From: an uncultured Verrucomicrobiae bacterium
GTDB lineage: Bacteria; Verrucomicrobiota; Verrucomicrobiia; Limisphaerales; UBA11358
Assembly: GCA_963738225.1 (NCBI GenBank)
Contig: CAVTVR010000007.1
Span: 48,018-112,017 of the forward strand
Length of the DNA: 64,000 nucleotides
Direction of reading: 5' to 3'
Shown here: positions 1 through 64,000 of the stretch, in pieces
How the letters are laid out: every line of letters starts with the position of its first letter
Numbering within the stretch: position 1 is the first letter of the stretch
Notes under the pieces: generated by a model
Seen by the model: the letters and a program-made list of their open reading frames with translations, nothing else
The model's database searches: none
What the model was told of the DNA's origin: nothing
Position numbers and translations under genes: made by a program

Positions 1-2162
1 CTCAAGAGCGACGCCAACGCCGCGACAATCGCCACGCCCGCGCTCGGCCCGTCCTTTGGCGTCGCGCCGGCGGGAACGTGAATGTGCAAATCATGTTTGC
101 CGTAGTCGTCAAGATCGAGATCGAGTTTTTTGGCCTGCGAACGCAAATAACTGACTGCGGTTTGTGCGCTTTCCTTCATCACCTCGCCGAGCGAACCGGT
201 CAGCAGCAGGCCGCCGCGCCCGCGCATCCGCGTGGCTTCAATGAACAAAATATCGCCGCCGACGGGCGTCCACGCCAGGCCGGTGGCGATGCCGATTTCG
301 GTGATTTTTTCCGCGCTTTCGGAGACGAACTTCGGATGGCCGAGGTAGTTTCCCAAATCTTTCGCGTCGAGCTTGATGGTTTCCGCCGTGCCGTTTTTGG
401 CGATGATTTTGCGCGTGGCTTTGCGGGTGAGCGCGGCGATTTCGCGTTCGAGCTGGCGCACGCCGGCTTCGCGCGTGTATTCGCGGATGAGTTCGCGCAG
501 CACGGCGTCGGAAAACTTCACATCGCTCTTCGTCAGGCCGTGCTCCTCAATCTGGCGCGGCACGAGAAAGCGTTTGGCGATCTGCAATTTTTCCGACTCG
601 GTGTAGCTCGGCAGTTCGATCACTTCCAGCCGGTCGCGCAGTGCGGGATGAATCGGCTCCATCCAGTTCGCGGTGGCAATGAACAGCACGCGCGACAAAT
701 CGAACGGCAAATCCAGATAATGATCGGTGAACGTGTGGTTCTGCGCCGGATCGAGCACTTCAAGCAGCGCCGCCGCCGGGTCGCCGCGAAAATCCGCGCC
801 GACCTTGTCGAGTTCGTCGAGCAGAATCACGGGATTGCAGCTTTCGATGCGGCGGAGCGTCTGGATGATTCTTCCGGGCATCGCGCCGACGTAAGTGCGG
901 CGGTGGCCGCGAATCTCCGCCTCGTCGCGCATTCCACCCAATGAAATCCGCGCGAATTTGCGGCCCAGCGCATCGGCGACGCTTTTGCCGAGCGACGTTT
1001 TGCCGACGCCGGGCGGGCCGACGAGGCAGAGGATCGGACCTTTGATTTGTTTGCGGCGTTTGAGCACGGCGAGAAATTCCAGCAGCCGATCCTTGATTTT
1101 TCCGAGGCCGAAATGCTGGTCGTTGAGGATTTTTTCGGCCGTCTTCAAGTCCAGCTTGTCGTCGGTGGCCGTTTCCCACGGCAGGCTCAAAATCCAATCG
1201 AGGTAGTTGCGCGCGACGCCGTATTCGGCGGCGGCGGGCGGCGTCTGCTGGAGCCGTTCGAGTTCCTGCTCGGCAGCTTTGCGCGCCTCGGCGGGCATTG
1301 GCGTCTTTTCGATTTTTTCGCGGAGCGTTTTGATTTCGCCGCTGTTGGTTTCGCCGTCGCCGAGTTCGCGCTGGATGACGCGCAACTGTTCGCGCAGGAA
1401 AAAATCGCGCTGGGTCTTGGCGATGGAGGTGGCGACGTCGCTCTGGATTTTGGAACTCAACGTCAGGACTTCCTGCTCGCGGTTGAGCATCGGCAGAAGC
1501 GTCTGGAGCCGTTCGCGGACGGAAACCATTTCGAGCAGTTTCTGACGGTCGGGGAGCGGCAAATTCAGGTTCGCGGCGATCAGATCGGCGAAGTGGCCTG
1601 GATGTTCGGTGTTCAGCGCGGCGATTTTCACCTGGTCGGTGAGCGCGGTGGACATTTTGGCGATTTCCTCAAACTGCTTGTGCGCGTTGCGGAGCATGGC
1701 CTGCAGTTCGACGGTGTCCTCGGCCTCGTCGCGCAACAGTTCGTAGCTGGCGTGCAGATACGGCGCGGGCGGGGAAAAGGTTTTGATGCGGATGCGCCAC
1801 AGTCCTTCGATGAGCACGCGCACGGTGCCGTCGGGAAATTTCACCATTTTCGTCAGGCGCGAGACGCAGCCGACGCTGTGCAGATCGTCCGGGCCGGGTT
1901 CCGCGACATCCGGATTGCGCTGCAACACCGCGCCGAGCAGTCGGTCGCCGACGACGAGATCGTCCACGAGCTTGAGGCTGGGGCCGGTTTCGACGAGCAG
2001 CGGCACGACCGCGCCGGGGAAAATGACGATGTCGGACAAACCCAGAATCGGCAACGTCTCCGGCAGTGAACGCGAAGAAAAGCGGTTGGGCACGTCGGAT
2101 TTCTCACCCGTGCCGAGGATGCTGATAAATTCTGTTTCTGGCGGTGTTTCTTTCAAATTCAT
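1..2162 (-). CDS. lon: ATP-dependent Lon protease, C-terminal end cut by the window start
   Basis: Own minus-strand translation from ATG 2162-2160 (MNLKETPPETEF...) stays open to position 1. It shows Walker A GPPGVGKTSLGKS and the catalytic-Ser segment HIHVPAGATPKDGPSAG. It is absent from the ORF track because no stop is reached. The + ORFs 78-944 and 1047-2069 are antisense shadows. Confidence 0.93.
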   Translation of the reverse strand, partial: MNLKETPPETEFISILGTGEKSDVPNRFSSRSLPETLPILGLSDIVIFPGAVVPLLVETGPSLKLVDDLVVGDRLLGAVLQRNPDVAEPGPDDLHSVGCVSRLTKMVKFPDGTVRVLIEGLWRIRIKTFSPPAPYLHASYELLRDEAEDTVELQAMLRNAHKQFEEIAKMSTALTDQVKIAALNTEHPGHFADLIAANLNLPLPDRQKLLEMVSVRERLQTLLPMLNREQEVLTLSSKIQSDVATSIAKTQRDFFLREQLRVIQRELGDGETNSGEIKTLREKIEKTPMPAEARKAAEQELERLQQTPPAAAEYGVARNYLDWILSLPWETATDDKLDLKTAEKILNDQHFGLGKIKDRLLEFLAVLKRRKQIKGPILCLVGPPGVGKTSLGKSVADALGRKFARISLGGMRDEAEIRGHRRTYVGAMPGRIIQTLRRIESCNPVILLDELDKVGADFRGDPAAALLEVLDPAQNHTFTDHYLDLPFDLSRVLFIATANWMEPIHPALRDRLEVIELPSYTESEKLQIAKRFLVPRQIEEHGLTKSDVKFSDAVLRELIREYTREAGVRQLEREIAALTRKATRKIIAKNGTAETIKLDAKDLGNYLGHPKFVSESAEKITEIGIATGLAWTPVGGDILFIEATRMRGRGGLLLTGSLGEVMKESAQTAVSYLRSQAKKLDLDLDDYGKHDLHIHVPAGATPKDGPSAGVAIVAALASLL

Positions 2163-2212
2163 CGTCGTGTCAACAGCCGACTGATTCCCTGTGCCCGGAA
2201 ATGCCTGCGCGT

Positions 2213-2635
2213 TCAGGCTCCTTCGGAAATGGGGACTTTGGTCGTTTTGGTTTGCGGTTGATGCGCGGGCGGCACATCCACACGCAGAAAACCATTCACG
2301 TAAATCGCCTTGGCCCGGGTCAGGTCAAATCCCGCCGGCAAGTCCAGCGCCGCTTCAAACGGCCCGTAGCTGATCTCCATCACCAGAAAACTGCAGTGCG
2401 GCGCGCGGCAGCAGTCCGGCCGGACGCCGGTGATGCGCAGGCGCTGGCCTTCGACGATGATTTCGAGGCTGTCGCTTTTCATGCCGGCCAGCTCGACCTT
2501 GATGACCAGGCCGGTCTCGCTGACATAAACATCGGTGTGCGGCGTCCAGCGCCCCGTGGCGGTTTCGCCCGATCCGCCCATCGCGGATTTGTGGGAAACG
2601 AAATGGATTGTGGAACTGACTTTGGTGACGGCCAT
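2213..2635 (-). CDS. Hsp20/alpha-crystallin family small heat-shock protein
   Basis: ORF 2213-2860 trimmed to the internal ATG at 2635 (MAVTKVSS..., 140 aa). Alpha-crystallin-like core GLVIKVELAGMKSDSLEIIVEGQRLRITG...AIYVNGFLRVDVP. Adjacent to lon. Confidence 0.82.
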   Translation of the reverse strand: MAVTKVSSTIHFVSHKSAMGGSGETATGRWTPHTDVYVSETGLVIKVELAGMKSDSLEIIVEGQRLRITGVRPDCCRAPHCSFLVMEISYGPFEAALDLPAGFDLTRAKAIYVNGFLRVDVPPAHQPQTKTTKVPISEGA

Positions 2636-2667
2636 GACTTGAGTTTTTCTGCTAATGGTTGAACCGT

Positions 2668-2826
2668 TCAGCGCGCGGTGTTTTCTTTCTTGGCCTCGGA
2701 ATCGTGCCGGTGCGAACAGCCGGATTGGCAGCCGCAGCCGCCGGTTTTTTTGCCGGAACTGCGCCACACAAAAAACACCACGGCGACCAAGACAATGACC
2801 AATGGAAGAAACTGCTGCCAATTCAT
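2668..2826 (-). CDS. small Cys-rich membrane protein (FeoB-associated Cys-rich type)
   Basis: Last 52 codons of ORF 2668-3408 from ATG 2826. One TM helix (FLPLVIVLVAVVFFVW) followed by a GGCGCQSGCSH tail. The family pattern is recalled from memory, and the ORF is short, so this is uncertain. Confidence 0.4.
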   Translation of the reverse strand: MNWQQFLPLVIVLVAVVFFVWRSSGKKTGGCGCQSGCSHRHDSEAKKENTAR

Positions 2827-2991
2827 GCAGCCAACATAACCGTAAAAGCCAATCGCGCAACTGTGATTTTTTAGTTCACAATCCTGCTCAAAATTGCCAT
2901 TGCGGTGACAAAAAAAGTTGATGCCAATCATAAAAAAGACGCCTTCAGTTTTCAGCGTTGAACTTTTGGGCGGGGTCTTTACGCTGCGCGC

Positions 2992-3414
2992 ATGGCTGAA
3001 CCGTTCCGTCACCCGCACCGCGTCTCCTACGCCGAATGCACCCTCGGCGACCACATTTACCATTCGCGCTATCTGGATTTGCTGGAAGCCGCGCGCGGCG
3101 AATTCATGCGGTCGCTTGGCTCGCCGGTTTTGGAATTGCAGGCTGCCGACTATATTTTCCCCATCATCGAAGCGCGGCTGCGCTACAAATTGCCCGCGCG
3201 CTACGACGACCTGCTGACGATTGAAGTGTGGCTGACGCGCGTCGAGCGCGTGCGGCTGAACTTTGGCCACCGCATTTTGAACCAGAATGGAAAACTCATT
3301 CTCGAAGCCGAAACATTCCACTGCTGCACCAGCCGCGAGGAAAAGCCGAAACGGTTGCCGGAAGAACTGGTGGGAAAATTGAAACCGTATTCGGACCCAA
3401 TGATTCAAAAGTGA
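2992..3414 (+). CDS. acyl-CoA thioesterase, 4HBT/YbgC hot-dog family
   Basis: 140-aa ORF. HRVSYAECTLGDHIYHSRYLDLLEAARGEFM and TIEVWLTRV...FGHRI match the YbgC/4HBT pattern. Confidence 0.78.
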   Translation: MAEPFRHPHRVSYAECTLGDHIYHSRYLDLLEAARGEFMRSLGSPVLELQAADYIFPIIEARLRYKLPARYDDLLTIEVWLTRVERVRLNFGHRILNQNGKLILEAETFHCCTSREEKPKRLPEELVGKLKPYSDPMIQK

Positions 3415-3579
3415 AAGATGACGATTTCCGAATACATCGTGACCGCTTTACTCGTTGGCGTTTTTATTTGTGCGATTTTATACGATCCCAAAAACTAATT
3501 TGTGGTTACAAAATGGTTTGCAAAGTCAAGCGTTGGGACTATAATCGCGAAACCCGCAAGCAAGACTAAATTTGACGCC

Positions 3580-5229
3580 ATGAAAAACAGGTCAAATGGG
3601 AAATCCCGAGTAAAAGCTTACTTCTGTCGGATTGAATCGGCTTTGTGCATAACGGCAGTGCTCGTTGGGTCCAGGATAAACGCCCAAGCCCAGAGCAGTC
3701 AGCCTCTGGGCACAATCACGGGCTGGGGAAGCAACGGCAGCGGCGAAAGCACAGCCCCTGCGGATCTGAACGGCATCATTGCCATTGGTGGCGGGGGGTG
3801 GGGCAGCCTGGCGCTCAAGTCCGACGGGACAGTAATGCCTTGGGGAGACAATTCCGGAGATCGGAATGTAGTGCCTGAGGGATTAGCCGGCGTGTCAGCC
3901 ATTGCTGTAGGATGGCTGCACAATCTTGTTCTCAAGACCGATGGCACGGTGGTGGCTTGGGGCTATAACAGCGAGGGCGAGGGCGCGGTGCCGTCAGGCT
4001 TGGCCGACGTTGTAGCCATCGCGGCTGGTGGTTGGCACAATATTGCTCTCAAATCTACCGGAATAGCCGTTGCTTGGGGAGATGATGGCTACGGACAATG
4101 CAGAGTGCCCCAGGGCTTGAGCGGGATAACACAAATTGCCGGAGGAGGATTTCATACGCTCGCGCTTTTGACCAATGGCACTGTGGTTGCCTGGGGCGAC
4201 AACTTTAACAACTGGGGGGCATTTGTGGGCCAGAGCTTCGTCCCGCCCGGCTTGTCCGGGGTTGTAGCCATTGCCGCTGGAGGATACCATAGTCTGGCGC
4301 TCAAGACCGACGGAACAGTTGTCGCGTGGGGAGAGAACTTTTACGGACAGAGCAGCGTGCCAGACGGGCTACAGCATGTCATAGCGATCGCCGCAGGCTA
4401 TAGGCACAGTTTAGCGCTCAAAGCTAATGGCACCGTCGTGGCTTGGGGAGACAATTCTTACGGCCAAAGCATGGTGCCAGGCGGGTTGAATGGTGTCATT
4501 AGGATCGCGGCAGGGTATGAACACAGCCTAGCCTTGGTTTCAGAAATTCCGAGCGTGTCAACTCCATCAAGTCAAACAGCGGAGACGGACTCCTCAGTCA
4601 CGTTTAGAGTGCGCGGTGCCGGCACCCCCCCGCTCTACTACAAGTGGTTTTTCAACGCCACCAACGCCATCGGCAGCGCCACGACCAACTCTGGCCTCCA
4701 CTTGGCCAACGTCCAACCAGACAACGCTGGGGCTTACACAGTGGTTGTCACCAATGTGTTTGCAGCCGTCACCAGCGCGCCGGCCATGCTCAACATCATC
4801 CCGCCCGTTGAGCGACGGGCTGTCCCGGCACTGCAGCTGCTCGGCCAGCCAGGAAGCCTATTGCGCCTGGATTACGCCGATGCCCTCGCCCCGGAGCCAG
4901 CTTGGTCATCTCTGGCCGTAGTCTCAATGCCGAGTGCCTCGCAATTCTATTTTGACACCTCCACACCATCCCCCCTACAGCGGTTTTACCGCGCCAGTCA
5001 GAGTGGCACCTCTAATGGCGCTCCGACACTAAGCCTCACTATTGTGCCCGCCATCACAGTGACGGGCACGCCCGGCGGCCAACTGCGGGTGGACGCGATC
5101 AATGCCATTGGGCCTACCGACGCTTGGTTTCAGCTCGGCACGCTAATCCTTACCAATACCTCGCAACTTTATTTTGACGTCACCGCACCTGGACAACCGA
5201 CCCGTCTATACCGATGCGTGCCCTTATAA
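3580..5229 (+). CDS. secreted RCC1-repeat (beta-propeller) protein with Ig-like C-terminal region
   Basis: Seven consecutive blades of the form VAWG.N..GQ..VP.GL..V.AIAAG..HSLALK.DGTV. Start moved from GTG 3502 to ATG 3580 (MKNRSNGK...INAQAQS, signal-like). Confidence 0.8.
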   Translation: MKNRSNGKSRVKAYFCRIESALCITAVLVGSRINAQAQSSQPLGTITGWGSNGSGESTAPADLNGIIAIGGGGWGSLALKSDGTVMPWGDNSGDRNVVPEGLAGVSAIAVGWLHNLVLKTDGTVVAWGYNSEGEGAVPSGLADVVAIAAGGWHNIALKSTGIAVAWGDDGYGQCRVPQGLSGITQIAGGGFHTLALLTNGTVVAWGDNFNNWGAFVGQSFVPPGLSGVVAIAAGGYHSLALKTDGTVVAWGENFYGQSSVPDGLQHVIAIAAGYRHSLALKANGTVVAWGDNSYGQSMVPGGLNGVIRIAAGYEHSLALVSEIPSVSTPSSQTAETDSSVTFRVRGAGTPPLYYKWFFNATNAIGSATTNSGLHLANVQPDNAGAYTVVVTNVFAAVTSAPAMLNIIPPVERRAVPALQLLGQPGSLLRLDYADALAPEPAWSSLAVVSMPSASQFYFDTSTPSPLQRFYRASQSGTSNGAPTLSLTIVPAITVTGTPGGQLRVDAINAIGPTDAWFQLGTLILTNTSQLYFDVTAPGQPTRLYRCVPL

Positions 5230-5324
5230 GCCCCAGCCCAGCCACGTGCCTTATGATCCGCGCGCGCTGAACCAAGGTTTCCCGTCACGACTTCGTGGAC
5301 TGGTTGCCATAGTTTGGGCGGAAA

Positions 5325-5399
5325 TGTGAGGATTGGTGAGAAAGTGAAGTTGAGAAAAGCCAATGAAATCAATGGGTGAGGACGTGTGAGGATTCGTGA
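5325..5399. repeat. direct repeat TGTGAGGATT(G/C)GTGA x2 in the gap upstream of purF
   Basis: Copies at 5325-5339 and 5385-5399, with a related GGTGAGGACG at 5375-5384. Confidence 0.4.
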
Positions 5400-5462
5400 A
5401 AACAGCATCCACCAAATTTCAAATCAGGATACTGGCTGTTTTCATTCCGACTTGCGCCCTTC

Positions 5463-6980
5463 ATGCCTGTCTGCAAAAATTCAGCGACGCGCGCGATGCA
5501 AAGAGAGCCACACAATTATCCCAAACATTATTGCGGAGTCTTCGGCGTTTTCGGCCATCCGAACGCCGCCGAACTGGCCTACTACGGCCTTTACGCGCTC
5601 CAGCATCGCGGCCAGGAAAGCGCCGGCATCGTCACCTGCCACGACGGAAAATTTTTCAAGCATCACGGCATGGGCCTCGTGCCCCAGATTTTCAACGACC
5701 CGAAAATTTTGCACGACCTGATCGGCGAAATGGCCATCGGCCACACCCGTTATTCCACCACCGGCTCGTCGCAGTTGTCCAACGCCCAGCCGCTCACCGT
5801 GGATTGCGCGCGCGGACAAATCGCTGTCGCGCACAACGGCAACCTGACCAATGCCGCCGTGCTGCGCGACGAGTTGGAATCGCGGGGACTTGTTTTCCAA
5901 ACCAGCGTGGACAGCGAGATCATCATCATGATGCTCGCCCAGCCGGAAATGGGCGGCGTGGCCAATTCGCTCGTCCACACGCTGCGCCGCATCGAAGGCG
6001 CGTTCTCGCTCGTCATCATGACCGAAAAGGAACTGATCGGGGCGCGCGACCCGCACGGGTTCCGGCCGCTTTCCATCGGGCGCACGGCGGAAGGCGCGTA
6101 TGTGCTTTCCAGCGAGACAACCGCGTTTGATTTAATCCACGCGCAATTCATCCGTGACGTGGCGCCCGGTGAAATTGTCATCATCAACGAAAAGGGGCTG
6201 ACGAGCATTCAGGCGTTTCCCGACCAGCAGAAACGCGCGTTCTGCATTTTTGAATACGTTTATTTCGCGCGGCCCGACAGCGTCATCAACGGCCACAGTG
6301 TCTATGAAGTCCGCAAAGAAATGGGCCGCCAGCTTGCGCGCGAGCACAATGTCAAAGCCGATCTGGTAATTCCCGTGCCCGACTCCGGCGTGTGCGCCGC
6401 GATGGGCTATGCCGAGGAATCTCGCATCCCCTACGAAATGGCGTTCATCCGCAACCATTACGTCGGGCGCAGTTTTCTCCAGCCCACGCAACTCATCCGC
6501 GATTTCAACGTCCGCGTGAAGCTCAACCTCATCGAGTCGCTTGTGAAAGACAAACGCGTGGTGATCGTGGACGACTCCATCGTGCGCGGGACGACGTGCC
6601 GTGCGCGGGTGAAGACGCTCAAGGAAGCCGGCGCGCGTGAGGTTCACGTTGCCGTCAGTTGTCCGCCGCACATGAACCCGTGCGTCTATGGCATAGATTT
6701 TCCCGACCGCAGCAAGCTGATGGCCGCGAACAATACCGTGGACGAAATCCGCCGATACTTAAACGCCGACTCGCTGCATTATCTGTCGCAGGCCGGCATG
6801 GTGGCGGCCACCGGCCAGCCGGCGGAAGTGTTCTGCATGGCGTGTTACAATGGCAATTATCCGGTGGCCTATGATCCGATGCAGGACAAGCACATCATCG
6901 AGCGCCGCCGCAAACAGACGCAAACCCTCGGCGAGGCCGCCGCGCGGGAGAATGAGCAGATCAAGCTGTTGCCGGTTTGA
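5463..6980 (+). CDS. purF: amidophosphoribosyltransferase
   Basis: N-terminal nucleophile CGVFGVFG, glutamine amidotransferase class II pattern and PRTase loop VVIVDDSIVRGTT. ATG 5496 (MQREPHNYPKHYC...) is an equally possible start. Confidence 0.95.
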   Translation: MPVCKNSATRAMQREPHNYPKHYCGVFGVFGHPNAAELAYYGLYALQHRGQESAGIVTCHDGKFFKHHGMGLVPQIFNDPKILHDLIGEMAIGHTRYSTTGSSQLSNAQPLTVDCARGQIAVAHNGNLTNAAVLRDELESRGLVFQTSVDSEIIIMMLAQPEMGGVANSLVHTLRRIEGAFSLVIMTEKELIGARDPHGFRPLSIGRTAEGAYVLSSETTAFDLIHAQFIRDVAPGEIVIINEKGLTSIQAFPDQQKRAFCIFEYVYFARPDSVINGHSVYEVRKEMGRQLAREHNVKADLVIPVPDSGVCAAMGYAEESRIPYEMAFIRNHYVGRSFLQPTQLIRDFNVRVKLNLIESLVKDKRVVIVDDSIVRGTTCRARVKTLKEAGAREVHVAVSCPPHMNPCVYGIDFPDRSKLMAANNTVDEIRRYLNADSLHYLSQAGMVAATGQPAEVFCMACYNGNYPVAYDPMQDKHIIERRRKQTQTLGEAAARENEQIKLLPV

Positions 6981-6995
6981 TGCCGGCGACGCAGG

Positions 6996-8567
6996 TCACA
7001 GCGCGTCGAACTCGCACGCGGCGTATTTGTCCAGTAGTTGGTTGTAAAGCTTCGCGGTCTGCTTGTCCGGGCGGATTTCGCTGCCGGGCACCGGCGCGGT
7101 AAAACCGGCCACCAGCTTTTCCCACTTCGGATTTTTGCCCGCCGCCGTCAACCAGCCGTGCGCGGCCTGCAACGCAGCGCCGAGCGCGGCGCTCTTGGAA
7201 ACTTCGATCCGCAGCACGCGGCATTGCATCACGTTGGCCAGCACCTGCAACAGGGCGGTGTTCTGTGCCGCGCCGCCGGTGACGAGGACTTTTTCCGGCG
7301 CGACCTGCATCCATTGCGAATGCAGCCGCATCGAAAGCATCTGCGCCTCGAAAATGGCGCGGCAGTTGGCGGCGGCATTGTTCTCGTCGAGATCAAAACG
7401 GTGAATGCCCGGCTGGTTCACGCGCGGGACAATTTCCGCCTCGAACCACGGCAGCAAAATCCCGCCGTTGTTGCCCGGCGGCGTCTGCTCCACGAGTTCG
7501 CCGAAATTTTTCCAGTCGGAAATCTTGTAAAGCTCGCGGATTTTTTCGCGCGCGAGCGAGCCGTTCTTGAAACAAATCAGCGTCAGGTAGCCGCCGGCGG
7601 GCGAGCCGAAGACGTGGCCTTCGCCGCTCTCATCCGTCTGGCATTTTTCCATCGTGCCGAAAAACGTGTCGCTCGTGCCGAGGCTGATGGCCACTAGGCC
7701 GGGCTGGATGAGTCCCAGACCGATGACGCTCGCCGGATTGTCGCCGGTCCAGACGGTGGCGACGGCTTCGGGATTCAACCCGAATTTCTGGACGAAGTAG
7801 GCGCTGACCGGGCCGATGACCTGGCCTGAATCTGCCAGCGGCGGCAGTTTTTTCGTCAGGCTCGGAGCGGTGGCTTTGAGCGCGTCGTGGTTCCAGTTTT
7901 TCCGGCGGATGTCCATGAGGTTCATGCCCGCGCCGTCACCGAAATCAATCGGCGCGATTTTCCCCGCGAGCAGCGAGGCCATGAACGAACTGACCAGCGC
8001 GATGTGCGCGGTCTTGGCAAAGGCCTTCGGCTCGGTCTTGTAAAACTTGCGAATTTGCGGGCCGGTGAAACGCTCGAACGTGTCCGAACCGGTGCGCGAG
8101 GCGGTGAACTTAATGCCGCCGAGTTTTTTGCGGATTTCGGAACATTCCTTCGCCGTGGAAGAATCCATCCAGATGGGCGAAGTTTTGCGCGCGAACACGC
8201 CGGTGAGATTTTCCACCAGCGATTTTTTGGGATCAAGATTGGCCAGCGCCGGCTCCGCTTTTTCGTTGAGATAAACCGAGCCGTGTTGCTGGCCGCTGCC
8301 GCTGATGGCGAGAATGTTTCCGAGCGCGACACCGTCGGTTTTCATCTGCGCGAACAGCAGGTCGAGCGCGGCGGCCCAGAGCAGCGGCGAACTGTGCTTG
8401 ACCAACGGATCGCGGCAGGGCAGCACGCCGTTTTTGGTTTTGAACTGCGGCAGCGCCTGGTCGAAGTTGATTGATTTTTCGTAGATGACTTTGCGCGTAT
8501 CGAGGTCAATGACGACGGCGCTCAAGCTTTGTGTGCTGGAATCGAGTCCGAGAAATAATCTGGCCAT
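6996..8567 (-). CDS. FGGY-family sugar kinase, xylulokinase-like
   Basis: ORF 6996-8693 trimmed to ATG 8567 (MARLFLGLDSSTQS...). FGGY N- and C-domain motifs are present (GLDSSTQS, VLVTGGAAQN). Overall it resembles eukaryote-type xylulokinases. Confidence 0.83.
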   Translation of the reverse strand: MARLFLGLDSSTQSLSAVVIDLDTRKVIYEKSINFDQALPQFKTKNGVLPCRDPLVKHSSPLLWAAALDLLFAQMKTDGVALGNILAISGSGQQHGSVYLNEKAEPALANLDPKKSLVENLTGVFARKTSPIWMDSSTAKECSEIRKKLGGIKFTASRTGSDTFERFTGPQIRKFYKTEPKAFAKTAHIALVSSFMASLLAGKIAPIDFGDGAGMNLMDIRRKNWNHDALKATAPSLTKKLPPLADSGQVIGPVSAYFVQKFGLNPEAVATVWTGDNPASVIGLGLIQPGLVAISLGTSDTFFGTMEKCQTDESGEGHVFGSPAGGYLTLICFKNGSLAREKIRELYKISDWKNFGELVEQTPPGNNGGILLPWFEAEIVPRVNQPGIHRFDLDENNAAANCRAIFEAQMLSMRLHSQWMQVAPEKVLVTGGAAQNTALLQVLANVMQCRVLRIEVSKSAALGAALQAAHGWLTAAGKNPKWEKLVAGFTAPVPGSEIRPDKQTAKLYNQLLDKYAACEFDAL

Positions 8568-8691
8568 ATCGCACAGACTATCCAAAACACGGGCGTTTGG
8601 CGAATGTAAAAAATGCGGGGTCGCCCGCCTCATCGCGGTCCCGGCTTTCCAAGCCGGCGCTGATGAATTAAATTTCCGCACTCTCGAAACC

Positions 8692-10092
8692 ATGCCGAGC
8701 GTTTTTATAAAAACTTACGGTTGCCAGATGAACGAGCGCGACAGCGAGGCCGTCGCCGCGCAGCTCGTGACCAAGGGCTATTCGCTAGCTCCGTCCGAAG
8801 CTGCCGCCGACGTGGTGCTGCTCAACACATGCAGCGTGCGCGATTTTGCCGAGCAGAAGGCCATCAACAAAATGCGCAACATCGTCGGCGCCGCGCGCAA
8901 CCAGAAGCGCGACCAGATTGTCGGCTTCATGGGCTGCATGGCGCAAAGCCGCGGCAAGGAGCTGATTGATAAATTGCCGGACGTGGACTTGGTTCTCGGC
9001 ACGCAGAAATTTCATCGCGCGGCGGAATACATTGATGAACTGCTCGCCGGCCAGCGCAAAAAAATCGTGGACGTGGAGGCCGAGGCCAAAAGCGAGGCGA
9101 CCATTCGCGAACATCTGCTCAATGGCAGCGCCAAGACTTCCGTGTCCGCGTTCGTCAGCATCATGCAGGGCTGCAACCAGCACTGCACCTTCTGCATTGT
9201 GCCCAGCACGCGTGGCGAGGAACGCAGCCGCACCATTCCCGACATCGTCGCCGAATGCCGCGAACTCGTTTCGCGCGGCGTCAAGGAAATCACTTTGCTC
9301 GGCCAGATTGTGACGAGCTTCGGACGACGCGAGAAACGAGACGAGTGGCAAGTGGCGCGTGACGTGGCCGCCGCATCACGCATCACGCAACACGCATCAC
9401 AAAATTCGCCCTTCGTCCAACTGCTCGAAGCCGTTCACGAGATTGAAGGCTTGGAAAGAATCCGTTTCACCTCGCCGCATCCCAAAGGTTACGGCGATGA
9501 TTTGGTGGACGCCTACGCGTGCCTGCCGAAATTGTGCGAGAGCGCGCACATTCCGCTGCAAAGCGGCAGCGACCGTATTTTGAAATTGATGCACCGCGGC
9601 TACACGCGCGAAAAATTTCTCGGCATCGTGGAGAAGCTGCGCAAGGCAAAACCGGAAATGGGCGTTTACACGGACATCATCGTCGGCTTTCCGGGCGAAA
9701 CCGAAGAGGATTTTGAAATGACGCTCTCGCTCTGCCGTGAAGTGCAGTTCGACAATGCCTACATTTTCAAATACTCGCCGCGCCGCGACACGCCCGCCGC
9801 CGAAATGCCCGACCAAGTGCCGCAGGCCATCTGCGAGGAGCGCAATGAGCGGCTGCTGAACCTCGTCAACGAAATCGCCGCGCGCAAATACGACGCCTTC
9901 ATCGGGCGGCAGGTGGAGATTTTGGTGGAAGGACCGAGCAGGAAAAATCCCGCGCGCTACACTGGACGCACGCGCTGCAACCGCATCGTGCTGTTCGACG
10001 GCAGTGCCCGTCATCAAGGGCAACTCATGGAAGTGAAGATCGAGCGCACCGGCTCCTTCACGCTCTACGGCGACCCGGCGGTGAATTTGTGA
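8692..10092 (+). CDS. miaB: tRNA-2-methylthio-N6-dimethylallyladenosine synthase
   Basis: Trimmed to ATG 8692 (MPSVFIKTYGCQMNERDSE). Radical-SAM motif GCNQHCTFCIVP and a TRAM-like C-terminus. Carries an extra segment encoded by a heptamer array (see 9329-9402). Confidence 0.92.
   Translation: MPSVFIKTYGCQMNERDSEAVAAQLVTKGYSLAPSEAAADVVLLNTCSVRDFAEQKAINKMRNIVGAARNQKRDQIVGFMGCMAQSRGKELIDKLPDVDLVLGTQKFHRAAEYIDELLAGQRKKIVDVEAEAKSEATIREHLLNGSAKTSVSAFVSIMQGCNQHCTFCIVPSTRGEERSRTIPDIVAECRELVSRGVKEITLLGQIVTSFGRREKRDEWQVARDVAAASRITQHASQNSPFVQLLEAVHEIEGLERIRFTSPHPKGYGDDLVDAYACLPKLCESAHIPLQSGSDRILKLMHRGYTREKFLGIVEKLRKAKPEMGVYTDIIVGFPGETEEDFEMTLSLCREVQFDNAYIFKYSPRRDTPAAEMPDQVPQAICEERNERLLNLVNEIAARKYDAFIGRQVEILVEGPSRKNPARYTGRTRCNRIVLFDGSARHQGQLMEVKIERTGSFTLYGDPAVNL
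9329..9402. repeat. intragenic heptamer array (ACGCATC units and partner) inside miaB
   Basis: CCGCATC ACGCATC ACGCAAC ACGCATC at 9371-9398, preceded by GAGTGGC AAGTGGC GCGTGAC. GCGTGACGTGG and CCGCATCACGC are near-complementary. Encodes ...EWQVARDVAAASRITQHASQNS... in frame. Confidence 0.6.
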
Positions 10093-10149
10093 TTGCTGTC
10101 GGGCGGAATACGCCAAATTCAAAAAGGAGTCATGCGACCGGCCAACCTG

Positions 10150-12222
10150 TCAGTTCGGAGGAATTGTTTTGATTGGCTGGGGCGGTGAAAGGTTCCACAC
10201 GCACTCGTCGCTCAAATTCCGGCCGTTGCGCTGTGCCGACGTGGAAATTTTATTTTCACCCGGCGCGAGCGCGAGATTTTTCCAGAGGAAAACGCCGTTC
10301 ACGCCGTCGCTGCGTTTGCCTTGCGAGACGCCGTTGAGGAACAACTCCGGCTCCGTCGCGTTGGAATAAATTTTCACGTCCGTCACCGCGTTGGTGCGTT
10401 CGGTGAAACGCCGGCTGGTGATATAAAGCACCGGCTCGTCGGACCAATTGGCCTTGTAAAAATAAAAGGCGTCCTTTTTCGTCTGGCGGTCGCGGGTGAC
10501 AAGCCCCTTGTCGTTCAGTCCGGGCTGACCGCCTTCGTGCCGGGTGTTGACGGCGAAATCAAACATGCACCACACGAACGATCCCCAGACAAACGGACGC
10601 TGTTTGATCGCCGCCCACGCCGCTTCGTGGACTTCCGCCTGCCATTCTTCAGGATGCCATTGGCCGCCCGGCTTGGGCTGATTGGGATTTTGCTCGTGCT
10701 GCGTCGTATTCGCGCCGGCGCCGTATTCGCTGACGCAAAAGCCGCCGTGCCGGCTGGAGTCGCGGCGGGCGTCCAGATCGCGGCCATAATTCTCCTTCGC
10801 CCCGCCATACCAGCCGGGATAAATGTTCCAGCCCAGCAGATCGGGAATTTTGTTCATCTGCGGACGCGCGTCCGTCATGGTGGCTTCAATCGTGGGCCGC
10901 GTCGGGTCTTCGCCGTGGGCCAGCGCGGCCAAATCCTGCAACTCGCGGTGCGGATCGTCGCTGCCGGAACCAATCTCGTTGCCGAGGCTCCAAACAAAAA
11001 TCGCCGGGTGATTTAGGCTTTGCCGGATCAGGTCGAGCAATTGGTTGCGCGAGGTGTTCTCAAATTCCGGCGTGTCGCGGATGATGTTGACCTGCGGAAT
11101 TTCCGCCCAGACGAGAATACCCGCGCGGTCGCACAGGCTGTAAAAGTAATCGCTGTGCTGGTAATGCGCGCAACGCACGACCGTCGCGCCAAGTTCTTTG
11201 AGCAGCGAAATGTCCTCGTCCATATTCGACTCGGAAATCGCCCAGCCCTCGTTCATATAATCCTGATGCCGGTCCACACCATGCAGAGAATATGGCTGGC
11301 CGTTCAGGAAAAATCCTTTGTCGGGATCAATCGAATAAAAGCGCAAACCCAGCGGCTGCCCGATCGAATCCACCACGTCATCCGCCGAACGCAATTCGAC
11401 AACGGCCTTGTAAAGATAAGGGTCTTTGCGTCCGTTCCACAAATGCGGCTGCGGCACGGTGACGCGCAGAAAATATGGCGCGGTGTCGCGCGGGGCGAGC
11501 GTGATGGCCTGCTCGCTGGTGGCGATGATTTTCCCGTCCGCATCCATGACGCTGGCGGCCAGCTTCAAAGAAGATTTCTTTTGGGTGCCATTGGAGATTT
11601 GTGCCGTCACATCCAGCACCGCCTGCGTTTCGGTCACGCTGGTCTGCGACCACACGACGCCGGGCGAGCCGTGATCCGTCAGCGAAATATTTTCCGCGTC
11701 CGTCACAATCAAATGCACCGGCCGATATAGCCCGCCATAAACGGAAAAATCTCCGGCCAGCGGCGCGATGTCCGGCGCTTTGGCGTTGTCCACGCGCACC
11801 GCGAGCAGGTTTGTGCCGGTGTCCGAAAGTGCTTTCGTGATTTCAAAACAAAACGCGCCGAAGCCGCCGCGATGTTGACCCAGCAGTTTGCCGTTCAAAT
11901 AAACATCGGCAATGAGGCTCGCCGCTTCGAACCGCAGGAAATATCTTTTGCCCGGCTGCGCGACGACCTCCAATTCGCGGCGATACCAGCCCGGCCCGCG
12001 ATAATAATTCTTGCCGGCCTGCGCTTCCTGCCAGCCCCAGTTGTGCGGCAACGAAACCGTTTCCCAACCGCTGTCGTCAAAGCCGCTTTTTTCCGCGTCT
12101 GGAACGTCAGCGAGTTTGAAATGCCAGCCTGCATCCAGACGCTGATTTTCCCGCGCGTGAATGTTGGCGGGCAGGCTCAAGGCAAAGAAAATACTGGTGG
12201 CCAGAAATAAAATGGGACGCAT
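10150..12222 (-). CDS. glycoside hydrolase family 2 (beta-galactosidase/beta-glucuronidase-like), secreted
   Basis: Signal peptide MRPILFLATSIFFALSLPANIHA. GH2 domain order with NHPAIFVWSLGNE (acid/base Glu segment). Confidence 0.85.
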   Translation of the reverse strand: MRPILFLATSIFFALSLPANIHARENQRLDAGWHFKLADVPDAEKSGFDDSGWETVSLPHNWGWQEAQAGKNYYRGPGWYRRELEVVAQPGKRYFLRFEAASLIADVYLNGKLLGQHRGGFGAFCFEITKALSDTGTNLLAVRVDNAKAPDIAPLAGDFSVYGGLYRPVHLIVTDAENISLTDHGSPGVVWSQTSVTETQAVLDVTAQISNGTQKKSSLKLAASVMDADGKIIATSEQAITLAPRDTAPYFLRVTVPQPHLWNGRKDPYLYKAVVELRSADDVVDSIGQPLGLRFYSIDPDKGFFLNGQPYSLHGVDRHQDYMNEGWAISESNMDEDISLLKELGATVVRCAHYQHSDYFYSLCDRAGILVWAEIPQVNIIRDTPEFENTSRNQLLDLIRQSLNHPAIFVWSLGNEIGSGSDDPHRELQDLAALAHGEDPTRPTIEATMTDARPQMNKIPDLLGWNIYPGWYGGAKENYGRDLDARRDSSRHGGFCVSEYGAGANTTQHEQNPNQPKPGGQWHPEEWQAEVHEAAWAAIKQRPFVWGSFVWCMFDFAVNTRHEGGQPGLNDKGLVTRDRQTKKDAFYFYKANWSDEPVLYITSRRFTERTNAVTDVKIYSNATEPELFLNGVSQGKRSDGVNGVFLWKNLALAPGENKISTSAQRNGRNLSDECVWNLSPPQPIKTIPPN

Positions 12223-12392
12223 GATTCAAATTGGGAGTTGTTTTTGAACGAAGCAAGTCAAAGTTTAAATGAATTTGCGCGTTCGAACCGGCAGATCAAT
12301 GATCATTTGTTCAATGGTCGAACTTGACCCGGGAGTTTGGGTGGTGTCATTATTGCGCCGATTCCAGAGCATAACCCAAACTAAATTGTTCC

Positions 12393-12989
12393 ATGAACGA
12401 AACCGCGACGACTCAACTCAAAGACACCACCGCCAACCCCGCGCCGCTCGGCCTGCTCGGATTCGGCATGACGACCGTGCTGCTGAACCTGCACAACGCG
12501 GGATTTTTTGAACTCAACAGCATGATCCTGGCGATGGGCCTCTGCTACGGCGGGATCGCGCAGGTCATCGCGGGCATCATGGAATGGAAGAAAGGCAACA
12601 CCTTCGCCGCCACGGCATTCGTTTCATACGGATTCTTCTGGCTTTCATTTGTGACCATGGTGTTGCTGCCCAAAATCATTTCCACCGTTGTCCCGGCCAA
12701 TGAAACGGCGGTGGCCACTTATCTCGCCATGTGGGGGCTTTTTACCGCCGCAATGTTCCTTGGCACTTTCCGCCTGAACCGTGCGCTGATGGTTGTTTTT
12801 GGCACGCTGACAATTTTGTTTTTCCTGCTTGCCCTTGGTGATTTCACCGGTGCCAGCGCGGCTTTCAAACACGCCACCGGCTACGAAGGCATCGTCTGCG
12901 GTTTGGCCGCGATTTACACCGGCCTCGCGCAAGTGTTGAATGAACTTTTTGGGAAAATCGTGCTGCCGCTCGGCGCGGTCAAAAAATAA
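12393..12989 (+). CDS. GPR1/FUN34/YaaH-family acetate(succinate) channel
   Basis: Signature [23 protein letters not shown] and six hydrophobic segments in 198 aa. Confidence 0.85.
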
Positions 12990-13003
12990 TTGCCGGCAAA
13001 GCC

Positions 13004-13336
13004 TCAACCGATGCCGAGCAACTCCACTTCAAAAATCAGCGTGCTGTTCGGTGGAATCGCGCCCGGATAACCATCGCGACCATAGGCGAGTTCCGGAGGA
13101 ATGATCAGCTTCACCTTGTCGCCAACTTTCATCCGCGCCACGCCGAGATCCCAGCCGGCAATGACTTCGCCCGCGCCGAGCTTGAAGCTGAACGGCTCAT
13201 CGCGATCCACCGAGCTGTCGAACTTTTTGCCGTCGGTGAACATGCCGGTGTAATGCACGGTCACGGTGTCGCCATTTTGTGGAGCTTTGCCGTTGCCGTC
13301 CGTGAGTTTCTCGATCTTCAATTCAGGTTTTGCCAT
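13004..13336 (-). CDS. FKBP-type peptidyl-prolyl cis-trans isomerase
   Basis: Trimmed to ATG 13336 ([11 protein letters not shown]...). FKBP core [39 protein letters not shown]...[12 protein letters not shown]. Confidence 0.88.
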
Positions 13337-13420
13337 GCCGGATTTTTGCCGCTGCCGCAACGGGCGTCAAACAAACCTTTTTATGTCGCGCGAAGGACGC
13401 GAAAACGGCGAAGGATCCGG

Positions 13421-13455
13421 AAATAAAAAAAGGCGCGCAGCCGGAACTGCGCGCC
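13421..13455 (-). terminator. rho-independent terminator downstream of gnd
   Basis: On the minus strand: GGCGCGCAG-ttccgg-CTGCGCGCC followed by TTTTTTATTT, about 75 nt after the gnd stop. Confidence 0.55.
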
Positions 13456-13529
13456 TGGAGCCATCGGCAGGGCAGGGCGGCGGTGCTGCGCCGCCGCCAT
13501 TCGGCTGACCAGCAGGTCAGCCCTACCAG

Positions 13530-14996
13530 TTACACGTTGTAAGTGCTGCTGGCGATGGTGCCGCCGCGGCCGGTCCAGTTGGTGTGGAAAAATTCGCCGC
13601 GCGGCTTGTCCACGCGCTCATAAGTGTGCGCGCCGAAATAATCGCGTTGCGCCTGAAGCAGGTTCGCCGGCAACACGGCAGAACGATATTGATCGAAGAA
13701 GTTCAACGCCGTGCTGAACGCCGGAGTGGGAATGCCTTTCTTCGCCGCCGTGGCCACGATGTTGCGCCAGCCTTTTTGCGAGCGCTTGATTTCGCCACGA
13801 AAATAATCGTCCAGCATCAAGTTCATCAGCTTCGGATTGTTGTCATACGCCGTCTTGATTTTGCCGAGGAAGCGCGAGCGGATGATGCAGCCGCCGCGCC
13901 ACATCAGCGCGATGCCGCCGTAATTCAAGTTCCAGCCGTATTCCTTGGCCGCCGCGCGCATGAGCATGTAACCCTGCGCGTAGCTGACAATTTTCGAGGC
14001 GTAAAGCGCGTCGCGGATGTCGCCGATGAACTGTTTTTTCTTTTCCGGATTCGCGGCGATGCTCGTGAGGGCGGGGCGCGGGCCTTTCAATTTCCTCGCC
14101 GCCTTCACGCGTTCGTCTTTCAACGCGGAAACGCAGCGCGAATAAACGGCTTCGGCCATCAGCGTGATCGGGATGCCGAGTTCCTGCGAATTTATGACCG
14201 TCCATTTGCCGGTGCCTTTCTGCCCGGCGGTGTCGAGAATCTTGTCCACCAGCGGCGAACCATCTGCATCCTTGTGCGCGAGAATGTCGCGGCTGATTTC
14301 AATGAGGTAGCTGTCCAGTTCGCCTGTGTTCCATTCGGCGAAAACCTGGTGCATCTCGTCGGCGCTCAGGCCGAGTCCGTTTTTCAAGATGTTATACGCT
14401 TCGCAAATCAACTGCATGTCGCCGTATTCGATGCCGTTGTGAACCATCTTCACGTAATGACCGGCGCCGGCTTCGCCGACCCAGTCGCAGCACGGCGTGC
14501 CGTCCTCCACCTTGGCGGCGACGGCCTGGAAAATATCCTTCACATGCGGCCATGCGGCGGGCGAACCGCCGGGCATGATGCTGGGACCGTGGCGCGCGCC
14601 TTCCTCGCCGCCGCTCACGCCGGTGCCGACGTAGAGCAGGCCCTTGCTCTCAACGTATTTCGTGCGGCGGTTCGTGTCCTCGAATAACGAGTTGCCGCCG
14701 TCAATGATGATGTCGCCCGGTTTCAGCGCGGGAATAAGCTGCTCGATGAAATCGTCCACCGGCTTGCCGGCCTTGACGAGCATCATCACGCGGCGCGGAG
14801 ACTTGAGCTTGGAAACCATTTCCTCAATCGAATGCGCGCCGAGGACTTTTGTTCCTTTCGCCTCGTTCGCGAGAAAATGATCCACCTTTTCGGTGGTGCG
14901 GTTGTAGGCGACGACGGTAAAACCGTGGTCGTTCATGTTCAAAATCAAATTCTGGCCCATGACGGCCAGGCCGATGAGTGCGATGTCAGCTTCCAT
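13530..14996 (-). CDS. gnd: 6-phosphogluconate dehydrogenase, decarboxylating
   Basis: 488 aa. NADP-binding N-terminus IGLAVMGQNLILNM and GHYVKMVHNGIEYGDMQLI. Full-length match to the decarboxylating 6PGDH pattern. Confidence 0.95.
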   Translation of the reverse strand: MEADIALIGLAVMGQNLILNMNDHGFTVVAYNRTTEKVDHFLANEAKGTKVLGAHSIEEMVSKLKSPRRVMMLVKAGKPVDDFIEQLIPALKPGDIIIDGGNSLFEDTNRRTKYVESKGLLYVGTGVSGGEEGARHGPSIMPGGSPAAWPHVKDIFQAVAAKVEDGTPCCDWVGEAGAGHYVKMVHNGIEYGDMQLICEAYNILKNGLGLSADEMHQVFAEWNTGELDSYLIEISRDILAHKDADGSPLVDKILDTAGQKGTGKWTVINSQELGIPITLMAEAVYSRCVSALKDERVKAARKLKGPRPALTSIAANPEKKKQFIGDIRDALYASKIVSYAQGYMLMRAAAKEYGWNLNYGGIALMWRGGCIIRSRFLGKIKTAYDNNPKLMNLMLDDYFRGEIKRSQKGWRNIVATAAKKGIPTPAFSTALNFFDQYRSAVLPANLLQAQRDYFGAHTYERVDKPRGEFFHTNWTGRGGTIASSTYNV

Positions 14997-14999
14997 AAG

Positions 15000-15134
15000 A
15001 TTTACGATATTCGATTTACGATTTACGATGCACGCGATGTCCGCGCGGTTTTGGCCGATGCGACCACGATGGGGAAAATTTCATTTCCTCGCGAATCATA
15101 AAAGCGCGTAAATCGTAAATCGTAAATCGTAAAT
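15000..15134. repeat. hairpin element with heptamer arms (ATTTACG x5 / CGTAAAT x4)
   Basis: Left arm 15000-15034 (ATTTACG ATATTCG ATTTACG ATTTACG ATGCACG). Right arm 15107-15134 (CGTAAAT x4, exact reverse complement unit). 72-nt loop. Lies between the hypothetical gene and gnd. Confidence 0.8.
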
Positions 15135-15146
15135 TTGAAAGCTGTT

Positions 15147-15653
15147 TTAACTGTGGTTGCCCAGCTGCAGCCGCGCGTCGGATTCGAGCAGCGTTTTGAG
15201 GTTTGCCCAGCCGGCGGTGTTCATGTCGTTGAACGCGTTCAGATACACCGCCACGACTTCGTGCGGATATTTGGCGAGCAAAATTTCAATCGCGGCTTTC
15301 AACTTCGCGTCATCCATTGCGGACGGCAAATCCTCGACCACGCCGTTTTCGTTTTTGATTTCCAGCGCGTTCAGAAAATCCACCAGCATCGCGGCGTGTT
15401 TTTTCACCAGCCAGGCGCGGATGAAGGCGGCGGCGGCGGCATCGAGATTGGGCTTGGTCAGCGCCGAGAGCATCGTGACATGGCGCTCGGCGCGCGGCTG
15501 GCGTTCGAGAAAAATCGGGCGGACGTGCTTGGCTTCGGCGACGGCGGCAAGCGTGGCTTTGTAGGCCGGCTTGTCCGACTCGAAAGTGAAGGATAAAATG
15601 TCATTCGCCAGCGCGGGCGACATGAAACCGAGAAGTTCGTGCGAGGTGAGCAT
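15147..15653 (-). CDS. hypothetical protein
   Basis: 168-aa ORF with ATG start and ordinary composition, 36 nt downstream of lpxI on the same strand. No motif I recognise. Confidence 0.55.
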   Translation of the reverse strand: MLTSHELLGFMSPALANDILSFTFESDKPAYKATLAAVAEAKHVRPIFLERQPRAERHVTMLSALTKPNLDAAAAAFIRAWLVKKHAAMLVDFLNALEIKNENGVVEDLPSAMDDAKLKAAIEILLAKYPHEVVAVYLNAFNDMNTAGWANLKTLLESDARLQLGNHS

Positions 15654-15689
15654 CGGAAAAGTTGATGGGGATTAGTTGATGGTTGATCG

Positions 15690-16511
15690 TTAAGAAATGG
15701 TTGTGACGGAAATTTTATTTTTCCGGGCGAGTTCCTCGCAGGCTTCGCGTTCGAGCAGGAGCGATTTGCCGGATTCGATGGCGAGCACGGAAATTTTGGC
15801 CGTCGCGCAGGTCGCCAAAGTTTGCGCGCCAAGGCAGGGGACATCGAATCGCATGTCGTGATTCAGCTTGGCCACTTTCACGGCCACCGCGCCGCCGTCC
15901 TTGCCGGCGAGTTCGCCGCCGCGCGCGAGACATTTGTCCGTGCCTTCAAATCCCTCGACGGCCAGCACCGTGCCGTTTTTCACGACCACGAGCTGTCCGA
16001 TTTCCAGGCGCGAAGTTTCTTTGGCGATGCGGAAACCAAATGCCACATCCGCCGTTTGCGCTTCCGAAAGTTTCGGGCCGAGCGCAAATCCAGTCTGTGG
16101 CATCAGCGGCGCGAGCCACGGCGTCGCCTCGATAAGTTCCACGCCGTCCTTTTTCAATTCGTCCGCGATCGCGCCGAAAATCGTGTGCGCATTTTTTTCC
16201 TCGAGCCGCATGAAGACGCCCATCGCGCGCAGGTCAGGGCGGAAATCAAAAAGATTCTTGGGCGCAATCTGGCCGAGCATGACGCATTGCTTCACGCCGC
16301 GGCTGGTGAACGTGGCGATCATTTTTCCAAGCTGGCCGACCTTGAGCCATACGATGTCATCCACGAGCTGCGCGAGCGCGGGATCGGTCTCGCCTTCGGC
16401 GGCGGCGGCGACGAGGCGTTTCACGCCGGCGGCGCGGGCCAGCCGCGCGAATTCCAGCGGCAGCGTGCGGCTGCCGGCGATCAGGCCGATGGATTCAGGC
16501 GCAAGATTCAT
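15690..16511 (-). CDS. lpxI: UDP-2,3-diacylglucosamine diphosphatase LpxI (DUF1009)
   Basis: IGLIAGSRTLPLEFA N-terminus and GTDKCLARGGEL...DMRFDVPCLG C-domain pattern. Directly downstream of lpxB. Confidence 0.83.
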   Translation of the reverse strand: MNLAPESIGLIAGSRTLPLEFARLARAAGVKRLVAAAAEGETDPALAQLVDDIVWLKVGQLGKMIATFTSRGVKQCVMLGQIAPKNLFDFRPDLRAMGVFMRLEEKNAHTIFGAIADELKKDGVELIEATPWLAPLMPQTGFALGPKLSEAQTADVAFGFRIAKETSRLEIGQLVVVKNGTVLAVEGFEGTDKCLARGGELAGKDGGAVAVKVAKLNHDMRFDVPCLGAQTLATCATAKISVLAIESGKSLLLEREACEELARKNKISVTTIS

Positions 16512-16614
16512 GCGAATCGGAACGAGGATTTTAGCGGTTCACGCGCGGGAAGCCAGCCGGGAATTTGCGTGTGTCGCAGCCAAGCCGGCGCTGCGTGACT
16601 GGTTGAAAACCGGT

Positions 16615-17799
16615 TCACAAACTCAAAATCGCTGCTGCCGCCCGTTCCGGCGCGCCGGGTTCGCCCAGCGAGGAAATAATTTTGGCGAGCTGCGCCTTGA
16701 TTTTTGCTCGGCGCGATTCGTCCTGCAACAATTCCAGCACGGCGCGCGAAAGATTTTCCGGCGTCGCGTCACGCTGGATGAATTCGGGATAAACCGTTTC
16801 ATCCGCGAGCAGGTTTGGCATCGTCAGCGATTTCACCGTCACGATGCGCCGGGCGATCTGATAAGTGAGCCACGATGTTTTGTAGAGCGTCACCGTCGGC
16901 ACGCCGAAAAACGCGCACTCCATCGTCACCGTGCCCGTCGAGGCGATGGCCACATCCGATTCCGCCAACGCCCACGGTAATTCACCGATCTGAATTTCCA
17001 CGTCTGCTTGGAGCGCGGACGACCTGTCCGCGAGTTCCTTCAAACCTAAATTCGGCAAAACCATTTTCGCCTTCGCCGCCGGTAGTTTTTCCTGAATCAA
17101 CTTTACCGCCGCAAGCATCACCGGCAAATGCCGCTGCAACTCGTTCTTGCGGCTGCCGGGCAGCAGAAGAATTTGCGATTGACGATTGACGATTGACGCG
17201 CCGCCAGCCAATTCGCGCGCAAATCGTAAATCGTCATTCGTAAATCTTCCCATCATCGGATGGCCGACAAATTCCACGCGCAACTGCGGCACGCGCCTGG
17301 CATACCAGTCCTTCTCGAACGGGAAAATGCTCAACAGCAAATCATAATCCGCCGCCAGCCGGTCCGCGCGGCCCGGACGCGACGCCCAGACTTGCGGCGA
17401 GACGAACTGGACGATCTTTGGCTCCCATTTCGAGAATGGATTATCGCGGACGTATTTCTTGACCGCCTGGCCGAAGCGCAGGTTGAACCCGCCGTAATCC
17501 ACGCCGATAACCACGTCCGGCTTGCGCTCAATCGCCAGTGCGAGCAGTTGATTGAAGAGCCGCCGGAATTTCAAAATGTTTTTCAGCACGTCCGTGATGC
17601 CGATGACCGAGTGCTGTGTCAGGTCGAAGGCCAGTTCCACGCCGGCGGCAGACATCTTCGCGCCGCCCGCGCCGAAGAAGACGGGCGAGGATGGCGGATT
17701 GAGGATGGAAGATTGGGCGCGCAGCGCGGCCACCAGTTCCGCCGCGAGCAAATCCCCGCTCGCCTCGCCGGCGATGAGCATGAAGGTTTTCGGTTTCAT
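16615..17799 (-). CDS. lpxB: lipid-A-disaccharide synthase
   Basis: MLIAGEASGDLLAAELV N-terminus, LLLPGSR and GTVTMECAFFGVPTV motifs. Contains an in-frame heptamer-array insert (17171-17245). Confidence 0.92.
   Translation of the reverse strand: MKPKTFMLIAGEASGDLLAAELVAALRAQSSILNPPSSPVFFGAGGAKMSAAGVELAFDLTQHSVIGITDVLKNILKFRRLFNQLLALAIERKPDVVIGVDYGGFNLRFGQAVKKYVRDNPFSKWEPKIVQFVSPQVWASRPGRADRLAADYDLLLSIFPFEKDWYARRVPQLRVEFVGHPMMGRFTNDDLRFARELAGGASIVNRQSQILLLPGSRKNELQRHLPVMLAAVKLIQEKLPAAKAKMVLPNLGLKELADRSSALQADVEIQIGELPWALAESDVAIASTGTVTMECAFFGVPTVTLYKTSWLTYQIARRIVTVKSLTMPNLLADETVYPEFIQRDATPENLSRAVLELLQDESRRAKIKAQLAKIISSLGEPGAPERAAAAILSL
17171..17245. repeat. intragenic hairpin with heptamer arms inside lpxB
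   Basis: ATTTGCG ATTGACG x3 (17171-17198), a 19-nt loop, then CGCAAAT CGTAAAT CGTCATT CGTAAAT (17218-17245). 75 nt, which is 25 codons. Same unit family as 15000-15134. Encodes ...FTNDDLRFARELAGGASIVNRQSQ... Confidence 0.8.
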
Positions 17800-17812
17800 C
17801 CGTTTGTAAATT

Positions 17813-17912
17813 TAGCCACGGAGTGGCGCACGATAATAGCCCACGGCGTCAGCCGTGGGAAGGCGTTGGCAAAACGATTCAAGTCCCGGCAGGGGCGAAA
17901 GAAAATTCATTC
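17813..17912. repeat. structured REP-like repeat, copy 1 (flanks the RAYT gene)
   Basis: TAGCCACGGAGTGGCG...AGCCCACGGcgtcagCCGTGGGAA...AACGATTCAAGtCCCGGcaGGGGCG. Contains several short stem-loops. About 80% identical to the copy at 18388-18488 in the same orientation. Confidence 0.75.
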
Positions 17913-18359
17913 CCACAAAAACCTTTCGTCATATTCAATTTCATGTTTTTTGAGAAACGCCACAAATTCTTCCTGAAACGAAACCTTGCGATGATGTTCC
18001 TCCTGATGGGCAACGTATTTCTCCACCTCGGCCAAAGCTGAATGGCTCACGCTGAATGCGCCATAACCGATTTGCCATGCGAACGATTTTTGATTTGGGA
18101 AATTTTTATGAATCCAGCCGGATGAATCCGCCTTCAACTCGCGCATCAAATCGGACAATGAATGTTTCGCCGCGAGCGATGCCAGAATGTGAACATGATC
18201 CGCCGGGCCGTTGATGATGAGCGCCTTTCCGTCGTGCGCGCGGATGATGCCGCCGAGATAGGGAAACAGGCGCGATTTCAAATCCGCGTCGAGCAATGGC
18301 CGCCGGTCTTTCGTGCTGAAAATGATGTGCGTCAGCAAATGGGTGAAGGTGTGCGCCAT
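17907..18359 (-). CDS. REP-associated tyrosine transposase (IS200/IS605 TnpA Y1-like, RAYT)
   Basis: 150 aa with HUH motif (PADHVHIL) and a downstream Tyr region (QIGYGAFSVS). No second IS gene. Bracketed by the two REP-like copies. Confidence 0.8.
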   Translation of the reverse strand: MAHTFTHLLTHIIFSTKDRRPLLDADLKSRLFPYLGGIIRAHDGKALIINGPADHVHILASLAAKHSLSDLMRELKADSSGWIHKNFPNQKSFAWQIGYGAFSVSHSALAEVEKYVAHQEEHHRKVSFQEEFVAFLKKHEIEYDERFLWE

Positions 18360-18387
18360 AAAATTAATTGTGAGGCGGGTTTTGTGT

Positions 18388-18552
18388 TAGCCACGGAGTG
18401 GCGTGCGATAGTAGCCCACGGTGAAACCGTGGGAATGTATTGGTAGAACGATTCAAGCCCCGGACGGGGCGGAAGAAATGGATTTTCGTTGCGGGGTTTT
18501 CTTTCGCTCCTGCCGGAGCTTGGTGGGTTTGTGGACGATTAAACCCATAGCT
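18388..18552. repeat. structured REP-like repeat, copy 2, plus a second hairpin-rich unit
   Basis: 18388-18488 parallels 17813-17912: stems are conserved (CCCACGG/CCGTGGG, CCCCG/CGGGG) while loops differ. 18495-18552 adds a further GC-rich palindromic unit (...AAACCCATAGCTGGCGCTATGGGCT...). Confidence 0.7.
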
Positions 18553-18667
18553 GGCGCTATGGGCTAGGCAACAAGCTTTGTTTGTTTTGCCATAATTGTT
18601 TGAGAATAGGCAGATAATTAACGTGATGCGAAATAAAAATATTCGAGATGAGTTTTTGGCATCGCGA

Positions 18668-19699
18668 TCATTTGATCTGCTGAATCTGCCGGGTGATTTC
18701 AAACGCCAGATCCAGCGCGCGCTTGGCGGATTCGCCGCTGACGACGGGCGCCTGTTTCTCGCGGACGCAGTTGACGAAGCTTTGCAGTTCCAGTTTGAGC
18801 GGCTCGTCCTTCGCAATCGGCACCGGCTCGCGCACGATTTTTTTGCCGCCAAAATGGCTGATGATGGTGGAGTCTTTGCCGATGCCGAGCTTGGCGACCA
18901 TGATTTTTTTCAGCAGTGAACTTTCTTCCTGGTCGTCGCGGGCGACGCGTAAAATATATCCTTCCTGCACGCGGTAATCGAGCGAGATGTAGCAGGGATT
19001 GGTCGGGCCGCTGAAGACGCGGATCTTGCGCATCCGCTCCGGGCTGACGCGGCTGGCGGTGAGGTTGGCCACGCAGCCGCTGGCGAAACGCAGCCGCACG
19101 TTGGCGATGTCCTCGCTTCGGCTCAACACCGGGATGCCCACGCCATCCACGCTGGTCACCGGCGATTTGACGAACGCGAGAATCACGTCGAGATCGTGAA
19201 TCATCAAATCCAGCACCACGCCGATGTCTGTGCTGCGCGCGGGATAGGGCGAAAGCCGGTGGCATTCGATGAACTTCGGCTCGGTGGCGACATCTTGGAG
19301 AAATTTGAAAACGGGATTGAACCGCTCGACGTGACCGACTTGCAGAACGAGATTTTTTTTCTGCGCGAGTTCGCACAGTTCGGCGGCCTGCTCGGAACTG
19401 TCGGTCATCGGTTTTTCGACGAGCACATGCTTGCCTTGGGCGAGCAGCGTCCGGGCGATGTCAAAATGCGTGGTGGTGGGCGTGACGATGTTCAACGCGT
19501 CACTGGCGGCGGCGGCCTCGGCGATGGAAGTGAAGACGCGCAGCTTGTGTTTCTCGGCGACTTTGCGGGCGGTTTCGGCATGCGCGTCGAAAATGCCGGT
19601 GAGTTCCACCGCGCCGGCGGCGTGAAGTTCGGAGTAGATGCGGGCGTGATGTTGACCGAGCGAGCCGGTGCCGAGAACGGCGACTTTGACTTTAGCCAT
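18668..19699 (-). CDS. Gfo/Idh/MocA-family NAD(P)-dependent oxidoreductase
   Basis: Trimmed to ATG 19699 (MAKVKVAVLGTGSLGQHHARIY, Rossmann fold). EKP motif (VLVEKPMT). Lies upstream of the lpx genes. Confidence 0.83.
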   Translation of the reverse strand: MAKVKVAVLGTGSLGQHHARIYSELHAAGAVELTGIFDAHAETARKVAEKHKLRVFTSIAEAAAASDALNIVTPTTTHFDIARTLLAQGKHVLVEKPMTDSSEQAAELCELAQKKNLVLQVGHVERFNPVFKFLQDVATEPKFIECHRLSPYPARSTDIGVVLDLMIHDLDVILAFVKSPVTSVDGVGIPVLSRSEDIANVRLRFASGCVANLTASRVSPERMRKIRVFSGPTNPCYISLDYRVQEGYILRVARDDQEESSLLKKIMVAKLGIGKDSTIISHFGGKKIVREPVPIAKDEPLKLELQSFVNCVREKQAPVVSGESAKRALDLAFEITRQIQQIK

Positions 19700-19795
19700 G
19701 CGCGGAGTTTGCCAGCAAACGGAGGAAACTGAAATCAGAAATGTCGCGGCAAGAGTCGCGCGAAGGACGCGAAGGCGCGACAAAATCTGAAAATC

Positions 19796-20302
19796 TTATT
19801 CATTCCACGACCTGCCCATGAATCGGCCTTTGCCGCCGGACAAAACATGAATTGCCCGCTGAACATTTCGTGTTTGCGCTTCGGCTGATTTCAGCCATGA
19901 GAAGTAACGCAGAATTTCTTTTTGGCGGCTCGGAATCAATTCGCTCCACGCCTGCTTCGCCTTTTGATTTTCGTCGAGCGCATTTTTGAACCACGACGGC
20001 ATCGGATGCGCCGGGCCGCTCCGGTATTCGCCGTCAAATTCCAATTCCACGGTCACGGCGTCGCCCACTTGGGTGTTCGACGCTTTGCGGACGTTGCCGT
20101 GCAGGTAAAGATAAAAACTGCCGTCGCCAACCGGCATAAGATTGATGCGCCACGGCTTTTCCGGTTCGCCATTCACGCGCACGCGGACCGGCAGCGGTTT
20201 GCGCCAGCCTTTTTGGATTTGCGCCGCGCGCCGCGCGCTGACGAGCACGTAGGGATTGATGTTGTTGATTTCTATCACCGAACGAAATCGCAATTGGCTC
20301 AT
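19796..20302 (-). CDS. DUF1905 / YdeI-like protein
   Basis: Trimmed to ATG 20302 (MSQLRFRSVIEI...). The C-terminal EILRYFSWLKSAEAQTRNVQRAI segment resembles the YdeI/OmpD-associated family. Confidence 0.65.
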   Translation of the reverse strand: MSQLRFRSVIEINNINPYVLVSARRAAQIQKGWRKPLPVRVRVNGEPEKPWRINLMPVGDGSFYLYLHGNVRKASNTQVGDAVTVELEFDGEYRSGPAHPMPSWFKNALDENQKAKQAWSELIPSRQKEILRYFSWLKSAEAQTRNVQRAIHVLSGGKGRFMGRSWNE

Positions 20303-20338
20303 AGTTTTCGTTTTCAAAGGCGCGTTTCGCACGACTAT

Positions 20339-20380
20339 AACTTTCAACTTTCAACTTTCAACCTTGAACCGCTAAACTTC
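20339..20380. repeat. tandem heptamers AACTTTC x3 plus 3 degenerate units
   Basis: AACTTTC AACTTTC AACTTTC AACCTTG AACCGCT AAACTTC, immediately upstream of the plsY GTG. No inverted partner seen. Confidence 0.7.
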
Positions 20381-20383
20381 CGC

Positions 20384-21055
20384 GTGCCAATTTTGAGTTA
20401 CATCATCGTTGCGGTCACGGCGTATCTGCTCGGTTCGATTCCCTTTGGCTTTCTCGTGGCGAAGGCGAAGGGCATTGACATCCGCAGCGTGGGCAGCGGC
20501 AACATCGGCGCGACGAACGCCATGCGCGTGCTCGGCAGGCCGATGGGAATTGTCGTGTTGCTGATGGATGTGCTGAAAGGTTACGTCGCATGCGCTTTGA
20601 TTCCGCCGCTGATCTGGAATTGGCTCGCGCCGCATTATTCAGGACTTGTTCAAACTTTCCACGAAACGCCAATTGAAAATCAGATGAAATATTTTTTGGT
20701 CGCCGGCATTTTCGCCGTGCTTGGTCACAATTACACCTGCTGGCTGAAGTTCAAAGGCGGCAAGGGCATTGCGACGACGGCGGGTGTTTATCTCGCGCTC
20801 GCGCCGTGGCCGCTCTTAATCGCGCTCATCGTTTTTCTTCTCGCGGTGGCCATCACGCGCTACATGTCGGTCGGCTCGATTGCGGGCGCGATTGCTTTGC
20901 CGGTCGCGGTCTGGGTGATGTCGCCGCAAAACATTCTTCTCGGCATCGTCACCACGGCGCTCGGCGCGCTGGCGATTTACAAACACAAATCCAACATCCA
21001 ACGGCTCATGGCAGGAACCGAAAACCGTTTCGGCAAAAAAAAGGAGACCAAATGA
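20384..21055 (+). CDS. plsY: glycerol-3-phosphate acyltransferase PlsY
   Basis: GTG 20384 is in frame ([23 protein letters not shown]...). Motifs [10 protein letters not shown] and [14 protein letters not shown]. The track start at 19922 overlaps the opposite-strand gene and is rejected. Confidence 0.87.
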
Positions 21056-22029
21056 GAATCTGCGTTTTGGGCGCGGGCGCGTGGGGCGCGGCGCTGGCGA
21101 AAATCCTCCACGAAAATGGAAATTCCGTCGTGCTGTGGGACATCAACACCGCGCTGCTGGCGGAATTGCAATCCGGCCGCAGTGAAAAACTGCTGCCCGG
21201 CGTCGCGCTGCCGACCGATTGGAAAACGGAACCGGATTTCGCGAAGGCCGTCGGCGGGCGCGAAGTGCTGGTGCTGGCGATTCCATCCCAATTTTTCCGC
21301 GAAGTGGCGGTGAAATTGAAGGGGCATCCGGGCATTTTCGTCAGCGTCACGAAAGGCATTGAATTTGAGACGGGCGACACGATGAGCCGTATTTTGCGCG
21401 TGCAGGCGCCGGCGGACCGCGTGGCGGCGTTGTCCGGTCCGAGTTTTGCGCGCGAGGTGGCGATTGGCATTCCCACGTCCGTCGTATGCGCGTGCGAAAG
21501 TGAAGGCACGGCGAAAACGGTGCAGGGATTGTTCCACCGCCCGGAGTTCCGCATCTATCGTAGCCAGGATGTGGTGGGCGTGGAATATGGCGGCGCTCTG
21601 AAAAATGTCATCGCCATCGGCGCGGGCGTGAGCGACGGCCTGGGCTACGGCGACAACACGAAGGCCGGGCTGGTCACGCGGGCGTTGTCCGAAATGCGCC
21701 GGCTCGGCGTGGCGTGCGGCGCAAAAGCGGAGACGTTCACCGGCTTGAGCGGCCTGGGCGATTTGATGCTGACGTGTTTTTCCAAGCAGAGCCGCAACCG
21801 CGATTTGGGCGAGCGGCTGGGCCGCGGCGAGACGATTGAACAGATTCAGGCGTCGCATCCCAAGCTGGCGGAAGGTTATCCCACCGCGCGTTCGGCCTAT
21901 CGGCTGGCGCGGCAGAAGAATGTTTCGACGCCGATCATGGACGAGGTTCACGCGATGCTTTACGAGGGGAAAAATCCGAAGCAGGCCGTGCGCGATCTGA
22001 TTTCAAGGGCGTTCAAGGCCGAGGATTGA
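21052..22029 (+). CDS. gpsA: NAD(P)H-dependent glycerol-3-phosphate dehydrogenase
   Basis: ATG 21052 overlaps the plsY stop (ATGA). [16 protein letters not shown] and GALKNVIAIGAG motifs. Confidence 0.93.
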   Translation: MRICVLGAGAWGAALAKILHENGNSVVLWDINTALLAELQSGRSEKLLPGVALPTDWKTEPDFAKAVGGREVLVLAIPSQFFREVAVKLKGHPGIFVSVTKGIEFETGDTMSRILRVQAPADRVAALSGPSFAREVAIGIPTSVVCACESEGTAKTVQGLFHRPEFRIYRSQDVVGVEYGGALKNVIAIGAGVSDGLGYGDNTKAGLVTRALSEMRRLGVACGAKAETFTGLSGLGDLMLTCFSKQSRNRDLGERLGRGETIEQIQASHPKLAEGYPTARSAYRLARQKNVSTPIMDEVHAMLYEGKNPKQAVRDLISRAFKAED

Positions 22030-22032
22030 GGC

Positions 22033-23181
22033 ATGTTGCGAACTGTGATACATCCGATTCACGAGATTGCCGCCGAAGTCATCCGCAAAACCGGCAAGGA
22101 CAAGCCGGCGGACGCTGCATTGCGCGAAGTTCTTAAACAGGTCAAAAATCTCGCGCCGTTTGACGCCACGGAAGTTGCCAAAACGGTTTTCATTTATTAC
22201 CGCTGGCACGTCTGGCTGCGCGACGAGCGCGGCGTGGAGGCGAAAATGCGGCTCGCCCTGCGGCTGAACCAGCGGTTTCAGGATAACGAAACCAACGTCC
22301 CGCTGTCCGAACTGCGCGCCAAGGCCGTTCCCGCGTGGACGGCGAATTGCATGGAAGTCAGCGACGACTGGCTGCGCTCCTTGCAGCGCGAACCGAAACT
22401 CTGGCTGCGCGCCAAACACGGTCAGGCGGAGTTGCTGGCGGAAAAACTGCCCGGCGCGGAAGTCAGCGAGATGTTGCCGAATGCCTTGCTCTATCGCGGC
22501 GGAGAAGATTTGTTCAAGACGCCGGAATTCCACGCGGGAGAATTTGAGATTCAAGACCTCGCGTCGCAAATCGTCGGCGTGCTTTGCGATCCGCAGCCGG
22601 GCGAGACGTGGTGGGACGCCTGCGCCGGCGAAGGCGGCAAGACGCTGCATCTTTCCGACCTGATGCGGAACAAGGGAATGATCTGGGCGAGCGACCGCGC
22701 GGAATGGCGTCTGGCCAAACTCAAGCGCCGGGCGGGTCGCGCACAAGTTTTCAATTATCGTTCGGCATTCTGGGACGGCGGCGCGAAGCTGCCGACGAAA
22801 ACGAAATTTGACGGCGTGCTTGTGGACGCGCCGTGCAGCGGCATTGGCACCTGGCAGCGCAATCCGCAGGCGCGCTGGACGACGAGCGAAAATGATGTGC
22901 GCGAATTGTCGGCGATTCAGAAAAATTTGCTGGCCAATGTCGAGCCGAGCGTGAAGCCCGGCGGCAAATTGATTTTCTCGGTATGCACTTTGTCGCGTGC
23001 CGAGACGGCGGACGTGGCGGAACATTTCAGTGCGAGCCAGCCGGATTTTGAGCCGCTGATGTTGCCGGAAATTATGGGAAGTCAGAGTCTCCTCACGTCG
23101 GCTGCTGCGAAAACAATCTGGCCGCAGGATTTGGATGGCAACGGAATGTTCATCGCCGGCTGGCGACGAAAGAAAGTTTAG
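22033..23181 (+). CDS. NOL1/NOP2/Sun (RsmB-like) RNA cytosine-C5 methyltransferase
   Basis: SAM-binding WDACAGEGGKTLHL, and the catalytic Cys motifs VLVDAPCSGIGTW and FSVCTL. Confidence 0.83.
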   Translation: MLRTVIHPIHEIAAEVIRKTGKDKPADAALREVLKQVKNLAPFDATEVAKTVFIYYRWHVWLRDERGVEAKMRLALRLNQRFQDNETNVPLSELRAKAVPAWTANCMEVSDDWLRSLQREPKLWLRAKHGQAELLAEKLPGAEVSEMLPNALLYRGGEDLFKTPEFHAGEFEIQDLASQIVGVLCDPQPGETWWDACAGEGGKTLHLSDLMRNKGMIWASDRAEWRLAKLKRRAGRAQVFNYRSAFWDGGAKLPTKTKFDGVLVDAPCSGIGTWQRNPQARWTTSENDVRELSAIQKNLLANVEPSVKPGGKLIFSVCTLSRAETADVAEHFSASQPDFEPLMLPEIMGSQSLLTSAAAKTIWPQDLDGNGMFIAGWRRKKV

Positions 23182-23993
23182 CGGCTTGCGGAAGTTTCCA
23201 AAATCTTGCCGAGGATTTTCCGGATGTCCTCATTGTGCTGCTGCGAAGCGATGCCGAAGGCGTGAACGATGTCGAGCAGGAAGGCGGCGTTCTCCGAGTT
23301 GAAATCATAAAAAACCGTTTCCTTGGAATGGGCCTTGCCGGCTGGTCGCGGCGAGCCGTCCGCCGACAAAACTTCGTTCATCGGCAGGCACACATAAATC
23401 ATCGCCTGATAGCCGACGGCGCGCTGTTTCTGCTTCAACTGGATTTGCACCCAGCCGTGCGGCGTGGTCTTGGTGAACTGCGGGAGCCGTTGCACGGCGC
23501 TTTGAAAACCGTCCGCTGCTGCGTTGGTTGAAACTTCAACCTGCACGGACTGGCTTTCTTCAAAGTCCTCCGGCTGAATTTTCTTCAAGGCTATAATTTC
23601 ACGAACCAGATCGTTCGTCGAAATCAAACCGAGCCGCACCGCTTCAAGAAGAATTTTGGAAAGCTCGTGGCCATATTTCGTCTCACCATTGCGGATGAAT
23701 TTTATTTCGCGAACAACCGTCGGACTGTTCGTGTTCGGAATATCGTAGCCGATTTGCCATTCGAGATAATGCCGTTCGCCGAGAACCGTTTTGCTGGGCG
23801 CCACGGGCAGGCCGAAACCGTCGGAAGATTTTTCCTTCACGCGGACTTTGCCGGTCACATCCGTGAGCGGCAGGCGCACGCGCACCACGTTGGTAAGCGT
23901 TTCGATGCGGACGAGCTTGTATTCCGCGTCGGCGCAAAACGCGCGCAGCGACATTAAAACCAAGGCGAAAAGAATGACAGCAACCTTCCGCAT
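23178..23993 (-). CDS. hypothetical secreted protein
   Basis: ATG 23993 (MRKVAVILFALVLMSLRAFCADA, signal peptide). No recognisable domain. Confidence 0.55.
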   Translation of the reverse strand: MRKVAVILFALVLMSLRAFCADAEYKLVRIETLTNVVRVRLPLTDVTGKVRVKEKSSDGFGLPVAPSKTVLGERHYLEWQIGYDIPNTNSPTVVREIKFIRNGETKYGHELSKILLEAVRLGLISTNDLVREIIALKKIQPEDFEESQSVQVEVSTNAAADGFQSAVQRLPQFTKTTPHGWVQIQLKQKQRAVGYQAMIYVCLPMNEVLSADGSPRPAGKAHSKETVFYDFNSENAAFLLDIVHAFGIASQQHNEDIRKILGKILETSASR

Positions 23994-24000
23994 CACGCAT

Positions 24001-26574
24001 TCAGTTTTCCGGCCTCACGATGGCCACCACGAACGCGTCCGGCTTCAGATATTTTTGCGCGATGGCTTTGGTTTGTTCCAGCGTCACGGCTTCATATTTG
24101 GCGTCGTCCAAATCGGCGCGCTGCCAGCCCAGGCCGTAAAGCTCGTCCGAGCGCCGAAGTTGACGCAAGGTTGCCGAGGTCCGCGCGGGCGATTTTTTTC
24201 TGGCCGATGATCTTGGCCTTGGCGCGTTTCAATTCTTCGGCGGTCAAGCCTTCGGTGCGCAGCAACTCGGCTTCGGCGAGCAATTCTTTTTCCACGAGCG
24301 CAACCTTCGTCGGCTCGGTGCCGGTGTAAAACGCGAAGTAGCCCGGCACTAGGCCGGCGAAATTCTGCGCGCCGACGTAATAAGCCAGGCCAAGCTGTTC
24401 GCGGATGCGCAAAAACAGCCGTGAGCCGAGGTCGCTGCAACATTCCTGCAACAAATCCAGCGCGTATCGGTCGTCGTCTGCCAGCGTCGTGCCGGGAAAA
24501 CCGATGACGAGCACGGCCTGTTTCTTGTCGCGCGTTTCCTCGACGCGGGCGGGCAGGATGGTAGGACTCGCTGTCCCTGACGAGCCGTCGGGCGGCGCGC
24601 ATGGAGTTGACGATCTGCCACTGCCGCCTGCCAGCTGCCAAAGGACTTTTTCCACGGCGGCTTTGAGTTCCGCCGTTTTCACGTCGCCGAAAATCGCCAG
24701 CACGCAGTTGTTCGGCACGGTTAATTTTTGATGAAAGGATTTCAAGTCGGCGACGGAAACTTTGCCGGCGGATTCCTCGCGTGCCGAGCGAATCGAGGCC
24801 GTAGCCGGCCTCGCCAAACAAGGCGCGGCGCATGGCGAGGCTCGCGCTCTTGAGCAGGTCATCCTTGCGGGAGCGGATGCCGGCGATCTGGATTTCCTTT
24901 TCGCGCTCCAGTTCGTCGGCGGGAAAAATCGGATTCAAAATCACGTCGGCCAGCAAATTCAAGCCGGTCGCAAAATCCTCGCTCAACACTTCGGCGTTGA
25001 TGCCAAAACTGTTGTTGCCGCCATAGCTGTCAATGCTGCCGCCGACGGATTCGATTTCCGTCGCGATTTTTTCCGCGCTGCGCGTCGTCGTGCCTTTGAT
25101 GAGCATTTTGGCGAGCAGCATCGTGGTGCCGTTGTTCGCGGCGTTTTCCGCGAGAACGCCGCCTTTGAACACGGCGCGAAATTCCACGAACGGCAGGCGA
25201 TGATCTTCCTTCACCAGCAGCGTCAGTCCGTTCGGCAAAACGATTTTTCTGGATGGCGTTGTCGGTGTTTGACTCGACGTTCGCCTTCGCTTTGGGCGCG
25301 GCGCCTTCGGGCAAGAGCGCGTAAAGCGTGCGGTTTTCCGGCGTGAGATACTGGCGGGTCACGCGCTGGACATCATTGGTCGTGACCTGTTTGACGGCGG
25401 CAAGATAGCGCTCGGAGAAATTCAGGTCGTTCGCGGCGAGCCAGTTGCCGCCGAGATTTTGCGCCTGGCCTTCCATCGTCTTGCGCGAGGAGAGCGTGGC
25501 GGAAATGAACTGCTTGATGGCCTTGTGCAATTCATCGGACGAGACGGAAAGGGATTTTATTTTTTCAATCTCGGCAAGGATGGCGGCGTTGGCGGCTTCA
25601 AACTTGTCGCCGTCCACGACCGCGCTGACACCGAAAAGTCCCGGCAATCCGGGGCTGTAAGTCCACGCGTCCACGTGATGCACGACGCCTTGCTTCTCGC
25701 GCACCTGCTGGAAAAGCCGCGAACTGCGTCCGCTGCCGAGCAAAACGGCGAGCACATCCAGCACCGGCACGTCGGCGTGGCGCAATTCGGGAATGTGCCA
25801 GGCAAAATGGACATGGCCGAGTTCCACCGGCGATTCCTCGATGATTTCGCGCGACGCGGTTTGTCTCGGTTCCAGCGGCAAGACCACTGGCGGCATCGCC
25901 TTTGACTTGGCGTTGGCGTAAGCCGTTTTGATTTGCGCGACGACTTCGTCATTTTTCACATCGCCGGCGACGACAAAGAAGACATTGTTCGGCGCGTATT
26001 TTTCGGTGTAGTAATTACGGATGTCGTCCGGCTTTACTTCGTTGAAAATATCCGGGTAGCCGATGATGGTGAAGCGATACGGACTTTTCGTGTAAGCGGT
26101 TTCAAACAGCCGGCGGCTGGCGCGGCGGCCCGGATCGTCGTGGCACATGTCCATTTCGCGGCGGATGACGTCCATTTCCTTGGCCAGTTCGTCCGGCGGC
26201 AGCGTGGCGTGCTGCATGATGTCGCACAAAATATCAATGGCCTTCACCGCGCCGGTGTTCGGCACGTCAATGTGATAAACCGTGCGGTCAAAGCTGGTGT
26301 AGGCGTTCATGTAACCGCCGGCCTCCTGCACTTCCTGGTCAATGCGGCTGCCGGGGCGCGTCGTCGTGCCTTTGAAGAGCATGTGTTCGAGCACGTGCGA
26401 CAGTCCCGCGCCGAGCCAGCGGCCTTCGTGGATGCTGCCCGCCATCGCCCACGCCTGCGCGGAGACGACCGGCGCGTTGTGGTCCTCGCGGACGATGATG
26501 GTCAGGCCGTTTTCGAGCGTGGTGAGCTTGACGCCGGGCGGGACGGACGGGATGATGGAAAAATCTTTAGTCAT
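24001..26574 (-). CDS. fused double M16 (pitrilysin/insulinase) zinc peptidase, reading frame broken three times as sequenced
   Basis: ATG 26574 (MTKDFSIIPS...) with zinc motif HVLEHMLFKGT. The second M16 unit starts at ...IQK|IVLPNGLTLLVKEDHRLP. Frame changes are needed near 25244-25248 (T5 run), about 24775 and about 24155. The corrected C-terminus is ...KPDAFVVAIVRPEN, with stop at 24001. Confidence 0.75.
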
Positions 26575-26712
26575 TTCAAAGCAATGTCGAAGCGGAAGAG
26601 TATTCGGAAATGCGATTTGGGCAAACCAATTTGGCTGAATCCCAATTCCATATTTTGGTCGGCATAAAATCATCTTGTTTTTAAATGTGTTCCCGTTCAA
26701 GCTCATCATTCC

Positions 26713-27066
26713 ATGAAAAATTTTTCCCCGATTGTTATTCTGCTGATCGCCATTTCCTTGACGGGTTGCGCTTGGATGAAACACAAACCGGCCGCTCCCA
26801 AGCCCGCGCCGGTCGCCGGCAAAAAAATTGTCACGCCGGACGAATCCCTGGCGGCGAAGGTGATCAAAGTCGACACCGAGGGCCGGTTTGTCATCTTGAA
26901 TTTTCCGGAAGGCCAGATGCCCAGGCTGGACCAACACTTGTTCCTTTACCGAGGGGGATTGAAAGTGGCCGAGGTGAAAATCACCGGACCGCAGCAGGAA
27001 ACCAGCATCGTTGCGGACATCGTTGCCGGCGACGCGCAGGCTGGCGAAACCGTTCGCGACCAATAA
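26713..27066 (+). CDS. hypothetical lipoprotein
   Basis: MKNFSPIVILLIAISLTGC lipobox. 117 aa. Confidence 0.62.
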   Translation: MKNFSPIVILLIAISLTGCAWMKHKPAAPKPAPVAGKKIVTPDESLAAKVIKVDTEGRFVILNFPEGQMPRLDQHLFLYRGGLKVAEVKITGPQQETSIVADIVAGDAQAGETVRDQ

Positions 27067-27068
27067 GA

Positions 27069-27413
27069 TTATTCCGCCGGCCTGGGTGATTTTTCCACAA
27101 ACGGCTGCACCGTTTTCGGCAGCGAACTTTTTTTGTAGGGCGAGTGGAGGTTGAAATAAATCCCGCACAACGGCCGCTCTTCATCGCTCTGGCTCAAGAT
27201 GATGGTGACTTCCTTGTCCAGGGCGATGCCGTGGCGCATTCCGGCGCGCGCGGGTGTCGTAGGCTTTGATGGCCTTTTGCAGCAGCGATGTCAGCGAGCG
27301 GCAAATTCCTCCGGCGCTTTTTGCAGGCAGACAACGTAGCGGTCGTAATTTCTTACGGCCTCGTCAATCTCGCGTTGAAAATTGTCCACGGTCATGCTCA
27401 AGCTTAAACTCAT
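27069..27413 (-). CDS. hypothetical small protein, frame broken about twice
   Basis: Own translation gives MSLSLSMTVDNFQREIDEAVRNYDRYVVCLQKAPEEFAA, then SLTSLLQKAIKAYDTRA, then GMRHGIALDKEVTIILSQSDEERPLCGIYFNLH... in three frames. No family recognised. Confidence 0.25.
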
Positions 27414-27451
27414 ATCGGCTGGTTTGCGAAATTATTTAGTCCGCCGCGCGT

Positions 27452-28155
27452 TTAAATTGGCTCGACGCGCTCGCCGAACAGCGCCGTGCCAATGCGCACA
27501 ATCGTCGCGCCTTCTTCAATCGCCACTTCAAAATCGCCGCTCATGCCCATGCTCAAATGCGGCAGGGGCACGCCGAGGATTTTTTCACACTCGGTTTTCA
27601 ATTCCCGCAGCCGCTGAAAATACGGCCGCGCCTTTTCCGGCGACCGGCGTGAACGGCGGAATGGCCATCAGCCCGTGAATCTCAATTTTCGGCAGCGCGT
27701 TAAGCTCGTTCAGCTCCGCCAGCAACTGTTCGGGCTGGTAGCCAAACTTGCTGCCTTCGCCCGCCACGTTCACTTCGAGCAAGATCGGCATCGTCTTGGC
27801 CGCCTGCGCCGCGCGTTTGGAAATTTCCGTCGCGATGCCCAAGCTGTCCACGCCTTGGATCATTTCAAACAATTCCACCGCGTCGCGCACTTTGTTCGAT
27901 TGCAAATGGCCGATGAATTGCCAGCGCGCCTTGCCGGGACAGAGCGGAATTTTCGCCTTGGCCTCCTGGATTTTATTTTCGCCAAAAAGTAATCTGACCG
28001 CAATCCACGGCGGCTTGGATGGTCTCCGGCGGATGCGTTTTGGAAACTGCGAGCAGCATGACAGAATTTTCATCGCGCCCGGCCCGGGCGCACGCGGCGC
28101 AGCAATCCGGATTGAATTCGAATTTTCTGCAAATCACAGCGTTCTCGGCAAACAC
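27452..28155 (-). CDS. yggS: YggS-family pyridoxal-phosphate homeostasis protein, two frame breaks as sequenced
   Basis: LLAVSKTHP (PLP Lys), [17 protein letters not shown]. After a frame change the C-terminus reads ...[29 protein letters not shown]. Breaks near 27985 and 27600. Start (GTG 28155) is uncertain. Confidence 0.8.
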
Positions 28156-28207
28156 ACATGGACACAGATAAAAATTCGTAAATAGTAAATCGTACAATCT
28201 GTAAATT
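28155..28207. repeat. CACATGGACACAGATAAAA unit followed by CGTAAAT-type heptamers
   Basis: CACATGGACACAGATAAAAA at 28155-28174, then CGTAAAT AGTAAAT CGTACAA TCTGTAA at 28177-28204. Confidence 0.6.
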
Positions 28208-28213
28208 TTTTAC

Positions 28214-28628
28214 ATGAATTATTGGCTCGTAAAATCCGAACCCGAAGCCTACTCGTGGGCGCAACTGGTCAAGGACGGCAAAACCGCGTGGACGGGCGTC
28301 CGCAATTTTCAGGCGCGGCTCAATCTGCGCGCGATGAAAAAGAGCGACCTCGTTTTCTTTTATCACAGCGTCAGCGAAAAACAAGTGGTCGGCCTCGCGC
28401 GCGTGGCGAAGGAATTTTATCCCGACGCGACGGCCACCGAAGGCGACTGGTCGTGCGTGGATCTGGAGCCGGTCAAGCCGTTGAAAAATCCGGTGACACT
28501 CGCAGCCGATCAAGGCCGACAAGGTTTTGAAAGAAATGAAGCTGGTCAAACAGTCGCGCCTGTCGGTGACGCCGTTGACGCCGGCGGAATTTGCGCGGCT
28601 GCTGGAACTGGCGGGAACGGTTATTTGA
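28214..28628 (+). CDS. EVE (PUA-like) domain protein, one frame break
   Basis: MNYWLVKSEPEAYSW...VFFYHS... After a shift near 28507 the tail reads IKADKVLKEMKLVKQSRLSVTPLTPAEFARLLELAGTVI, with stop at 28626-28628. Confidence 0.75.
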
Positions 28629-28698
28629 ACGGATTTCCAAGCCGGGCAACGCGCTGAATTTGCTTTCGCGGGCGTCCGGGGTCTGTTAGAAAACCGAC

Positions 28699-29550
28699 GT
28701 GCGTTATTTCCTTATCCTATTAAGCATTTGGCTGGGTTTGGCGGCAAATGTTTTTGCAGCGGAGACATTGACGCTGACTTTGACGGACGGCACATCCGTG
28801 ACCGGCGATATTGTGAAATCCGACGACTATGGCGTGATGCTCCACACGGCAGGGGAAACTTATACGACCACGACCATCCCATGGCCGCAGTTCTCGCAAG
28901 ACTCATTGAAACAGCTCGCAAAAATTCCAAACCTTCAAGCTTATGTGGAACCGTTCATCGAGCCGACGGAAGCCGACCGCCCGCCGAAGGCGGAAATCAA
29001 GGTCAATGCGGTCACCCGAATGCATCGTCCCGAAACATCCGTCCATCTTCGGCGGTCTGTTGCGTTCGTCGGTGGGCTGGTTCATCCTGCTGGTGATTTA
29101 CGCGGCCAATCTTTACGCGGCGTATGAAATCGCGGTTGTGCGCGGCAGGCCGGCGGGCGTGGTGATCGGTCTTTCGGCGGTGTTGCCGTTGATCGGGCCG
29201 GTTTTTTTCCTGACGAAATCCGATCCAGCCGGAGCCAGTGGCAGACGAACCGGGAGCCGTGGCGGCGCCCACTCCGCCGGTATCGTCGGCAGAGTCGCCG
29301 GCAGAGTCATCGGCAGAGGAGATTCCCATGGTCTCCGCCACGTGGCAGTCGTCGCACGGAGGAAAAGAAACCGCAGCCGCAGGTGTTTGCGCGCGGCAAA
29401 TTCACGTTCAACAAGCGCTTTATCGAAACGAAATTTGCCGGCTTCATCGGCGAGACCAAGGGCGAAGCGAAAAATTGTGCGATGGAGGTCAAGACCCTGA
29501 AGGCAACATTTGCCGTCGAGCGCATCATGCAGGTCGGCAGGCTGAAATGA
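28699..29550 (+). CDS. hypothetical signal-peptide/membrane protein, about three frame breaks
   Basis: GTG 28699 (MRYFLILLSIWLGLAANVFAAE). Continues through frames 28943 (two TM segments), 29238 and a fourth frame ending ...KATFAVERIMQVGRLK, stop 29548-29550. Confidence 0.4.
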
Positions 29551-29627
29551 TTTTTGAAACCCCGAACGGCCAAGTCACGGTGCCGTTTGCCGACATCCAG
29601 GAAATAAAACTCAACCCCAAAACCGAT

Positions 29628-30209
29628 TTGAAATACAGCACGATACTCTTGTTTGGCGCGCCCGGGTCGGGCAAAGGCACGCAGGGGAAAATCCTCGGCG
29701 CGATTCCCGGATTTGTCCATTGCAGTTGCGGCGAAGTGTTCCGCAACTTGAGTCCGGAAACGCCGCTGGGCAAAATTTTTGTCGAATACTCCAGCCAGGG
29801 CCGGCTGGTGCCGGACGAACCGACCATCGAGTTGTGGCAGCAGTTCGCGCACGGCCTCACGGTGACCGGACGGTTTCATCCCCGGCGCGACACGCTCGTG
29901 CTGGACGGCATCCCGCGCAATGTCCATCAGGCGGAAATGCTCACTAAATTTGTCCGGGTCGTCGCCGTGTTTTACCTGTGCAGCAGCAATGTAAATAATC
30001 TCATTGCGCGTTTGCAGCGCCGCGCGCTCAAGGACAACCGCTTGGATGACGCCAACATCAACGTCATCCGCGCGCGTTTGAAAACTTATGAAGAGGAAAC
30101 CAAGCCGGTGCTGAATTTTTACGGCAAAAAATTCATTCACCGCGTCAGTTCCGACGGGACGCCGCCGGAGACCTTCCTGGAAATCCTCCGGCACATCGTC
30201 AAATTGTGA
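29628..30209 (+). CDS. adk: adenylate kinase family nucleoside-monophosphate kinase
   Basis: P-loop ILLFGAPGSGKGTQG, then GRLVPDEPT and LVLDGIPRN. In-frame TTG 29628 gives a canonical N-terminus. ATG 29547 is an alternative start. Confidence 0.72.
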   Translation: MKYSTILLFGAPGSGKGTQGKILGAIPGFVHCSCGEVFRNLSPETPLGKIFVEYSSQGRLVPDEPTIELWQQFAHGLTVTGRFHPRRDTLVLDGIPRNVHQAEMLTKFVRVVAVFYLCSSNVNNLIARLQRRALKDNRLDDANINVIRARLKTYEEETKPVLNFYGKKFIHRVSSDGTPPETFLEILRHIVKL

Positions 30210-30258
30210 ACCGGTGGCCGGTTTGCTTTTGCCCGCGCAAGTCACCCTCGCTTGATCC

Positions 30259-31211
30259 GTGAACGCATTGAAAATCATTTTCATGGGCACGGCGGAACTG
30301 TCCTGCGCCAGCCTCGAAATGCTGGCGCAGGATGAAAAGTTCCGCGTCAGCGCGGTTGTCACCCAGCCGGACAAACCCAAGGGGCGCGAACTCAAGCTCA
30401 CGCCGTCGCCGGTCAAAGTTGCTCGCACAGAAATTGAATCTGCCCGTGCTCCAACCGCTGCAAGGCGCGCGAGGAGATTTTTTTGGGCGAACTCCGCGAA
30501 TTGAAACCGGACTTGATCGTCGTCGTCGCCTACGGACAAATTTTGCCGGCAACGATTTTGGAACTGCCGCCGCATGGCTGTTTGAACGTCCACACTTCGC
30601 TTCTGCCGAAATATCGCGGGGCCGCGCCGATCCAATGGGCCATTGCCAATGGCGAGGCCGAAACCGGCGTGACCATCATGAAAATGGACGCCGGCCTGGA
30701 CACCGGGCCGATTTTGTCCGTGCGCCGCACGCCGATTTTGCCAGCCGACGATTCGCAAAAGCTGCACGATCGCCTTGCCCGGCTCGGCGCGGCACTGCTT
30801 GGCGAAACGATTCCCGCATACGTTGCCGGTGAAATTTTACCGCAGCCGCAGTCCGCCGAAGGCTGCACCTACGCTGCGAAGATCAAAAAAGAGGATGGCA
30901 AAATTGACTGGAACATGCCGGCGGCGCAAATCTGGAACCGGTTGCGCGCTTTCACGCCGTGGCCGGGCGTGTTCACTTTTTTTCAAACCGAAACCAAACC
31001 ACAATTGCTGAAAATCTGGAAGGCGGAAGTCGTCGAAAAAAACGGCCGGGCGGGAGCCATTTTATCCGCGGACAAAACGGGCATCGTGGCCGGATGCGGA
31101 GAAAATGCGCTGAGGATTTTGGAACTGCAACGCGAAGGCGGTCGGCGATTGACGGCGGGTGAATTTCTCGCCGGATTTCCATTGCCGACGGGCGCTAGGT
31201 TTGAAGGTTAG
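30259..31211 (+). CDS. fmt: methionyl-tRNA formyltransferase, two frame breaks
   Basis: MNALKIIFMGTAELS..., VVTQPDKPKGR, HTSLLPKYRGAAPIQWAI. Frame changes needed near 30420 and 30465. Confidence 0.88.
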
Positions 31212-31236
31212 AGATTTTCAATGGAAAAACGGTCAC

Positions 31237-32307
31237 TCATTCCCGCGCGATGATTTGCAGCGCCGCCTTCAGGTAGCCCATCGCGAACGCCATGCCCGCG
31301 TGCCACGGCGCGCCGCATGACATCTGCGGCGTGTGGTCGGGAATCAGCACGCCGTCAAAATCATTCTTCCGCAAAATCCGCAGCACGCGCAGCATGTCAA
31401 TGTCGCCGTCGTCAATGAAGGTTTCTCGATAAAACGGAACTTTGCCCGTGACATTGCGGAAATGGACGTAGGCAAGTTTTTGCTGGCGGCTGTATTGTTC
31501 AACCGTTTCGTAGATGTCGCCTTCGGTCATTTCCGCAAGCGAACCGAGACAAAATTCCAGCGCGTTTGCGCGGCTCGGCTTCAAATCAATGACCCGCTGG
31601 TAAAGCTGCGGTTGATAAACCAGCCGCGGCTGGCCGCGCATCGTGGGCAACGGCGGATCATCGGGATGCAGCGCCAGTTTCACGCCGGCTTCCTCGGCCA
31701 CCGGAATGATTTCGCGCAGAAAATCGCCGAGCCGCTGCCAGAGTTGTTCTTGCGTGGCGGAGGGAACATTGCCCGCCGGCGCGTTTTCGTCCACGACCAT
31801 GTTCCACGCCATGCCGTTGGGCATCGGCATTTCGAGCGGGCCTTCCATGCCGACGGACATCGCGCCGCCGCGCGCATAAGGCCGATGCGTGCGCCCGCAA
31901 ACGCCCGCGATGCTGAAATTGTAGCCCAGAATCGGAATGCCGGCCCGGCCGAGGTTGCGGATAATCGTTTTGCAGTTTTCCAGGTGCGCGTTTTTTTCGG
32001 GACCGTCGAGCAGCACGTCATGCCAGTGTGCCGGATCAAAATTTTCAATCGCTTCCAGTTTCAAATCCTCAGCCTCGATGCTCTGGCGCAACTGAATCAA
32101 TTCCTCTGCCGTCCAGAGTTTGTCCGGGTCGCCGGCCAGCCCCCAGCCGCGCTCGGCGCCGGTGGGCTGGTTGTCGCGTGGATTTTTCGCGCCGCCTTTG
32201 AAGTAGTCCACCAGATGCGCGACGATGTGGGTCGCCCCCGCCTGCCGCGCGAATTGAAAATTTTCGCGGGTCAGCATGTGCCGGTAAAGTCCGAAGCCAA
32301 GTTTCAT
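31237..32307 (-). CDS. uxuA: mannonate dehydratase-like (UxuA family, xylose-isomerase-like TIM barrel)
   Basis: 356 aa. The pattern MKLGFGLYRHML...ARQAGATHIVAHL... is recalled from the non-enterobacterial UxuA group. Assignment is by resemblance only. Confidence 0.68.
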   Translation of the reverse strand: MKLGFGLYRHMLTRENFQFARQAGATHIVAHLVDYFKGGAKNPRDNQPTGAERGWGLAGDPDKLWTAEELIQLRQSIEAEDLKLEAIENFDPAHWHDVLLDGPEKNAHLENCKTIIRNLGRAGIPILGYNFSIAGVCGRTHRPYARGGAMSVGMEGPLEMPMPNGMAWNMVVDENAPAGNVPSATQEQLWQRLGDFLREIIPVAEEAGVKLALHPDDPPLPTMRGQPRLVYQPQLYQRVIDLKPSRANALEFCLGSLAEMTEGDIYETVEQYSRQQKLAYVHFRNVTGKVPFYRETFIDDGDIDMLRVLRILRKNDFDGVLIPDHTPQMSCGAPWHAGMAFAMGYLKAALQIIARE

Positions 32308-32407
32308 GGAAACAATCGTTGCCCCGACACTGTTGACTTCAAGCGCGACCGGTTCAAGCTGGAAATTTTTTCAGAAAAGCGCTCTGCGCGGCCCAATTCA
32401 TCACCAA

Positions 32408-33901
32408 CTACGGTCCGCCGTTGTGGCAGTCAATGCAGGACGGATTTTCGTCCAGATCGCCGGCGGGATGGATGAATTTCTGGCCGCCGGGTGTGAGTTT
32501 CTGCAACTCCGCGCCGCTGCCTTGCGCGAGAATGGTGTGGCAGGCATTGCAATCGTTGGCCTTGATGCTGCGCTTGCCGTCGTCAGTCTTGTGCCGGCCA
32601 TCGTGACAGCGGAAGCAGCCGGGCCAGATCATGTGGCCGATGTTGTCGGGATAAACGTTCCACTGCGCTTTCATTTCCGGGAAGAAGTTGTCGCGGTAAA
32701 TTTGCTGCAACGCGGAGATGGCGGGTTTGACGCGCGGCTCGTTGGGATAATGTTCGGCCATGAACGTCGCGATGCCGTTGGTGGCTTCGTTTTCGTTTTG
32801 GTATTTGCGGGTCAACGCCCAAACCGCGTTGGTTTTGACCCACGGCAGTGTGCGATCAATCTGCCCCAGTTCCATGGCAAGATTGACGGCGTTGTCCGGC
32901 GCGACATAACGATGGGATGGGCGGTTGTGGCAATCCATGCAATCCATTTTGCGGATTTCAAACTGGCTGATGTCGTTCGTGAATTTCGGATCGTGATAGA
33001 CGGTGACCACGCCTTGCTGATCGGTGATGCGCACCCAGGGGATTTTCTGCCGTTCGGCATCCGTGGCGATGTATTCCACGCTGTTGCCCACCACCATGTG
33101 CCAGTGGATGCCGCCCACGGGTCCATGCGTGGGATCCGAGCCGCCGATTTTGACGGACAAACGGATGGACCACGGCGTGTTGGTGGCGTCGCCTTGAAAA
33201 TAGGCGAAAGTGCGGTCGAGATTGCCGTAAAATTTTTGCGGCCAGTGACATTCCTCGCAGGTCTCGCGCGCGGGGCGCAGATTTTTGATCGGCGTCGGAA
33301 TCGGGCGCGGATATTTATTGAACAATACGGAGTAGACCTGATAGCTGCCCGAAAGTTTTGAGCGCACGAACCAGGTGGCGCCCGAACCGACATGACAGGC
33401 GGCACAGGCGACCCGCGCGTGCGGCCCGTGGTCGTGCGTGGTCAGTTCGGGTTTCATCACGCCGTGGCAGGTCTCGCCGCAAAATTGCACTGATTCGGTG
33501 AACTGAAAGGTATTATAGCTGCCGATCGCGGCGACCATGAGAAACACCACGGTGCCGGATAGAAACGCGGCCATGATGCGGCGGTCGCGCGGACGCGACA
33601 GATCAATTTGCATTGGCGCAACCCCAACCCAGACGGCCTGCCGGCTGCGACGGCGACGCTCGTGAAAAATGCCCAGCGCCGTCAGAAATAATCCGAAGGT
33701 TAAAAAGCCCGGCGCGATCATCCATTTCAAGATGCTGACGTAGGGATTTGAAAAATGGGCGAACAAGTCCAGCACGAACAACAGAAAGAACGAAAAGAAA
33801 CTGCCAATGACGATGACCAATCCCGTCAAACTTATCCAATTGCGCATCAGGGAGGGACGCGCCGGCGGTTGTTCGGAAGCTGCTTTGTTTTCTAAATTCA
33901 T
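32408..33901 (-). CDS. inner-membrane heptahaem c-type cytochrome (NapC/NirT-related, ImcH-like architecture)
   Basis: Three N-terminal TM segments, then seven CxxCH motifs: CGETCH, CAACH, CEECH, CMDCH, CFRCH, CNACH, CIDCH. Confidence 0.8.
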   Translation of the reverse strand: MNLENKAASEQPPARPSLMRNWISLTGLVIVIGSFFSFFLLFVLDLFAHFSNPYVSILKWMIAPGFLTFGLFLTALGIFHERRRRSRQAVWVGVAPMQIDLSRPRDRRIMAAFLSGTVVFLMVAAIGSYNTFQFTESVQFCGETCHGVMKPELTTHDHGPHARVACAACHVGSGATWFVRSKLSGSYQVYSVLFNKYPRPIPTPIKNLRPARETCEECHWPQKFYGNLDRTFAYFQGDATNTPWSIRLSVKIGGSDPTHGPVGGIHWHMVVGNSVEYIATDAERQKIPWVRITDQQGVVTVYHDPKFTNDISQFEIRKMDCMDCHNRPSHRYVAPDNAVNLAMELGQIDRTLPWVKTNAVWALTRKYQNENEATNGIATFMAEHYPNEPRVKPAISALQQIYRDNFFPEMKAQWNVYPDNIGHMIWPGCFRCHDGRHKTDDGKRSIKANDCNACHTILAQGSGAELQKLTPGGQKFIHPAGDLDENPSCIDCHNGGP

Positions 33902-34069
33902 AGTGACAACTGCAATGTTTCGTCTTGTGCTTTTGGAACGGGAGCATGGTCCGCGCTCGCATGAAGAATCTGACAGGGATGGCTTGTTCTGGCGCGTCCT
34001 CTATTGCCAAAGGCTAAACATTTCTTGTCTGCCAAATAACAAATTATGTCCTACGGATGGAAGCGAGAG

Positions 34070-35317
34070 TCAGGTCGCCCCGGCCACGGACGAGCCGTGC
34101 TGCGGCCCGGAATCACTGGAAGGCAGCCGTTCGGAGAGAAACAATTTCACCAGCACGGTCAGGATGATGAACGGCAGAATCAAAATGAAACCGCCGAGCA
34201 GCAAACCTTCGGAGCCCATGAAATCCAGATGGTAGCCCATCACGCCGCGCAGACTCTTGGAAAACATCTGGCCGCCCATGACCACGTTCCAGCGCATGGC
34301 CAGCACGCCGATGAGGACCATGAAGGAACTGCAGTAAATCATCCGCCGCCGGATTTGCTCCGGCACGCGCTTGCGGAGGAGTTGGAGCGAGCCGAGCAGC
34401 AAAAGCGGCGTCAGCGTGCCGACGGTGACCTGCGCCAGATTCATGGTGTAAAAAAGTTTTTCGCGCATCATGATGGCGATTACCGAATAGCCTTCCTCGG
34501 CGGCGTAGGAACGATGCAGCCAGTCCAATCCTTCGATCGTCCCGTCCACCACCAGCGCATAAAAAAGAAACATCGCCATCGTGTCTAGGCAGGCCATGTC
34601 CACGATTTTCCGCCGCGCCCATGTGAGGTTGACGTAGTTAAACACGCACAGCGCGATGCCCGAAACGACGGCAGACAGGATGAAAATAATTGGCATCAGC
34701 ACATTGCCCCACAAAGGATTTGCCTTGATGGAACCGAAGATGAAGCCGACATAGCCGTGCAGCAAAAACGCCGACGGAATGCCGATGATCGAAAGGATGC
34801 GGCCAAATTTCATGTCCAATCCCACAGCCGCCGGCGACACATCGTTCACGCCCAAAGTCAGCGCGCGATACAACATGCTGCGAAAACCTGTGGCCGTCTT
34901 CGACCATTCCACGAAGTCGCGGCGAAAATCAAACCATAGTTCCAACAGCAAAACCGCCATTAGATACCACGCATAAACAAAGCCGAAGCACGCCATCGGC
35001 GAAGTCAGATGCGGCGTCATCATGATCTCGTAGTTCCGTTCCGGATGGCCGAGGTGGCACAGCAATGGCAGCGGCGCGCACAGCAAAAACGCAAACGCCG
35101 TCAGCAGTGAAAAGCGATAAATGGGTTCCAGCGCCTTCACTTTGAACACGCGCACCAGCGACGCCATGATGAACGCGCCGGCCACCAATCCGGTGACATA
35201 GGGATAAACGACAATCAAAAAGCTCCACAGGGGATGGGCATGAGCTTCGTTGGGATAAACATATCCCTCGAACATCGGCTGCGCCTCGGCGACGAGATTG
35301 GCTACTTCATTTGTCAT
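34070..35317 (-). CDS. NrfD/PsrC-family polytopic quinone-interacting membrane subunit
   Basis: 415 aa, about 10 hydrophobic segments. The N-terminal region HPLWSFLIVVYPYVTGLVAGAF is typical of the NrfD family. Lies next to the FeS subunit. Confidence 0.83.
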   Translation of the reverse strand: MTNEVANLVAEAQPMFEGYVYPNEAHAHPLWSFLIVVYPYVTGLVAGAFIMASLVRVFKVKALEPIYRFSLLTAFAFLLCAPLPLLCHLGHPERNYEIMMTPHLTSPMACFGFVYAWYLMAVLLLELWFDFRRDFVEWSKTATGFRSMLYRALTLGVNDVSPAAVGLDMKFGRILSIIGIPSAFLLHGYVGFIFGSIKANPLWGNVLMPIIFILSAVVSGIALCVFNYVNLTWARRKIVDMACLDTMAMFLFYALVVDGTIEGLDWLHRSYAAEEGYSVIAIMMREKLFYTMNLAQVTVGTLTPLLLLGSLQLLRKRVPEQIRRRMIYCSSFMVLIGVLAMRWNVVMGGQMFSKSLRGVMGYHLDFMGSEGLLLGGFILILPFIILTVLVKLFLSERLPSSDSGPQHGSSVAGAT

Positions 35318-35320
35318 GGC

Positions 35321-36133
35321 TTATCTTACCTCCTTGTCCAAACCGGCGTAACTAACACTCGGCTCCGTGCCCAAATGCGGTTTCAGCACCTGGACGCGAT
35401 TGTTCTGCAGAAATTTCTGGAGCGGATCGTCATCCCCCGTCGGATTTTTCAAATCGCCAAACACTCGCGCCTCTGCCGGACAAATTTCCACGCACGCCGG
35501 TTTCAGTCCGCGCGTCGTGCGGTGATAACACAGCGTGCATTTCTCGGCGGTCTTGGTGACCGGACTCAGAAAGCGCGCGCCGTAGGGACATGCCTGGACG
35601 CAAAACGCGCAGCCAATGCAGTAATTTGGATCTACCAGCACGGCACCGTCGGGCGCTTTGAACGTCGCGCCCACGGGACAAACTTGCGTGCAAGGCGGTT
35701 TTTCGCACAAGTTGCAAAGTTTTGGAACGAAGAAGGAATGTTCGATCTGATCTTTCGGCACTTCAGGTTCGGGAAAACCGTGCATCCCGCCATTGGGGCA
35801 ATCCACGACAGTTTCGCCGCGCGTCTCGCCCGATCCCGGCTTGGGCTTTTTAATAATGTAACGCTCAACCCATGTGCGATAGTAAGGTCCGTCCGGCACG
35901 CCATTTTCCTTCTTACAGGCTTCCGCGCACAAACCACAACCGATGCACTTTGTGTCGTCAATGCAAATCAACCATTTGTGTTTGGTCGGATCGTAAGCGC
36001 GGGGGGCGGTGGTGGAAACCAAAACCTTTTGCACGGCGGCCTTGGCCGCGCGCGCGGCCGAAAGCGACAGCAATCCGGCGATGGCGCCGCCGACTTTGGT
36101 CAATGCGCTGCGACGATTAAATTGAGTTTTCAT
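35321..36133 (-). CDS. Tat-exported 4x[4Fe-4S] ferredoxin subunit (NrfC/PsrB/HybA-like)
   Basis: Twin-arginine leader MKTQFNRRSALTKVGG. Cys clusters CIGCGLC...C, CNLCEKPPC, CIGCAFC and CTLC. Confidence 0.87.
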   Translation of the reverse strand: MKTQFNRRSALTKVGGAIAGLLSLSAARAAKAAVQKVLVSTTAPRAYDPTKHKWLICIDDTKCIGCGLCAEACKKENGVPDGPYYRTWVERYIIKKPKPGSGETRGETVVDCPNGGMHGFPEPEVPKDQIEHSFFVPKLCNLCEKPPCTQVCPVGATFKAPDGAVLVDPNYCIGCAFCVQACPYGARFLSPVTKTAEKCTLCYHRTTRGLKPACVEICPAEARVFGDLKNPTGDDDPLQKFLQNNRVQVLKPHLGTEPSVSYAGLDKEVR

Positions 36134-36621
36134 GGCTTTTTAACAGGCGCTTTGGCGGACGTTTCCTTTGGTTCCTTCGTGGGTTCGTGCGGCGCATGAC
36201 ATTCCTTGCAGTTCTGGCCGTAATGATCCTTCACCACAATTTGCTTGAGCCACTTCGGACGGGAAATGTCCGCTTCGTGGCACCGGATGCAGTGGCTGCC
36301 CGTGGCCTTGACCGGCAGGATGTCTGGATTATTTGCATGATCCGAGCACACGCCGTGACAGCCTTCGCAGGAAAGCGTCTTGTGCGCGCCGGTCGCCAGC
36401 GTGTGCAGAATATCGGAGTGACATTCATCGCACGCCTTTTTGCCAGCGAACAGGGGATCGCGCGAGTTGGCAATCTCGCCCAATGCCGCCCCGCGATACC
36501 ATCCGTATTGCCGGAAAGAAGGCGGGGTCAAAAATGTCCGGGCGACCAGATAAGATCCCACGATGGCCGAGGCCAGGAGAATCAACCTTAAGATTTGCGG
36601 TGGCAGCTTGAAACGGCGCAT
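36130..36621 (-). CDS. membrane-anchored tetrahaem cytochrome c (NrfH/NapC/NirT-like)
   Basis: N-terminal TM anchor (ILRLILLASAIVGSYLV) and four CxxCH motifs (CDECH, CEGCH, CIRCH, CKECH). Its stop overlaps the start of the FeS gene (ATGA). Confidence 0.8.
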   Translation of the reverse strand: MRRFKLPPQILRLILLASAIVGSYLVARTFLTPPSFRQYGWYRGAALGEIANSRDPLFAGKKACDECHSDILHTLATGAHKTLSCEGCHGVCSDHANNPDILPVKATGSHCIRCHEADISRPKWLKQIVVKDHYGQNCKECHAPHEPTKEPKETSAKAPVKKP

Positions 36622-36685
36622 AATTTATGCTTGGCCCGGGTGGAGGGCCGCCGGTTCGACGGCTCCCGCAGGCCAATAAGACGGT

Positions 36686-37030
36686 TCATTTTTTTAATCC
36701 GCGAACGTAGGCAATCAGCGCCTTGACATCGTCGTCCGAGAGCGGCGTGTCCGCGCCGGTCACGAACGCTTTCATCTTGGTTTTGCCGTCGGCGTCCTTG
36801 ATGCCTTCCTTTACCGCCTTGGCCATGTCTTCATCCTTCATATCCGCCTGCACCTTGGCGTCGGTGAAATCCTTGGCGCCGAGCTTCTGGCCTATCTTGG
36901 TGTCGGCCTTGCCGTCGGGACCGTGGCACTTGGCGCACAGGTTGTCATAGTTCTCTTTGCCAACGGCCGCCTTCGCAGACCAAGCCGCAGCGAGACCAAA
37001 CAGCGTGACTAACAGAATTATTTTTTTCAT
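36686..37030 (-). CDS. periplasmic monohaem class I cytochrome c (paralog 1)
   Basis: Signal peptide MKKIILLVTLFGLAAAWSAKA and a single CAKCH. Very similar to the paralog at 37461-37790. Confidence 0.8.
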   Translation of the reverse strand: MKKIILLVTLFGLAAAWSAKAAVGKENYDNLCAKCHGPDGKADTKIGQKLGAKDFTDAKVQADMKDEDMAKAVKEGIKDADGKTKMKAFVTGADTPLSDDDVKALIAYVRGLKK

Positions 37031-37113
37031 TGTTGTATGTCGTTATGATTTGTTTTCGCCGATGAAAAGCACCGGGTTCGAGAGAATCATCGTCCAACCA
37101 ATTAATTTCAACT

Positions 37114-37153
37114 AACCGTATTTTGCCGAATGGCTGACATATTTTGATAAGCC
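37114..37153 (-). promoter_or_regulatory. conserved 40-nt upstream element of cytochrome c paralog 1
   Basis: AACCGTATTTTGCCGAATGGCTGACATATTTTGATAAGCC matches 37874-37913 at 34 of 40 positions. Both sit 84 nt from their ATG. Confidence 0.3.
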
Positions 37154-37402
37154 GCGCTGGCTTTGAAGAGCGCTCGAAGATTTCTGGGTCCACCGACGCG
37201 GTTGGGTGGGAAAAGTTCCATCTGCATGAAGATTGACGGATTGGGAAAATTGGCTGGCCACGAAAATCGGAAGGAAAGCAGCGCGAGAAAAGGTCTCCAT
37301 GTTAATGAAGCTGATCCGACGCGCACATCGCCCTAAGGTCAGTTCCCTCGGCGCAAGAAGATTCCCCGGCGAGACGGCCCGGCGTCCACTATCAGGCTCG
37401 AC

Positions 37403-37448
37403 AAAAAAACTGGCTGCCAGACGGAACCATCAGCCGGCCGGCAGCCAG
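37403..37448 (-). terminator. rho-independent terminator after cytochrome c paralog 2
   Basis: Minus strand: CTGGCTGCC...loop...GGCAGCCAG followed by TTTTTTT, just downstream of the stop at 37461. Confidence 0.6.
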
Positions 37449-37460
37449 AACCACACCAAA

Positions 37461-37790
37461 TTATTTCTTCAAACCACGAACATAGGCCACGAGAGCCTTC
37501 ACTTCATCATCGGACAAAGTGTCAAACGGCTTCATCAAAGTTTTGTCTTCCGGCGATTTCAAACCTTCCTTGATGGCCTTCGTGGCGGCGTCATCCTTCA
37601 TATCGGCCTGCACCTTGGCGTCGGTGAAATCCTTGCAGCCGAGTTTCTGGCCCATCTTGGTGTCGCCCTTGCCTTCGGCACCGTGGCATTTTTGGCACAG
37701 GTTATCCCAGTTTTCCTTGGCGTCGGCCGCCTTTGCAGACAAGGCTGCGGCGAGACCGAACAGCGTGACCAGCAGAATAATTTTTTTCAT
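37461..37790 (-). CDS. periplasmic monohaem class I cytochrome c (paralog 2)
   Basis: Trimmed to ATG 37790 (MKKIILLVTLFGLAAALSAKA). Single CQKCH. The C-terminus ...DDEVKALVAYVRGLKK parallels paralog 1. Confidence 0.8.
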   Translation of the reverse strand: MKKIILLVTLFGLAAALSAKAADAKENWDNLCQKCHGAEGKGDTKMGQKLGCKDFTDAKVQADMKDDAATKAIKEGLKSPEDKTLMKPFDTLSDDEVKALVAYVRGLKK

Positions 37791-37873
37791 CGTCGTATAT
37801 CGGTTAAGTTTTACGTTGCCGATGCAAAGCATCGCGTTCAAGCAGAGTGTCACTCACAATGGGAAATTCGACC

Positions 37874-37913
37874 AACCATATTTTGACCAATGGTTGACAT
37901 TTTTTGAAAAGCC
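37874..37913 (-). promoter_or_regulatory. conserved 40-nt upstream element of cytochrome c paralog 2
   Basis: AACCATATTTTGACCAATGGTTGACATTTTTTGAAAAGCC. Contains the inverted repeat CAACCAT...ATGGTTG. Same spacing to the ATG as 37114-37153. Confidence 0.3.
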
Positions 37914-38043
37914 TGCCGATCCCGGATTTTGCCGCCGGCATGAATTTCGGGTTGCCAGCACCGTCAATGAAATGCTTTTTCAGATTCACCGCCGGCCTTT
38001 TGCTTCGGTTGATTTTAAAACGGCATATCTGTGGGCTGCGTCT

Positions 38044-38955
38044 TTAATTCCCGGAACCATTGTTCCTGCCTGGAACCAAAACCTCATTCGTGCTGCCGCG
38101 CCGGTAGCCTTGCAAATCCAGCGTGACGTGTGAGTAACCCAATTGTTTCAGCGTGGCGGCGACTTTGTCAGCCACGCCATCCGCCAGGAATTTTTGCAAT
38201 TCCGCCGGGCCGACCTCGATGCGGGCGAGCGCCATTGCGGATTGCGGATTGCGGATTGCGGATTGATCCGCGCCGCCAATCGCCAATCGCCAATCACCAT
38301 TCCGAAATTCATGGTGCCGGACGCGCACATCGTGAAAGCCAAGGTCTCGCAGCGCGTATTCCGCCTGCTCGATCATGCGCAGCTTGGCCGGAGTCACCGC
38401 CTCGCCGTAGGGCACGCGCGAACTCAAGCACGCCATCTGCGGCTTGTCCGCCGTCGGCAGGCCGAGTTGCGCGGACAGCTCGCGGATTTCCGCCTTGGTC
38501 AAACCGGCCTCCTTCAGCGGCGCGCGCACTTGAAACTCCGCCGCCGCCTGCGCGCCGGGCCGGAAATCACCAATGTCACTGGCGTTTTCACCGTAGGCGA
38601 TCACCGCGAAATTTTCCGCCTTTGCGAGCGGCGTCAATTCCTCGAACAACTCGTGCTTGCAGAAATAGCAGCGGTTCGCCGGGTTCGCCGTGTAATTTTC
38701 GTTGGCAAATTCCTTGGTCAAAATCACGCGGACGGGAAAGCCAAATTTTGCCGCGATGTCGAGCGCTTCCTGCAATTCGCGCCGCGGCAGGCTCGGTGAA
38801 TCGGCAATCGCCGCCAGCGCGCGGCTGCCCAGCGCGTCGTGCGCGACGCGCGCGAGAAACACCGAATCCACGCCGCCGGAATACGCGACGAGACAGGAGC
38901 CGTAGCTTTTCAGCAACGACCGCAATTTTTCAAGTTTGTTGTTCGCTTCGCTCAT
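38044..38955 (-). CDS. larE: ATP-dependent sacrificial sulfur transferase LarE (PP-loop)
   Basis: PP-loop VAYSGGVDS, then RCYFCKHELF and ACLSSRVPYG. Has an in-frame extra segment from the heptamer array (38234-38303). Confidence 0.87.
   Translation of the reverse strand: MSEANNKLEKLRSLLKSYGSCLVAYSGGVDSVFLARVAHDALGSRALAAIADSPSLPRRELQEALDIAAKFGFPVRVILTKEFANENYTANPANRCYFCKHELFEELTPLAKAENFAVIAYGENASDIGDFRPGAQAAAEFQVRAPLKEAGLTKAEIRELSAQLGLPTADKPQMACLSSRVPYGEAVTPAKLRMIEQAEYALRDLGFHDVRVRHHEFRNGDWRLAIGGADQSAIRNPQSAMALARIEVGPAELQKFLADGVADKVAATLKQLGYSHVTLDLQGYRRGSTNEVLVPGRNNGSGN
38234..38303. repeat. intragenic heptamer hairpin inside larE (ATTGCGG x4 / CCAATCG x3)
   Basis: Ten consecutive 7-nt units in one phase: ATTGCGG x4, ATTGATC, CGCGCCG (loop), CCAATCG x2, CCAATCA, CCATTCC. 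Encodes ...NGDWRLAIGGADQSAIRNPQSAM... Confidence 0.85.
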
Positions 38956-39014
38956 CTCTTAAATTCAGGTAGGGTTGGCGCGCTACGCCGACCGGACGCC
39001 GCAGCGCGGCATCC

Positions 39015-40352
39015 CTACCGTTTCTTGTTCTTTGCCGCCGCTGCAATTTCAAAAACCTGTCTCACCGGCACGCCGGCTTTGTCCGCCAGCTTTTTGGCCG
39101 ATTCAAATTCCGGCGCGGCCTGCACCACTTTACCACCAAGTTTGCCAATTTTCACGGTCACATTTCCTAATGAGGTTTTGACCTCGGTGAACTCACGGCG
39201 CAGCTTGCGGCGTTCGGCAACCGTTTTGCGCACGCCGAACGCGGTCGCCTCGCGCAAAATCAATTCGGCAAATTTGTCGGCTTCGGCTTCCGCGCACAAA
39301 ACCGTGAGCAGCACGCCGGGCCGGTTCTTTTTCATCTGAATCGGCGTGTGGAAAACGTCCAGCGCGCCCGCCGCCAGCGCGGTTTCGACAAAGGCGCCGA
39401 GAATTTCGCCGGAGCAATCGTCCAGATTGGTTTCCAGCACGGCGACTTTGTCTGACTCCCAATCCAAACCAGGCGCGACAACTTTGGACTTTGGACTTTG
39501 GACTTTGGACAAGCCGCCAAGCACCGCGCGCAGCACGTTTGGCCGCGTTTTATTTTCGCGCGTGCCAAGGCCAAAACCGATTTTTTCGGCGACCAAATTT
39601 TCCATCGGGCCGAAACTCTCGACAAATTCCGCCAGCAGCGCCGCACCCGTGGGCGTGACCAGTTCGTGAGGTTCGTCGCATTGCGAAACGGGAATTTTCC
39701 GCGCGCCAAGAATCGCCAGCGTGGCCGGCGCGGGCACGGGAAATTTCCCGTGCGCGCAATCAATCCAACCGGTGCCTTCCACCACCGGCGAGGCGAACAC
39801 GCGCGGCTTGCCGAGCAGTTCCAGCGCGATGGCCGCGCCCACAATGTCAACGATGGAGTCCACCGCGCCGACTTCGTGGAAGTGAACTTCCGCTGGCGGC
39901 AGGCCGTGGATTTTTCCCTCCGCTTCGGCAATGCGCTGGAAGACGGCGATGGATTTCTGCTTCACCCACGGCGAAAGCTGGCTGCGGGATATGAGATGTT
40001 TTATTTCTGCGAAATTCCGTTGCCCGTCGTGAGCGTGATGCTTGATGCTTGATGCGTGACTTTCGTGGCCATGTTCATGCGCGTGGCCGTGCTCGTGAAA
40101 ATGAATTCCGCACGTGCTTTCGTGAACATGATGTTCATGTCCATGATCGTGATCGTGCGCGAGGTGGACATCAAATTTCACGCCGGCGATGGTGGATTTT
40201 TGCTGGCGCGAAATGTGGAGATGATAGCCGTCGAGCTTGAGTTTTTTCAACTCGCGTTCGAGACTGGCGGCGTCCACGCCAAGATCCAGCAATGCGGCGA
40301 TGAACATGTCGCCCGCGATGCCGCTGATGAGATCGAGATAGAGAATTTTCAT
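39015..40352 (-). CDS. larC: nickel-pincer cofactor nickel insertase LarC
   Basis: Trimmed to ATG 40352 (MKILYLDLISGIAGDMFIAALLDLG). His-rich stretch HDHDHGHEHHVHE...HEHGHAHEHGHE. Full-length LarC/DUF111 pattern. Confidence 0.9.
   Translation of the reverse strand: MKILYLDLISGIAGDMFIAALLDLGVDAASLERELKKLKLDGYHLHISRQQKSTIAGVKFDVHLAHDHDHGHEHHVHESTCGIHFHEHGHAHEHGHESHASSIKHHAHDGQRNFAEIKHLISRSQLSPWVKQKSIAVFQRIAEAEGKIHGLPPAEVHFHEVGAVDSIVDIVGAAIALELLGKPRVFASPVVEGTGWIDCAHGKFPVPAPATLAILGARKIPVSQCDEPHELVTPTGAALLAEFVESFGPMENLVAEKIGFGLGTRENKTRPNVLRAVLGGLSKVQSPKSKVVAPGLDWESDKVAVLETNLDDCSGEILGAFVETALAAGALDVFHTPIQMKKNRPGVLLTVLCAEAEADKFAELILREATAFGVRKTVAERRKLRREFTEVKTSLGNVTVKIGKLGGKVVQAAPEFESAKKLADKAGVPVRQVFEIAAAAKNKKR
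39484..39511. repeat. tandem heptamers TTGGACT x4 inside larC
   Basis: TTGGACT x3 plus TTGGACA. On the coding (minus) strand this reads AGTCCAA repeats and encodes SKVQSPKSKV. Confidence 0.85.
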
Positions 40353-40367
40353 TTGAAATTCATTTTG

Positions 40368-40450
40368 CCACGGATGGACACAGATTCGCACAGATGGAAA
40401 AGATTGCAGCTTCGAGAATGAATCTGTGTTTCATCTGTGTGAATCTGTGG
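40368..40450. repeat. CCACGGATGGACACAGAT-type inverted-repeat element
   Basis: CCACGGATGGACACAGATTCGCACAGATGG ... ATCTGTGTTTCATCTGTGTGAATCTGTGG. Lies between larB and larC and overlaps the last larB codons. Confidence 0.8.
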
Positions 40451-41195
40451 CCAGGGAATTGATCTGACTCGCGGCGTAACCCGCGCCAAAGCCGTTGTCA
40501 ATGTTCACCACCGTCAAGCCGCTGGCGCAACTGTTCAGCATGGCGAGCAGCGCGGCGATGCCGCCAAAACTCGCGCCGTAGCCGATGCTCGTCGGCACGG
40601 CGATGACCGGCCTGGCCACCAGTCCGGCGAGCACGCTTGGCAGCGCGCCTTCCATGCCGGCGACGGCCACGATGACATTCGCGCTTTGCAACAACTCCAT
40701 CCGCGCCAGCATCCGGTGCAGCCCGGCCACGCCGATGTCGTGAATGCGCTCGACGCGGTTGCCCATGATTTCGGCGGTGACGGCGGCTTCCTCGGCCACC
40801 GGCAAATCGCTGGTGCCGGCGCAGACGACGGCGATGAAGCCGGCGCGCTTGGGCAACGGTTTTTGCTCGATGGTCACACAGCGGGCAAGGTCGTGATGGA
40901 TCGCGCGCGGGAATTTTTTGCGAAGCGCGCGGGCGTGTTCGGCGGTGACGCGGGTGACCAGCACCGGCTGGCCGAGCGCAAAAAGTTTGGCGGCGATTTT
41001 GACGATCTGATCCGGCGTTTTGCCCGCGCCAAAAATAACTTCGGGAAAGTTTTTCCGGAGCGCGCGGTGCGTGTCCACCTGGGCAAAGCCGAGGTCCGCC
41101 ACTGGCGCGGCTTGAAATGCCTGCAAAACTTTTTCCCGCGGGATTATTCCCGCGCGAAATTGTTCGAGCAATTGAGTGGCCTCGCCGGTTGTCAT
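40431..41195 (-). CDS. larB: nickel-pincer cofactor biosynthesis protein LarB (AIR carboxylase-like)
   Basis: Trimmed to ATG 41195 (MTTGEATQLLEQF...). Shows VVCAGTSDLPVAEEA and AVAGMEGALPSVLAGL motifs. Confidence 0.87.
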   Translation of the reverse strand: MTTGEATQLLEQFRAGIIPREKVLQAFQAAPVADLGFAQVDTHRALRKNFPEVIFGAGKTPDQIVKIAAKLFALGQPVLVTRVTAEHARALRKKFPRAIHHDLARCVTIEQKPLPKRAGFIAVVCAGTSDLPVAEEAAVTAEIMGNRVERIHDIGVAGLHRMLARMELLQSANVIVAVAGMEGALPSVLAGLVARPVIAVPTSIGYGASFGGIAALLAMLNSCASGLTVVNIDNGFGAGYAASQINSLATDSHR

Positions 41196-41325
41196 GGCGT
41201 GACAATGCCGCACGAAATGCCCGTTGTCACGCGGGAAAACCCAGGCCGTTTCCGTTTTCCACGACTGCGCGAACAACGACTCGCCGCTTGACGACCGTTG
41301 TGAATGCAGTTCAAACTGGTTCACC

Positions 41326-42651
41326 ATGAATCCATTATTCCCGAAGCGACATCGCTTGGTTTTGCTGACCGCCATTTTTGCCGCGTTGAACACGGCGAGT
41401 TTGTTCGCTGTTGAATTCGAGTCCAAGCCGGACGATCCCTATTTCACCAAGTTTGAGCCGGTGAAAGCGCCGGCGCCCGCCGGCTTGCTGCTCCAAACTG
41501 GCGACCGTCTTGCGATCATCGGCGATTCCATCACCGAGCAGAAAATGTATTCGCGCATCATCGAGACGTATCTCACGGTTTGCGTGCCGGAACTGAAAAT
41601 CACCGCGCGCCAGTTCGGCTGGAGCGGGGAGACCGCCGAAGGTTTTTTGCATCGCATGACGAATGATTGCCTGCGCTTCCAGCCGACCGTTGCCACGCTG
41701 TGCTACGGGATGAACGACCATCGTTACCGCGCCTACGACGAGCCGACCGGCCAGTGGTATAGCAATAATTACTCCGCGGTGGCGTCCACATTAAAAGATT
41801 CCGGCGCGCGCGTCGTGCTGGGTTCGCCGGGCTGCGTGGGCAAAATTCCGGGCTGGGTCGGCGACCAAAAAGCGTCCGTCGAAGATTTGAATTTAAGCCT
41901 CTGTCACTTTCGGAACATTGACATCGAAATCGCAGCGCTGGAAAAAATCAATTTTGCCGACGTGTTTTGGCCGATGTTCACCGCCGGTTTCACCGCGCAC
42001 CAAAAATATGGAGCGGACTATGCCGTGTCGGGCCATGACGGCGTGCATCCCGGCTGGGCCGGACATCTTATCATGGCTTACGCTTTTCTGAAGGCGATGG
42101 GACTCGACGGTGATCTTGGCACCTTTACCGTGAATCTCGGCGCGGGCACGGCCACGGCGAGTTCCGGCCACACGGTGGACAGTTTTACCAACAACACGCT
42201 GACCATCACCAGCCGCCGGTATCCATTCTGCGCCGCTGGTCCATTGGACAATGACAACTCTATCCGCTCCGGCATGACGTTCGTGCCGTTCAACGCCGAA
42301 TTGAACCGGCTTAAATTAATTGTCATCGGCGGCGCCGCGCAAAATTATGCCGTGACGTGGGGCGATCAAACGCATGATTATTCCGCCGCGCAACTCGCCG
42401 CCGGCGTGAATCTCGCGGAGGATTTTGCGATCAATCCCTTTTCTGCCGCGTTTGCCAAAGTGGACGCCGCCGTCGCCGCAAAACAAAATTACGAGACGCG
42501 GCAGATCAAGGAATTGTTTCACGGGCCGGAAGGCAAGGCCGACGCCGACGCCACGGCCGCCTTGACCGAAAAAGTCCGCCAGCCGCTGGCCGATGCCATC
42601 GCCACCGCGTTCGTGCCGGTGACGCATACGATCCTGATCCAGCCGAAGTGA
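41326..42651 (+). CDS. secreted SGNH/GDSL-family hydrolase
   Basis: Trimmed to ATG 41326 (MNPLFPKRHRLVLLTAIFAALNTASLFA). Block I IIGDSITEQ, later GMNDH and DGVHPG. Confidence 0.73.
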   Translation: MNPLFPKRHRLVLLTAIFAALNTASLFAVEFESKPDDPYFTKFEPVKAPAPAGLLLQTGDRLAIIGDSITEQKMYSRIIETYLTVCVPELKITARQFGWSGETAEGFLHRMTNDCLRFQPTVATLCYGMNDHRYRAYDEPTGQWYSNNYSAVASTLKDSGARVVLGSPGCVGKIPGWVGDQKASVEDLNLSLCHFRNIDIEIAALEKINFADVFWPMFTAGFTAHQKYGADYAVSGHDGVHPGWAGHLIMAYAFLKAMGLDGDLGTFTVNLGAGTATASSGHTVDSFTNNTLTITSRRYPFCAAGPLDNDNSIRSGMTFVPFNAELNRLKLIVIGGAAQNYAVTWGDQTHDYSAAQLAAGVNLAEDFAINPFSAAFAKVDAAVAAKQNYETRQIKELFHGPEGKADADATAALTEKVRQPLADAIATAFVPVTHTILIQPK

Positions 42652-42757
42652 ACATTGCTGGAACGCAGGCAATCTACCGAGGTCGCTGGAGCGGCAAAAC
42701 ATTCCGTTTGGCTGTCGTGACGTTCTGTTGTCCGTCGGGCTGTAATTGCGACGAATA

Positions 42758-43705
42758 TCAGGTGCCGGTTTTTTTTCCGCTGGCGAAGTAGTCGAGATAC
42801 CGCACGAGTTGTTCCTTAATTTCCTTGCGCGGCACGATGGCGTCAATGAGGCCGTGTTCGAGCAGGAATTCGGCGGTTTGAAATCCGGGCGGCAGTTCGG
42901 CGTGGGTCGTGTCCTTGATGACGCGCGGGCCGGCAAAACCGATCATCGCGGCGGGTTCGGCGAGAATCAAATCGCCCAACGCGGCGTAGCTGGCCATCAC
43001 GCCGCCGTAGCTGTTGTTGGTCAGGACGCTGATGTAAGGGCAGACGCTGTTTGGCGTGGTAGGCGAGGGCGGCGGAGGTCTTGGCCATCTGCATCAGGCT
43101 GAACACGCCTTCCTGCATCCGCGCGCCGCCGCTGGTGGAAATGATGATGGCGGGCCAGGCCGCCTTCCGTGCCGCGTTCGATAAGGCGCGTCAGTTTTTC
43201 ACCGACAACGGAACCCATCGAGCCGCCCATGAAAGCAAAATCCATCACCCCCAGCGCGACGCGGTGCGCGCCGATTTTGCAGATGCCGGTGACCACGGCG
43301 TCCTGGAGCATGGTGGCCTTGCGGTCGCGTTCCAGTTTGCTTTTGTAGCTGGCGAATTTCAGCACGTCCACGCTGGTCATCTGGGCGTCCATCTCCTCGA
43401 AGGTGCAGGTTTCGACGAGGGAATGGATGCGTTCGCGCGAGCCGATGGGGAAATGATGCTGGCATTTGGGGCAGACCTTGAGGTTTTCGTCCAGTTCCTT
43501 GTCGTAAATCATCGTGCCGCACGACGGGCATTTCGTCCAGAGACCTTCGGGAATGTCGCGTTTTTTGGTCCGGGGCTTGCCGGTGTCCAGCTTCGGCTTG
43601 ACGGTGAATGCCGTATGCGTGTGCTGGATCGGCGGCGGCGTCAGCGCCGGCTCGATCTGAACAATGCCGCCAATTGTCTTCTTCGTGAAATGATGTGGTA
43701 TCCAT
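42758..43705 (-). CDS. accD: acetyl-CoA carboxylase carboxyltransferase beta subunit, at least three frame breaks
   Basis: Zn ribbon [26 protein letters not shown], then [26 protein letters not shown] and GFAGPRVI, spread over frames 43021-43512, 42843-43118 and 42758-43000. The N-terminal start is uncertain. Confidence 0.85.
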
Positions 43706-43737
43706 TGTTGCGATATGATGACAATAATAGCGGTATG

Positions 43738-44483
43738 TCAAAGTCCGCGTGCAACTGTCCAGACACACACATCCGCCGCGCCCGCGCCGCGCAAGGCCCG
43801 CGCACACGCGCTGGTCGTCGCGCCGGTGGTGAACACGTCGTCCACGATCACGATGCGTCGGCCTGCCAACCGCATGCCGGGGCGGACGGCAAAGGCGTTT
43901 TTCATGTTCCCGGCGCGCTGCTCGCGCGTGAGCAGCGTCTGGGTGGCGGTGGGATGGACGCGGCGAAGGATTTTTTCATTCATCGGAATTCCGGTGGCGC
44001 GGGCCAGATGCGCGGCGAGCCGGGTCGGCTTGGTTGAATTCGCGTTCCCGCAGCTTCAGCGGATGCAGCGGCACCGGCACGATGAAATCCCAAGCTTGTC
44101 CGCGCAAGGCCGGCGCGGCCTCGCGCACCAGCAGGTCGGCGAGGAAATTTTCAAACCACAGCGCGCGGGAGTATTTGAAGCGATGAATGGCTTCCAGCAC
44201 GACCGTCCTGGCGACGACCGCCGAGCGCGCGGAACTGAAATGCAGTTCCAACTCGCGGCAGTTGGTGCATTCAAAAGTCGTGGTGATGTCGCCGGGGTAG
44301 GGCAGCCCGCAACGCTCGCAGAACGGCGGGCGGATGAAGCGGACGCGCGACCAGCATTGCGGGCAGACCAAGTCCGTCGCGCGCAGGGGCGCAATGACGG
44401 CGGCAGAGCTGGCAGATTTCGGGATAGACCAGCCCGAGGCCGGCTTTGAACCAGTCTTGCAGCTTGCCCGCCACCGGAGTCAT
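43738..44483 (-). CDS. ComF-family phosphoribosyltransferase-like protein, two frame breaks
   Basis: N-terminal Cys pairs (CPQC...CERC), PRTase loop IVIVDDVFTTGAT. Pieces lie in frames 44271-44483, 43976-44371 and 43738-43983. Confidence 0.73.
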
Positions 44484-44580
44484 GCGGACAATTTATTTTT
44501 TTTGGCGGAGGCGGGAAGACAATTCGGAAAAAGTTTTGTTCGCTGCCGCCGCCGGCGTGTGTTAAAAATGGGTTATCAAG

Positions 44581-45427
44581 ATGGCGCGAGCATCTGCAAC
44601 AAATGAAACGACCGGCCAGGAAAAATTCGGGCGGTTTTACCTGCGCGAACAGCTCAACGCCGGCGGCATGTCGGAAATCTGGCTGGTGGCCGACGGGCGC
44701 GGCAAGCCATTCGCCCTGCGCAAACTCAAGCACGAGCTGCGGTTCAATTTCACAGCACGCCGGCGTTTCATGCGCGGCTGCGAAGTATTGTCGCAACTGA
44801 CCGAGAGCGATTACATCGTCGGCTACGTCGAACACGGCCGGGCGGAAGGCACCTGCTATCTGCTGATGGATTACGTCGAGGCGGAAAATCTTGAAGGAGC
44901 TTTACGCGCGGCAGGACCCGCTGCTGGCGGAACACGTGGCGCAGATTTTGATTGATGCCGCCACGGGCTTGAGCCACGTCCATGAGAGCGGCTACATGCA
45001 CCTGGATTTCAAGCCGGAAAACATTCTCATCACGCGCAACGCGGCGGTGCGGCTGATTGATTTTGACATGGCGCAGCCGATTCCCGAAAAGCCGGTGAAG
45101 TTTTCCAAGAATCCCGGCACGCCCGGCTACATGGCGCCGGAGCAGTTGAAACGCGAGCCGATAGACGCGCGCGTGGACATCTTTGCGTTCGGTGTCTCGG
45201 CGTATGAACTGCTGACGAACCACAAGCCGTTTCCCGGCGAAACTCCGGCGGAAATTCTCGCCGCGCAAATGGAGCCGACCGGGCCGGCGCCGCTGCGCGA
45301 ACACAATCCCGACGTGCCGCCGGCGCTGGAAAAAGTGGTTTTGAAATGTCTCGAACGCGACCCGGAACGCCGCTATCCGTTCTGCGGCGTGATGCTGCGC
45401 GAACTGCAAAACGCGCTGTATGTCTGA
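44581..45427 (+). CDS. Ser/Thr protein kinase (Hanks type), one frame break
   Basis: ALRKLK (catalytic Lys region), HLDFKPENILI, DFDMA, GTPGYMAPEQ. Frame change near 44890. Confidence 0.8.
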
Positions 45428-45449
45428 TCCGCGCCGTCATTGGAAATTT

Positions 45450-46238
45450 TCAAAACCCTTCCTTGAATCGTGAGAACTCCGTTTCCGGCGGCGTGGTGAA
45501 ATCATAATTCCGCTCGCGCCAGACGAATTGAATCCGCCCGGCGTGCAGCGCGTGCCGCGGCAGGATGAGCCGGGCGCGCTGTTCATCCGTCAAACGGCCT
45601 TCCACCAGCGCGAGATATAAATCGGGATCGCCGCCGTAAATTTTGTCGCCCACGATGGGATGGCCGAGGTGCGCGAGATGGATGCGAATTTGGTGCTTGC
45701 GTCCGGTGTGTGGAATCAGGCGCACCAGCGAAAACGCGGCGGCGGCGCGCGAAAATCTTTTTTCCACGAAAAATTCCGTCTGCGCGGGCGCGCCGTCAGG
45801 CCGGACGCAGTCCTTGATGGCGACGATGCTTGTTTCGTCTTTGCCGAGCGGCGCGTCAATGATCCCATGCTCCGCCGCGATGTGGCCGTGAACGATGGCG
45901 CAGTATTCCTTTCGCACGGCGCGAGTCTCCCAGATTTTCCCCAGTTCGCGCGCCGCCGCGGGATTTTTGGCGATGACGACGAGGCCGGATGTTTCGCGGT
46001 CGAGGCGGTGGATGAGATGAGGCGCGAGGCATGAGGCAATGGGCGCGAGGGTTTGCCCCGCGCCTCGCGCCTCGCGCCCCGCGCCAGACAAATAAATCCG
46101 CACGCGGCTGATGAGGCTGGAGTATTCGTCGCCTTTGGTGGGATGACAAACCAGATCGGCGGGTTTGTGGACGACAAGCAGGTCGGCGTCTTCATGAATG
46201 ATGGCGAAGAGTTTTTCCAAACGCGGAAATTTAACCAC
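45450..46238 (-). CDS. RluA-family pseudouridine synthase
   Basis: HRLDRETSGLVV catalytic Asp motif and PHTGRKHQIRIHL. The track N-terminus (46334) is translated repeat, so the start is set tentatively at GTG 46238. Has an in-frame insert at 46014-46085. Confidence 0.82.
   Translation of the reverse strand: MVKFPRLEKLFAIIHEDADLLVVHKPADLVCHPTKGDEYSSLISRVRIYLSGAGREARGAGQTLAPIASCLAPHLIHRLDRETSGLVVIAKNPAAARELGKIWETRAVRKEYCAIVHGHIAAEHGIIDAPLGKDETSIVAIKDCVRPDGAPAQTEFFVEKRFSRAAAAFSLVRLIPHTGRKHQIRIHLAHLGHPIVGDKIYGGDPDLYLALVEGRLTDEQRARLILPRHALHAGRIQFVWRERNYDFTTPPETEFSRFKEGF
46014..46085. repeat. intragenic heptamer hairpin inside the RluA-family gene (GGCGCGA / TCGCGCC units)
   Basis: GAGATGA GGCGCGA GGCATGA GGCAATG GGCGCGA, a 9-nt loop, then CCGCGCC TCGCGCC TCGCGCC CCGCGCC. 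72 nt, which is 24 codons. Encodes ...SGAGREARGAGQTLAPIASCLA... Confidence 0.85.
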
Positions 46239-46363
46239 GGATGGACTCGGATGGACACAGATAAAATGAAGAAGGCCGAATGATGAATGAAGAAACGGGA
46301 AATCCGTGAGCCGCCCGCGAAGAAGTTTCTTCATTCTTCATTCAAAATTCTTCATTCTTCCTT
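46235..46363. repeat. composite element: CCACGGATGGA...CACAGATAAA unit plus AATGAAG/CTTCATT heptamer hairpin
   Basis: CCACGGATGGACTCGGATGGACACAGATAAA at 46235-46265. Left arm AATGAAG-type units 46265-46292. Right arm CTTCATT CTTCATT CAAAATT CTTCATT CTTCCTT at 46329-46363. Confidence 0.8.
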
Positions 46364-46369
46364 GGAACA

Positions 46370-48248
46370 ATGCGCCGCAATTGGATCATCGCCCTGCTGC
46401 TCGCCGCCGGCACGCTGGCTCTTTACTGGCCGGTGCGACGGTTTGATCTGATTTATTTTGACGATCCGCTGCTGCTGACGAGCTGCCCGGAGGTGCAGGC
46501 CGGCCTGACTTGGGCCAGCGTAAAATGGGCGTTCACCAGCGTGGTCATCGCCAACTGGCAGCCGGTGACGAATCTCTCGTTCCTCGCGGTGTCGCAATTT
46601 TTTGGCATCGCGCCCGGCGCGCATCATTTGGCGAACGCAATGATTCACGCCGCCAACGCCGCGCTGCTGTTCCTGCTGCTGTGGCGGCTGACCAATTCAA
46701 CCTGGCGCAGCGCGGCGGCAGCGGCGATTTTTGCGTGGCATCCGCTGCGCGTGGAATCAGTGGCGTGGATCGCCGAACGCAAAGACGTGCTGTGCGCCTT
46801 TTTCTTTCTGCTGTCGCTGCTGTTTTACGCGCAATTTGCCGGGAAGTCCAAAGTCCAAAGTCCAAGGTCCAAGGTCTTTTACGGCGCGAGCCTGCTGGCG
46901 TTTATGCTGGCGCTGATGAGCAAGCCGATGGCCGTGACGCTGCCGTTCGTGCTGCTGTTGCTGGACGTGTGGCCGCTGGAACGAATTTCAAATCTCAAAT
47001 TTCAAATCTCAAATTTCAAGCCGTTGCTGGTTGAAAAAATTCCGTTCTTCGCGCTGATGCTGGTGTTTTGCGTGGTGACGTATTGGATTCAGCACGATTA
47101 CACGGCCATGACGCCGTGGGCAAAACTTGGTCTTGCCCCACGCGTGGCCAACGCCATCTCCGGCTATCTCGCGTATCCCGCGCGGCTTTTCTGGCCGCTG
47201 CATCTCGCGGCGATTTATCCCTATCCGAAAAATTTCGACTTGACGCAGACCGTTTTGAAAGCCGCGCTGCTGCTCGCGATTAGTCTCGGTTGTCTCCTGC
47301 AACTGCCGCGCCGCCCGTGGCTCGCGGCCGGCTGGTTTTGGTATGTCGTCACGGCGTTGCCCGTCATCGGCATCGTGCAAGTCGGCGAACAGGCGATGGC
47401 TGACCGCTACACCTATCTGCCGCTCATCGGCCCGGTCGTGGCGCTGGTGTGGACGGCGGCGGAAATTTTTTCGCGCGGGCGCGGCGGAAAAATCTTTCTG
47501 ACTGCGGCAACGGTTTTTATTTTGTCCGCGCTGGCGGTTTTATCAGCCCGGCAGTTGCAGTTCTGGCGCAACACCATCGCGCTCTTTACCCACAACGTGG
47601 CCGTGACGCCGGACAACGGCTCGGCGCATTTCACGTTGGGCCTCGGTTATGAACACGCCGGCGACACCATCCGTGCCGTGATCTGCTACCGTGTGGCCAA
47701 GGCGTTCTCGCCCGGCGACCTCCAGATCCGCCGCAGCCTCGCCGGCCTGCTCGCCAAGCAAGGCCAATTCGCCGCCGCCGAAGCCGAATACGCCGAACTG
47801 CTGGCCCGGCAGCCCGATGATTTTGAAAGCCATGCCGGCCTCGCCGGAGTGTTCGCCGCGCAAGGCCGAACCGTGGAGGAGATTGATCAACTCAACCAAG
47901 CCGTGCAGCTTGATCCCAATTCCGCCGACGCGCTGAACAATCTGGCCTGGGCGCTCGCCACCAGCCTGCGCCCGGAACTTCGCGACGCCCCGCGCGCCGT
48001 GACGCTCGCGCAACGCGCCTGCGAACTGACCCAGTTTAAAAAAACCATGTTCCTCGGCACGCTCGCCGCCGCGCAGGCCGACCGCCGGAAAATTTGATGA
48101 CGCCATCGGCACCGCGCAAAGAGCCTGCGTTCTCGCGGCGAAAAATGGGGAAACAGATTTATTGCAGCGAAATCAGGAATTGCTGGAACGCTACCGCCAG
48201 CATGAAACGAGCGAAGGAAGAATGAAAAAGCGAAGGATAGAATTATGA
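46370..48248 (+). CDS. PMT/TMTC-like membrane glycosyltransferase with C-terminal TPR repeats, one frame break near the 3' end
   Basis: Multiple TM segments with a DUF1736-like region (WHPLRVESVAWIAERKDVL). TPR repeats from about residue 400. After a shift near 48080 the tail reads FDDAIGTAQRACVLAAKNGETDLLQRNQELLERY..., with stop at 48246-48248. Confidence 0.73.
46845..46872. repeat. tandem heptamers AGTCCAA x3 plus GGTCCAA inside the PMT/TPR gene
   Basis: Same unit and same coding orientation as the larC array. Encodes KSKVQSPRSKV. Confidence 0.85.
46984..47018. repeat. tandem heptamers AATTTCA/AATCTCA x5 inside the PMT/TPR gene
   Basis: AATTTCA AATCTCA AATTTCA AATCTCA AATTTCA. Encodes ISNLKFQISNFK. 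Confidence 0.85.
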
Positions 48249-48324
48249 ATGAAGAATGAAGAAGCAAATGTGTCTGGGCGTCCGGACAAAATGTTTCTTC
48301 ATTCATCATTCTGCCTTCTTCATT
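48218..48324. repeat. heptamer hairpin (GAATGAA / CTTCATT units) between the PMT/TPR gene and uppS
   Basis: Left arm includes GAATGAA at 48220, 48247 and 48254. Right arm CTTCATT CATCATT CTGCCTT CTTCATT at 48297-48324. Same unit family as 46265-46363. Confidence 0.78.
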
Positions 48325-48329
48325 TCCCG

Positions 48330-49069
48330 TCAAACTCCGCCAAACCGCCGGTTGCCGCTTGGCGTATTCCTCCAGCGCGGCGAAGAATTGCGGCTTCTTG
48401 AAATCCGGCCAGAGCGTCGGCGTGATGACGCAGTTCGGCGTAGCTGATTTGCCAGAGCAGAAAATTGCTCACGCGCATTTCGCCGCTGGTGCGGATGAGC
48501 AAATCCGGGTCGGGCACGTTGCGCGTCCAGAGATGGTCGGAAATGACTTTCTCCGTGATGTCGGCGGGATCGAGCTTGCCGGATTTCACCTTCTGCGCGA
48601 TCTGCCGGACGGCATCCACAATTTCGATGCGGCTGCCGTAGCTCAACGCCATGATGAGCGTCAGGCCGTTGTTCTTGGAAAGCGTGGCGATGGATTTTGC
48701 AAGATGCTCCTGCACGTTGTCCGGCAGGCGGTGAATCTGGCCGATGACTTCGAGCCGGACATTGTTTTTGTTCAGATCCTTCGTCTCGGTCTTGAGATAG
48801 TGGACGAGATATTTCATCAGCGCGTCCACCTCGTCTTTCGGACGGTTCCAGTTCTCCGCGGAAAACGCGTAGAGCGTGAGATACTTGATGCCGAGTTCGC
48901 CCGCCGTGCGGATGATTTCGCGCGCCGAATCCGCGCCGCGCCGGTGGCCCTCGATGCGCGGCAGGTGGCGCGACTTCGCCCAGCGCCCGTTGCCGTCCAT
49001 GATCACCGCGACGTGGCGCGGGAGATTCGCGGCGGCTTCGGCGCTCAAATGTGGAATGGCGGAACTCAT
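48330..49069 (-). CDS. uppS: isoprenyl transferase (undecaprenyl-diphosphate synthase), two frame breaks near the 3' end
   Basis: Trimmed to ATG 49069 (MSSAIPH...). VAVIMDGNGRWA, YAFSAENWNRP, IRTSGEMRVSNFLLWQ. The corrected tail reads ...ITPTLWPDFKKPQFFAALEEYAKRQRRFGGV. Confidence 0.9.
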
Positions 49070-49134
49070 TTTGCTTGTCCGCAGATTACGCGAATTTTCT
49101 GAAATGAAAAATAAAACTTCCGGCAACCCGCCAG

Positions 49135-49161
49135 TTGACAAATGTATCAATCTTGATACAT
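49135..49161 (+). promoter_or_regulatory. putative higBA promoter with overlapping palindromic operator
   Basis: TTGACA at 49135-49140, followed by the perfect palindrome ATGTATCAA-TC-TTGATACAT (49142-49161). This sits 11 nt upstream of the higB ATG. Confidence 0.4.
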
Positions 49162-49171
49162 TCCCTTGCGG

Positions 49172-49518
49172 ATGAAAGCTGAACGTCCGCTCAACGTAAT
49201 CTTTTACCAGACCAGCGCGGGCAACGAGCCGGTTCGGCAATGGCTCAAAGGTTTGCCAGCGGAAGAGCGCAAGACTATCGGCGCGGATATTTTGTCCGTG
49301 CAATACGCGTGGCCGGTCGGCAAGCCGCTCGTGGACAATTTGGGCGACGGCGTTTGGGAAATCCGTTCGCGATTGCCGAACCGTATCGCGCGGACGCTGT
49401 TCGCCGTGGCCGATGAAGAATTGTGCTGCTGCATGGCTTCATCAAAAAACAGCAGCGGACGCCGGCGGACGAACTGGCTTTGGCGAAGAAACGAAAAAAA
49501 GAATATCTGAACTTATGA
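49172..49518 (+). CDS. higB: RelE/ParE-superfamily toxin, HigB/Gp49-like, one frame break
   Basis: MKAERPLNVIFYQTSAGNEPVRQWLKGL...VWEIRSRLPNRIARTLF. After a shift near 49425 the tail reads IVLLHGFIKKQQRTPADELALAKKRKKEYLNL. The stop overlaps the higA ATG (ATGA). Confidence 0.7.
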
Positions 49519-49805
49519 AAAAAAACATCCATCGCGGAAGCGACTTCCGGGACTTTCTCAAAAATGACGGCATTCTGGAAGAAGTCGAGGAACGCGCCAT
49601 GAAAAAGGCGCTGGCGCTGCAATTGGAAAAATTGCTCGCCAAAAATGAACTCACCAAGGCAGAAATGGCCGCGCGCATGAAAACCAGCCGCGCCGCCGTT
49701 GACCGCTTGCTCGACGCCTCGAATTCTTCGCTGACACTTTCAACGCTTGGCAAAGCCGCGCGCGCGCTGGGACGCAAAATCAAAATTGAACTGGTGCCGG
49801 CGTAA
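49515..49805 (+). CDS. higA: XRE-family HTH antitoxin (HigA-like)
   Basis: Trimmed to ATG 49515 (MKKNIHRGSDFRDFLKNDGILEEV...). HTH segment LTKAEMAARMKTSRAAVDRLL. Confidence 0.75.
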   Translation: MKKNIHRGSDFRDFLKNDGILEEVEERAMKKALALQLEKLLAKNELTKAEMAARMKTSRAAVDRLLDASNSSLTLSTLGKAARALGRKIKIELVPA

Positions 49806-49837
49806 GTTCCCGGCGCTCAAATGTGAAGTGGTGGAAC

Positions 49838-50464
49838 TCATTTATTTTCTAAATGCTTCAAAAATTCTTTGGTATTAATTCGTCTTTCAATTTCAAATAA
49901 CACATCTCGTTTAAGAGATTCAAAATCACAATCGTAATCTTGCTTGAATCCACAATGAGAACAAACCAGCGAAATTGGAGGATAATACTTACCCGGATTG
50001 AAACGTGCATTATTATTCAATTCGGATTTTAGTCGGCATTTACAACAATTTTGCCTCGGGCAAAATACTGACAATTGATCACTTATTTGATTTCCGACAT
50101 AGCTCCAATTCCATCGCACGCCAAAAATCTCATCATGGGTGTAATTATGCCAATCCAACTGCATCGGAATAATTGGTTGTTCATCGAACATTTTTACAAC
50201 GAACCAACAAAGCAAAGCCAGAATACAACCTCCAATTCCGAGCAAAATTAAACCCCATACTGGCCAAGTAATTGGTTTGGTTAGCCAACTTAGCCATCCC
50301 ATATGCCAAGAAGCAAGCAGTCCAAGAATAATTGCTCCAATAATAATCCAGCCAAGCCAATCTTTCCAAAATTTCGCTGCAGCTTCCCTCGTAAAAAACC
50401 AAAGCACCACAGATAACGGCAGACTCAATATCGAAGCCCAGCTTGCGTAATCTGAAAGTGTCAT
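49838..50464 (-). CDS. AT-rich orphan gene: N-terminal multi-TM domain plus C-terminal Cys4 zinc-ribbon-like domain
   Basis: ATG 50464 ([24 protein letters not shown]...). Four hydrophobic segments, then CPRQNCCKC...CSHCG. Composition is visibly far more AT-rich than the flanks. Confidence 0.6.
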
Positions 50465-50471
50465 AAAATCA

Positions 50472-51746
50472 TTAGACAAAAATCGTCTGTTCTCTCGCCG
50501 GACCGATGGACGCGATGAATAATTTCGCGTTGCGTCAATTCCGCGATCGCCTTCAAATACGCGCGCGCTTTCGGCGGCAGGTCGGCGAACTTGCGCGCCT
50601 TGTCCGTCGGCGTGCGCCAGCCTTCAAATTCCACATAGACCGGTTCACATTCGGCCAGCACCTGCGCGTCGTTCGGCACGAAATCGTATTGCTGCGTGCC
50701 GTGACGATACGCGACGCAAACTTTGATCGTCTCCACCGTGTCGAGGCCGTCGAGATTCGTGATGGCGAGGTCGTCAATGCCGTTGACCATCGTCGCGTGG
50801 CGCGTGGCGACGGAATCAAACCAGCCGCAGCGCCGCGCGCGTCCGGTCGTCGCGCCGAATTCGCGGCCCATGCCGTGCAGCAGGTCGGAAATTTCCGCGT
50901 TCTCCGTCGGCAACGGCCCTTCGCCGACGCGCGTGGTGTAAGCCTTCATCACGCCGACGACGCGATCCATGCGATGCGGCGGCACGCCCGAACCGGTGCA
51001 GGCGCCGCCCGCCGTCGTGTTCGATGAAGTGACGAACGGATACGTGCCGTGGTCAATGTCGAGGAACGTGCCTTGCGCGCCTTCAAACAAAATGTCCACG
51101 CCTGTCGCGCATCTTGTCGTGCAGCAAAACAACGGTGTTTGTGACGAACGGCGCGAGATATTTTCCGGCGGCGTTATATTCCGCGAAAACCTGACTTGAA
51201 CGAAAGCGGCTTGGCGCCGAGCGATTTCAGCACGGCGTTGTTTTCCTTGATGCGGGCGGAAAGTTTGGTTTCGAGGCGGGCCGGATCAACCAGATCGCCG
51301 ACGCGCAGACCGACGCGCGCGGCCTTGTCGCCATAAGCCGGGCCGATGCCGCGCTTGGTGGTGCCGATCTTATTTTTGCCCTTGAGCACTTCGCGCTGCG
51401 CGTCCAGTTCGCGGTGATAGGGCAGAACGACATGCGCCGTTTCGCTCAACACGAAATTCTTCGGACTGACCTTGACGCCGAGTTTTTTCAGCCCTTCGAT
51501 TTCCTCGACCAGGCCGATGGGGTCAACGACCACGCCGTTGCCGATGACGCAGAGTTTTTTCGGGCGCAGAATGCCGGACGGCACGAGGTGCAGGACGTAT
51601 TTCTTCTTGCCCAGCCAGACCGTGTGGCCGGCGTTGTTGCCGCCGGCGTAGCGGACGACGACGTCCGCCGACTCGGTGAGCACGTCAATGATTTTGCCTT
51701 TGCCTTCGTCGCCCCACTGGGCGCCGACCAGAATTGTGTTTGCCAT
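50472..51746 (-). CDS. purA: adenylosuccinate synthetase, three frame breaks
   Basis: ATG 51746 ([18 protein letters not shown]), then [45 protein letters not shown]. Shifts near 51195, 51108 and 50500. The corrected tail reads ...[18 protein letters not shown]. Confidence 0.92.
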
Positions 51747-51927
51747 AGATTTGTTTTTTCCACAGCGGCGCAGCAGCACCGCCCTACCGCCAACAATAAA
51801 AATCCCCGGACGAAAATCCGGGGCAAAGCGGCGGGGTCTTTGCGTGAAGAAATTAAGGAGGTTGCGCAATCATGTCAATTCCGCAAAGCAGTTGGCGCGT
51901 GACCTGCCGCCGAATTTTTTTTAGTCT

Positions 51928-54069
51928 ATGAAAATGAAATTACACCTTGTTGCGTTTTGCGTGGCGGCTTCGTTTCTCACCACCGCCGCCGCGGCCGAGC
52001 CGGCGTCTCCGCACAAATTCAGTGTGCAGACGAAAAATTTCTCCCTGACTTTTGAAGTCGGCGCCGACGGGCGGCTTTATCAACGTCCGATCGGAGCGGC
52101 GGGAGTTGATAAAAAATTGCAGCGGATTGATGAAAGTTATCCGCAGGCCGGGGACGGATATATTTGGGAGCCGGCGTTGCAAGTCATTCACGCCGATGGC
52201 AACACTTCCACGGCGCTGTCTTTTGATGGACTGACGCGAACGAATGACGCCGCCGGCCGCGAGGTGACGCAAATCAAATTGCACGATCCGGCTTACCCGC
52301 TCGAAGTTTTTTTGAACTTCCGGGCCGACCATGACCGGGATGTCTTGGAGCAGTGGACGGAAATTGTGAATCATGAATCCGGCGCGGTGACGCTGGAGCG
52401 CATGGCTTCCACCGCGCTGCTGCTGCCGGCGAAAAATGTCTATCTGACGCATTTTTTTGGTGACTGGGCGAAGGAAATGCTGAAGCCCATTACCGAACCG
52501 ATCACGCCAGGCACGAAAGTTTTGGATTCAAAAATCGGCGTGCGCGCGGAGCAGTTCCGCAACCCGTCGTTCGTGCTTTCGCTGGACGGACCGCCGGCGG
52601 AAAACAGCGGCCGCGTGCTGGCCGGTTCGCTGGAATGGTCGGGCAGTTTTCAGTGCGCCTTTGATGACAATGGCGAAAACATCCGCGCTTTGTGCGGCGT
52701 GAATCCGTTCGCGTCCGCGTATCATTTGAACCCGCAGGAAACTTTCACGACGCCGGTAATGATCTGGGTCTGGAGCGCGAACGGGCTCGGGGAAATGAGC
52801 CGGAATCTCCACCGCTGGGCGCGCGATTTCGGCTTGCGCGACGGCCACAAAACCCGCGCCGTGCTGCTGAATAATTGGGAGGCGACCGGCTTTGATTTCG
52901 ATTTCAACCGCATCGTCGGGCTTTTTGATCCGGCGAAGCAAATCGGCACGGAGTTGTTCCTGTTGGATGACGGCTGGTTCGGGAACAAATATCCGCGCGT
53001 GAACGACCATGCCGGTCTCGGCGATTGGCAGCCGAACCGCCAGCGCCTGCCCGATGGCCTGGCGCCGCTCGCCGCCGAAGCCGTCAAACGCGGCCTGCGG
53101 TTCGGCATTTGGATGGAGCCGGAAATGGTGAATCCCAAAAGCGAATTGTTTGACCAGCATCCCGACTGGGTGATCGCCCAGCCGAAACGCGAGCTGGAAT
53201 TGCAGCGCAACCAGCTCGTGCTGGATCTGACGCGCCCCGCCGTGCAGACGTTTGAGTGGCAGACCATCCAAAACATTCTGGGCGTGCCGGACATCAGCTA
53301 CGCGAAATGGGATTGCAATCGTTACCTCACACAGCCGGGCTCGTCGTATCTCGCGCCGGACCGGCAGTCGCACCTGTGGATTGATTATGTGAACGCGCTC
53401 TACGCGCTCATGGACAAAACCGCGAAATCGTTTCCCGACACGGAATTGATGCTGTGTTCCGGCGGCGGCGGACGCGCGGATTACGGCGCGCTGAAATATT
53501 TCCACGAGTTCTGGCCAAGCGACAACACCGACCCGACGGTGCGCGTGCCGATGCAATGGGATTATTCCTATTTCTTCCCGGCGATGGCCCTGGCCAGCCA
53601 CGTGACGCATTGGGGCAACCGCCCGATGCACTTTGCCTGCAGCGTGGCGATGAGCGCGCGTTTCGGCATGGATCTTGATCTGACCAAGTTGTCGGTTGAA
53701 GACAAAGCCATTTGCGCCGGCGCCATCAGCGCCTACAAACAAATCCGTGAAATTGCCCAGCTCGGCGATTTATACCGGCTGGAAAATCCGCATGAAAATT
53801 TTCGCGGCGCCCTGAATTTCGTTTCGCCCGACCGCGCGCGCGCCGTGGTGTTTGCGTTTCAACTAAAAGACGGTCCATCGTCGCCGGTGCATCCGCAGGG
53901 ACTTGATCCGGCAAAAAATTATACCGTCCACGAATTGAATCCCGCACCGGGACGCGCCGCGATACCGCAGGAAGGTCAAGCCGTCACCGGCGCGGAACTA
54001 ATGCGTGATGGCATTGTTCCCTCGTGTGCGCACGCGGTTGAAGCCTGCGTCATCGAATTGAGTTCGTAG
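51928..54069 (+). CDS. GH36 alpha-galactosidase, secreted
   Basis: Signal peptide MKMKLHLVAFCVAASFLTTAAAA. ELFLLDDGWF, GLRFGIWMEPEMVNP and YAKWDCNRY motifs of GH36. Confidence 0.87.
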   Translation: MKMKLHLVAFCVAASFLTTAAAAEPASPHKFSVQTKNFSLTFEVGADGRLYQRPIGAAGVDKKLQRIDESYPQAGDGYIWEPALQVIHADGNTSTALSFDGLTRTNDAAGREVTQIKLHDPAYPLEVFLNFRADHDRDVLEQWTEIVNHESGAVTLERMASTALLLPAKNVYLTHFFGDWAKEMLKPITEPITPGTKVLDSKIGVRAEQFRNPSFVLSLDGPPAENSGRVLAGSLEWSGSFQCAFDDNGENIRALCGVNPFASAYHLNPQETFTTPVMIWVWSANGLGEMSRNLHRWARDFGLRDGHKTRAVLLNNWEATGFDFDFNRIVGLFDPAKQIGTELFLLDDGWFGNKYPRVNDHAGLGDWQPNRQRLPDGLAPLAAEAVKRGLRFGIWMEPEMVNPKSELFDQHPDWVIAQPKRELELQRNQLVLDLTRPAVQTFEWQTIQNILGVPDISYAKWDCNRYLTQPGSSYLAPDRQSHLWIDYVNALYALMDKTAKSFPDTELMLCSGGGGRADYGALKYFHEFWPSDNTDPTVRVPMQWDYSYFFPAMALASHVTHWGNRPMHFACSVAMSARFGMDLDLTKLSVEDKAICAGAISAYKQIREIAQLGDLYRLENPHENFRGALNFVSPDRARAVVFAFQLKDGPSSPVHPQGLDPAKNYTVHELNPAPGRAAIPQEGQAVTGAELMRDGIVPSCAHAVEACVIELSS

Positions 54070-54173
54070 TCATTGAAGTCAATTCGGAATTCGCGGATTC
54101 GCATGGCTGTCCGGCTCCGTCGTCGCACAATTGTCACCATTTTTTCCCTGACATCCGGTGATTTTCGGCCAAA

Positions 54174-54626
54174 ATGACCGTTCATTATTTTATGCAAGCC
54201 ACCCGAATTCTCCCCGATCTCCAATGCTCGCTGCTGTGCGAAGAAGTCCGCCAGGAAGTCAACGGCAATCTCTTTCTCATCGGCGTCGTGCATTTCCTGC
54301 GCGTGCCGCAAGTGCCCATCGTTGCCGCCCGCATCTGCGTTTTCAACCGCTGGACGGCGGGCATCGGCCAGTTCAACGAAAACGTGCGCCTCATCGCGCC
54401 CGACCAGACCACGATCGTGAGCAAGGGCGAATCCAAATTTGAACTGCGCGACCCGTCCATGAGCGCGACAAATGTGATGTTTTTCGGCAATGTGAAATTT
54501 GAAACCGCCGGCACTCATTTCATCGAAGTCCTCGTGGACGACGTGATGAAGCTGCGTTATCCGCTGCCCGTCCTCGTGGTGCCGCCGCCGAATCAGCCGC
54601 CGCCGACGCCGGAAAAACAAGGCTGA
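54174..54626 (+). CDS. hypothetical protein with Pro-rich tail
   Basis: 150-aa ORF with ATG start, ending VVPPPNQPPPTPEKQG. No family recognised with confidence. Confidence 0.5.
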   Translation: MTVHYFMQATRILPDLQCSLLCEEVRQEVNGNLFLIGVVHFLRVPQVPIVAARICVFNRWTAGIGQFNENVRLIAPDQTTIVSKGESKFELRDPSMSATNVMFFGNVKFETAGTHFIEVLVDDVMKLRYPLPVLVVPPPNQPPPTPEKQG

Positions 54627-54658
54627 TTTCCGCGCCTGGTTTCTGGTAACGTCAGCGT

Positions 54659-55468
54659 GTGAGTGCGTTCACCGAGCCGGTTTTTGCCTGGGAACCCATC
54701 ACGCCGCGCGGCGTGGCGGCATTTGCGCGTGCGTCGTTCGAGCGGCTCTTCGTGATGCAGGCGGTCATGGCGGGGATCGCCGCGGCGGCGGTCGCGTGGA
54801 TTTTGTCCGATGGAATTTTCCCGACGATTGACGCCGCCATTGGCGCATTGCCGGACGCGGGTGAAATCCGTTCCGGAAAACTCAACTGGCGCGGTGATTC
54901 TCCGGTGCTGCTCGTGGAAGGGAAAATCCTCGCCTTCAGCGTGGACTTGGAACACGGCGGCAGGCTGCGCTCGCCGGCGGATTTCCAGTTTGAATTTGGC
55001 CGCGATTCTGTCCGCATCTTTTCTCTGTTCGGCGTGGCGGAGGTGGATTATCCCTCTGGCTACATCATCGCCGCCAACCAGCCGGACGCGCGGCCGGCGT
55101 GGCGTGCCTGGGCGCCGGACATCCTGGGGCTTGCGGCCATCGGCACTTTTCTCGGTCTCCTGCTGGTCTGGGCATTGCTGGCCACCATTTATTTTTTGCC
55201 GGTGTGGCTCATCTGTTTTTTCAGCAACCGTGATTTGAATTTTCGAGCCAGTTGGAAGCTTGCAGGCGCGGCCCTCATGCCCGGCGGATTGCTGTTTTCG
55301 CTGGCGCTGGTGCTCTACGACCTCGGCGGATTCGACATTGTGCAACTCTGTTTTGCCTTCGGCATGCACGTGGTCATCGGCTGGATTTATCTGTTCGTCA
55401 GTCCGATGTTTCTTCGCCGCGTTCAGCCGGCGGAGAAAAAAAATCCGTTCCAGCCGGCGATCAATTGA
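54659..55468 (+). CDS. hypothetical integral membrane protein
   Basis: GTG start, 269 aa. One N-terminal TM segment and four C-terminal ones. 32 nt after the previous ORF. Confidence 0.5.
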   Translation: MSAFTEPVFAWEPITPRGVAAFARASFERLFVMQAVMAGIAAAAVAWILSDGIFPTIDAAIGALPDAGEIRSGKLNWRGDSPVLLVEGKILAFSVDLEHGGRLRSPADFQFEFGRDSVRIFSLFGVAEVDYPSGYIIAANQPDARPAWRAWAPDILGLAAIGTFLGLLLVWALLATIYFLPVWLICFFSNRDLNFRASWKLAGAALMPGGLLFSLALVLYDLGGFDIVQLCFAFGMHVVIGWIYLFVSPMFLRRVQPAEKKNPFQPAIN

Positions 55469-55496
55469 ACTCGACACGCCAACCAAAGCATGTGCT

Positions 55497-56048
55497 TCAC
55501 ACCACTTCGCGATACACATCGGGATGCGGACGCGAAATCACCACTGCGTTCACCAGCACGCCGGCGTCGGCAAGAACTGCGCGACCAGCCGCGACACCGG
55601 ATTGCACGGACGAAACATCACCCGTCATCGAGCAAAACGCTTTTCCGCCCATCGCCATCGCGAGACGGACTTCGAGCAATTGCACATTGGAAGTTTTGGC
55701 CACGGCATCGGCGGCTTGGATCAACGTGGCAACGTTGAACGATTCAATGACGCCGAGCGCGCCGTCCGTCTCCGCCGGTTGCGAGCGGCCCAGCGCGACA
55801 AAAACATCGGGATGCAAATTCGCGATGACGAAGCTGTCAATCAAACAGCCGCCCGCGTCCACGCAGCCGGCTTCGACGGCGGCGGTCACGGCGGCGGTGT
55901 CGCCGCCGATGAGCACCATGTATTTGCCGGAACAAATCGAGCGCGACAAAATCAGCCGCACGTTGCCGGCTTTGAGCATCGTGTCAGCCACCTGGAAGCC
56001 GGCGGCGATGCTCGACAGTTCAATCAATCCAACAGATTTTTCGGCCAT
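55497..56048 (-). CDS. pduT: BMC-T shell protein, tandem BMC domains, PduT-like
   Basis: Two BMC (PF00936-type) halves: MAEKSVGLIELSSIAAGFQVADTMLKAGNV... and ...ALGVIESFNVATLIQAADAVAKTSNV... The segment SRSICSGKY matches the PduT 4Fe-4S-ligating Cys region. Confidence 0.9.
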   Translation of the reverse strand: MAEKSVGLIELSSIAAGFQVADTMLKAGNVRLILSRSICSGKYMVLIGGDTAAVTAAVEAGCVDAGGCLIDSFVIANLHPDVFVALGRSQPAETDGALGVIESFNVATLIQAADAVAKTSNVQLLEVRLAMAMGGKAFCSMTGDVSSVQSGVAAGRAVLADAGVLVNAVVISRPHPDVYREVV

Positions 56049-56052
56049 AAAA

Positions 56053-57367
56053 TTATTTCTCCAAAATGATTTGTTTATCGTTCGCCTCGCGCACCATGCC
56101 GCTCATCGGCGCATGCAGAATCGCACCGAGCGCGTTCGGCGCAGGTTCGCCGATGATTTGTCCCGCGCTCACGCGGTCGCCAGTCTTTGACTTTTGAAAG
56201 GCACGGCGTGCCGGCGCTTTGCTTGAGCGGCAGGATGAGGCGGCTTGAGGAAATTTCCTGACGCACGAGCGGCGCGGGCAAATCGTAATCGAGGACGTGC
56301 AATTTTTTGGCGAGCGATTTGATCGGCACGCGGCGGCCATCCATCATCGCGTGCGGCTTGGGGTTCATCGGGCCGGTCCACTTGATTTGTTTGGCGCGCA
56401 TGACGGCCTTCGCATCGTCGCAGGCTTCTTTCGGAAATAATTCTTCCGGGCACGCATACAACGTGCAAAGTCCGCAAGAGCAGCACATCGCGGCCCATTG
56501 ATTGAAATAATCCGCGCCCGTGCCGGTGAACGCCAGCGTGCGCATGACTTGATGCGGCTCGACCGCGTAACCGAGCAGATAGCGCGGACAAAATTCCGTG
56601 CAATAGCGGCATTGGTCGCACGCGGATTTGCCAATGCCCGCCTGCGCTTTCGGCGGCTTAAGCTTGCGCTCGATGACGTGATGCGTGCGCGGCAAAATCA
56701 CCACGCCAGTGGAAGTTTTCGTGACCGGCGTGTCGAGATCGTCCGTGTGCGTGCCCATCATCAAACCGCCGATGACCAGCACCGGATCGTCCGTCGTGAG
56801 ACCGCCGGCGTATTCGATGCACTCGCGAAACGTCGTGCCGATGGGCACGCGCAGCGTCGCGGGCGATTTCACCGCGCCGGCAATCGTGAGCATTTTGTGC
56901 GTGAGCGGCTTGCCGTCGTGCGCGGCGGCAATGTTCACAAACGTCTCGACGTTGTTGACGACCACGCCAACGGCGATGGGAATGCCGCCGGGCGGAATCA
57001 ATTTGCCCGTGACGTTGTAAACCAAATCGTATTCGTCGCCGGCCGGATAATAATCGCCAAGCAACTGGACGCGGACATTCGTGCCTTTGCTCGCGGCCTG
57101 GACGGCTTCGACGGCGTGTTTCTTTTTGCCTTTGACGCCGATGACGCCTTCCTTCGCGCCGACAGCCTCGATGGCGAGTTGCATGCCGCGCACGAGTTCG
57201 GCGGCGCTTTCTTCCATCGTCACCGCGTCCTTGTGCAGGAGCGGTTCGCACTCCGCGCCGTTGGCGATGACGGTTTCGGCCTTGGCGTTGAGCTTGACGT
57301 GCGTCGGAAATCCGCCGCCGCCCGCGCCCACGACGCCGGCCTGCCTGACTTTTTCTGCTAAATTCAT
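56053..57367 (-). CDS. pduS: PduS/RnfC-like flavin- and 4Fe-4S-containing oxidoreductase, one frame break near the 3' end
   Basis: GAGGGGFPTHVKL, an SLBB-like middle region, and two ferredoxin motifs (CDQCRYCTEFCP, CCSCGLCTLYACP). After a shift near 56190 the C-terminus reads GDRVSAGQIIGEPAPNALGAILHAPMSGMVREANDKQIILEK. Confidence 0.85.
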
Positions 57368-57389
57368 GTTAAATCAAAAATATTCTTAA

Positions 57390-57523
57390 CCACGGATGGA
57401 CACAGATGGACACAGATAAAAACAAAACGCAGAGGCGCAGAGGCCGCCAAGAGTCGCTGAGAAAATTTCCCCTGCGAGTCTCTGCGTTTTTCCCCATCTG
57501 TGTTTATCTGTGTCCATCTGTGG
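57390..57523. repeat. nested inverted-repeat element of the CCACGGATGGACACAGAT family
   Basis: Outer arms CCACGGATGGACACAGATGGACACAGATAAA / TTTATCTGTGTCCATCTGTGG. Inner stem AAAACGCAGAG...CTCTGCGTTTT. Fills the deoR-pduS gap. Confidence 0.85.
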
Positions 57524-57530
57524 TTCAAAT

Positions 57531-58314
57531 TCATTCTGCTCCATTGGCGTGCGGTGCCGGAGCCAAGATCACTTCCACACCGCGTTCGCGCAATGCCGTG
57601 ATTAAATCCTGCGGCGCTTTGCTGTCGGTGACAATCGTGTCCACCATGTCGAGTCCGCACAGCGGCGATACGGACTGCCGGCCAAATTTCGTGTGGTCGA
57701 GGCAGAAAATAATTTTCTGCGCGGCTTTCAGCATCGCGCGCTGGATGTCAATCAACAGCGCGTGCGAATTGGTGATGCCTTCGAGCGTGATGCCGCCGGC
57801 GCTCATGATCGCCACGTCGGCGCGCATTTTGGAAAACGCCTCGACCGTCATCGGCCCGACCAGCACGCCGAGCCGCGGATAAATCACGCCGCCCGCCAAA
57901 ATCACTTCCACTTTGTTCGCCGAGGCAAAAAGATTGGCCACCGGCAGAGAGTTCGTCACGATCTGCGGCGCTTTTTCTTCGAGATGCCGCGCGACGTGAT
58001 AGACCGTCGTGCCGGCATCCAAAATCACGCTTTGATTTGCGCCGATCAATTCCGCGCACGCTTTGCCGATCGCTTCTTTTTCCGAAAGCTGATGCGTGTC
58101 GCGCGACGGAGAATGCAAATTCATCCGTCTTCGGCGTGACGATGCGCGCGCCGCCGTGCGTGCGCCGCAAATTCCCTGCCGCTTCAAGCGTCGACAAATC
58201 GCGCCGCACGGTGGAAACCGACGCTTCGACGTGCTTGGAAAATTCTTCCAGCGACGCAAATTCAACACGTTGAAGATAGTCTTCAATGCGATGTTTGCGC
58301 TCTTCTGCCGTCAT
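57531..58314 (-). CDS. DeoR-family transcriptional regulator, one frame break
   Basis: N-terminal wHTH (FSKHVEASVSTVRRDLSTLEAAGNLRRTHGGA) in frame 57748-58314. DeoR C-terminal sugar-phosphate sensor domain (SVILDAGTTVYHVARHL...IMSAGGITLEG...) in frame 57531-58286. Shift near 58120. Confidence 0.87.
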
Positions 58315-58330
58315 ATTTCCAACAATTTGA

Positions 58331-58389
58331 TAGATTTTGGAAGATTTTGCAAGAAAAATGTTGACTTAAATTCTAAAATCCTGTCAAAT
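58331..58389 (+). promoter_or_regulatory. deoR/pduL divergent control region: 10-bp-phased direct repeats and a sigma70-like promoter
   Basis: TAGATTTTGG AAGATTTTGC AAGAAAAATG (58331-58360), then TTGACT (58361-58366), a 17-nt spacer and TCAAAT (58384-58389). The ATG follows at 58403. Confidence 0.3.
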
Positions 58390-58402
58390 TCAGTCAAAGT
58401 TT

Positions 58403-59081
58403 ATGTCTGTTGCTGCTCCAGCACCACATCGCGCCGTCGTCGAACATTTGGTTCGACAGGCGGTTTATGCGCGTCTTGGCAAGCCGTTGCCGCGCACTGC
58501 GAGCGGCGCCGAATCCGCTCGTCGTCAACGTCAGCGCGCGTCATTGTCATCTCACGCCGGAAGCGGTCGAGGCGCTTTTTGGCAAAGGCCACCAGCTCGG
58601 CGTCCACAAATGGCTTTATCAGGACGGCCAGTTCGCGGCGAAGGAAACCGTCACGCTCATCGGCCCGCGCAGCCGCGTGATTTCCAATTTGCGCATCCTC
58701 GGCCCGTGCCGGAGTCTGAATCAAGTCGAACTCGCTTACACGGATTCCATCGCGCTCGGTTTCGACATTCCGCTGCGCGCGTCCGGCAACATCAAGGACA
58801 CGCCCGGCGCGATGCTGATGGGCCCGGCGGGATTTTTTGAGATGCCGGATGGCGTGATCCGCGCGTTGCGGCACGTCCACATGAGCCCGACGGACGCGGA
58901 TTTTTACGGCGTGAAGCACGGCGACAACATGAAGTTAAAGATCGGCGGCGATTGCGGCATCATTCTCGACAAAATGCTTTGCCGCGTGGACAAGAGTTTC
59001 AAACTGGAAGTCCACATTGACACCGACGAAGGCAACGCCTGCAATTTGCAGCCCGACACGCCGGTCGAACTTGTAAAATAA
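58403..59081 (+). CDS. pduL: phosphate acyltransferase PduL (BMC-associated phosphotransacylase), probable frame break near the 5' end
   Basis: The catalytic part is intact in frame 58410 (VVNVSARHCHLTPE..., RHVHMSPTDA, HIDTDEGNA). Frame 58403 supplies MSVAAPAPHRAVVEHLVRQAVYARLGK. An unbroken alternative is ATG 58467-59081. Confidence 0.85.
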
Positions 59082-59120
59082 ATTTCTCACAACCCTCAAC
59101 CATCAACCAAAAAATAAATT

Positions 59121-59405
59121 ATGAGCGAAGCAATAGGAATGATTGAAACCAAGGGCTACGTCGGCAGCGTCGAAGCCAGCGATGCCATGGTCAAGGCCGC
59201 CAACGTCACGCTGGTCAAAACCATCGCCATCGGCGGCGGCCTGATCACCGTCATCGCGCAGGGCGACGTCGGCAGCATCAAGGCCGCCGTGGACGCCGGC
59301 GCAAAAGCCGCCGCCAAGGTCGGCGAACTCGTCAGTTCGCACATCATCGCGCGCCCGCACGATGAACTGCTCGCCGCCTTTCTCGGCAACGGCGTGAAAA
59401 AATAA
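59121..59405 (+). CDS. BMC-H shell protein (PduA/CcmK-type hexamer) 1
   Basis: MSEAIGMIETKGYVGSVEASDAMVKAANVTLV...GDVGSIKAAVDAGAKAA...SHIIARPH, the canonical PF00936 pattern. Confidence 0.93.
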   Translation: MSEAIGMIETKGYVGSVEASDAMVKAANVTLVKTIAIGGGLITVIAQGDVGSIKAAVDAGAKAAAKVGELVSSHIIARPHDELLAAFLGNGVKK

Positions 59406-59437
59406 TTCAACCAACCAAATTTTAACTCTTAACGAAT

Positions 59438-59717
59438 ATGTCAAAACAAGCTGTTGGAATGATTGAATGCAAAGGGTTCTGCGCCGCCGATGGAAGCCGC
59501 CGACGCCGCGCTCAAGTCCGCGAACGTCCACATCACCGGCTGGGAAAAAGTCGGCAGCGGCTACGTCACCGTGTTTTTCCGGGGCGACGTCGCCGCCGTC
59601 AAGGCCGCGACCGATGCCGGTGCGGCGGCCGCCGCGCAAGTCGGCTCGGTCGTCAGCGTCCAGGTGATCCCGCGCCCGCATGACGGTTTGAGCGGGCTTG
59701 GAAAATGGCTCGAATGA
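59438..59717 (+). CDS. BMC-H shell protein 2, one frame break
   Basis: [14 protein letters not shown] (frame 59438), then [51 protein letters not shown]...VIPRPH (frame 59463). Shift near 59482. Confidence 0.85.
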
Positions 59718-59720
59718 AAT

Positions 59721-59811
59721 AGAAGTTAGAAACTAGAAGATGGAAGTTAGAATTTCAAATCGGCCATCGCAAAAAAAATTCTGGCTTCTAACTACTAACT
59801 TCTAACTCCTG
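59721..59811. repeat. heptamer hairpin AGAAGTT x5 / AACTTCT x5
   Basis: Thirteen 7-nt units in one phase: AGAAGTT AGAAACT AGAAGAT GGAAGTT AGAATTT, a 21-nt loop, then a right arm reading AAATTCT GGCTTCT AACTACT AACTTCT AACTCCT. Lies between BMC-H2 and ackA. Confidence 0.85.
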
Positions 59812-59815
59812 AAAA

Positions 59816-61007
59816 ATGAAAATTCTCGTCGCCAATATCGGTTCGACGTCGCTCAAGTGGCGGCTGTTCGATTTTGCGAACAGCGCCGAACGCCTTTTGC
59901 ACAAAGGCGGCTTCGAGCGCGTCACCGATTATCCCAAGGCGATTGAAGATTGTTTGACAGAACTAAAAAACGCGAACGCGGTTCAAAATGAAAACGAATT
60001 GAGCGCCGTCGGTTTCAAAACCGTCATCGCCAAAAACGTCACCGGCTGCGTGCGCCTGGACGAAAAAGTTTTGCAGGCGATGACCGATTACAACGGCCTC
60101 GCGCCCGCGCACAATCCGCCCTACATCACCGGCATCAAATTGTTTTCGCAGCGGATGCCGAAAGTTCCGCTCATCGGACTTTTTGAAACGGCGTTCCATC
60201 AATTCGCACCCGAAGCGTCGCAACGCTATGCCGTGCCGGATGCGTGGTTGAACATCGGCGTGCGCCGCTGGGGGTTTCATGGCGCGAGCCACAAGTTCAT
60301 CGCCGAGCGCTCGGCGGAGTTGCTTGGGCGTCCCGATATCGCCGAACGCGCGCGGCAGCTTTATGTCAATGATGGCGAGGCGAAAATTTCCGGCGCGCCG
60401 TTGCGCGTGATCTTCGTGCCATCTCGGCGGCAGTTCGAGCGTGACGGGAATTTTAAATGGCGCATCCATCGGCACGAGCATGGGCATGAGCCCACAATCC
60501 GGGCTGCCGCAGAATAACCGCGTCGGCGATTTGGACGCCGAAGCGATTCCGTATGCGCTGAAAACTTTGGGGATTTCGGTTGAAGAGGCGCAGCGGCAAT
60601 TGACGAAAGAATCCGGACTGAAAGGCTTGAGCGGCGTGTCGAATGACGTTCGCGATATTTCTGACGCGGCGACCAGGGGAAATAAAAACGCGCAGCTCGC
60701 ACTTGACGTTTTTGTCGCGAGCGCACGGCATTGGATTGGCAGTTATTTTTTGCAATTGAACGGGTCGGACGCGATTGCGTTCACCGCCGGCACCGGCGAG
60801 AACCGCGCAGAACTGCGCGCCGCCATTTGCGCAAACCTGGAAAATCTCGGCATCAAGATTGACGCGGAAAAAAACAGTTCCTGCCGCGCGACGGAAGCGG
60901 TCATCAGCACAGCGGATTCGCCGGTGAAGATTTTTGTGATTCCCACGAACGAGGAACTTGTCGTGGCGCGCGAAGCGAAGCGATTTTTGGAATCGAAGAA
61001 AAATTGA
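59816..61007 (+). CDS. ackA: acetate kinase, one frame break
   Basis: MKILVANIGSTSLKW, FHGASHKF. After a shift near 60414 it reads CHLGGSSSVTGILNG...FTAGTGEN...IPTNEELVVARE. Confidence 0.9.
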
Positions 61008-61045
61008 TTTAACAAACAACTCCAACCATCAACGAAAATAAAATT

Positions 61046-61327
61046 ATGCCACAAGCCATTGGAATGATCGAAACACGCGGACTCGTCGCCCTTGTCGAGG
61101 GCACGGACGCAATGCTCAAGGCCGCCAACGTCGAGCTTATCGGCCCGATGACGCAGGTCGGCAACGCGCTCGTCACGGCGTGCGTCGTTGGCGATGTCGC
61201 CGCCGTGAAGGCCGCGACCGACGCCGGCGCGCAGGCCATCAAAGCCATCAAGGGCGAACTGGTCAGCGTCCACGTCATCGCCCGTCCGCACGCGGACGTG
61301 GAAGCGGTGTTGCCGAAGAAGAAGTAG
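61046..61327 (+). CDS. BMC-H shell protein 3
   Basis: MPQAIGMIETRGLVALVEGTDAMLKAANVELI...[16 protein letters not shown]...VHVIARPH. Confidence 0.93.
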   Translation: MPQAIGMIETRGLVALVEGTDAMLKAANVELIGPMTQVGNALVTACVVGDVAAVKAATDAGAQAIKAIKGELVSVHVIARPHADVEAVLPKKK

Positions 61328-61328
61328 C

Positions 61329-61405
61329 CAGAAGTCAGGAGTCAGAATCCAGAATGACGGCCTCCGCGTCACTTCTGAATTCTGGATTCTGAATACTGAA
61401 TTCTA
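61329..61405. repeat. heptamer hairpin CAGAAGT-type x4 / (A/G)ATTCTG-type x5
   Basis: CAGAAGT CAGGAGT CAGAATC CAGAATG, a 14-nt loop, then ACTTCTG AATTCTG GATTCTG AATACTG AATTCTA. 77 nt, which is 11 units. Lies between BMC-H3 and BMC-P1. Confidence 0.85.
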
Positions 61406-61408
61406 TTT

Positions 61409-61720
61409 ATGTTCCTCGCCAAAGTCGAAGGCCAGGTGGTCGCCACCAAGAAAGACCCGAACATGTCGGGCCGCAAACTGCTTTTGTTGCGCCCGCAGCT
61501 CGTGGACGAAAAAGACCCGACGAAGTTTCGTTCGGGAGCCAACACCATCGTGGCCGTGGACGCGCTCGGCGCCGGCGAAGGCGAAATGGTTTTGTTTTGC
61601 CAAGGCAGTTCCGCGCGGCTTGCGCCCGGCATGAAGGACGCGCCCGTGGACGCCGTCATCATCGGCCTGGTGGACAGCGTGGATGTTTTCGGAAAAGAAA
61701 TTTTCAGCGCGAAAGTCTGA
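61409..61720 (+). CDS. BMC-P vertex protein (EutN/CcmL family) 1
   Basis: MFLAKVEGQVVATKKDPNMSGRKLLLLRP...VAVDALGAGEGEMVLFCQGSSAR...DAVIIGLVDSVD, the PF03319 pattern. Confidence 0.9.
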   Translation: MFLAKVEGQVVATKKDPNMSGRKLLLLRPQLVDEKDPTKFRSGANTIVAVDALGAGEGEMVLFCQGSSARLAPGMKDAPVDAVIIGLVDSVDVFGKEIFSAKV

Positions 61721-61737
61721 ATCATATAAGCAATCAA

Positions 61738-61989
61738 ATGAACAATTCTGAAAAAGCACAATCTGGATTGAATCTCATTAAGGAAGCAATCCTAGGATAC
61801 TTTCATGATCACCCAAACGGTGTGACAAATGCAGAAATTGTTCGGGAATTGAAGCTTGAATCTGATTTTGAAGGCGAGAATCACAACTATCTTTCGTGGT
61901 CTGTGCTTGGACTTCTTGTTAACGATGTGAAAATTCGGTATGAGCGGCGAGGACGCAGCCGCTGTTACTTTTTAGCCAATAAGTTATGA
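61738..61989 (+). CDS. AT-rich small ORF, possible winged-helix protein, inside the BMC operon
   Basis: ATG 61738, 83 codons (MNNSEKAQSGLNLIKEAILGYFHDHPNGVTNAEIVRELKLES...). About 40% G+C by hand count against clearly GC-rich flanks. Its stop overlaps the aldehyde dehydrogenase ATG (ATGA). Confidence 0.5.
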   Translation: MNNSEKAQSGLNLIKEAILGYFHDHPNGVTNAEIVRELKLESDFEGENHNYLSWSVLGLLVNDVKIRYERRGRSRCYFLANKL

Positions 61990-63488
61990 GCGCCGTGAAC
62001 GAAACTTTAATCCGTGACGTGGTGGCCGAGGTGCTCGGCAAGCTGGGCAGCAACGCGACTGCGACTGCCAAACCCGCTCCTGCTTCGGCACCGAAATCGG
62101 ATTCATGCGGTTGCGGCACAAAAAAAACTTCTGCGACGAACGTCGCCTTGCGCGGCAAGTTCGGAGTGTTTCAGGATGCGAACGAAGCCTGCGCCGCCGC
62201 ACAGGAAGCGTATTTGCAGTTGAAACAGAAGGGTGTCGAGGCGCGCCGCAAAATTGAAAACATCGTCAAGACGCTCGCCGAAAAAAATGCCGAGGCGTGG
62301 GGCAAACTCGAACTTGATGAAACAAAAATTGGCCGGCTCGACCACAAGATCGCCAAGCTGCAAATCATCAAGCTTGTGCCCGGCGTGGACTGGTTGCGGC
62401 CCGACGCGCGCAGCGGCGATCATGGTATCACGCTGGAAGAATTCACGCCGTTCGGCGTCGTCGGCTGCGTCACGCCCAGCACGCATTCGATTCCCACGAT
62501 GAGCGGCAACATCGTGAACATCGCCGCCGCCGGTAATGCGATGGTCTTCAATCCGCATCCGGGCGCGTCGCGTTGCGCCACCGCCGCCGTGCGCGCCTAT
62601 AACGAAGCAATTTATCGCGAGACGGAAATTGAAAACATCGCATGTGTCATCGAAAAGCCGACGCTCGATTCGTTCAGCGCGATTTGCAAAAACGAAAACA
62701 CGCGGCTGCTGCTCGTCACCGGCGGACCGATGGTGGTGAAGGCCGCGATGCAGACCGGCAAGCGCGCGATTTGCGCGGGGCCGGGAAATCCGCCTGTTTT
62801 TGTGGACGACACCTGCTGTCTGATACGTGCGGCGAAGGCGATCATTTCCGGCGCGGCGTTTGACAACAATCTGCTGTGCATCGGCGAAAAGGAAGTTTTT
62901 GTGCTCGATTACATCGCGGATAAATTGATGCAAAAAATGTCCGAGAACGGCGCGGTGAAATTAAATTCCGCGCAGCTCGACCGGCTGACCAAGGCGGCAT
63001 TCACTTACAAGGAAGGCCAGGGCAGCGGTTGCGCGCACGCGAGCGTGAACAAGGATTTCATCGGCAAAGATCCATCTGTTTTGGCACAGTCGGCGGGAAT
63101 CAATTTGCCGCCCGGCACGCAGCTTTTGTTCGCCGAGACCGACGCGAAACATCCGTTCGTTGAAGAAGAACAGATGATGCCGTTTTTGCCGATCGTGCGC
63201 GTGAAAAGCGTCGAGGAAGGCATCGAACGCTCGCTCGATGCGGAACACGGTTACAAGCATACGGCCGTCATCCATTCGCATGACGTGGAAAACATCACCG
63301 CGATGGCGCGTGCGCTGGACACGACAATTTTTGTGAAGAACGGCACGAGCATGGCCGGTCTCGGTCTCGGCGGCGAAGGTTATTTGAGCTATTCCATCGC
63401 CACGCCGACGGGCGAAGGCATCACGAACCCGCGCACGTTCACGCGCATCCGCCGGTGCGTGATGGTGGATAATTTGAGGATTTATTAG
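61986..63488 (+). CDS. CoA-acylating aldehyde dehydrogenase (PduP/EutE-like) with N-terminal encapsulation-peptide-like extension
   Basis: ALDH core with FDNNLLCIGEKE (catalytic Cys) and ...EEEQMMPFLPIV... The N-terminus NETLIRDVVAEVLGKLGS is followed by an Ala/Pro/Ser-rich linker. Confidence 0.92.
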   Translation: MSAVNETLIRDVVAEVLGKLGSNATATAKPAPASAPKSDSCGCGTKKTSATNVALRGKFGVFQDANEACAAAQEAYLQLKQKGVEARRKIENIVKTLAEKNAEAWGKLELDETKIGRLDHKIAKLQIIKLVPGVDWLRPDARSGDHGITLEEFTPFGVVGCVTPSTHSIPTMSGNIVNIAAAGNAMVFNPHPGASRCATAAVRAYNEAIYRETEIENIACVIEKPTLDSFSAICKNENTRLLLVTGGPMVVKAAMQTGKRAICAGPGNPPVFVDDTCCLIRAAKAIISGAAFDNNLLCIGEKEVFVLDYIADKLMQKMSENGAVKLNSAQLDRLTKAAFTYKEGQGSGCAHASVNKDFIGKDPSVLAQSAGINLPPGTQLLFAETDAKHPFVEEEQMMPFLPIVRVKSVEEGIERSLDAEHGYKHTAVIHSHDVENITAMARALDTTIFVKNGTSMAGLGLGGEGYLSYSIATPTGEGITNPRTFTRIRRCVMVDNLRIY

Positions 63489-63574
63489 CCACAGATGAAC
63501 ACAGATGAAACACAGATAAAAATGCAAAGCAGATCGTTTGGGCATATCTGTGTTTCATCTGTGTCAATCTGTGG
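63489..63574. repeat. inverted-repeat element of the CCACAGATG...CACAGAT family
   Basis: CCACAGATGAACACAGATGAAACACAGATAAAAA ... ATATCTGTGTTTCATCTGTGTCAATCTGTGG. Lies between the aldehyde dehydrogenase and BMC-P2. Confidence 0.85.
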
Positions 63575-63583
63575 CTTGAACCT

Positions 63584-63862
63584 ATGCAATTAGCGCGCGT
63601 CGAAGGCAACATCGTGGCGACCCGGAAACATCCGAGTCTCAATGCGTGGCGTTTGGTGATCTGCCAGCCGATTGGCAAGAGCGGTGAAACTGAAGGCGCG
63701 CCGATCATTGCAATTGATTCGCACGGCGCAGGCATGCATCAGCAGGTGGTAATTTCGTCGGATGGGATCGCAGCGCGCAAGGCGGTCGGCGTGGACAAAA
63801 GTCCGGTGCGCTGGCTGGTCACCGGCATTGTGGATGAATCCGAACCGGGAAAAAGAATTTGA
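63584..63862 (+). CDS. BMC-P vertex protein (EutN/CcmL family) 2
   Basis: MQLARVEGNIVATRKHPSLNAWRLVICQP...IAIDSHGAGMHQQVVISSDG... Confidence 0.88.
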   Translation: MQLARVEGNIVATRKHPSLNAWRLVICQPIGKSGETEGAPIIAIDSHGAGMHQQVVISSDGIAARKAVGVDKSPVRWLVTGIVDESEPGKRI

Positions 63863-64000
63863 ATGAAACTCGGAACCGTCATCGGTCGCGTGACTTTGAG
63901 CCGCGGCGAGGAATCGCTGAAAGGCGGACGTTTCCTCGTCGTCAGCCCGTTCAGCCGCGAGCAATACGCCGCCGGCCTCGATGCCGGCGCGGGCATGGGC
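63863..64000 (+). CDS. BMC-P vertex protein (EutN/CcmL family) 3, 3' end beyond the window
   Basis: ATG 63863 directly after the previous stop. MKLGTVIGRVTLSRGEESLKGGRFLVVSPF... is open to the window end. Confidence 0.75.
   Translation, partial: MKLGTVIGRVTLSRGEESLKGGRFLVVSPFSREQYAAGLDAGAGMG

Follow-up and report, generated by a model that had tools for sequence, protein, structure and literature searches.

The window, by which we mean the whole 64,000-nucleotide stretch that was analysed, contains a BMC locus whose gene labels are confirmed by Pfam: Complex1_51K/Fer4 (PduS-like), DeoRC, PTAC (PduL), BMC, Acetate_kinase, EutN_CcmL and Aldedh. Four gaps in the locus had been described as long hairpins (Table 1), and folding bears this out: all give very stable stem-loops, with energies from -30 to -79 kcal/mol and z-scores from -5.7 to -11.5, and for each of the four 0 of 200 dinucleotide shuffles were as stable. 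The individual values are -79.4 kcal/mol (z -10.5) for 57385-57528, where the sense strand is the minus strand, -30.1 kcal/mol (z -6.1) for 59718-59815, -33.3 kcal/mol (z -5.7) for 61328-61408 and -54.3 kcal/mol (z -11.5) for 63485-63580. Each element fills its gap, starting 0-2 nt past the upstream stop codon or overlapping it, and its 3′ edge lies 4-8 nt ahead of the next start codon; in the syntenic loci, pairing begins 0-2 nt past the stop codon and ends 5-10 nt ahead of the start. The predicted stems are near-perfect and 26-45 bp long, and none of the four hairpins is followed by a U-tract, as had been stated. The initial annotation also called the other junctions short or overlapping, which holds for pduL/H1 (39 nt), H1/H2 (32 nt), ackA/H3 (38 nt) and P2/P3, but not for P1/AldDH, where 265 nt contain a small ORF (61738-61989).

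Table 1. Hairpins and unstructured leaders in the window (z, folding z-score; dG, folding energy).
Feature	Position	Strand	Description
deoR/pduS-like gap hairpin	57388..57525	.	Type G, probable ORF-less GxxExxY-type cassette; outer arms of three decamer units CCACGGATGGA CACAGATGGA CACAGATAAA; ends TTAACCAC...GTGGTT; loop (about 57428-57494) a nested hairpin of CGCAGAGG units
BMC-H2/ackA gap hairpin	59720..59811	.	Probable ORF-less IVP (four-helix-bundle) type-1 cassette; arms of heptamers AGAAGTT AGAAACT AGAAGAT GGAAGTT AGAATTT
BMC-H3/BMC-P1 gap hairpin	61330..61404	.	AGTCAGR-type heptamer arms: CAGAAGT CAGGAGT CAGAATC CAGAATG
AldDH/BMC-P2 gap hairpin	63487..63576	.	Type G, probable ORF-less GxxExxY-type element; arms of decamer/undecamer CACAGATGAA units; ends TAGCCAC...GTGGCT; overlaps AldDH stop codon
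CACAGAT-type hairpin	40375..40453	.	Type G; larB-like/larC junction, overlaps end of upstream gene; z -5.4
Heptamer-armed hairpin (ATTTACG / CGTAAAT)	14998..15143	.	Fills gap upstream of gnd; z -5.3
Heptamer-armed hairpin (GATTGAC / CGTAAAT)	17171..17245	.	In frame inside lpxB; z -5.7
Heptamer-armed hairpin (GAATGAA)	46265..46363	.	Divergent intergenic region; z -4.2
Heptamer-armed hairpin (GAATGAA)	48239..48312	.	Between convergent TPR gene and uppS; z -8.0
Possible further hairpin of same kind	46019-46078
Leader before BMC-H1	59082..59120	+	G-free, CA-rich, unstructured (contrast feature); dG 0
Leader before BMC-H2	59406-59437		Same kind; dG 0
Leader before BMC-H3	61008-61045		Same kind; dG 0

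A point missed by the initial annotation is that the hairpin arms consist of short units repeated in tandem, with a period of 7 or 10-11. The window has about six further sites with hairpins of this kind, and others are spread throughout the genomes of related Limisphaerales. An ungapped inverted-repeat scan located 140 strong hairpins in 1.25 Mb (window and relatives), and its count for the first 25 sequences was 35 against 0 in block-shuffled versions of the same 25. Members of the repeat families also lie between convergent genes, within lpxB (in frame) and in a divergent promoter region; from the copies in the divergent region and in lpxB it is clear that the elements persist, too, where a role in partitioning an operon is impossible. 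The hairpin of the divergent region ends 7 nt ahead of the start codon of the TPR gene, and a CACAGAT fragment (46250-46266) adjoins it.

A sample of 160 related loci served for comparison with gene cassettes, of which two families, both located at gene junctions, are relevant. The type G cassette has arms of CACRGAT decamers and ends (TT)AACCAC...GTGGTT(AA); in relatives the arms enclose a gene whose product, about 125 aa long, is a GxxExxY / PD-(D/E)XK nuclease-superfamily protein, and its window copies are the three type G hairpins of Table 1. The type I cassette has arms of AGYYAGR heptamers that in relatives bracket a gene of about 121 aa, whose four-helix-bundle product is of the protein family that 23S rRNA intervening sequences encode (IVP); its window copies are the hairpins at BMC-H2/ackA and BMC-H3/BMC-P1. 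The association of arms and genes is close. In 1.86 Mb, 29 of 29 IVP genes (PF05635 / TIGR02436) lay inside inverted arms of tandem heptamers where flanks were available, and the flank inverted-repeat score was at least 12 for 18 of the 29, compared to 2.6% of 1269 control genes. All 13 GxxExxY ORFs (TIGR04256 / PF13366), which represent 11 distinct cassettes, lay inside CACRGAT arms. The BMC-H2/ackA hairpin maps to both arms of ivp1 cassettes at the AldDH/P2 junction of the related loci L085, L024, L124 and L130 (alignment A1), and in the same alignment L112 is a partly deleted intermediate between the ivp1 cassette and the ORF-less hairpin. Likewise, the deoR/pduS-like and AldDH/BMC-P2 hairpins map to both GxxExxY cassette arms with the ORF missing (alignment A3), and the former and the L034 GxxExxY cassette have near-identical arms. 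Neither cassette ORF was found in the window, and the derivation is therefore drawn from the relatives. Judged from these sequence comparisons, the four hairpins are very probably copies of dispersed, genome-wide palindromic elements that derive from the cassettes as ORF-less miniature forms. The P1/AldDH and AldDH/P2 junctions also gather small selfish-looking genes (DinD-like, PIN, IVP and GxxExxY).

The same pairing of protein and arms recurs in other phyla, with AGTCAGR arms and IVP on plasmids of Cyanobacteriota and CACRGAT-type arms and GxxExxY-type proteins on plasmids of Bacteroidota, Spirochaetota and Gemmatimonadota; other plasmid IVP genes in those phyla have arms of different repeat units. 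The unit of the BMC-H3/BMC-P1 hairpin flanks IVP genes on plasmids of Nostoc punctiforme, Aulosira and Trichormus, and a blastn search with this hairpin against 72,556 plasmids gave 20 matches, 20/20 of them cyanobacterial. The heptamer arrays are direct-oriented or one-sided at 3 of 11 plasmid IVP genes, so the hairpin is not obligatory for the cassette.

The initial annotation had proposed comparison with orthologous loci that lack the elements. In a comparison of this kind, made on DNA sequence, presence and absence between close relatives were seen. The elements are inherited at AldDH nucleotide identities of at least 97%, and at about 95% there are precise presence/absence differences (3 vs 105 nt and 37 vs 156 nt). 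Among relatives about 95% identical, the H3/P1 site is still occupied where an unrelated family has replaced the element. No target-site duplication was seen at the pairs of empty and filled sites. Turnover of the elements, by insertion, loss and replacement, takes place in the DNA. In the CACRGAT hairpins at AldDH/P2 of nine relatives, 6 of 24 pairs have changed on both sides and the loops are unconserved; these compensatory changes maintain Watson-Crick pairing on both strands, a pattern that homogenisation of the palindrome at the DNA level would also yield without any RNA function.

Occupancy differs strongly between junctions. Counted across 161 syntenic operons, which are not phylogenetically independent, a strong hairpin is present at BMC-H3/BMC-P1 in 72% of loci (the gap is long in 119/124), at BMC-H2/ackA in 42%, at AldDH/BMC-P2 in 23% (with 25 longer inserts in addition) and at ackA/H3 in 6%; the background at other co-directional junctions is 6.2%. 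BMC-H1/BMC-H2 has a strong hairpin in 0/88 and a gap below 50 nt in 87/88. This distribution suggests that the elements are selfish in origin and that selection shapes where they persist, retaining them at BMC-H3/BMC-P1 and excluding them from BMC-H1/BMC-H2. An adaptive role in stoichiometry is doubtful.

In the initial annotation, the hairpins were proposed to divide the operon into segments that differ in mRNA abundance, in keeping with the differing stoichiometries of hexamers, pentamers and enzymes. Occupancy by junction is as that model predicts, being high after BMC-H2, BMC-H3 and AldDH and near zero before the hexamer genes, which have unstructured, G-free leaders in place of the very stable stems. 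A device specific to this locus, in which partial intrinsic terminators or REP-like 3′ stabilisers have evolved so as to fix the hexamer:pentamer:enzyme ratio, is however very unlikely to be the explanation. The same families are found genome-wide, including contexts other than 3′ ends, they derive from gene cassettes, and their presence varies between close relatives. The absence of a U-tract leaves the partial intrinsic terminator without sequence support, and the locus has no more canonical terminator-like sites than chance would give (16 vs 16.9 expected). The comparison with REP elements is a fair analogy, but membership is rejected, since none of the four elements carries the GTAG/CGTC tag. 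Mismatches on the sense strand show no excess of G.U over A.C (56 vs 76), and sense and antisense folds do not differ in stability; since there is no RNA-strand-specific signature, the regulatory reading is only partly supported. It is plausible from sequence that the hairpins tune operon expression, and we put the chance of some measurable effect on relative expression at about even.

At the other extreme, the elements could be purely selfish or neutral DNA for which gene boundaries are the only tolerated sites, occupancy reflecting insertion preference and ancestry with no effect on expression. Their presence or absence in close relatives and their replacement there, the symmetry between the two DNA strands, their occurrence at many unrelated loci and the company of other selfish-looking genes are what this predicts. 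It accounts poorly for an H3/P1 gap that stays long although its occupant family changes within about 5% divergence, and for the empty H1/H2 junction, where both the short gap and the genes are similar; as a matter of general knowledge, translation or RNA processing is also unlikely to go unaffected by a 26-45 bp stem that ends 5-10 nt ahead of a start codon. We consider this unlikely as a full account. The best explanation as a whole is probably that the hairpins are cassette-derived, that they may lead to RNA cleavage and that selection acts on where they persist.

At the RNA level, the hairpins would most likely cause cutting of the RNase III type or mask the downstream start site, rather than terminate transcription. 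Once the operon is transcribed, each element would fold into its near-perfect stem. The Coxiella 23S intervening sequence is 428 nt long, encodes an ORF of the same protein family, has a 28-bp terminal inverted-repeat stem and is cleaved mid-stem by RNase III (PMC4990558). As stems of this type are what RNase III cuts in the homologous 23S intervening sequences, mRNA cleavage would be the most likely consequence, and we name RNase III specifically as a tentative candidate, at somewhat under even odds. The polycistronic mRNA would be cleaved at occupied junctions, leaving an upstream fragment that finishes in a protective half-stem, and whether the downstream start region is exposed or occluded would depend on processing and on ribosomes that terminate upstream. 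In both cases the hexamer genes would be expressed independently of the pentamer and enzyme genes behind them.

Occlusion might also operate alone. The stem may sequester the region upstream of the start codon, so that translation of ackA, BMC-P1 and BMC-P2 is low or coupled; a ribosome terminating at the adjacent stop would melt the base of the stem, giving strict coupling and no RNA cleavage. The fit of the stems between stop and start codons, the lack of a Shine-Dalgarno-like sequence between stem and start codon and the open leaders of the hexamer genes point this way, and an effect on translation has been suggested, though not proven, for the start-abutting heptamer arrays of Beggiatoaceae and Nostoc (PMC4679880; bioRxiv 10.1101/2022.06.06.494920). 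The same elements are nonetheless found with no following start codon, between convergent genes (48239-48312) and inside lpxB, and we regard such gating as rather unlikely to be the main effect; it is compatible with RNase III processing and the two are not exclusive. Far less credible is that the arrays act as DNA, their units, spaced at about one helical turn, being bound by nucleoid proteins or serving as operators, for instance of the adjacent DeoR. The CACRGAT family does have a period of 10-11 bp, one copy adjoins deoR, and conservation of the unit across phyla with one protein family suggests sequence-specific recognition. The conserved partner, however, is the GxxExxY protein of the cassette itself and not DeoR, the CACRGAT family lies at unrelated loci (larB/larC, AldDH/P2 and many sites in relatives), and the heptamer families have no helical periodicity.

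Among known systems, the parent cassettes of type I match in architecture the 23S rRNA intervening sequences with an S23p/IVP ORF (Leptospira, Coxiella), in which terminal inverted repeats pair into a stem of about 28-45 bp around a reading frame of roughly 120 aa that belongs to the same family (PF05635); short ORF-less forms also exist, and the stem is an RNase III cut site (PMC4990558). The elements described here differ in lying between protein-coding genes of mRNA operons (AldDH/BMC-P, E2/E3, cas10/cmr3) and not in rRNA helices 25 or 45, in having arms of tandem heptamer arrays and window copies that are ORF-less, and in that their cleavage is putative. They share with MITEs a short, ORF-less, multicopy form bounded by inverted repeats, presence or absence between relatives, and an origin, here very probable, in longer elements that have the same ends and an ORF, which was deleted internally (alignments A1 and A3, with the L112 intermediate). 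Unlike MITEs, they show no target-site duplication, the whole arm is a tandem array and not a unique terminal inverted repeat, and the parent ORFs (PD-(D/E)XK nuclease-like and four-helix-bundle) are not recognised transposases.

The heptamer tandem repeats of cyanobacteria (STRR-type) and the TAACTGA repeats of Beggiatoaceae, Cyanobacteria and Bacteroidetes are likewise intergenic arrays of 7-nt units; many of them run up to a start codon, and the phyla concerned rarely rely on Shine-Dalgarno sequences (PMC4679880). Nostocales plasmids carry the AGTCAGR unit of 61330-61404 in abundance. The published arrays are described as direct repeats of unassigned function, whereas those found here are inverted, hairpin-forming pairs tied to specific cassette genes; within the limited reach of our literature search, no paper was found that links heptamer arrays to inverted hairpin pairs and cassette genes. 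Rickettsia palindromic elements are selfish palindromes that can be in frame inside genes, as is the copy in lpxB, and in the early genes of phage T7, intercistronic stems cut by RNase III partition a polycistronic mRNA. Neither has a sequence relationship to the elements described here, and both are analogies of mechanism only.

The REP/BIME elements associated with RAYT transposases are similar in being dispersed extragenic palindromes at gene ends in operons and are proposed to stabilise mRNA. Besides lacking their tag, the four hairpins are longer (75-138 nt vs 20-40 nt) and AT-rich and have tandem-unit arms. GTAG-type REPs are present in the relatives, some of them nested in the loops of type G elements. 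We note that a Y1_Tnp gene is present in the window.

The four hairpins of the BMC locus are ORF-less forms of two types of cassette that carry a short ORF in related genomes, and they are members of dispersed repeat families. Reading the region and folding the RNA confirmed the initial annotation that each of the four gaps holds one long imperfect palindrome; all four folds are strongly stable, and none of 200 dinucleotide shuffles was as stable in any gap. The reported absence of a U-tract also held, with no T-run 3' of any of the four stems. The elements (75-138 nt, beginning AACCAC, AGAAGTT, CCAGAAG and AGCCAC) start 0-2 nt from the stop codon of the gene before and stop 4-8 nt short of the start codon of the gene after. 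Their arms are tandem arrays of short units, with a period of 7 in 59720-59811 (AGAAGTT/AGAAACT...) and 61330-61404 (CAGAAGT/CAGGAGT/CAGAATC) and a period of 10-11 (CACAGATGRA) in 57388-57525 and 63487-63576; the loop of 57388-57525 has a small nested hairpin at the position of the missing ORF. At the gathering score, Rfam gave no family for the hairpins, its sole match in the window being Acido-Lenti-1, and at E<=1 it gave one sub-threshold plant miRNA-precursor match in the locus (63475-63585), a generic hairpin match. Along the plus strand the genes run pduL, BMC-H1, BMC-H2, ackA, BMC-H3, BMC-P1, a small ORF, AldDH, BMC-P2 and BMC-P3 (labels checked with Pfam). The gaps before the BMC-H genes are opposite in kind to the hairpins: they are short, G-free and CA-rich, with a dG of 0 and no Shine-Dalgarno sequence in any of the three leaders, which points to Shine-Dalgarno-independent translation initiation of these highly expressed shell genes.

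Features of the locus, further hairpins of the window and CACRGAT elements with nested palindromes in relatives (L numbers, relatives' loci; fold energies and z for sense-strand RNA)
Feature	Position	Strand	Description
Hairpin	14998-15143		upstream of gnd
Heptamer-armed hairpin	17171-17245		in frame inside lpxB (16615-17799, minus); z -5.7
Acido-Lenti-1 RNA	17814-17859		minus strand; RF01687, 51.9 bits, full-length match
IS200-like Y1 transposase gene	17907-18359	minus	PF01797, E 3e-25
Hairpin	40375-40453		larB-like–larC junction
Hairpin	46265-46363		divergent region, 7 nt before start codon
Hairpin	48239-48312		between convergent genes
PduS-like gene	56075-57367	minus	Complex1_51K + Fer4 (Pfam)
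deoR–pduS-like gap	57385-57528		-79.4 kcal/mol, z -10.5
deoR	57531-58314	minus	Pfam; split over two reading frames
pduL	58403-59081		split over two reading frames
BMC-H1 leader	59082-59120		CA-rich quasi-repeats (CAACCAT CAACCAA...), no predicted structure
BMC-H2 leader	59406-59437		as BMC-H1 leader
BMC-H2	59438-59717		split over two reading frames
BMC-H2–ackA gap	59718-59815		-30.1 kcal/mol, z -6.1
ackA	59816-61007		split over two reading frames
BMC-H3 leader	61008-61045		as BMC-H1 leader
BMC-H3–BMC-P1 gap	61328-61408		-33.3 kcal/mol, z -5.7
Small AT-rich ORF	61738-61989		83 aa, between BMC-P1 and AldDH
AldDH–BMC-P2 gap	63485-63580		-54.3 kcal/mol, z -11.5
CACRGAT element with REP-like palindrome in loop	L016 3590-3770
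CACRGAT element with REP-like palindrome in loop	L030 2069-2246
CACRGAT element with REP-like palindrome in loop	L034 9002-9176
CACRGAT element with REP-like palindrome in loop	L037 4960-5125
CACRGAT element with REP-like palindrome in loop	L061 9838-9999
CACRGAT element with REP-like palindrome in loop	L063 3998-4173

The earlier view that such hairpins are particular to the BMC locus is not supported: the same kind occurs at five further sites in the window. The one within lpxB leaves the frame intact and resembles the in-frame palindromic elements of Rickettsia; the roughly 25 residues that it encodes fall between the motifs GHP and LLPGSR. As a separate observation, the window has an IS200-like gene for a Y1 transposase, the enzyme class of the RAYTs whose genes are flanked by REP/BIME repeats. 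This gene is flanked not by the hairpins but by the Acido-Lenti-1 match directly after it; the RNA motif may belong to the transposase unit.

Relatives were collected with the AldDH protein (80 genome and 80 metagenome loci, 73-89% identity); the operon is syntenic among them, and nearly all named sources are Limisphaerales / Verrucomicrobia subdivision 3. Long inserts (406-681 nt) at the AldDH–BMC-P2 junction carry a single ORF apiece, co-directional and about 121-126 aa long, for a four-helix-bundle protein of PF05635 23S_rRNA_IVP / TIGR02436 (E 3e-37 and 4e-11; IVP) that weakly resembles the Avd protein of diversity-generating retroelements. When every ORF in 1.86 Mb was searched with HMMs, 29 IVP genes were found, 28 at AldDH–BMC-P2 and one at the E2–E3 junction of a 2-oxoacid dehydrogenase operon, and none in the window. 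At AldDH–BMC-P2 the gene is thereby present in 28 of 161 sequences (the window and 160 relatives; carriers include L010, L015, L024, L033, L047, L058, L061, L083 and L085), in two subtypes and always co-directional. We know of no report of a four-helix-bundle gene in PVM-type microcompartment loci. Inverted heptamer arrays bracket every IVP gene with available flanks, and the ungapped inverted-repeat score of the flanks is at least 12 for 18 of the 29 genes vs 2.6% of 1269 control genes. The arms of the first subtype, ivp1 (AGTTAGAAGCTAGAAGTTAGGAACTAGA before the ATG and ATTCTAACTTCTCGCTCCTAAATTCTAACTCCT at the far end), are of the same family as the BMC-H2–ackA hairpin of the window, which aligns through both its arms with those of the cassette and lacks the ORF; the locus L112 is an intermediate in which the ORF is partly deleted. 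The arms of the second, ivp2, are made of the units CCGAAAT and GACGAAT and match the ORF-less hairpins that are most frequent among the relatives.

The second cassette type carries the gene of a different protein. In relatives, long inserts at BMC-P1–AldDH, pduL–BMC-H1 and BMC-H2–ackA have an ORF for a protein of about 125 aa that belongs to TIGR04256 GxxExxY / PF13366 PDDEXK_3 (E 4e-35 and 4e-32), in the PD-(D/E)XK nuclease superfamily. All 13 such ORFs (11 distinct cassettes) are flanked by (TT)AACCACGAATNNACACNAAT... and ...ATTCGTGTNNATTCGTGTCCATTCGTGGTT(AA), with the start codon inside the 5' arm. Both CACAGAT hairpins of the window align on both cassette arms with the ORF absent, and the L034 cassette, a CACAGAT variant, has arms almost identical to 57388-57525. 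Each genome has its own variant of the unit, which is CACAGAT in the window and CACGAAT or CACGGAT in other genomes. In relatives the loop of this type often holds a GTAG-type REP; the loop of large CACRGAT elements encloses a REP-like palindrome that is rich in GC (GGAGCGCGG... or GGTAGGGCGCG...), which looks like one repeat class inserted into another.

Occupancy is strongly junction-specific. Junction gaps are bimodal in length, being either a few nt or about 60-200 nt. With strong hairpins called at z <= -3 and dG <= -20 in 161 deduplicated sequences, BMC-H3–BMC-P1 is filled in 89/124 (72%), its gap being 50-250 nt in 119/124, followed by BMC-H2–ackA (39/92, 42%), deoR–pduS (10/32, 31%), AldDH–BMC-P2 (32/137, 23%, plus 25 inserts >250 nt), pduL–BMC-H1 (14/84, 17%), BMC-P1–AldDH (22/141, 16%), ackA–BMC-H3 (7/116, 6%) and BMC-H1–BMC-H2 (0/88, 0%). 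The background outside the BMC locus is 22/353 (6.2%) for co-directional, 8/93 for convergent and 3/70 for divergent gaps; among gaps of 50-250 nt there, the divergent class shows a mild, non-significant depletion (3/35 vs 22/140 and 8/29 for tandem and convergent). Scanning 1.25 Mb for ungapped inverted repeats yielded 140 strong hairpins, and the first 25 sequences gave 35 strong hairpins vs 0 in their block-shuffled versions. The occupant of BMC-H3–BMC-P1 varies widely among species, with at least 10 unrelated arm families, including GC-rich GTAG-type REPs and paired small GC hairpins.

The elements turn over at the DNA level. Genome and metagenome scans for near-identical strains gave a best AldDH protein identity of no more than 89%, and copy-number microevolution was therefore read from close pairs among the relatives. 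At 97% AldDH nucleotide identity and above, hairpins are inherited with few changes; L001 and L082 differ by five substitutions, which are confined to the loop or tail and leave the 2 x 26-bp stem untouched. Pairs at about 95% identity differ by the precise presence or absence of entire elements (L017 vs L031: 3 vs 105 nt at AldDH–BMC-P2 and 37 vs 156 nt at pduL–BMC-H1), and the BMC-H3–BMC-P1 occupant can be swapped for one of another family with the site still filled (L124 vs L132). Sense and antisense fold energies did not differ over 191 junction gaps, a comparison confounded by the CA-rich leaders, and stem mismatch types were for that reason counted directly. The stems of 97 hairpins of known direction show no sense-strand G.U excess (56 G.U-type vs 76 A.C-type mismatches). 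In the AldDH–BMC-P2 CACRGAT hairpins of the window and nine relatives, 6 of 24 pairs are changed on both sides with few one-sided G.U changes, and the loops are unconserved. Watson-Crick pairing is therefore maintained on both strands, which fits palindromes kept or homogenised at the DNA level and neither supports nor excludes an RNA function.

The initial annotation had suggested partial terminators or REP-like 3' stabilisers, and neither mechanism is supported. The stems are without a T-run and none lies at a terminator-consensus site; a consensus scan of the BMC locus found 16 terminator-like sites against 16.9 expected, and the canonical promoter/terminator scan as a whole was at chance level. 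REP/BIME elements have a GTAG or CGTC tetranucleotide at the end of a 20-40 bp imperfect palindrome, whereas the window elements are untagged and 75-138 nt long; GTAG-type REPs are known in Verrucomicrobia (PMC3733652), and the GTAG-tagged GC-rich palindromes of the relatives are a separate class. As in MITEs, the inverted repeats are common to a longer ORF-carrying element, and the alignments to both cassette types and the intermediate L112 indicate that the short form arose by internal deletion. MITE parents encode a transposase; the parent ORFs here are PDDEXK_3/GxxExxY and 23S_rRNA_IVP, neither of which is a known transposase. No target-site duplication is evident at the empty and filled sites of the few pairs examined (L017 vs L031, at AldDH–BMC-P2 and pduL–BMC-H1). 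Two other readings were rejected, assembly artefact because the elements occupy the same junctions in about 160 independent assemblies, and DeoR operators because the same family occurs at unrelated loci.

The 23S rRNA intervening sequences share with the IVP-type family both a long inverted-repeat stem and an optional IVP/S23p ORF, the window copies (59720-59811 and 61330-61404) being ORF-less. In Coxiella the 23S intervening sequence is a 428-nt 'selfish' element whose ORF is of the same protein family as IVP, bordered by a 28-bp inverted-repeat stem with a mid-stem RNase III cut (PMC4990558). Those sequences sit in helix 25 or 45, whereas all copies here lie between or within protein-coding genes, and the window has no rRNA. 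The arms also resemble the intergenic 7-nt-unit arrays of cyanobacteria (STRR-like), with a period of 7 in 29 scanned hairpin arms, a likeness that refers to the unit length. Intergenic heptamer direct repeats abutting start codons have been described in Beggiatoaceae, Cyanobacteria and Bacteroidetes, with speculative roles (PMC4679880; bioRxiv 10.1101/2022.06.06.494920). PDDEXK_3, a member of a nuclease superfamily, is on record as transferred multiple times and without a known function (PMC3424549), and the published description of the IVP domain is of one uncharacterised in function (PMC11270868). An incomplete literature search found no paper tying either protein to tandem-unit inverted arms or ORF-less hairpins. 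The elements are repeat DNA, but as far as we have checked the palindromic, miniature variant appears to be undescribed.

A search with the ivp1 protein gave only close Verrucomicrobiota relatives among its best 120 matches. Searching 72,556 plasmids by tblastn yielded 37 records with the gene, mostly from Nostocales. Inverted tandem-unit arms were found in 8 of the 11 plasmid IVP genes examined, and heptamer arrays that are direct or on a single side in the other three. In Nostoc punctiforme, Aulosira and Trichormus the units are AGTCAGG/AGTCAGA, nearly the same string as positions 61330-61355 of the window, and the AGTCAGR unit is common to the arms of 61330-61404 and the Nostocales plasmids; Picosynechococcus, Riemerella, Geminocystis, Leptolyngbya and Anabaena 90 have arms of other units. 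With blastn, the BMC-H3–BMC-P1 element matched 20 plasmids, all cyanobacterial, and the 57380-57535 element matched none. Of the four plasmid GxxExxY genes examined, three have inverted CACAGAG, CACGGAT or CGCGGAT units, which lie on both sides of the gene in Bernardetia and Treponema and make up a hairpin immediately after it in Gemmatirosa; the fourth, in Persicobacter, has no clear arms. The arm motif therefore tends to travel with the protein family across phyla, which suggests array recognition specific to the protein, for homing-type spread or IVS-like RNA excision. Several plasmid IVP genes lie inside operons in the same orientation (cas10–cmr3, cas6–cas4). CRISPR-Cas operons with inserted IVP genes were seen in a Picosynechococcus plasmid (L162), Anabaena 90 (L167) and Pseudanabaena (L169), at cas10/cmr2–cmr3, upstream of cas4 and at cas6–cas4; the flanking arrays of Pseudanabaena are direct, not inverted (AAGCTAA x8, AAGCCAA x9).

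We tentatively propose, as a reading that is plausible but somewhat short of probable, that the hairpins represent the ORF-less end of two classes of cassette that sit at operon junctions in several phyla, each protein recognising its own array. One class would pair an IVP/Avd-like gene with inverted heptamer arrays (Verrucomicrobiota, Cyanobacteriota, Bacteroidota) and the other GxxExxY with inverted CACRGAT-type arrays (Verrucomicrobiota, Bacteroidota, Spirochaetota, Gemmatimonadota); the literature searched gave no description of either. If this is true, one kind of mobile element would account for 23S rRNA intervening sequences, for heptamer arrays of the cyanobacterial type and for the genes named 'four helix bundle' and 'GxxExxY' with their many copies, and its miniature copies would have been co-opted by hosts at certain operon junctions, BMC-H–BMC-P among them. 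Two very common families of unknown function (TIGR02436 and TIGR04256) are tied to specific tandem-repeat inverted arms and abundant ORF-less hairpins, which gives testable hypotheses on what the proteins bind or cut, where heptamer arrays come from and how the elements of mRNA operons relate to 23S intervening sequences.

For the BMC operon, the question shifts from a regulatory device to selfish palindromes that are tolerated, or kept by selection, at particular junctions, and the case cautions against inferring function from hairpins alone. By analogy with the homologous intervening sequences, the near-perfect 26-45 bp stems have the geometry of RNase III-type substrates; in the transcript they would lead to cleavage of the operon mRNA and/or hide the region where the next gene starts. 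The distribution suggests that selection keeps a stem at BMC-H3–BMC-P1 and excludes one at BMC-H1–BMC-H2. The general idea of the initial annotation, a division of the operon that serves stoichiometry, is still a viable hypothesis, and the 124 BMC-H3–BMC-P1 alleles, with varied occupants and a few empty sites (6-nt alleles occur in L052, L059 and L069), offer a natural experiment on whether intercistronic stems set shell-protein ratios.

Two further features of the locus deserve mention. In the relative L002 a single frame covers both the N- and the C-terminal part of ackA, which in the window are offset by 1 nt, and the four frameshifts within about 3 kb (in deoR, pduL, BMC-H2 and ackA) suggest long-read assembly indel errors or a decaying operon. 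The small ORF between BMC-P1 and AldDH has no Pfam or NCBIfam match; relatives carry GxxExxY cassettes, DinD/Bro-N-like genes, a PIN-like gene and other unknown ORFs at this junction (the DinD/Bro-N-like and PIN-like labels were assigned by eye, and one DinD/Bro-N-like gene tested had no Pfam or NCBIfam hit). The junction looks like a hot spot for inserted small genes.

Follow-up and report, generated by a model that had tools for sequence, protein, structure and literature searches.

Hairpins with arms of tandem short units in a peat-bog verrucomicrobium: probable families of short palindromic repeat elements

In a PVM-type microcompartment operon, the spacer between the stop codon of a BMC-H gene (59715-59717) and the ATG of the acetate kinase gene ackA (59816) is occupied by a hairpin whose two arms consist of tandem heptamers. 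The operon belongs to a peat-bog verrucomicrobium, of one Verrucomicrobiota subdivision 3 lineage represented by peat and wetland MAGs, and lies in a stretch of 64,000 nt (hereafter the window) where other hairpins are laid out in the same way from different units. What are these structures, and how can a layout be shared by arms that differ in sequence? We consider them to be probably non-autonomous elements, short, palindromic and repeated, which fall into several families, are similar to REPs, MITEs and Rickettsia palindromic elements and are organised like the intervening sequences (IVS) of 23S rRNA.

Tandem Repeats Finder returned 65 rows for the window, of which 25 had period 7, and these fell at essentially every coordinate listed in a first-pass annotation of the sequence. 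A strict self-shift scan over periods 4-15 gave 8 arrays at period 7 and 0 at every other period. A laxer scan gave 15 period-7 arrays against 0.13 expected (maximum 1 in 30 dinucleotide shuffles) and 0-2 arrays at the other periods, which bears out the preference for 7 nt proposed in that annotation. Head-to-tail units of 5-11 nt with 7 nt dominant place the arrays with the heptanucleotide class of long simple sequence repeats (LSSR), and the preference is in keeping with a slippage bias towards heptanucleotides that is general to bacterial genomes. An array was paired with its reverse complement at 8 loci of the window, with folds at z = -3.2 to -8.1 (+ strand, relative to shuffles); the one-armed arrays of the window gave no fold, with z about 0. 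Hairpins with different units thus have one layout in common, each arm being a tandem of short units, as had been noticed. The number of hairpin loci, given as at least a dozen, holds if one-armed arrays are counted; eight are two-armed, and the supposed hairpin at 28177-28204 is a weak one-armed array. That annotation had passed over three further hairpins with units of 10-11 nt (family g in Table 1) and the arrays at 9372-9400, 40036-40059 and 59090-59109. Per-family copy numbers are extrapolated from these 64 kb of the source genome. The elements of the window measure 70-135 nt and have inverted arms. The same architecture is found in about 100 independent assemblies, and an assembly artefact was therefore rejected.

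Table 1. Arrays and hairpins of tandem short units in the window. Families are designated by letters; z, fold score relative to shuffles.
Positions	Strand	Class	Feature	Location and remarks
9345..9400	+		Family e element (GCGTGAC ... GCATCAC x4)	MiaB; 18-residue in-frame insertion; alignment to 7MJV
15000..15134	.	Two-armed, heptamer	Family b hairpin (ATTTACG / CGTAAAT), 77-nt structured loop	Between stop codon of a 168-aa gene (15147) and 6PGD start codon (14996); z -7.0
17171..17245	-	Two-armed, heptamer	Family b hairpin	In frame in LpxB, residues 186-210; alignment to 5W8S
20339..20380	+	One-armed	TTTCAAC array, NNTCAAC leader type	Divergent intergenic region
38234..38303	-	Two-armed, heptamer	Hairpin ATTGCGG / CCAATCG	Within LarE; coincides with ~25-residue insertion; alignment to 6B2O
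39481..39510	-	One-armed	CCAAAGT array	LarC; 10-residue in-frame insertion
40036..40059	-	One-armed	AGCATCA array	Extra ~37-residue segment of LarC
40379..40449	.	Two-armed, 10-11 nt	Family g hairpin	Between LarB and LarC
46014..46085	-	Two-armed, heptamer	GC-rich heptamer hairpin	Within RluD-like pseudouridine synthase gene; overlaps 14-residue insertion (alignment to 1PRZ); z -5.6
46265..46363	.	Two-armed, heptamer	Family f hairpin (AATGAAG / CTTCATT)	Upstream of TPR-repeat membrane gene (46370-48097); z -5.1
46844..46876	+	One-armed	AAGTCCA array	Inside ORF of TPR-repeat membrane gene (46370-48097)
46984..47019	+	One-armed	AATTTCA/AATCTCA array	Inside ORF of TPR-repeat membrane gene (46370-48097)
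48218..48324	.	Two-armed, heptamer	Second family f hairpin	Between convergent TPR-repeat membrane gene and UppS; z -8.1
57391..57522	.	Two-armed, 10-11 nt	Family g hairpin (CACAGATGGA x3 per arm)	Between RnfC-like and DeoR genes; z -10.5
59090..59109	+	One-armed	NNTCAAC leader array	Directly 5' of BMC-H start codon (59121)
59721..59811	.	Two-armed, heptamer	Focal hairpin, family a (AGAAGTT / AACTTCT)	Fills BMC-H-ackA spacer; DNA fold z -3.8
61329..61405	.	Two-armed, heptamer	Hairpin CAGAATC / GATTCTG	Between BMC-H stop (61327) and EutN ATG (61409); z -5.4
63490..63573	.	Two-armed, 10-11 nt	Family g hairpin, 10-11-nt units (CACAGATGAA)	Directly 3' of AldDH stop codon; followed by tail CTTGAACCT, then next ATG (63584)

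The arms of the focal hairpin (59721-59755 and 59776-59810) are 35 nt each, separated by a 20-nt loop, and 77% complementary; this amounts to about 5.4 of 7 positions per unit, within the 5-6 of 7 estimated earlier. Alternative pairings exist at a shift of 7 or 14 nt. It had also been claimed that three whole elements, loop included, keep a single 7-nt phase. The claim is empty for a periodic arm without fixed unit boundary: moving the start of the unit by 1 nt alters the offset between the arms by 2 (mod 7), and some rotation will therefore always place both arms in a shared frame. The family f hairpins do bracket the TPR-repeat membrane gene, as stated in the annotation, where it was called PMT/TPR. 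More generally, elements lie directly 3' of stop codons inside operons, sometimes providing the stop codon, as for LarB, whose stop comes from within the hairpin that follows it; others lie between convergent genes.

Next, the element families were followed outside the window. Members turn up at loci unrelated to one another, and about 100 related contigs from metagenomes carry them as well; for instance, family a arms also stand at the BMC-H-acetate kinase junction of two relatives, and family f was found in three. In 736 kb of related loci we counted 181 period-7 arrays; adjacent pairs among them were inverted in 33 cases and direct in 10. In the same 736 kb, periods 5, 8, 11 and 13 gave 11-32 arrays each and period 10 gave 56, inverted pairs numbering at most 5 at any period other than 7. 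As a background at the level of the phylum only, 80 GH36-anchored genome loci showed few arrays and no synteny with the window. The units come from a small stock that is used repeatedly (sites/loci: AATGACG 22/14, AAATCCG 13/7, AAGAATG 9/4, AAATCGT 9/7, ACGCATC 7/4, and others), as shown by exact-unit counts; single-linkage at one mismatch had chained all units together and was discarded. Each arm holds 3-5 tandem copies of its family's own unit, and ends and tails differ by family, e.g. CCACRRATG...CATYYGTGG followed by TTGAATTT, or the AT-rich tail of family g ahead of the next start codon. The first-pass view that the hairpins are related by architecture and not by shared sequence is thus not supported. 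Neither is the 7-nt period the conserved feature that it was taken to be: the CACAGATGRA family has the same layout with units of 10-11 nt (CACAGAT occurs 20 times in the window against 3.9 expected), and period 7 is therefore dominant but not defining.

Comparison of relatives, the presence/absence check suggested at the outset, showed that one and the same junction can be empty, filled by a hairpin, or filled by a hairpin and a gene, and that differing families occupy it. The spacer lengths at orthologous junctions are bimodal or trimodal: 3-30 nt or 60-171 nt from H2 to ackA, 0-13, 69-167 or 440-986 nt from P1 to Ald, and 0-6, 73-183 or 406-656 nt from Ald to P2. The RnfC-like/DeoR junction measures only 8 nt in one relative. 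At the stop codon the element boundary is sharp. Nested insertions, collapsed copies and one-arm remnants occur, and the loop varies: it may consist of some few bases, contain a second hairpin nested in it or, in some relatives, enclose a small gene. No target-site duplication was visible between filled and empty junctions, the empty spacers being just 0-15 nt and diverged, and neither a transposase linked to the elements nor a recent transposition event was found.

The gene-bearing versions, known from families a, c and g in relatives, offer another reading. Family a arms flank a 121-aa PF05635 gene in six relatives (in L082, for example, the ORF is enclosed by stem-forming inverted ends at 11519-11925), and g-type arms flank a 128-aa GxxExxY/PDDEXK_3 gene in three. 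The cargo is either a TIGR02436/PF05635 four-helix-bundle "23S rRNA IVS protein" or a TIGR04256 GxxExxY PD-(D/E)XK protein. Its start codon and N-terminus lie within the left arm or, in family c, within the 5' array, with a complete hairpin downstream. It is conceivable, and we propose it tentatively, that the hairpins belong to an undescribed kind of cassette resident in operons, of which they would be the form without a gene, the inverted tandem-unit arms around the cargo being recognition or processing sites. The arms would be recognised or processed by the cargo protein or by RNase III, both putative partners, and the element would land just 3' of a stop codon; as it would bring along stop codons and an AT-rich leader, the host operon would still work. 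The window holds no gene-bearing copy, and a scan for long-range inverted arms recovered no gene-bearing elements past the known cassettes, its output being mostly runs of N. The 121-aa cargo gene has its close homologues, without exception, at one identical junction, and we deduce that this cassette is old, vertically inherited and not visibly mobile. Full-text literature searches returned almost nothing on the genomic context of the TIGR02436/PF05635 and GxxExxY families, and the arrangement is the first such handle that we have found on these two very large orphan families. The TIGR02436 four-helix-bundle protein is related to the Avd protein of diversity-generating retroelements. If true, the existence of such cassettes would connect three observations that have so far stood apart: the heptamer repeat excess (STRR/LSSR), the intervening sequences of 23S rRNA, and the large families of paralogues to which both small proteins belong.

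Returning to the reading as families of short palindromic elements, we analyzed the copies located inside genes. By comparison with PDB homologues, in-frame insertions were identified in 5 genes of the window, encoding LpxB, LarC, LarE, MiaB and the RluD-like protein. These in-frame elements are located in variable loops of housekeeping proteins. The peptide inserted in LpxB is kept in nearly all of the 120 homologues listed, and the CCAAAGT unit of the LarC array recurs, in the same sense, at 46844-46876.

The LpxB copies also illustrate that the arms evolve in concert, within one arm and between arms. In relative L178 the copy is a perfect 30-bp palindrome, yet both of its arms have diverged from the window copy, the differences including one C-G to A-T double change. 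In relative L180, two neighbouring units carry an identical base change. Such behaviour would also be expected if there were no element families and each hairpin arose locally and de novo, by slippage or templated synthesis with a 7-nt step followed by fold-back template switching into the opposite arm. The first-pass annotation had favoured a generating mechanism of this kind. The many different units, including the GC-rich one at 46014-46085, speak for it, as does a unit-number change in one relative (3 left and 5 right units, against 4 + 4 in its own relatives); so does the general excess of heptanucleotide repeats, ascribed to polymerase slippage over about 7 nt by Mrazek et al. 2007, as summarised in PMC4679880. 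Unit-number changes are however rare and the arrays are not hypervariable. The number of units was 5 in 3 of 3 orthologous family a copies. To look for unit-number polymorphism, as had been proposed, 10 conspecific contigs recovered from different samples were compared over 3.85 kb; this stretch takes in four hairpin spacers and showed 0 indels. Slippage must then be rare and may not be what maintains the periodicity of the arms. On the same grounds, stability within the species and between species (family a), phase-variable contingency loci were rejected. Local origin also sits badly with the recurrence of the same units, terminal motifs and tails at unrelated junctions and in many genomes, with the presence of unrelated families at one junction in different relatives, with the gene-bearing versions and with the family of period 10-11. 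We regard it as unlikely.

We also considered that the arrays might be primarily cis-regulatory, with units serving as repeated motifs for RNA-binding or single-strand-binding proteins and hairpins setting mRNA processing, stability or translation. A role of this kind was proposed for the TAACTGA direct repeats found 5' of start codons in Beggiatoaceae, cyanobacteria and Bacteroidetes (MacGregor 2015, PMC4679880). The likeness concerns the one-armed NNTCAAC arrays only, which differ in unit and are not the two-armed hairpins: both types consist of 2-5 direct heptamers just before a start codon lacking a Shine-Dalgarno sequence. An equivalent NNTCAAC leader precedes the BMC-H genes in nearly all relatives. 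The right arms of hairpins end 3-10 nt ahead of start codons that likewise lack a Shine-Dalgarno sequence, and alignment reduces each unit to a conserved core of 4-5 nt with 2-3 variable positions. A spacer of 63-173 nt separates BMC-H and BMC-P (EutN) in 64 of 66 relatives and is nearly always a hairpin, whatever its family, and these families are many. Elements are nevertheless also found in frame in the five genes named above and between convergent genes, and many junctions are empty in relatives. Sense folds contain, moreover, 421 G.U pairs against 507 for antisense folds, which are also the more stable by 1.3 kcal/mol on average. A structure specific to the sense mRNA was therefore rejected, and this lack of sense-strand bias favours palindromy at the DNA level over selection on mRNA alone. 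With RNAalifold, 17 family a hairpins gave no consensus and hence no covariation score, because tandem arms align in several registers. A primarily regulatory nature of the arrays appears quite improbable.

Mobilisation as REPINs by the Y1 (RAYT/IS200-like) transposase encoded at 17907-18359 (PF01797), put forward earlier as a possible associated enzyme, is very improbable. Y1 enzymes do act on single-stranded DNA hairpins, as established for IS200/IS605 and RAYTs (PMC3116915), but this gene scores as an IS200/IS605-family transposase, and direct copies of an ~85-nt repeat of its own lie to either side of it. That repeat bears no relation to the heptamer arms, and one of its copies matches Rfam Acido-Lenti-1. 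The GTAG head that defines most REPs is absent from the heptamer hairpins, and the GTAG-headed palindromes present in relatives form a separate family. Integron attC sites were rejected, as GTTAGAA in the 5' arm and TTCTAAC in the 3' arm are the reverse of attC (RYYYAAC ... GTTRRRY), and neither integrase nor reverse transcriptase was detected among the window genes scanned. Intrinsic terminators (GC-rich stem and T-run) were rejected too, 0 of the 4 hairpins of 57300-64000 being among the terminator-like matches. Some left-arm units contain TGA, TAG or ATG; a design in which periods 7 and 10, both 1 mod 3, place stop or start codons in all three frames is speculative, several families being devoid of these triplets.

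The first-pass annotation knew of no description of such hairpins. Published systems do come close, among them the heptanucleotide excess of 2007 as PMC4679880 summarises it. In Xanthomonas, 70-75 convergent inverted pairs of GGGAATC heptamer arrays were counted per genome (Rehm et al. 2015, PMC4692102). As there, two close arrays of one unit stand convergent on opposite strands, with about four units preferred, a possible stem-loop and a mostly intergenic position between co-directional genes, and the single or paired type is kept between species while length varies. The Xanthomonas unit is however a single G-rich one (GGGNATC) with G-quadruplex potential, whereas many AT-rich units without G-tracts occur here, some copies lie in frame within genes, some versions carry a gene, and the units of one family measure 10-11 nt. 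Rickettsia palindromic elements comprise several short palindromic families, often in frame in unrelated housekeeping genes and long retained (PMC10969869). Our elements resemble them by behaviour, namely as in-frame palindromes at tolerant positions of unrelated conserved proteins; those of Rickettsia, in another phylum, measure about 100-150 bp and tandem-repeat arms are not described for them. REPs are abundant intergenic imperfect palindromes, and classic REPs stabilise mRNA between cistrons (PMC3116915; PMC3733652). Unlike REPs and the REPIN-RAYT system, the present hairpins have neither GTAG nor CGTC head and no associated RAYT, and their arms are longer and internally repetitive. Small size and terminal inverted repeats are shared with MITEs, but instead of a transposase-encoding parent there are longer versions encoding PF05635 or GxxExxY proteins. 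With the 23S rRNA IVS the likeness is confined to relatives, where inverted ends form a long stem whose loop contains a PF05635 gene and where ORF-less and ORF-bearing forms coexist; all copies are in protein-coding operons or genes and none in a 23S rRNA helix, the window having ORF-less copies only and no rRNA. Heptameric STRR sequences were reportedly described in cyanobacteria by Mazel in 1990, and SDR elements embedded in heptamer arrays of Nostoc are said to have been reported by Elhai in 2008. Common to LSSR, STRR, SDR and our arrays are a lineage-specific excess of tandem 7-nt repeats, diverse units and small inserts within heptamer arrays; the LSSR, STRR and SDR descriptions concern direct arrays and are not known to include a two-armed palindromic layout, cargo genes or coding insertions.

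If the hairpins are indeed families of palindromic elements, they may have spread by a DNA-level process acting on the folded palindrome. Two kinds of concerted evolution would then keep the arms repetitive and complementary, namely unit-to-unit conversion or slippage within an arm and templated correction of one arm by the other. Most copies would be neutral passengers, and some may have been retained as intercistronic stem-loops, for example at the BMC-H to BMC-P junction.

Bacteria were noted for an excess of heptanucleotide repeats in 1990 and again in 2007, with neither mechanism nor function attached to it. This lineage provides an unusually readable case of it, with many families in one genome, three states of a junction, in-frame copies in essential enzymes and arms evolving in concert. 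Finally, the elements alter gene calls through false start codons, supplied stop codons and added in-frame peptides, and should therefore be masked or annotated in verrucomicrobial MAGs.

Period 7 accounts for 25 of the 65 rows that Tandem Repeats Finder returned for the window (G+C content 57.5%). Such rows cover essentially every site where the first-pass annotation had placed tandem heptamer arrays, which are therefore real. A strict self-shift scan detected 8 period-7 arrays and none of any other period between 4 and 15; under laxer conditions, 15 period-7 arrays were found against 0 to 2 for the other periods. The comparison with shuffled sequences proposed at first pass yielded an expectation of 0.13 arrays, with a maximum of 1 (30 dinucleotide-preserving shuffles). 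The prevalence of period 7 over other periods extends to related loci, at 24.6 arrays per 100 kb versus 1.5 to 4.3 for periods other than 7 and 10 that are not divisible by 3. Adjacent period-7 pairs were there inverted in 33 cases versus direct in 10, and period 10 contributed 5 inverted pairs.

An array followed by its reverse complement was found at 8 window loci, with fold z-scores of -3.2 to -8.1. The initial description as two-armed heptamer hairpins thus stands for these loci; the one-armed arrays of the window fold no better than shuffles. It had missed three hairpins built of 10-11-nt units (CACAGATGRA; CACAGAT occurs 20 times in the window vs 3.9 expected). In the hairpin under study, two 35-nt arms separated by 20 nt are complementary at 77% and can pair in multiple alternative registers offset by 7 or 14 nt; its single-stranded DNA fold has a z-score of -3.8. 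The claim that one 7-nt phase runs through whole elements is without content, because the unit boundaries of a periodic arm are arbitrary and an in-frame rotation of both arms always exists.

Coordinates of the features described in the window
Feature	Position	Remark
MiaB array	9372-9400	inside 18-residue insertion
LpxB hairpin	17171-17245	residues 186-210, entire 75-nt hairpin
Y1 repeat copy, downstream	17814-17905	
Acido-Lenti-1 match	17814-17859	51.9 bits
Y1 gene	17907-18359	minus strand
Y1 repeat copy, second	18372-18500	
RsmB/F-like methyltransferase gene	22033-23181	
R.Pab1-type ORF	23178-23996	272 aa
LarE-LarC-LarB cluster	38044-41426	
LarE array	38234-38303	~25-residue insertion
LarC array	39481-39510	10-residue insertion
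LarC array	40036-40059	inside ~37 extra residues
10-11-nt-unit hairpin	40379-40449	
RluD-like synthase array	46014-46085	overlap with 14-residue insertion
Decamer fragment	46238-46262	CGGATGGACT x2, then CACAGAT
Family f hairpin, left	46265-46363	AATGAAG/CTTCATT
TPR-repeat membrane gene	46370-48097	
Family f hairpin, right	48218-48324	AATGAAG/CTTCATT
PurA	50461-51869	appears split
RnfC-like frameshift	near 56190	
10-11-nt-unit hairpin	57391-57522	
DeoR frameshift	near 58107	
PduL frameshift	near 58512	
BMC-H leader	59082-59120	
BMC-H leader	59406-59437	
BMC-H frameshift	near 59463	
Hairpin under study	59721-59811	family a; arms 59721-59755 and 59776-59810
Acetate kinase frameshift	near 60413	
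BMC-H leader	61008-61045	
Second operon hairpin	61329-61405	
Small ORF	61597-61989	MNNSEKAQSG...
EutN to AldDH spacer	61721-61985	265 nt
10-11-nt-unit hairpin	63490-63573	third operon hairpin

Relatives of its GH36 gene assign the window to subdivision 3 of Verrucomicrobiota, with MAGs of the Pedosphaera/Limisphaerales type. The hairpin under study lies in a microcompartment operon of the Planctomycetes-Verrucomicrobia type, starting 3 nt past a stop codon and ending 4 nt ahead of the next ATG. The operon order is DeoR, PduL, BMC-H, BMC-H, this hairpin, acetate kinase, BMC-H, the second hairpin, EutN, a small ORF, AldDH, the decamer hairpin, EutN. Ahead of each of the three BMC-H genes lies a CA-rich leader devoid of Shine-Dalgarno (..CTCTCAACCATCAACCAAAATAAATT-ATG), kept in nearly all relatives (equivalents in loci L083-L162), which looks like the lineage-typical translation-initiation region of highly expressed genes. 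One-armed NNTCAAC arrays stand directly upstream of the BMC-H start codons, in parallel with the TAACTGA repeats of Beggiatoaceae (PMC4679880).

The operon was compared with 2 syntenic loci and 80 more metagenomic loci anchored on AldDH (78-89% identity; L numbers designate related loci), their genes being placed by tblastn. Spacer lengths at orthologous junctions form separate classes: empty, 3-30 nt, or hairpin, 60-171 nt, for BMC-H2 to ackA; empty, 0-13 nt, hairpin, 69-167 nt, or hairpin plus gene, 440-986 nt, for EutN to AldDH; and 0-6, 73-183 and 406-656 nt, respectively, for AldDH to EutN. Almost all long spacers are hairpins with tandemly repeated arms, and what occupies a given junction differs markedly in sequence from one relative to another. 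The BMC-H3 to EutN spacer measures 63-173 nt in 64 of 66 loci and is there almost always a hairpin, of one of at least 6 families. At the EutN to AldDH junction, slightly more than half of the relatives have a spacer of 0-13 nt; the window has there its small ORF, with no Pfam or NCBIfam match, and some relatives have a GxxExxY ORF, an Mrr_N-like ORF (weak, sub-threshold Pfam match) or ORFs without annotation in which HNH-like or Bro-N-like motifs were read by eye. Small selfish genes appear to have a hotspot here.

The elements were classed by arm unit into families a (AGAAGTT/AACTTCT), b (ATTTACG/CGTAAAT), c (GACGAAT or TCCGAAA and their complements), d (AATCGTT/CGATTCA), e (GCGTGAT/ATCACGC), f (AATGAAG/CTTCATT) and g (decamers), besides a GC-rich, GTAG-headed family whose arms are not tandem. 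Exact-unit counts in sites/loci (AATGACG 22/14, AAATCCG 13/7, AAGAATG 9/4, AAATCGT 9/7, ACGCATC 7/4) confirm a limited unit vocabulary. Relatives share nearly all units of the window, CCAAAGT/AAAGTCC alone being found by these counts in the window only, and the proposal that the hairpins share a layout without shared sequence had to be abandoned in favour of recurring families. These are frequent in the window and at both the operon and LpxB loci, and a broader set of verrucomicrobial loci (1.33 Mb) contains few of them. The GTAG-headed palindromes of relatives (GTAGCGGCG...CGCCGCTAC and GTAGGAGACG...CGTCTCCTAC; L182 4001-5266, L085 8587-9214 and several BMC-H3 to EutN spacers) are classical REP-like elements; one, encoding ..LETPHVVSY..., lies in frame within the loop of the LpxB heptamer hairpin.

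Element boundaries are sharp. Elements start directly behind the upstream stop codon, and family g reads CCAC(A/G)RATG...CATYYGTGG, then (C)TTGAATTT, then the next ATG, this tail being missing at empty AldDH to EutN junctions. The EutN frame of L082 runs into the element and ends at its TGA, as the LarB frame of the window does at 40431. L101, L121 and L123 show collapsed elements and solo arms, and a hairpin is nested in a hairpin loop in L105/L107 and L182. Two family f copies flank the TPR-repeat membrane gene of the window, the left one adjoining a decamer fragment.

Arrays within ORFs coincide with insertions relative to solved homologues, as judged by alignment, a behaviour that matches the Rickettsia palindromic elements (PMC10969869). 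The TPR gene (called PMT/TPR at first pass) contains 2 further one-armed heptamer arrays, one with the unit and sense of a LarC array. The lactate racemase cofactor cluster holds four repeat elements, three in frame in LarE/LarC and one separating LarB and LarC.

Three arm families surround, in relatives, a small ORF co-directional with the operon. Family a carries a 121-aa PF05635/TIGR02436 four-helix-bundle '23S rRNA intervening-sequence protein', weakly similar to Avd (L082, L085, L101, L126, L132, L144; truncated in L114), family c 151-162-aa PF05635 proteins (L109, L111, L113, L120, L123, L127, L128, L155) and family g a 128-aa TIGR04256 GxxExxY/PDDEXK_3 protein (L098, L100, L103). In all three, repeat units encode the start codon and first residues of the cargo; the final residues and stop codon of the 121-aa gene lie within the right arm. 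In family c, MTKE-type proteins go with GACGAAT arms and MPKE-type with TCCGAAA arms, and a complete hairpin follows the ORF. The AldDH to EutN junction is where all close homologues (76-92% identity) of the 121-aa protein lie; this cassette is an old, vertically inherited resident, not a recent arrival. No PF05635 or GxxExxY cargo was found in the window, which therefore has only gene-less forms, or in the verrucomicrobial loci anchored on a GH36 gene.

Of the 120 LpxB homologues listed (79-90% identity), nearly all have the hairpin peptide (FTNDDLRFT...SIVNRxSQI), some with extra in-frame inserts within its loop. In L178 the hairpin forms a perfect palindrome of 30 bp (-51.5 kcal/mol) yet differs from the window copy in both arms, including one C-G to A-T double change; the right arm of the window copy now comprises three identical CGTCAAT units, and L180 has the same C-to-G change in two adjacent units, one synonymous and one not. 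Thus, two homogenising processes are visible, from unit to unit within an arm and from arm to arm across the palindrome. Both are slow. Unit-number polymorphism, which the first pass proposed to look for, was seen in one family b copy (3 and 5 units vs the usual 4 and 4) but not in orthologous family a hairpins (5 units in all three species), and 10 conspecific contigs from different samples showed 10 SNPs and no indels over 3.85 kb including four hairpin spacers. The 7-nt unit would agree with the general heptanucleotide bias that Mrazek (2007), as cited in PMC4679880, put down to polymerase slippage. The arrays here are stable, however, and their units combine a conserved core with variable flanks, a pattern that repeated binding sites would fit as well.

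Among 154 distinct operon-spacer hairpins of known transcribed strand, the antisense fold had a small stability advantage (mean 1.3 kcal/mol, p = 0.01), and G.U pairs numbered 421 in sense and 507 in antisense folds. They gave no sign of mRNA-specific maintenance of pairing; palindromy looks symmetric, which favours an origin at the level of DNA. No operon hairpin looks like an intrinsic terminator, and the hairpins have no Rfam match. The Y1 gene, suggested at first pass as a RAYT and associated enzyme, is a poor candidate, scoring as an IS200/IS605-family transposase and having on either side, in direct orientation, a copy of its own ~85-nt structured repeat, which is unrelated to the heptamer arms. 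The sole Rfam match of the window, Acido-Lenti-1, falls in its downstream repeat copy, which suggests that this 'sRNA' motif is an end or REP-like partner of the transposase. Pfam scans of 46 window ORFs turned up no reverse transcriptase, no integrase and no transposase besides Y1; 36 of these ORFs showed only ordinary metabolic or housekeeping domains or none, plus one R.Pab1-like restriction-endonuclease domain in an ORF adjoining an RsmB/F-like methyltransferase gene.

At least 5 frameshifts relative to L081 break conserved operon genes between 56056 and 61007, so the window assembly seems error-prone, perhaps from uncorrected long reads. The hairpin architecture is no assembly artefact, since it recurs in ~100 independent assemblies.

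The first-pass annotation knew of no description of such elements, yet inverted heptamer pairs are on record, and heptamer excess and the cyanobacterial STRR repeats are older observations still. The recorded pairs are two-armed arrays of a single G-rich unit, GGGAATC, with 70-75 inverted pairs per Xanthomonas genome (PMC4692102). We found in the literature no description of a lineage with many unit families built to one architecture, of in-frame copies or of PF05635 and GxxExxY cargo in such elements, and full-text searches turned up almost nothing on the genomic context of the PF05635/TIGR02436 and GxxExxY families; a MITE review makes no mention of 'tandem repeat', 'subterminal' or 'heptam'. 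It was directly observed that families recur, that elements are present or missing with sharp boundaries, and that they nest, lie in frame in genes, carry cargo in relatives and have arms evolving in concert; the hairpins are best regarded as related families of dispersed palindromic elements, REP/MITE/RPE-like by behaviour and IVS-like by organisation. They would have spread by a mechanism acting on folded DNA; most copies are probably neutral, and some may have been kept as intercistronic stem-loops, for instance at the BMC-H to BMC-P junction.
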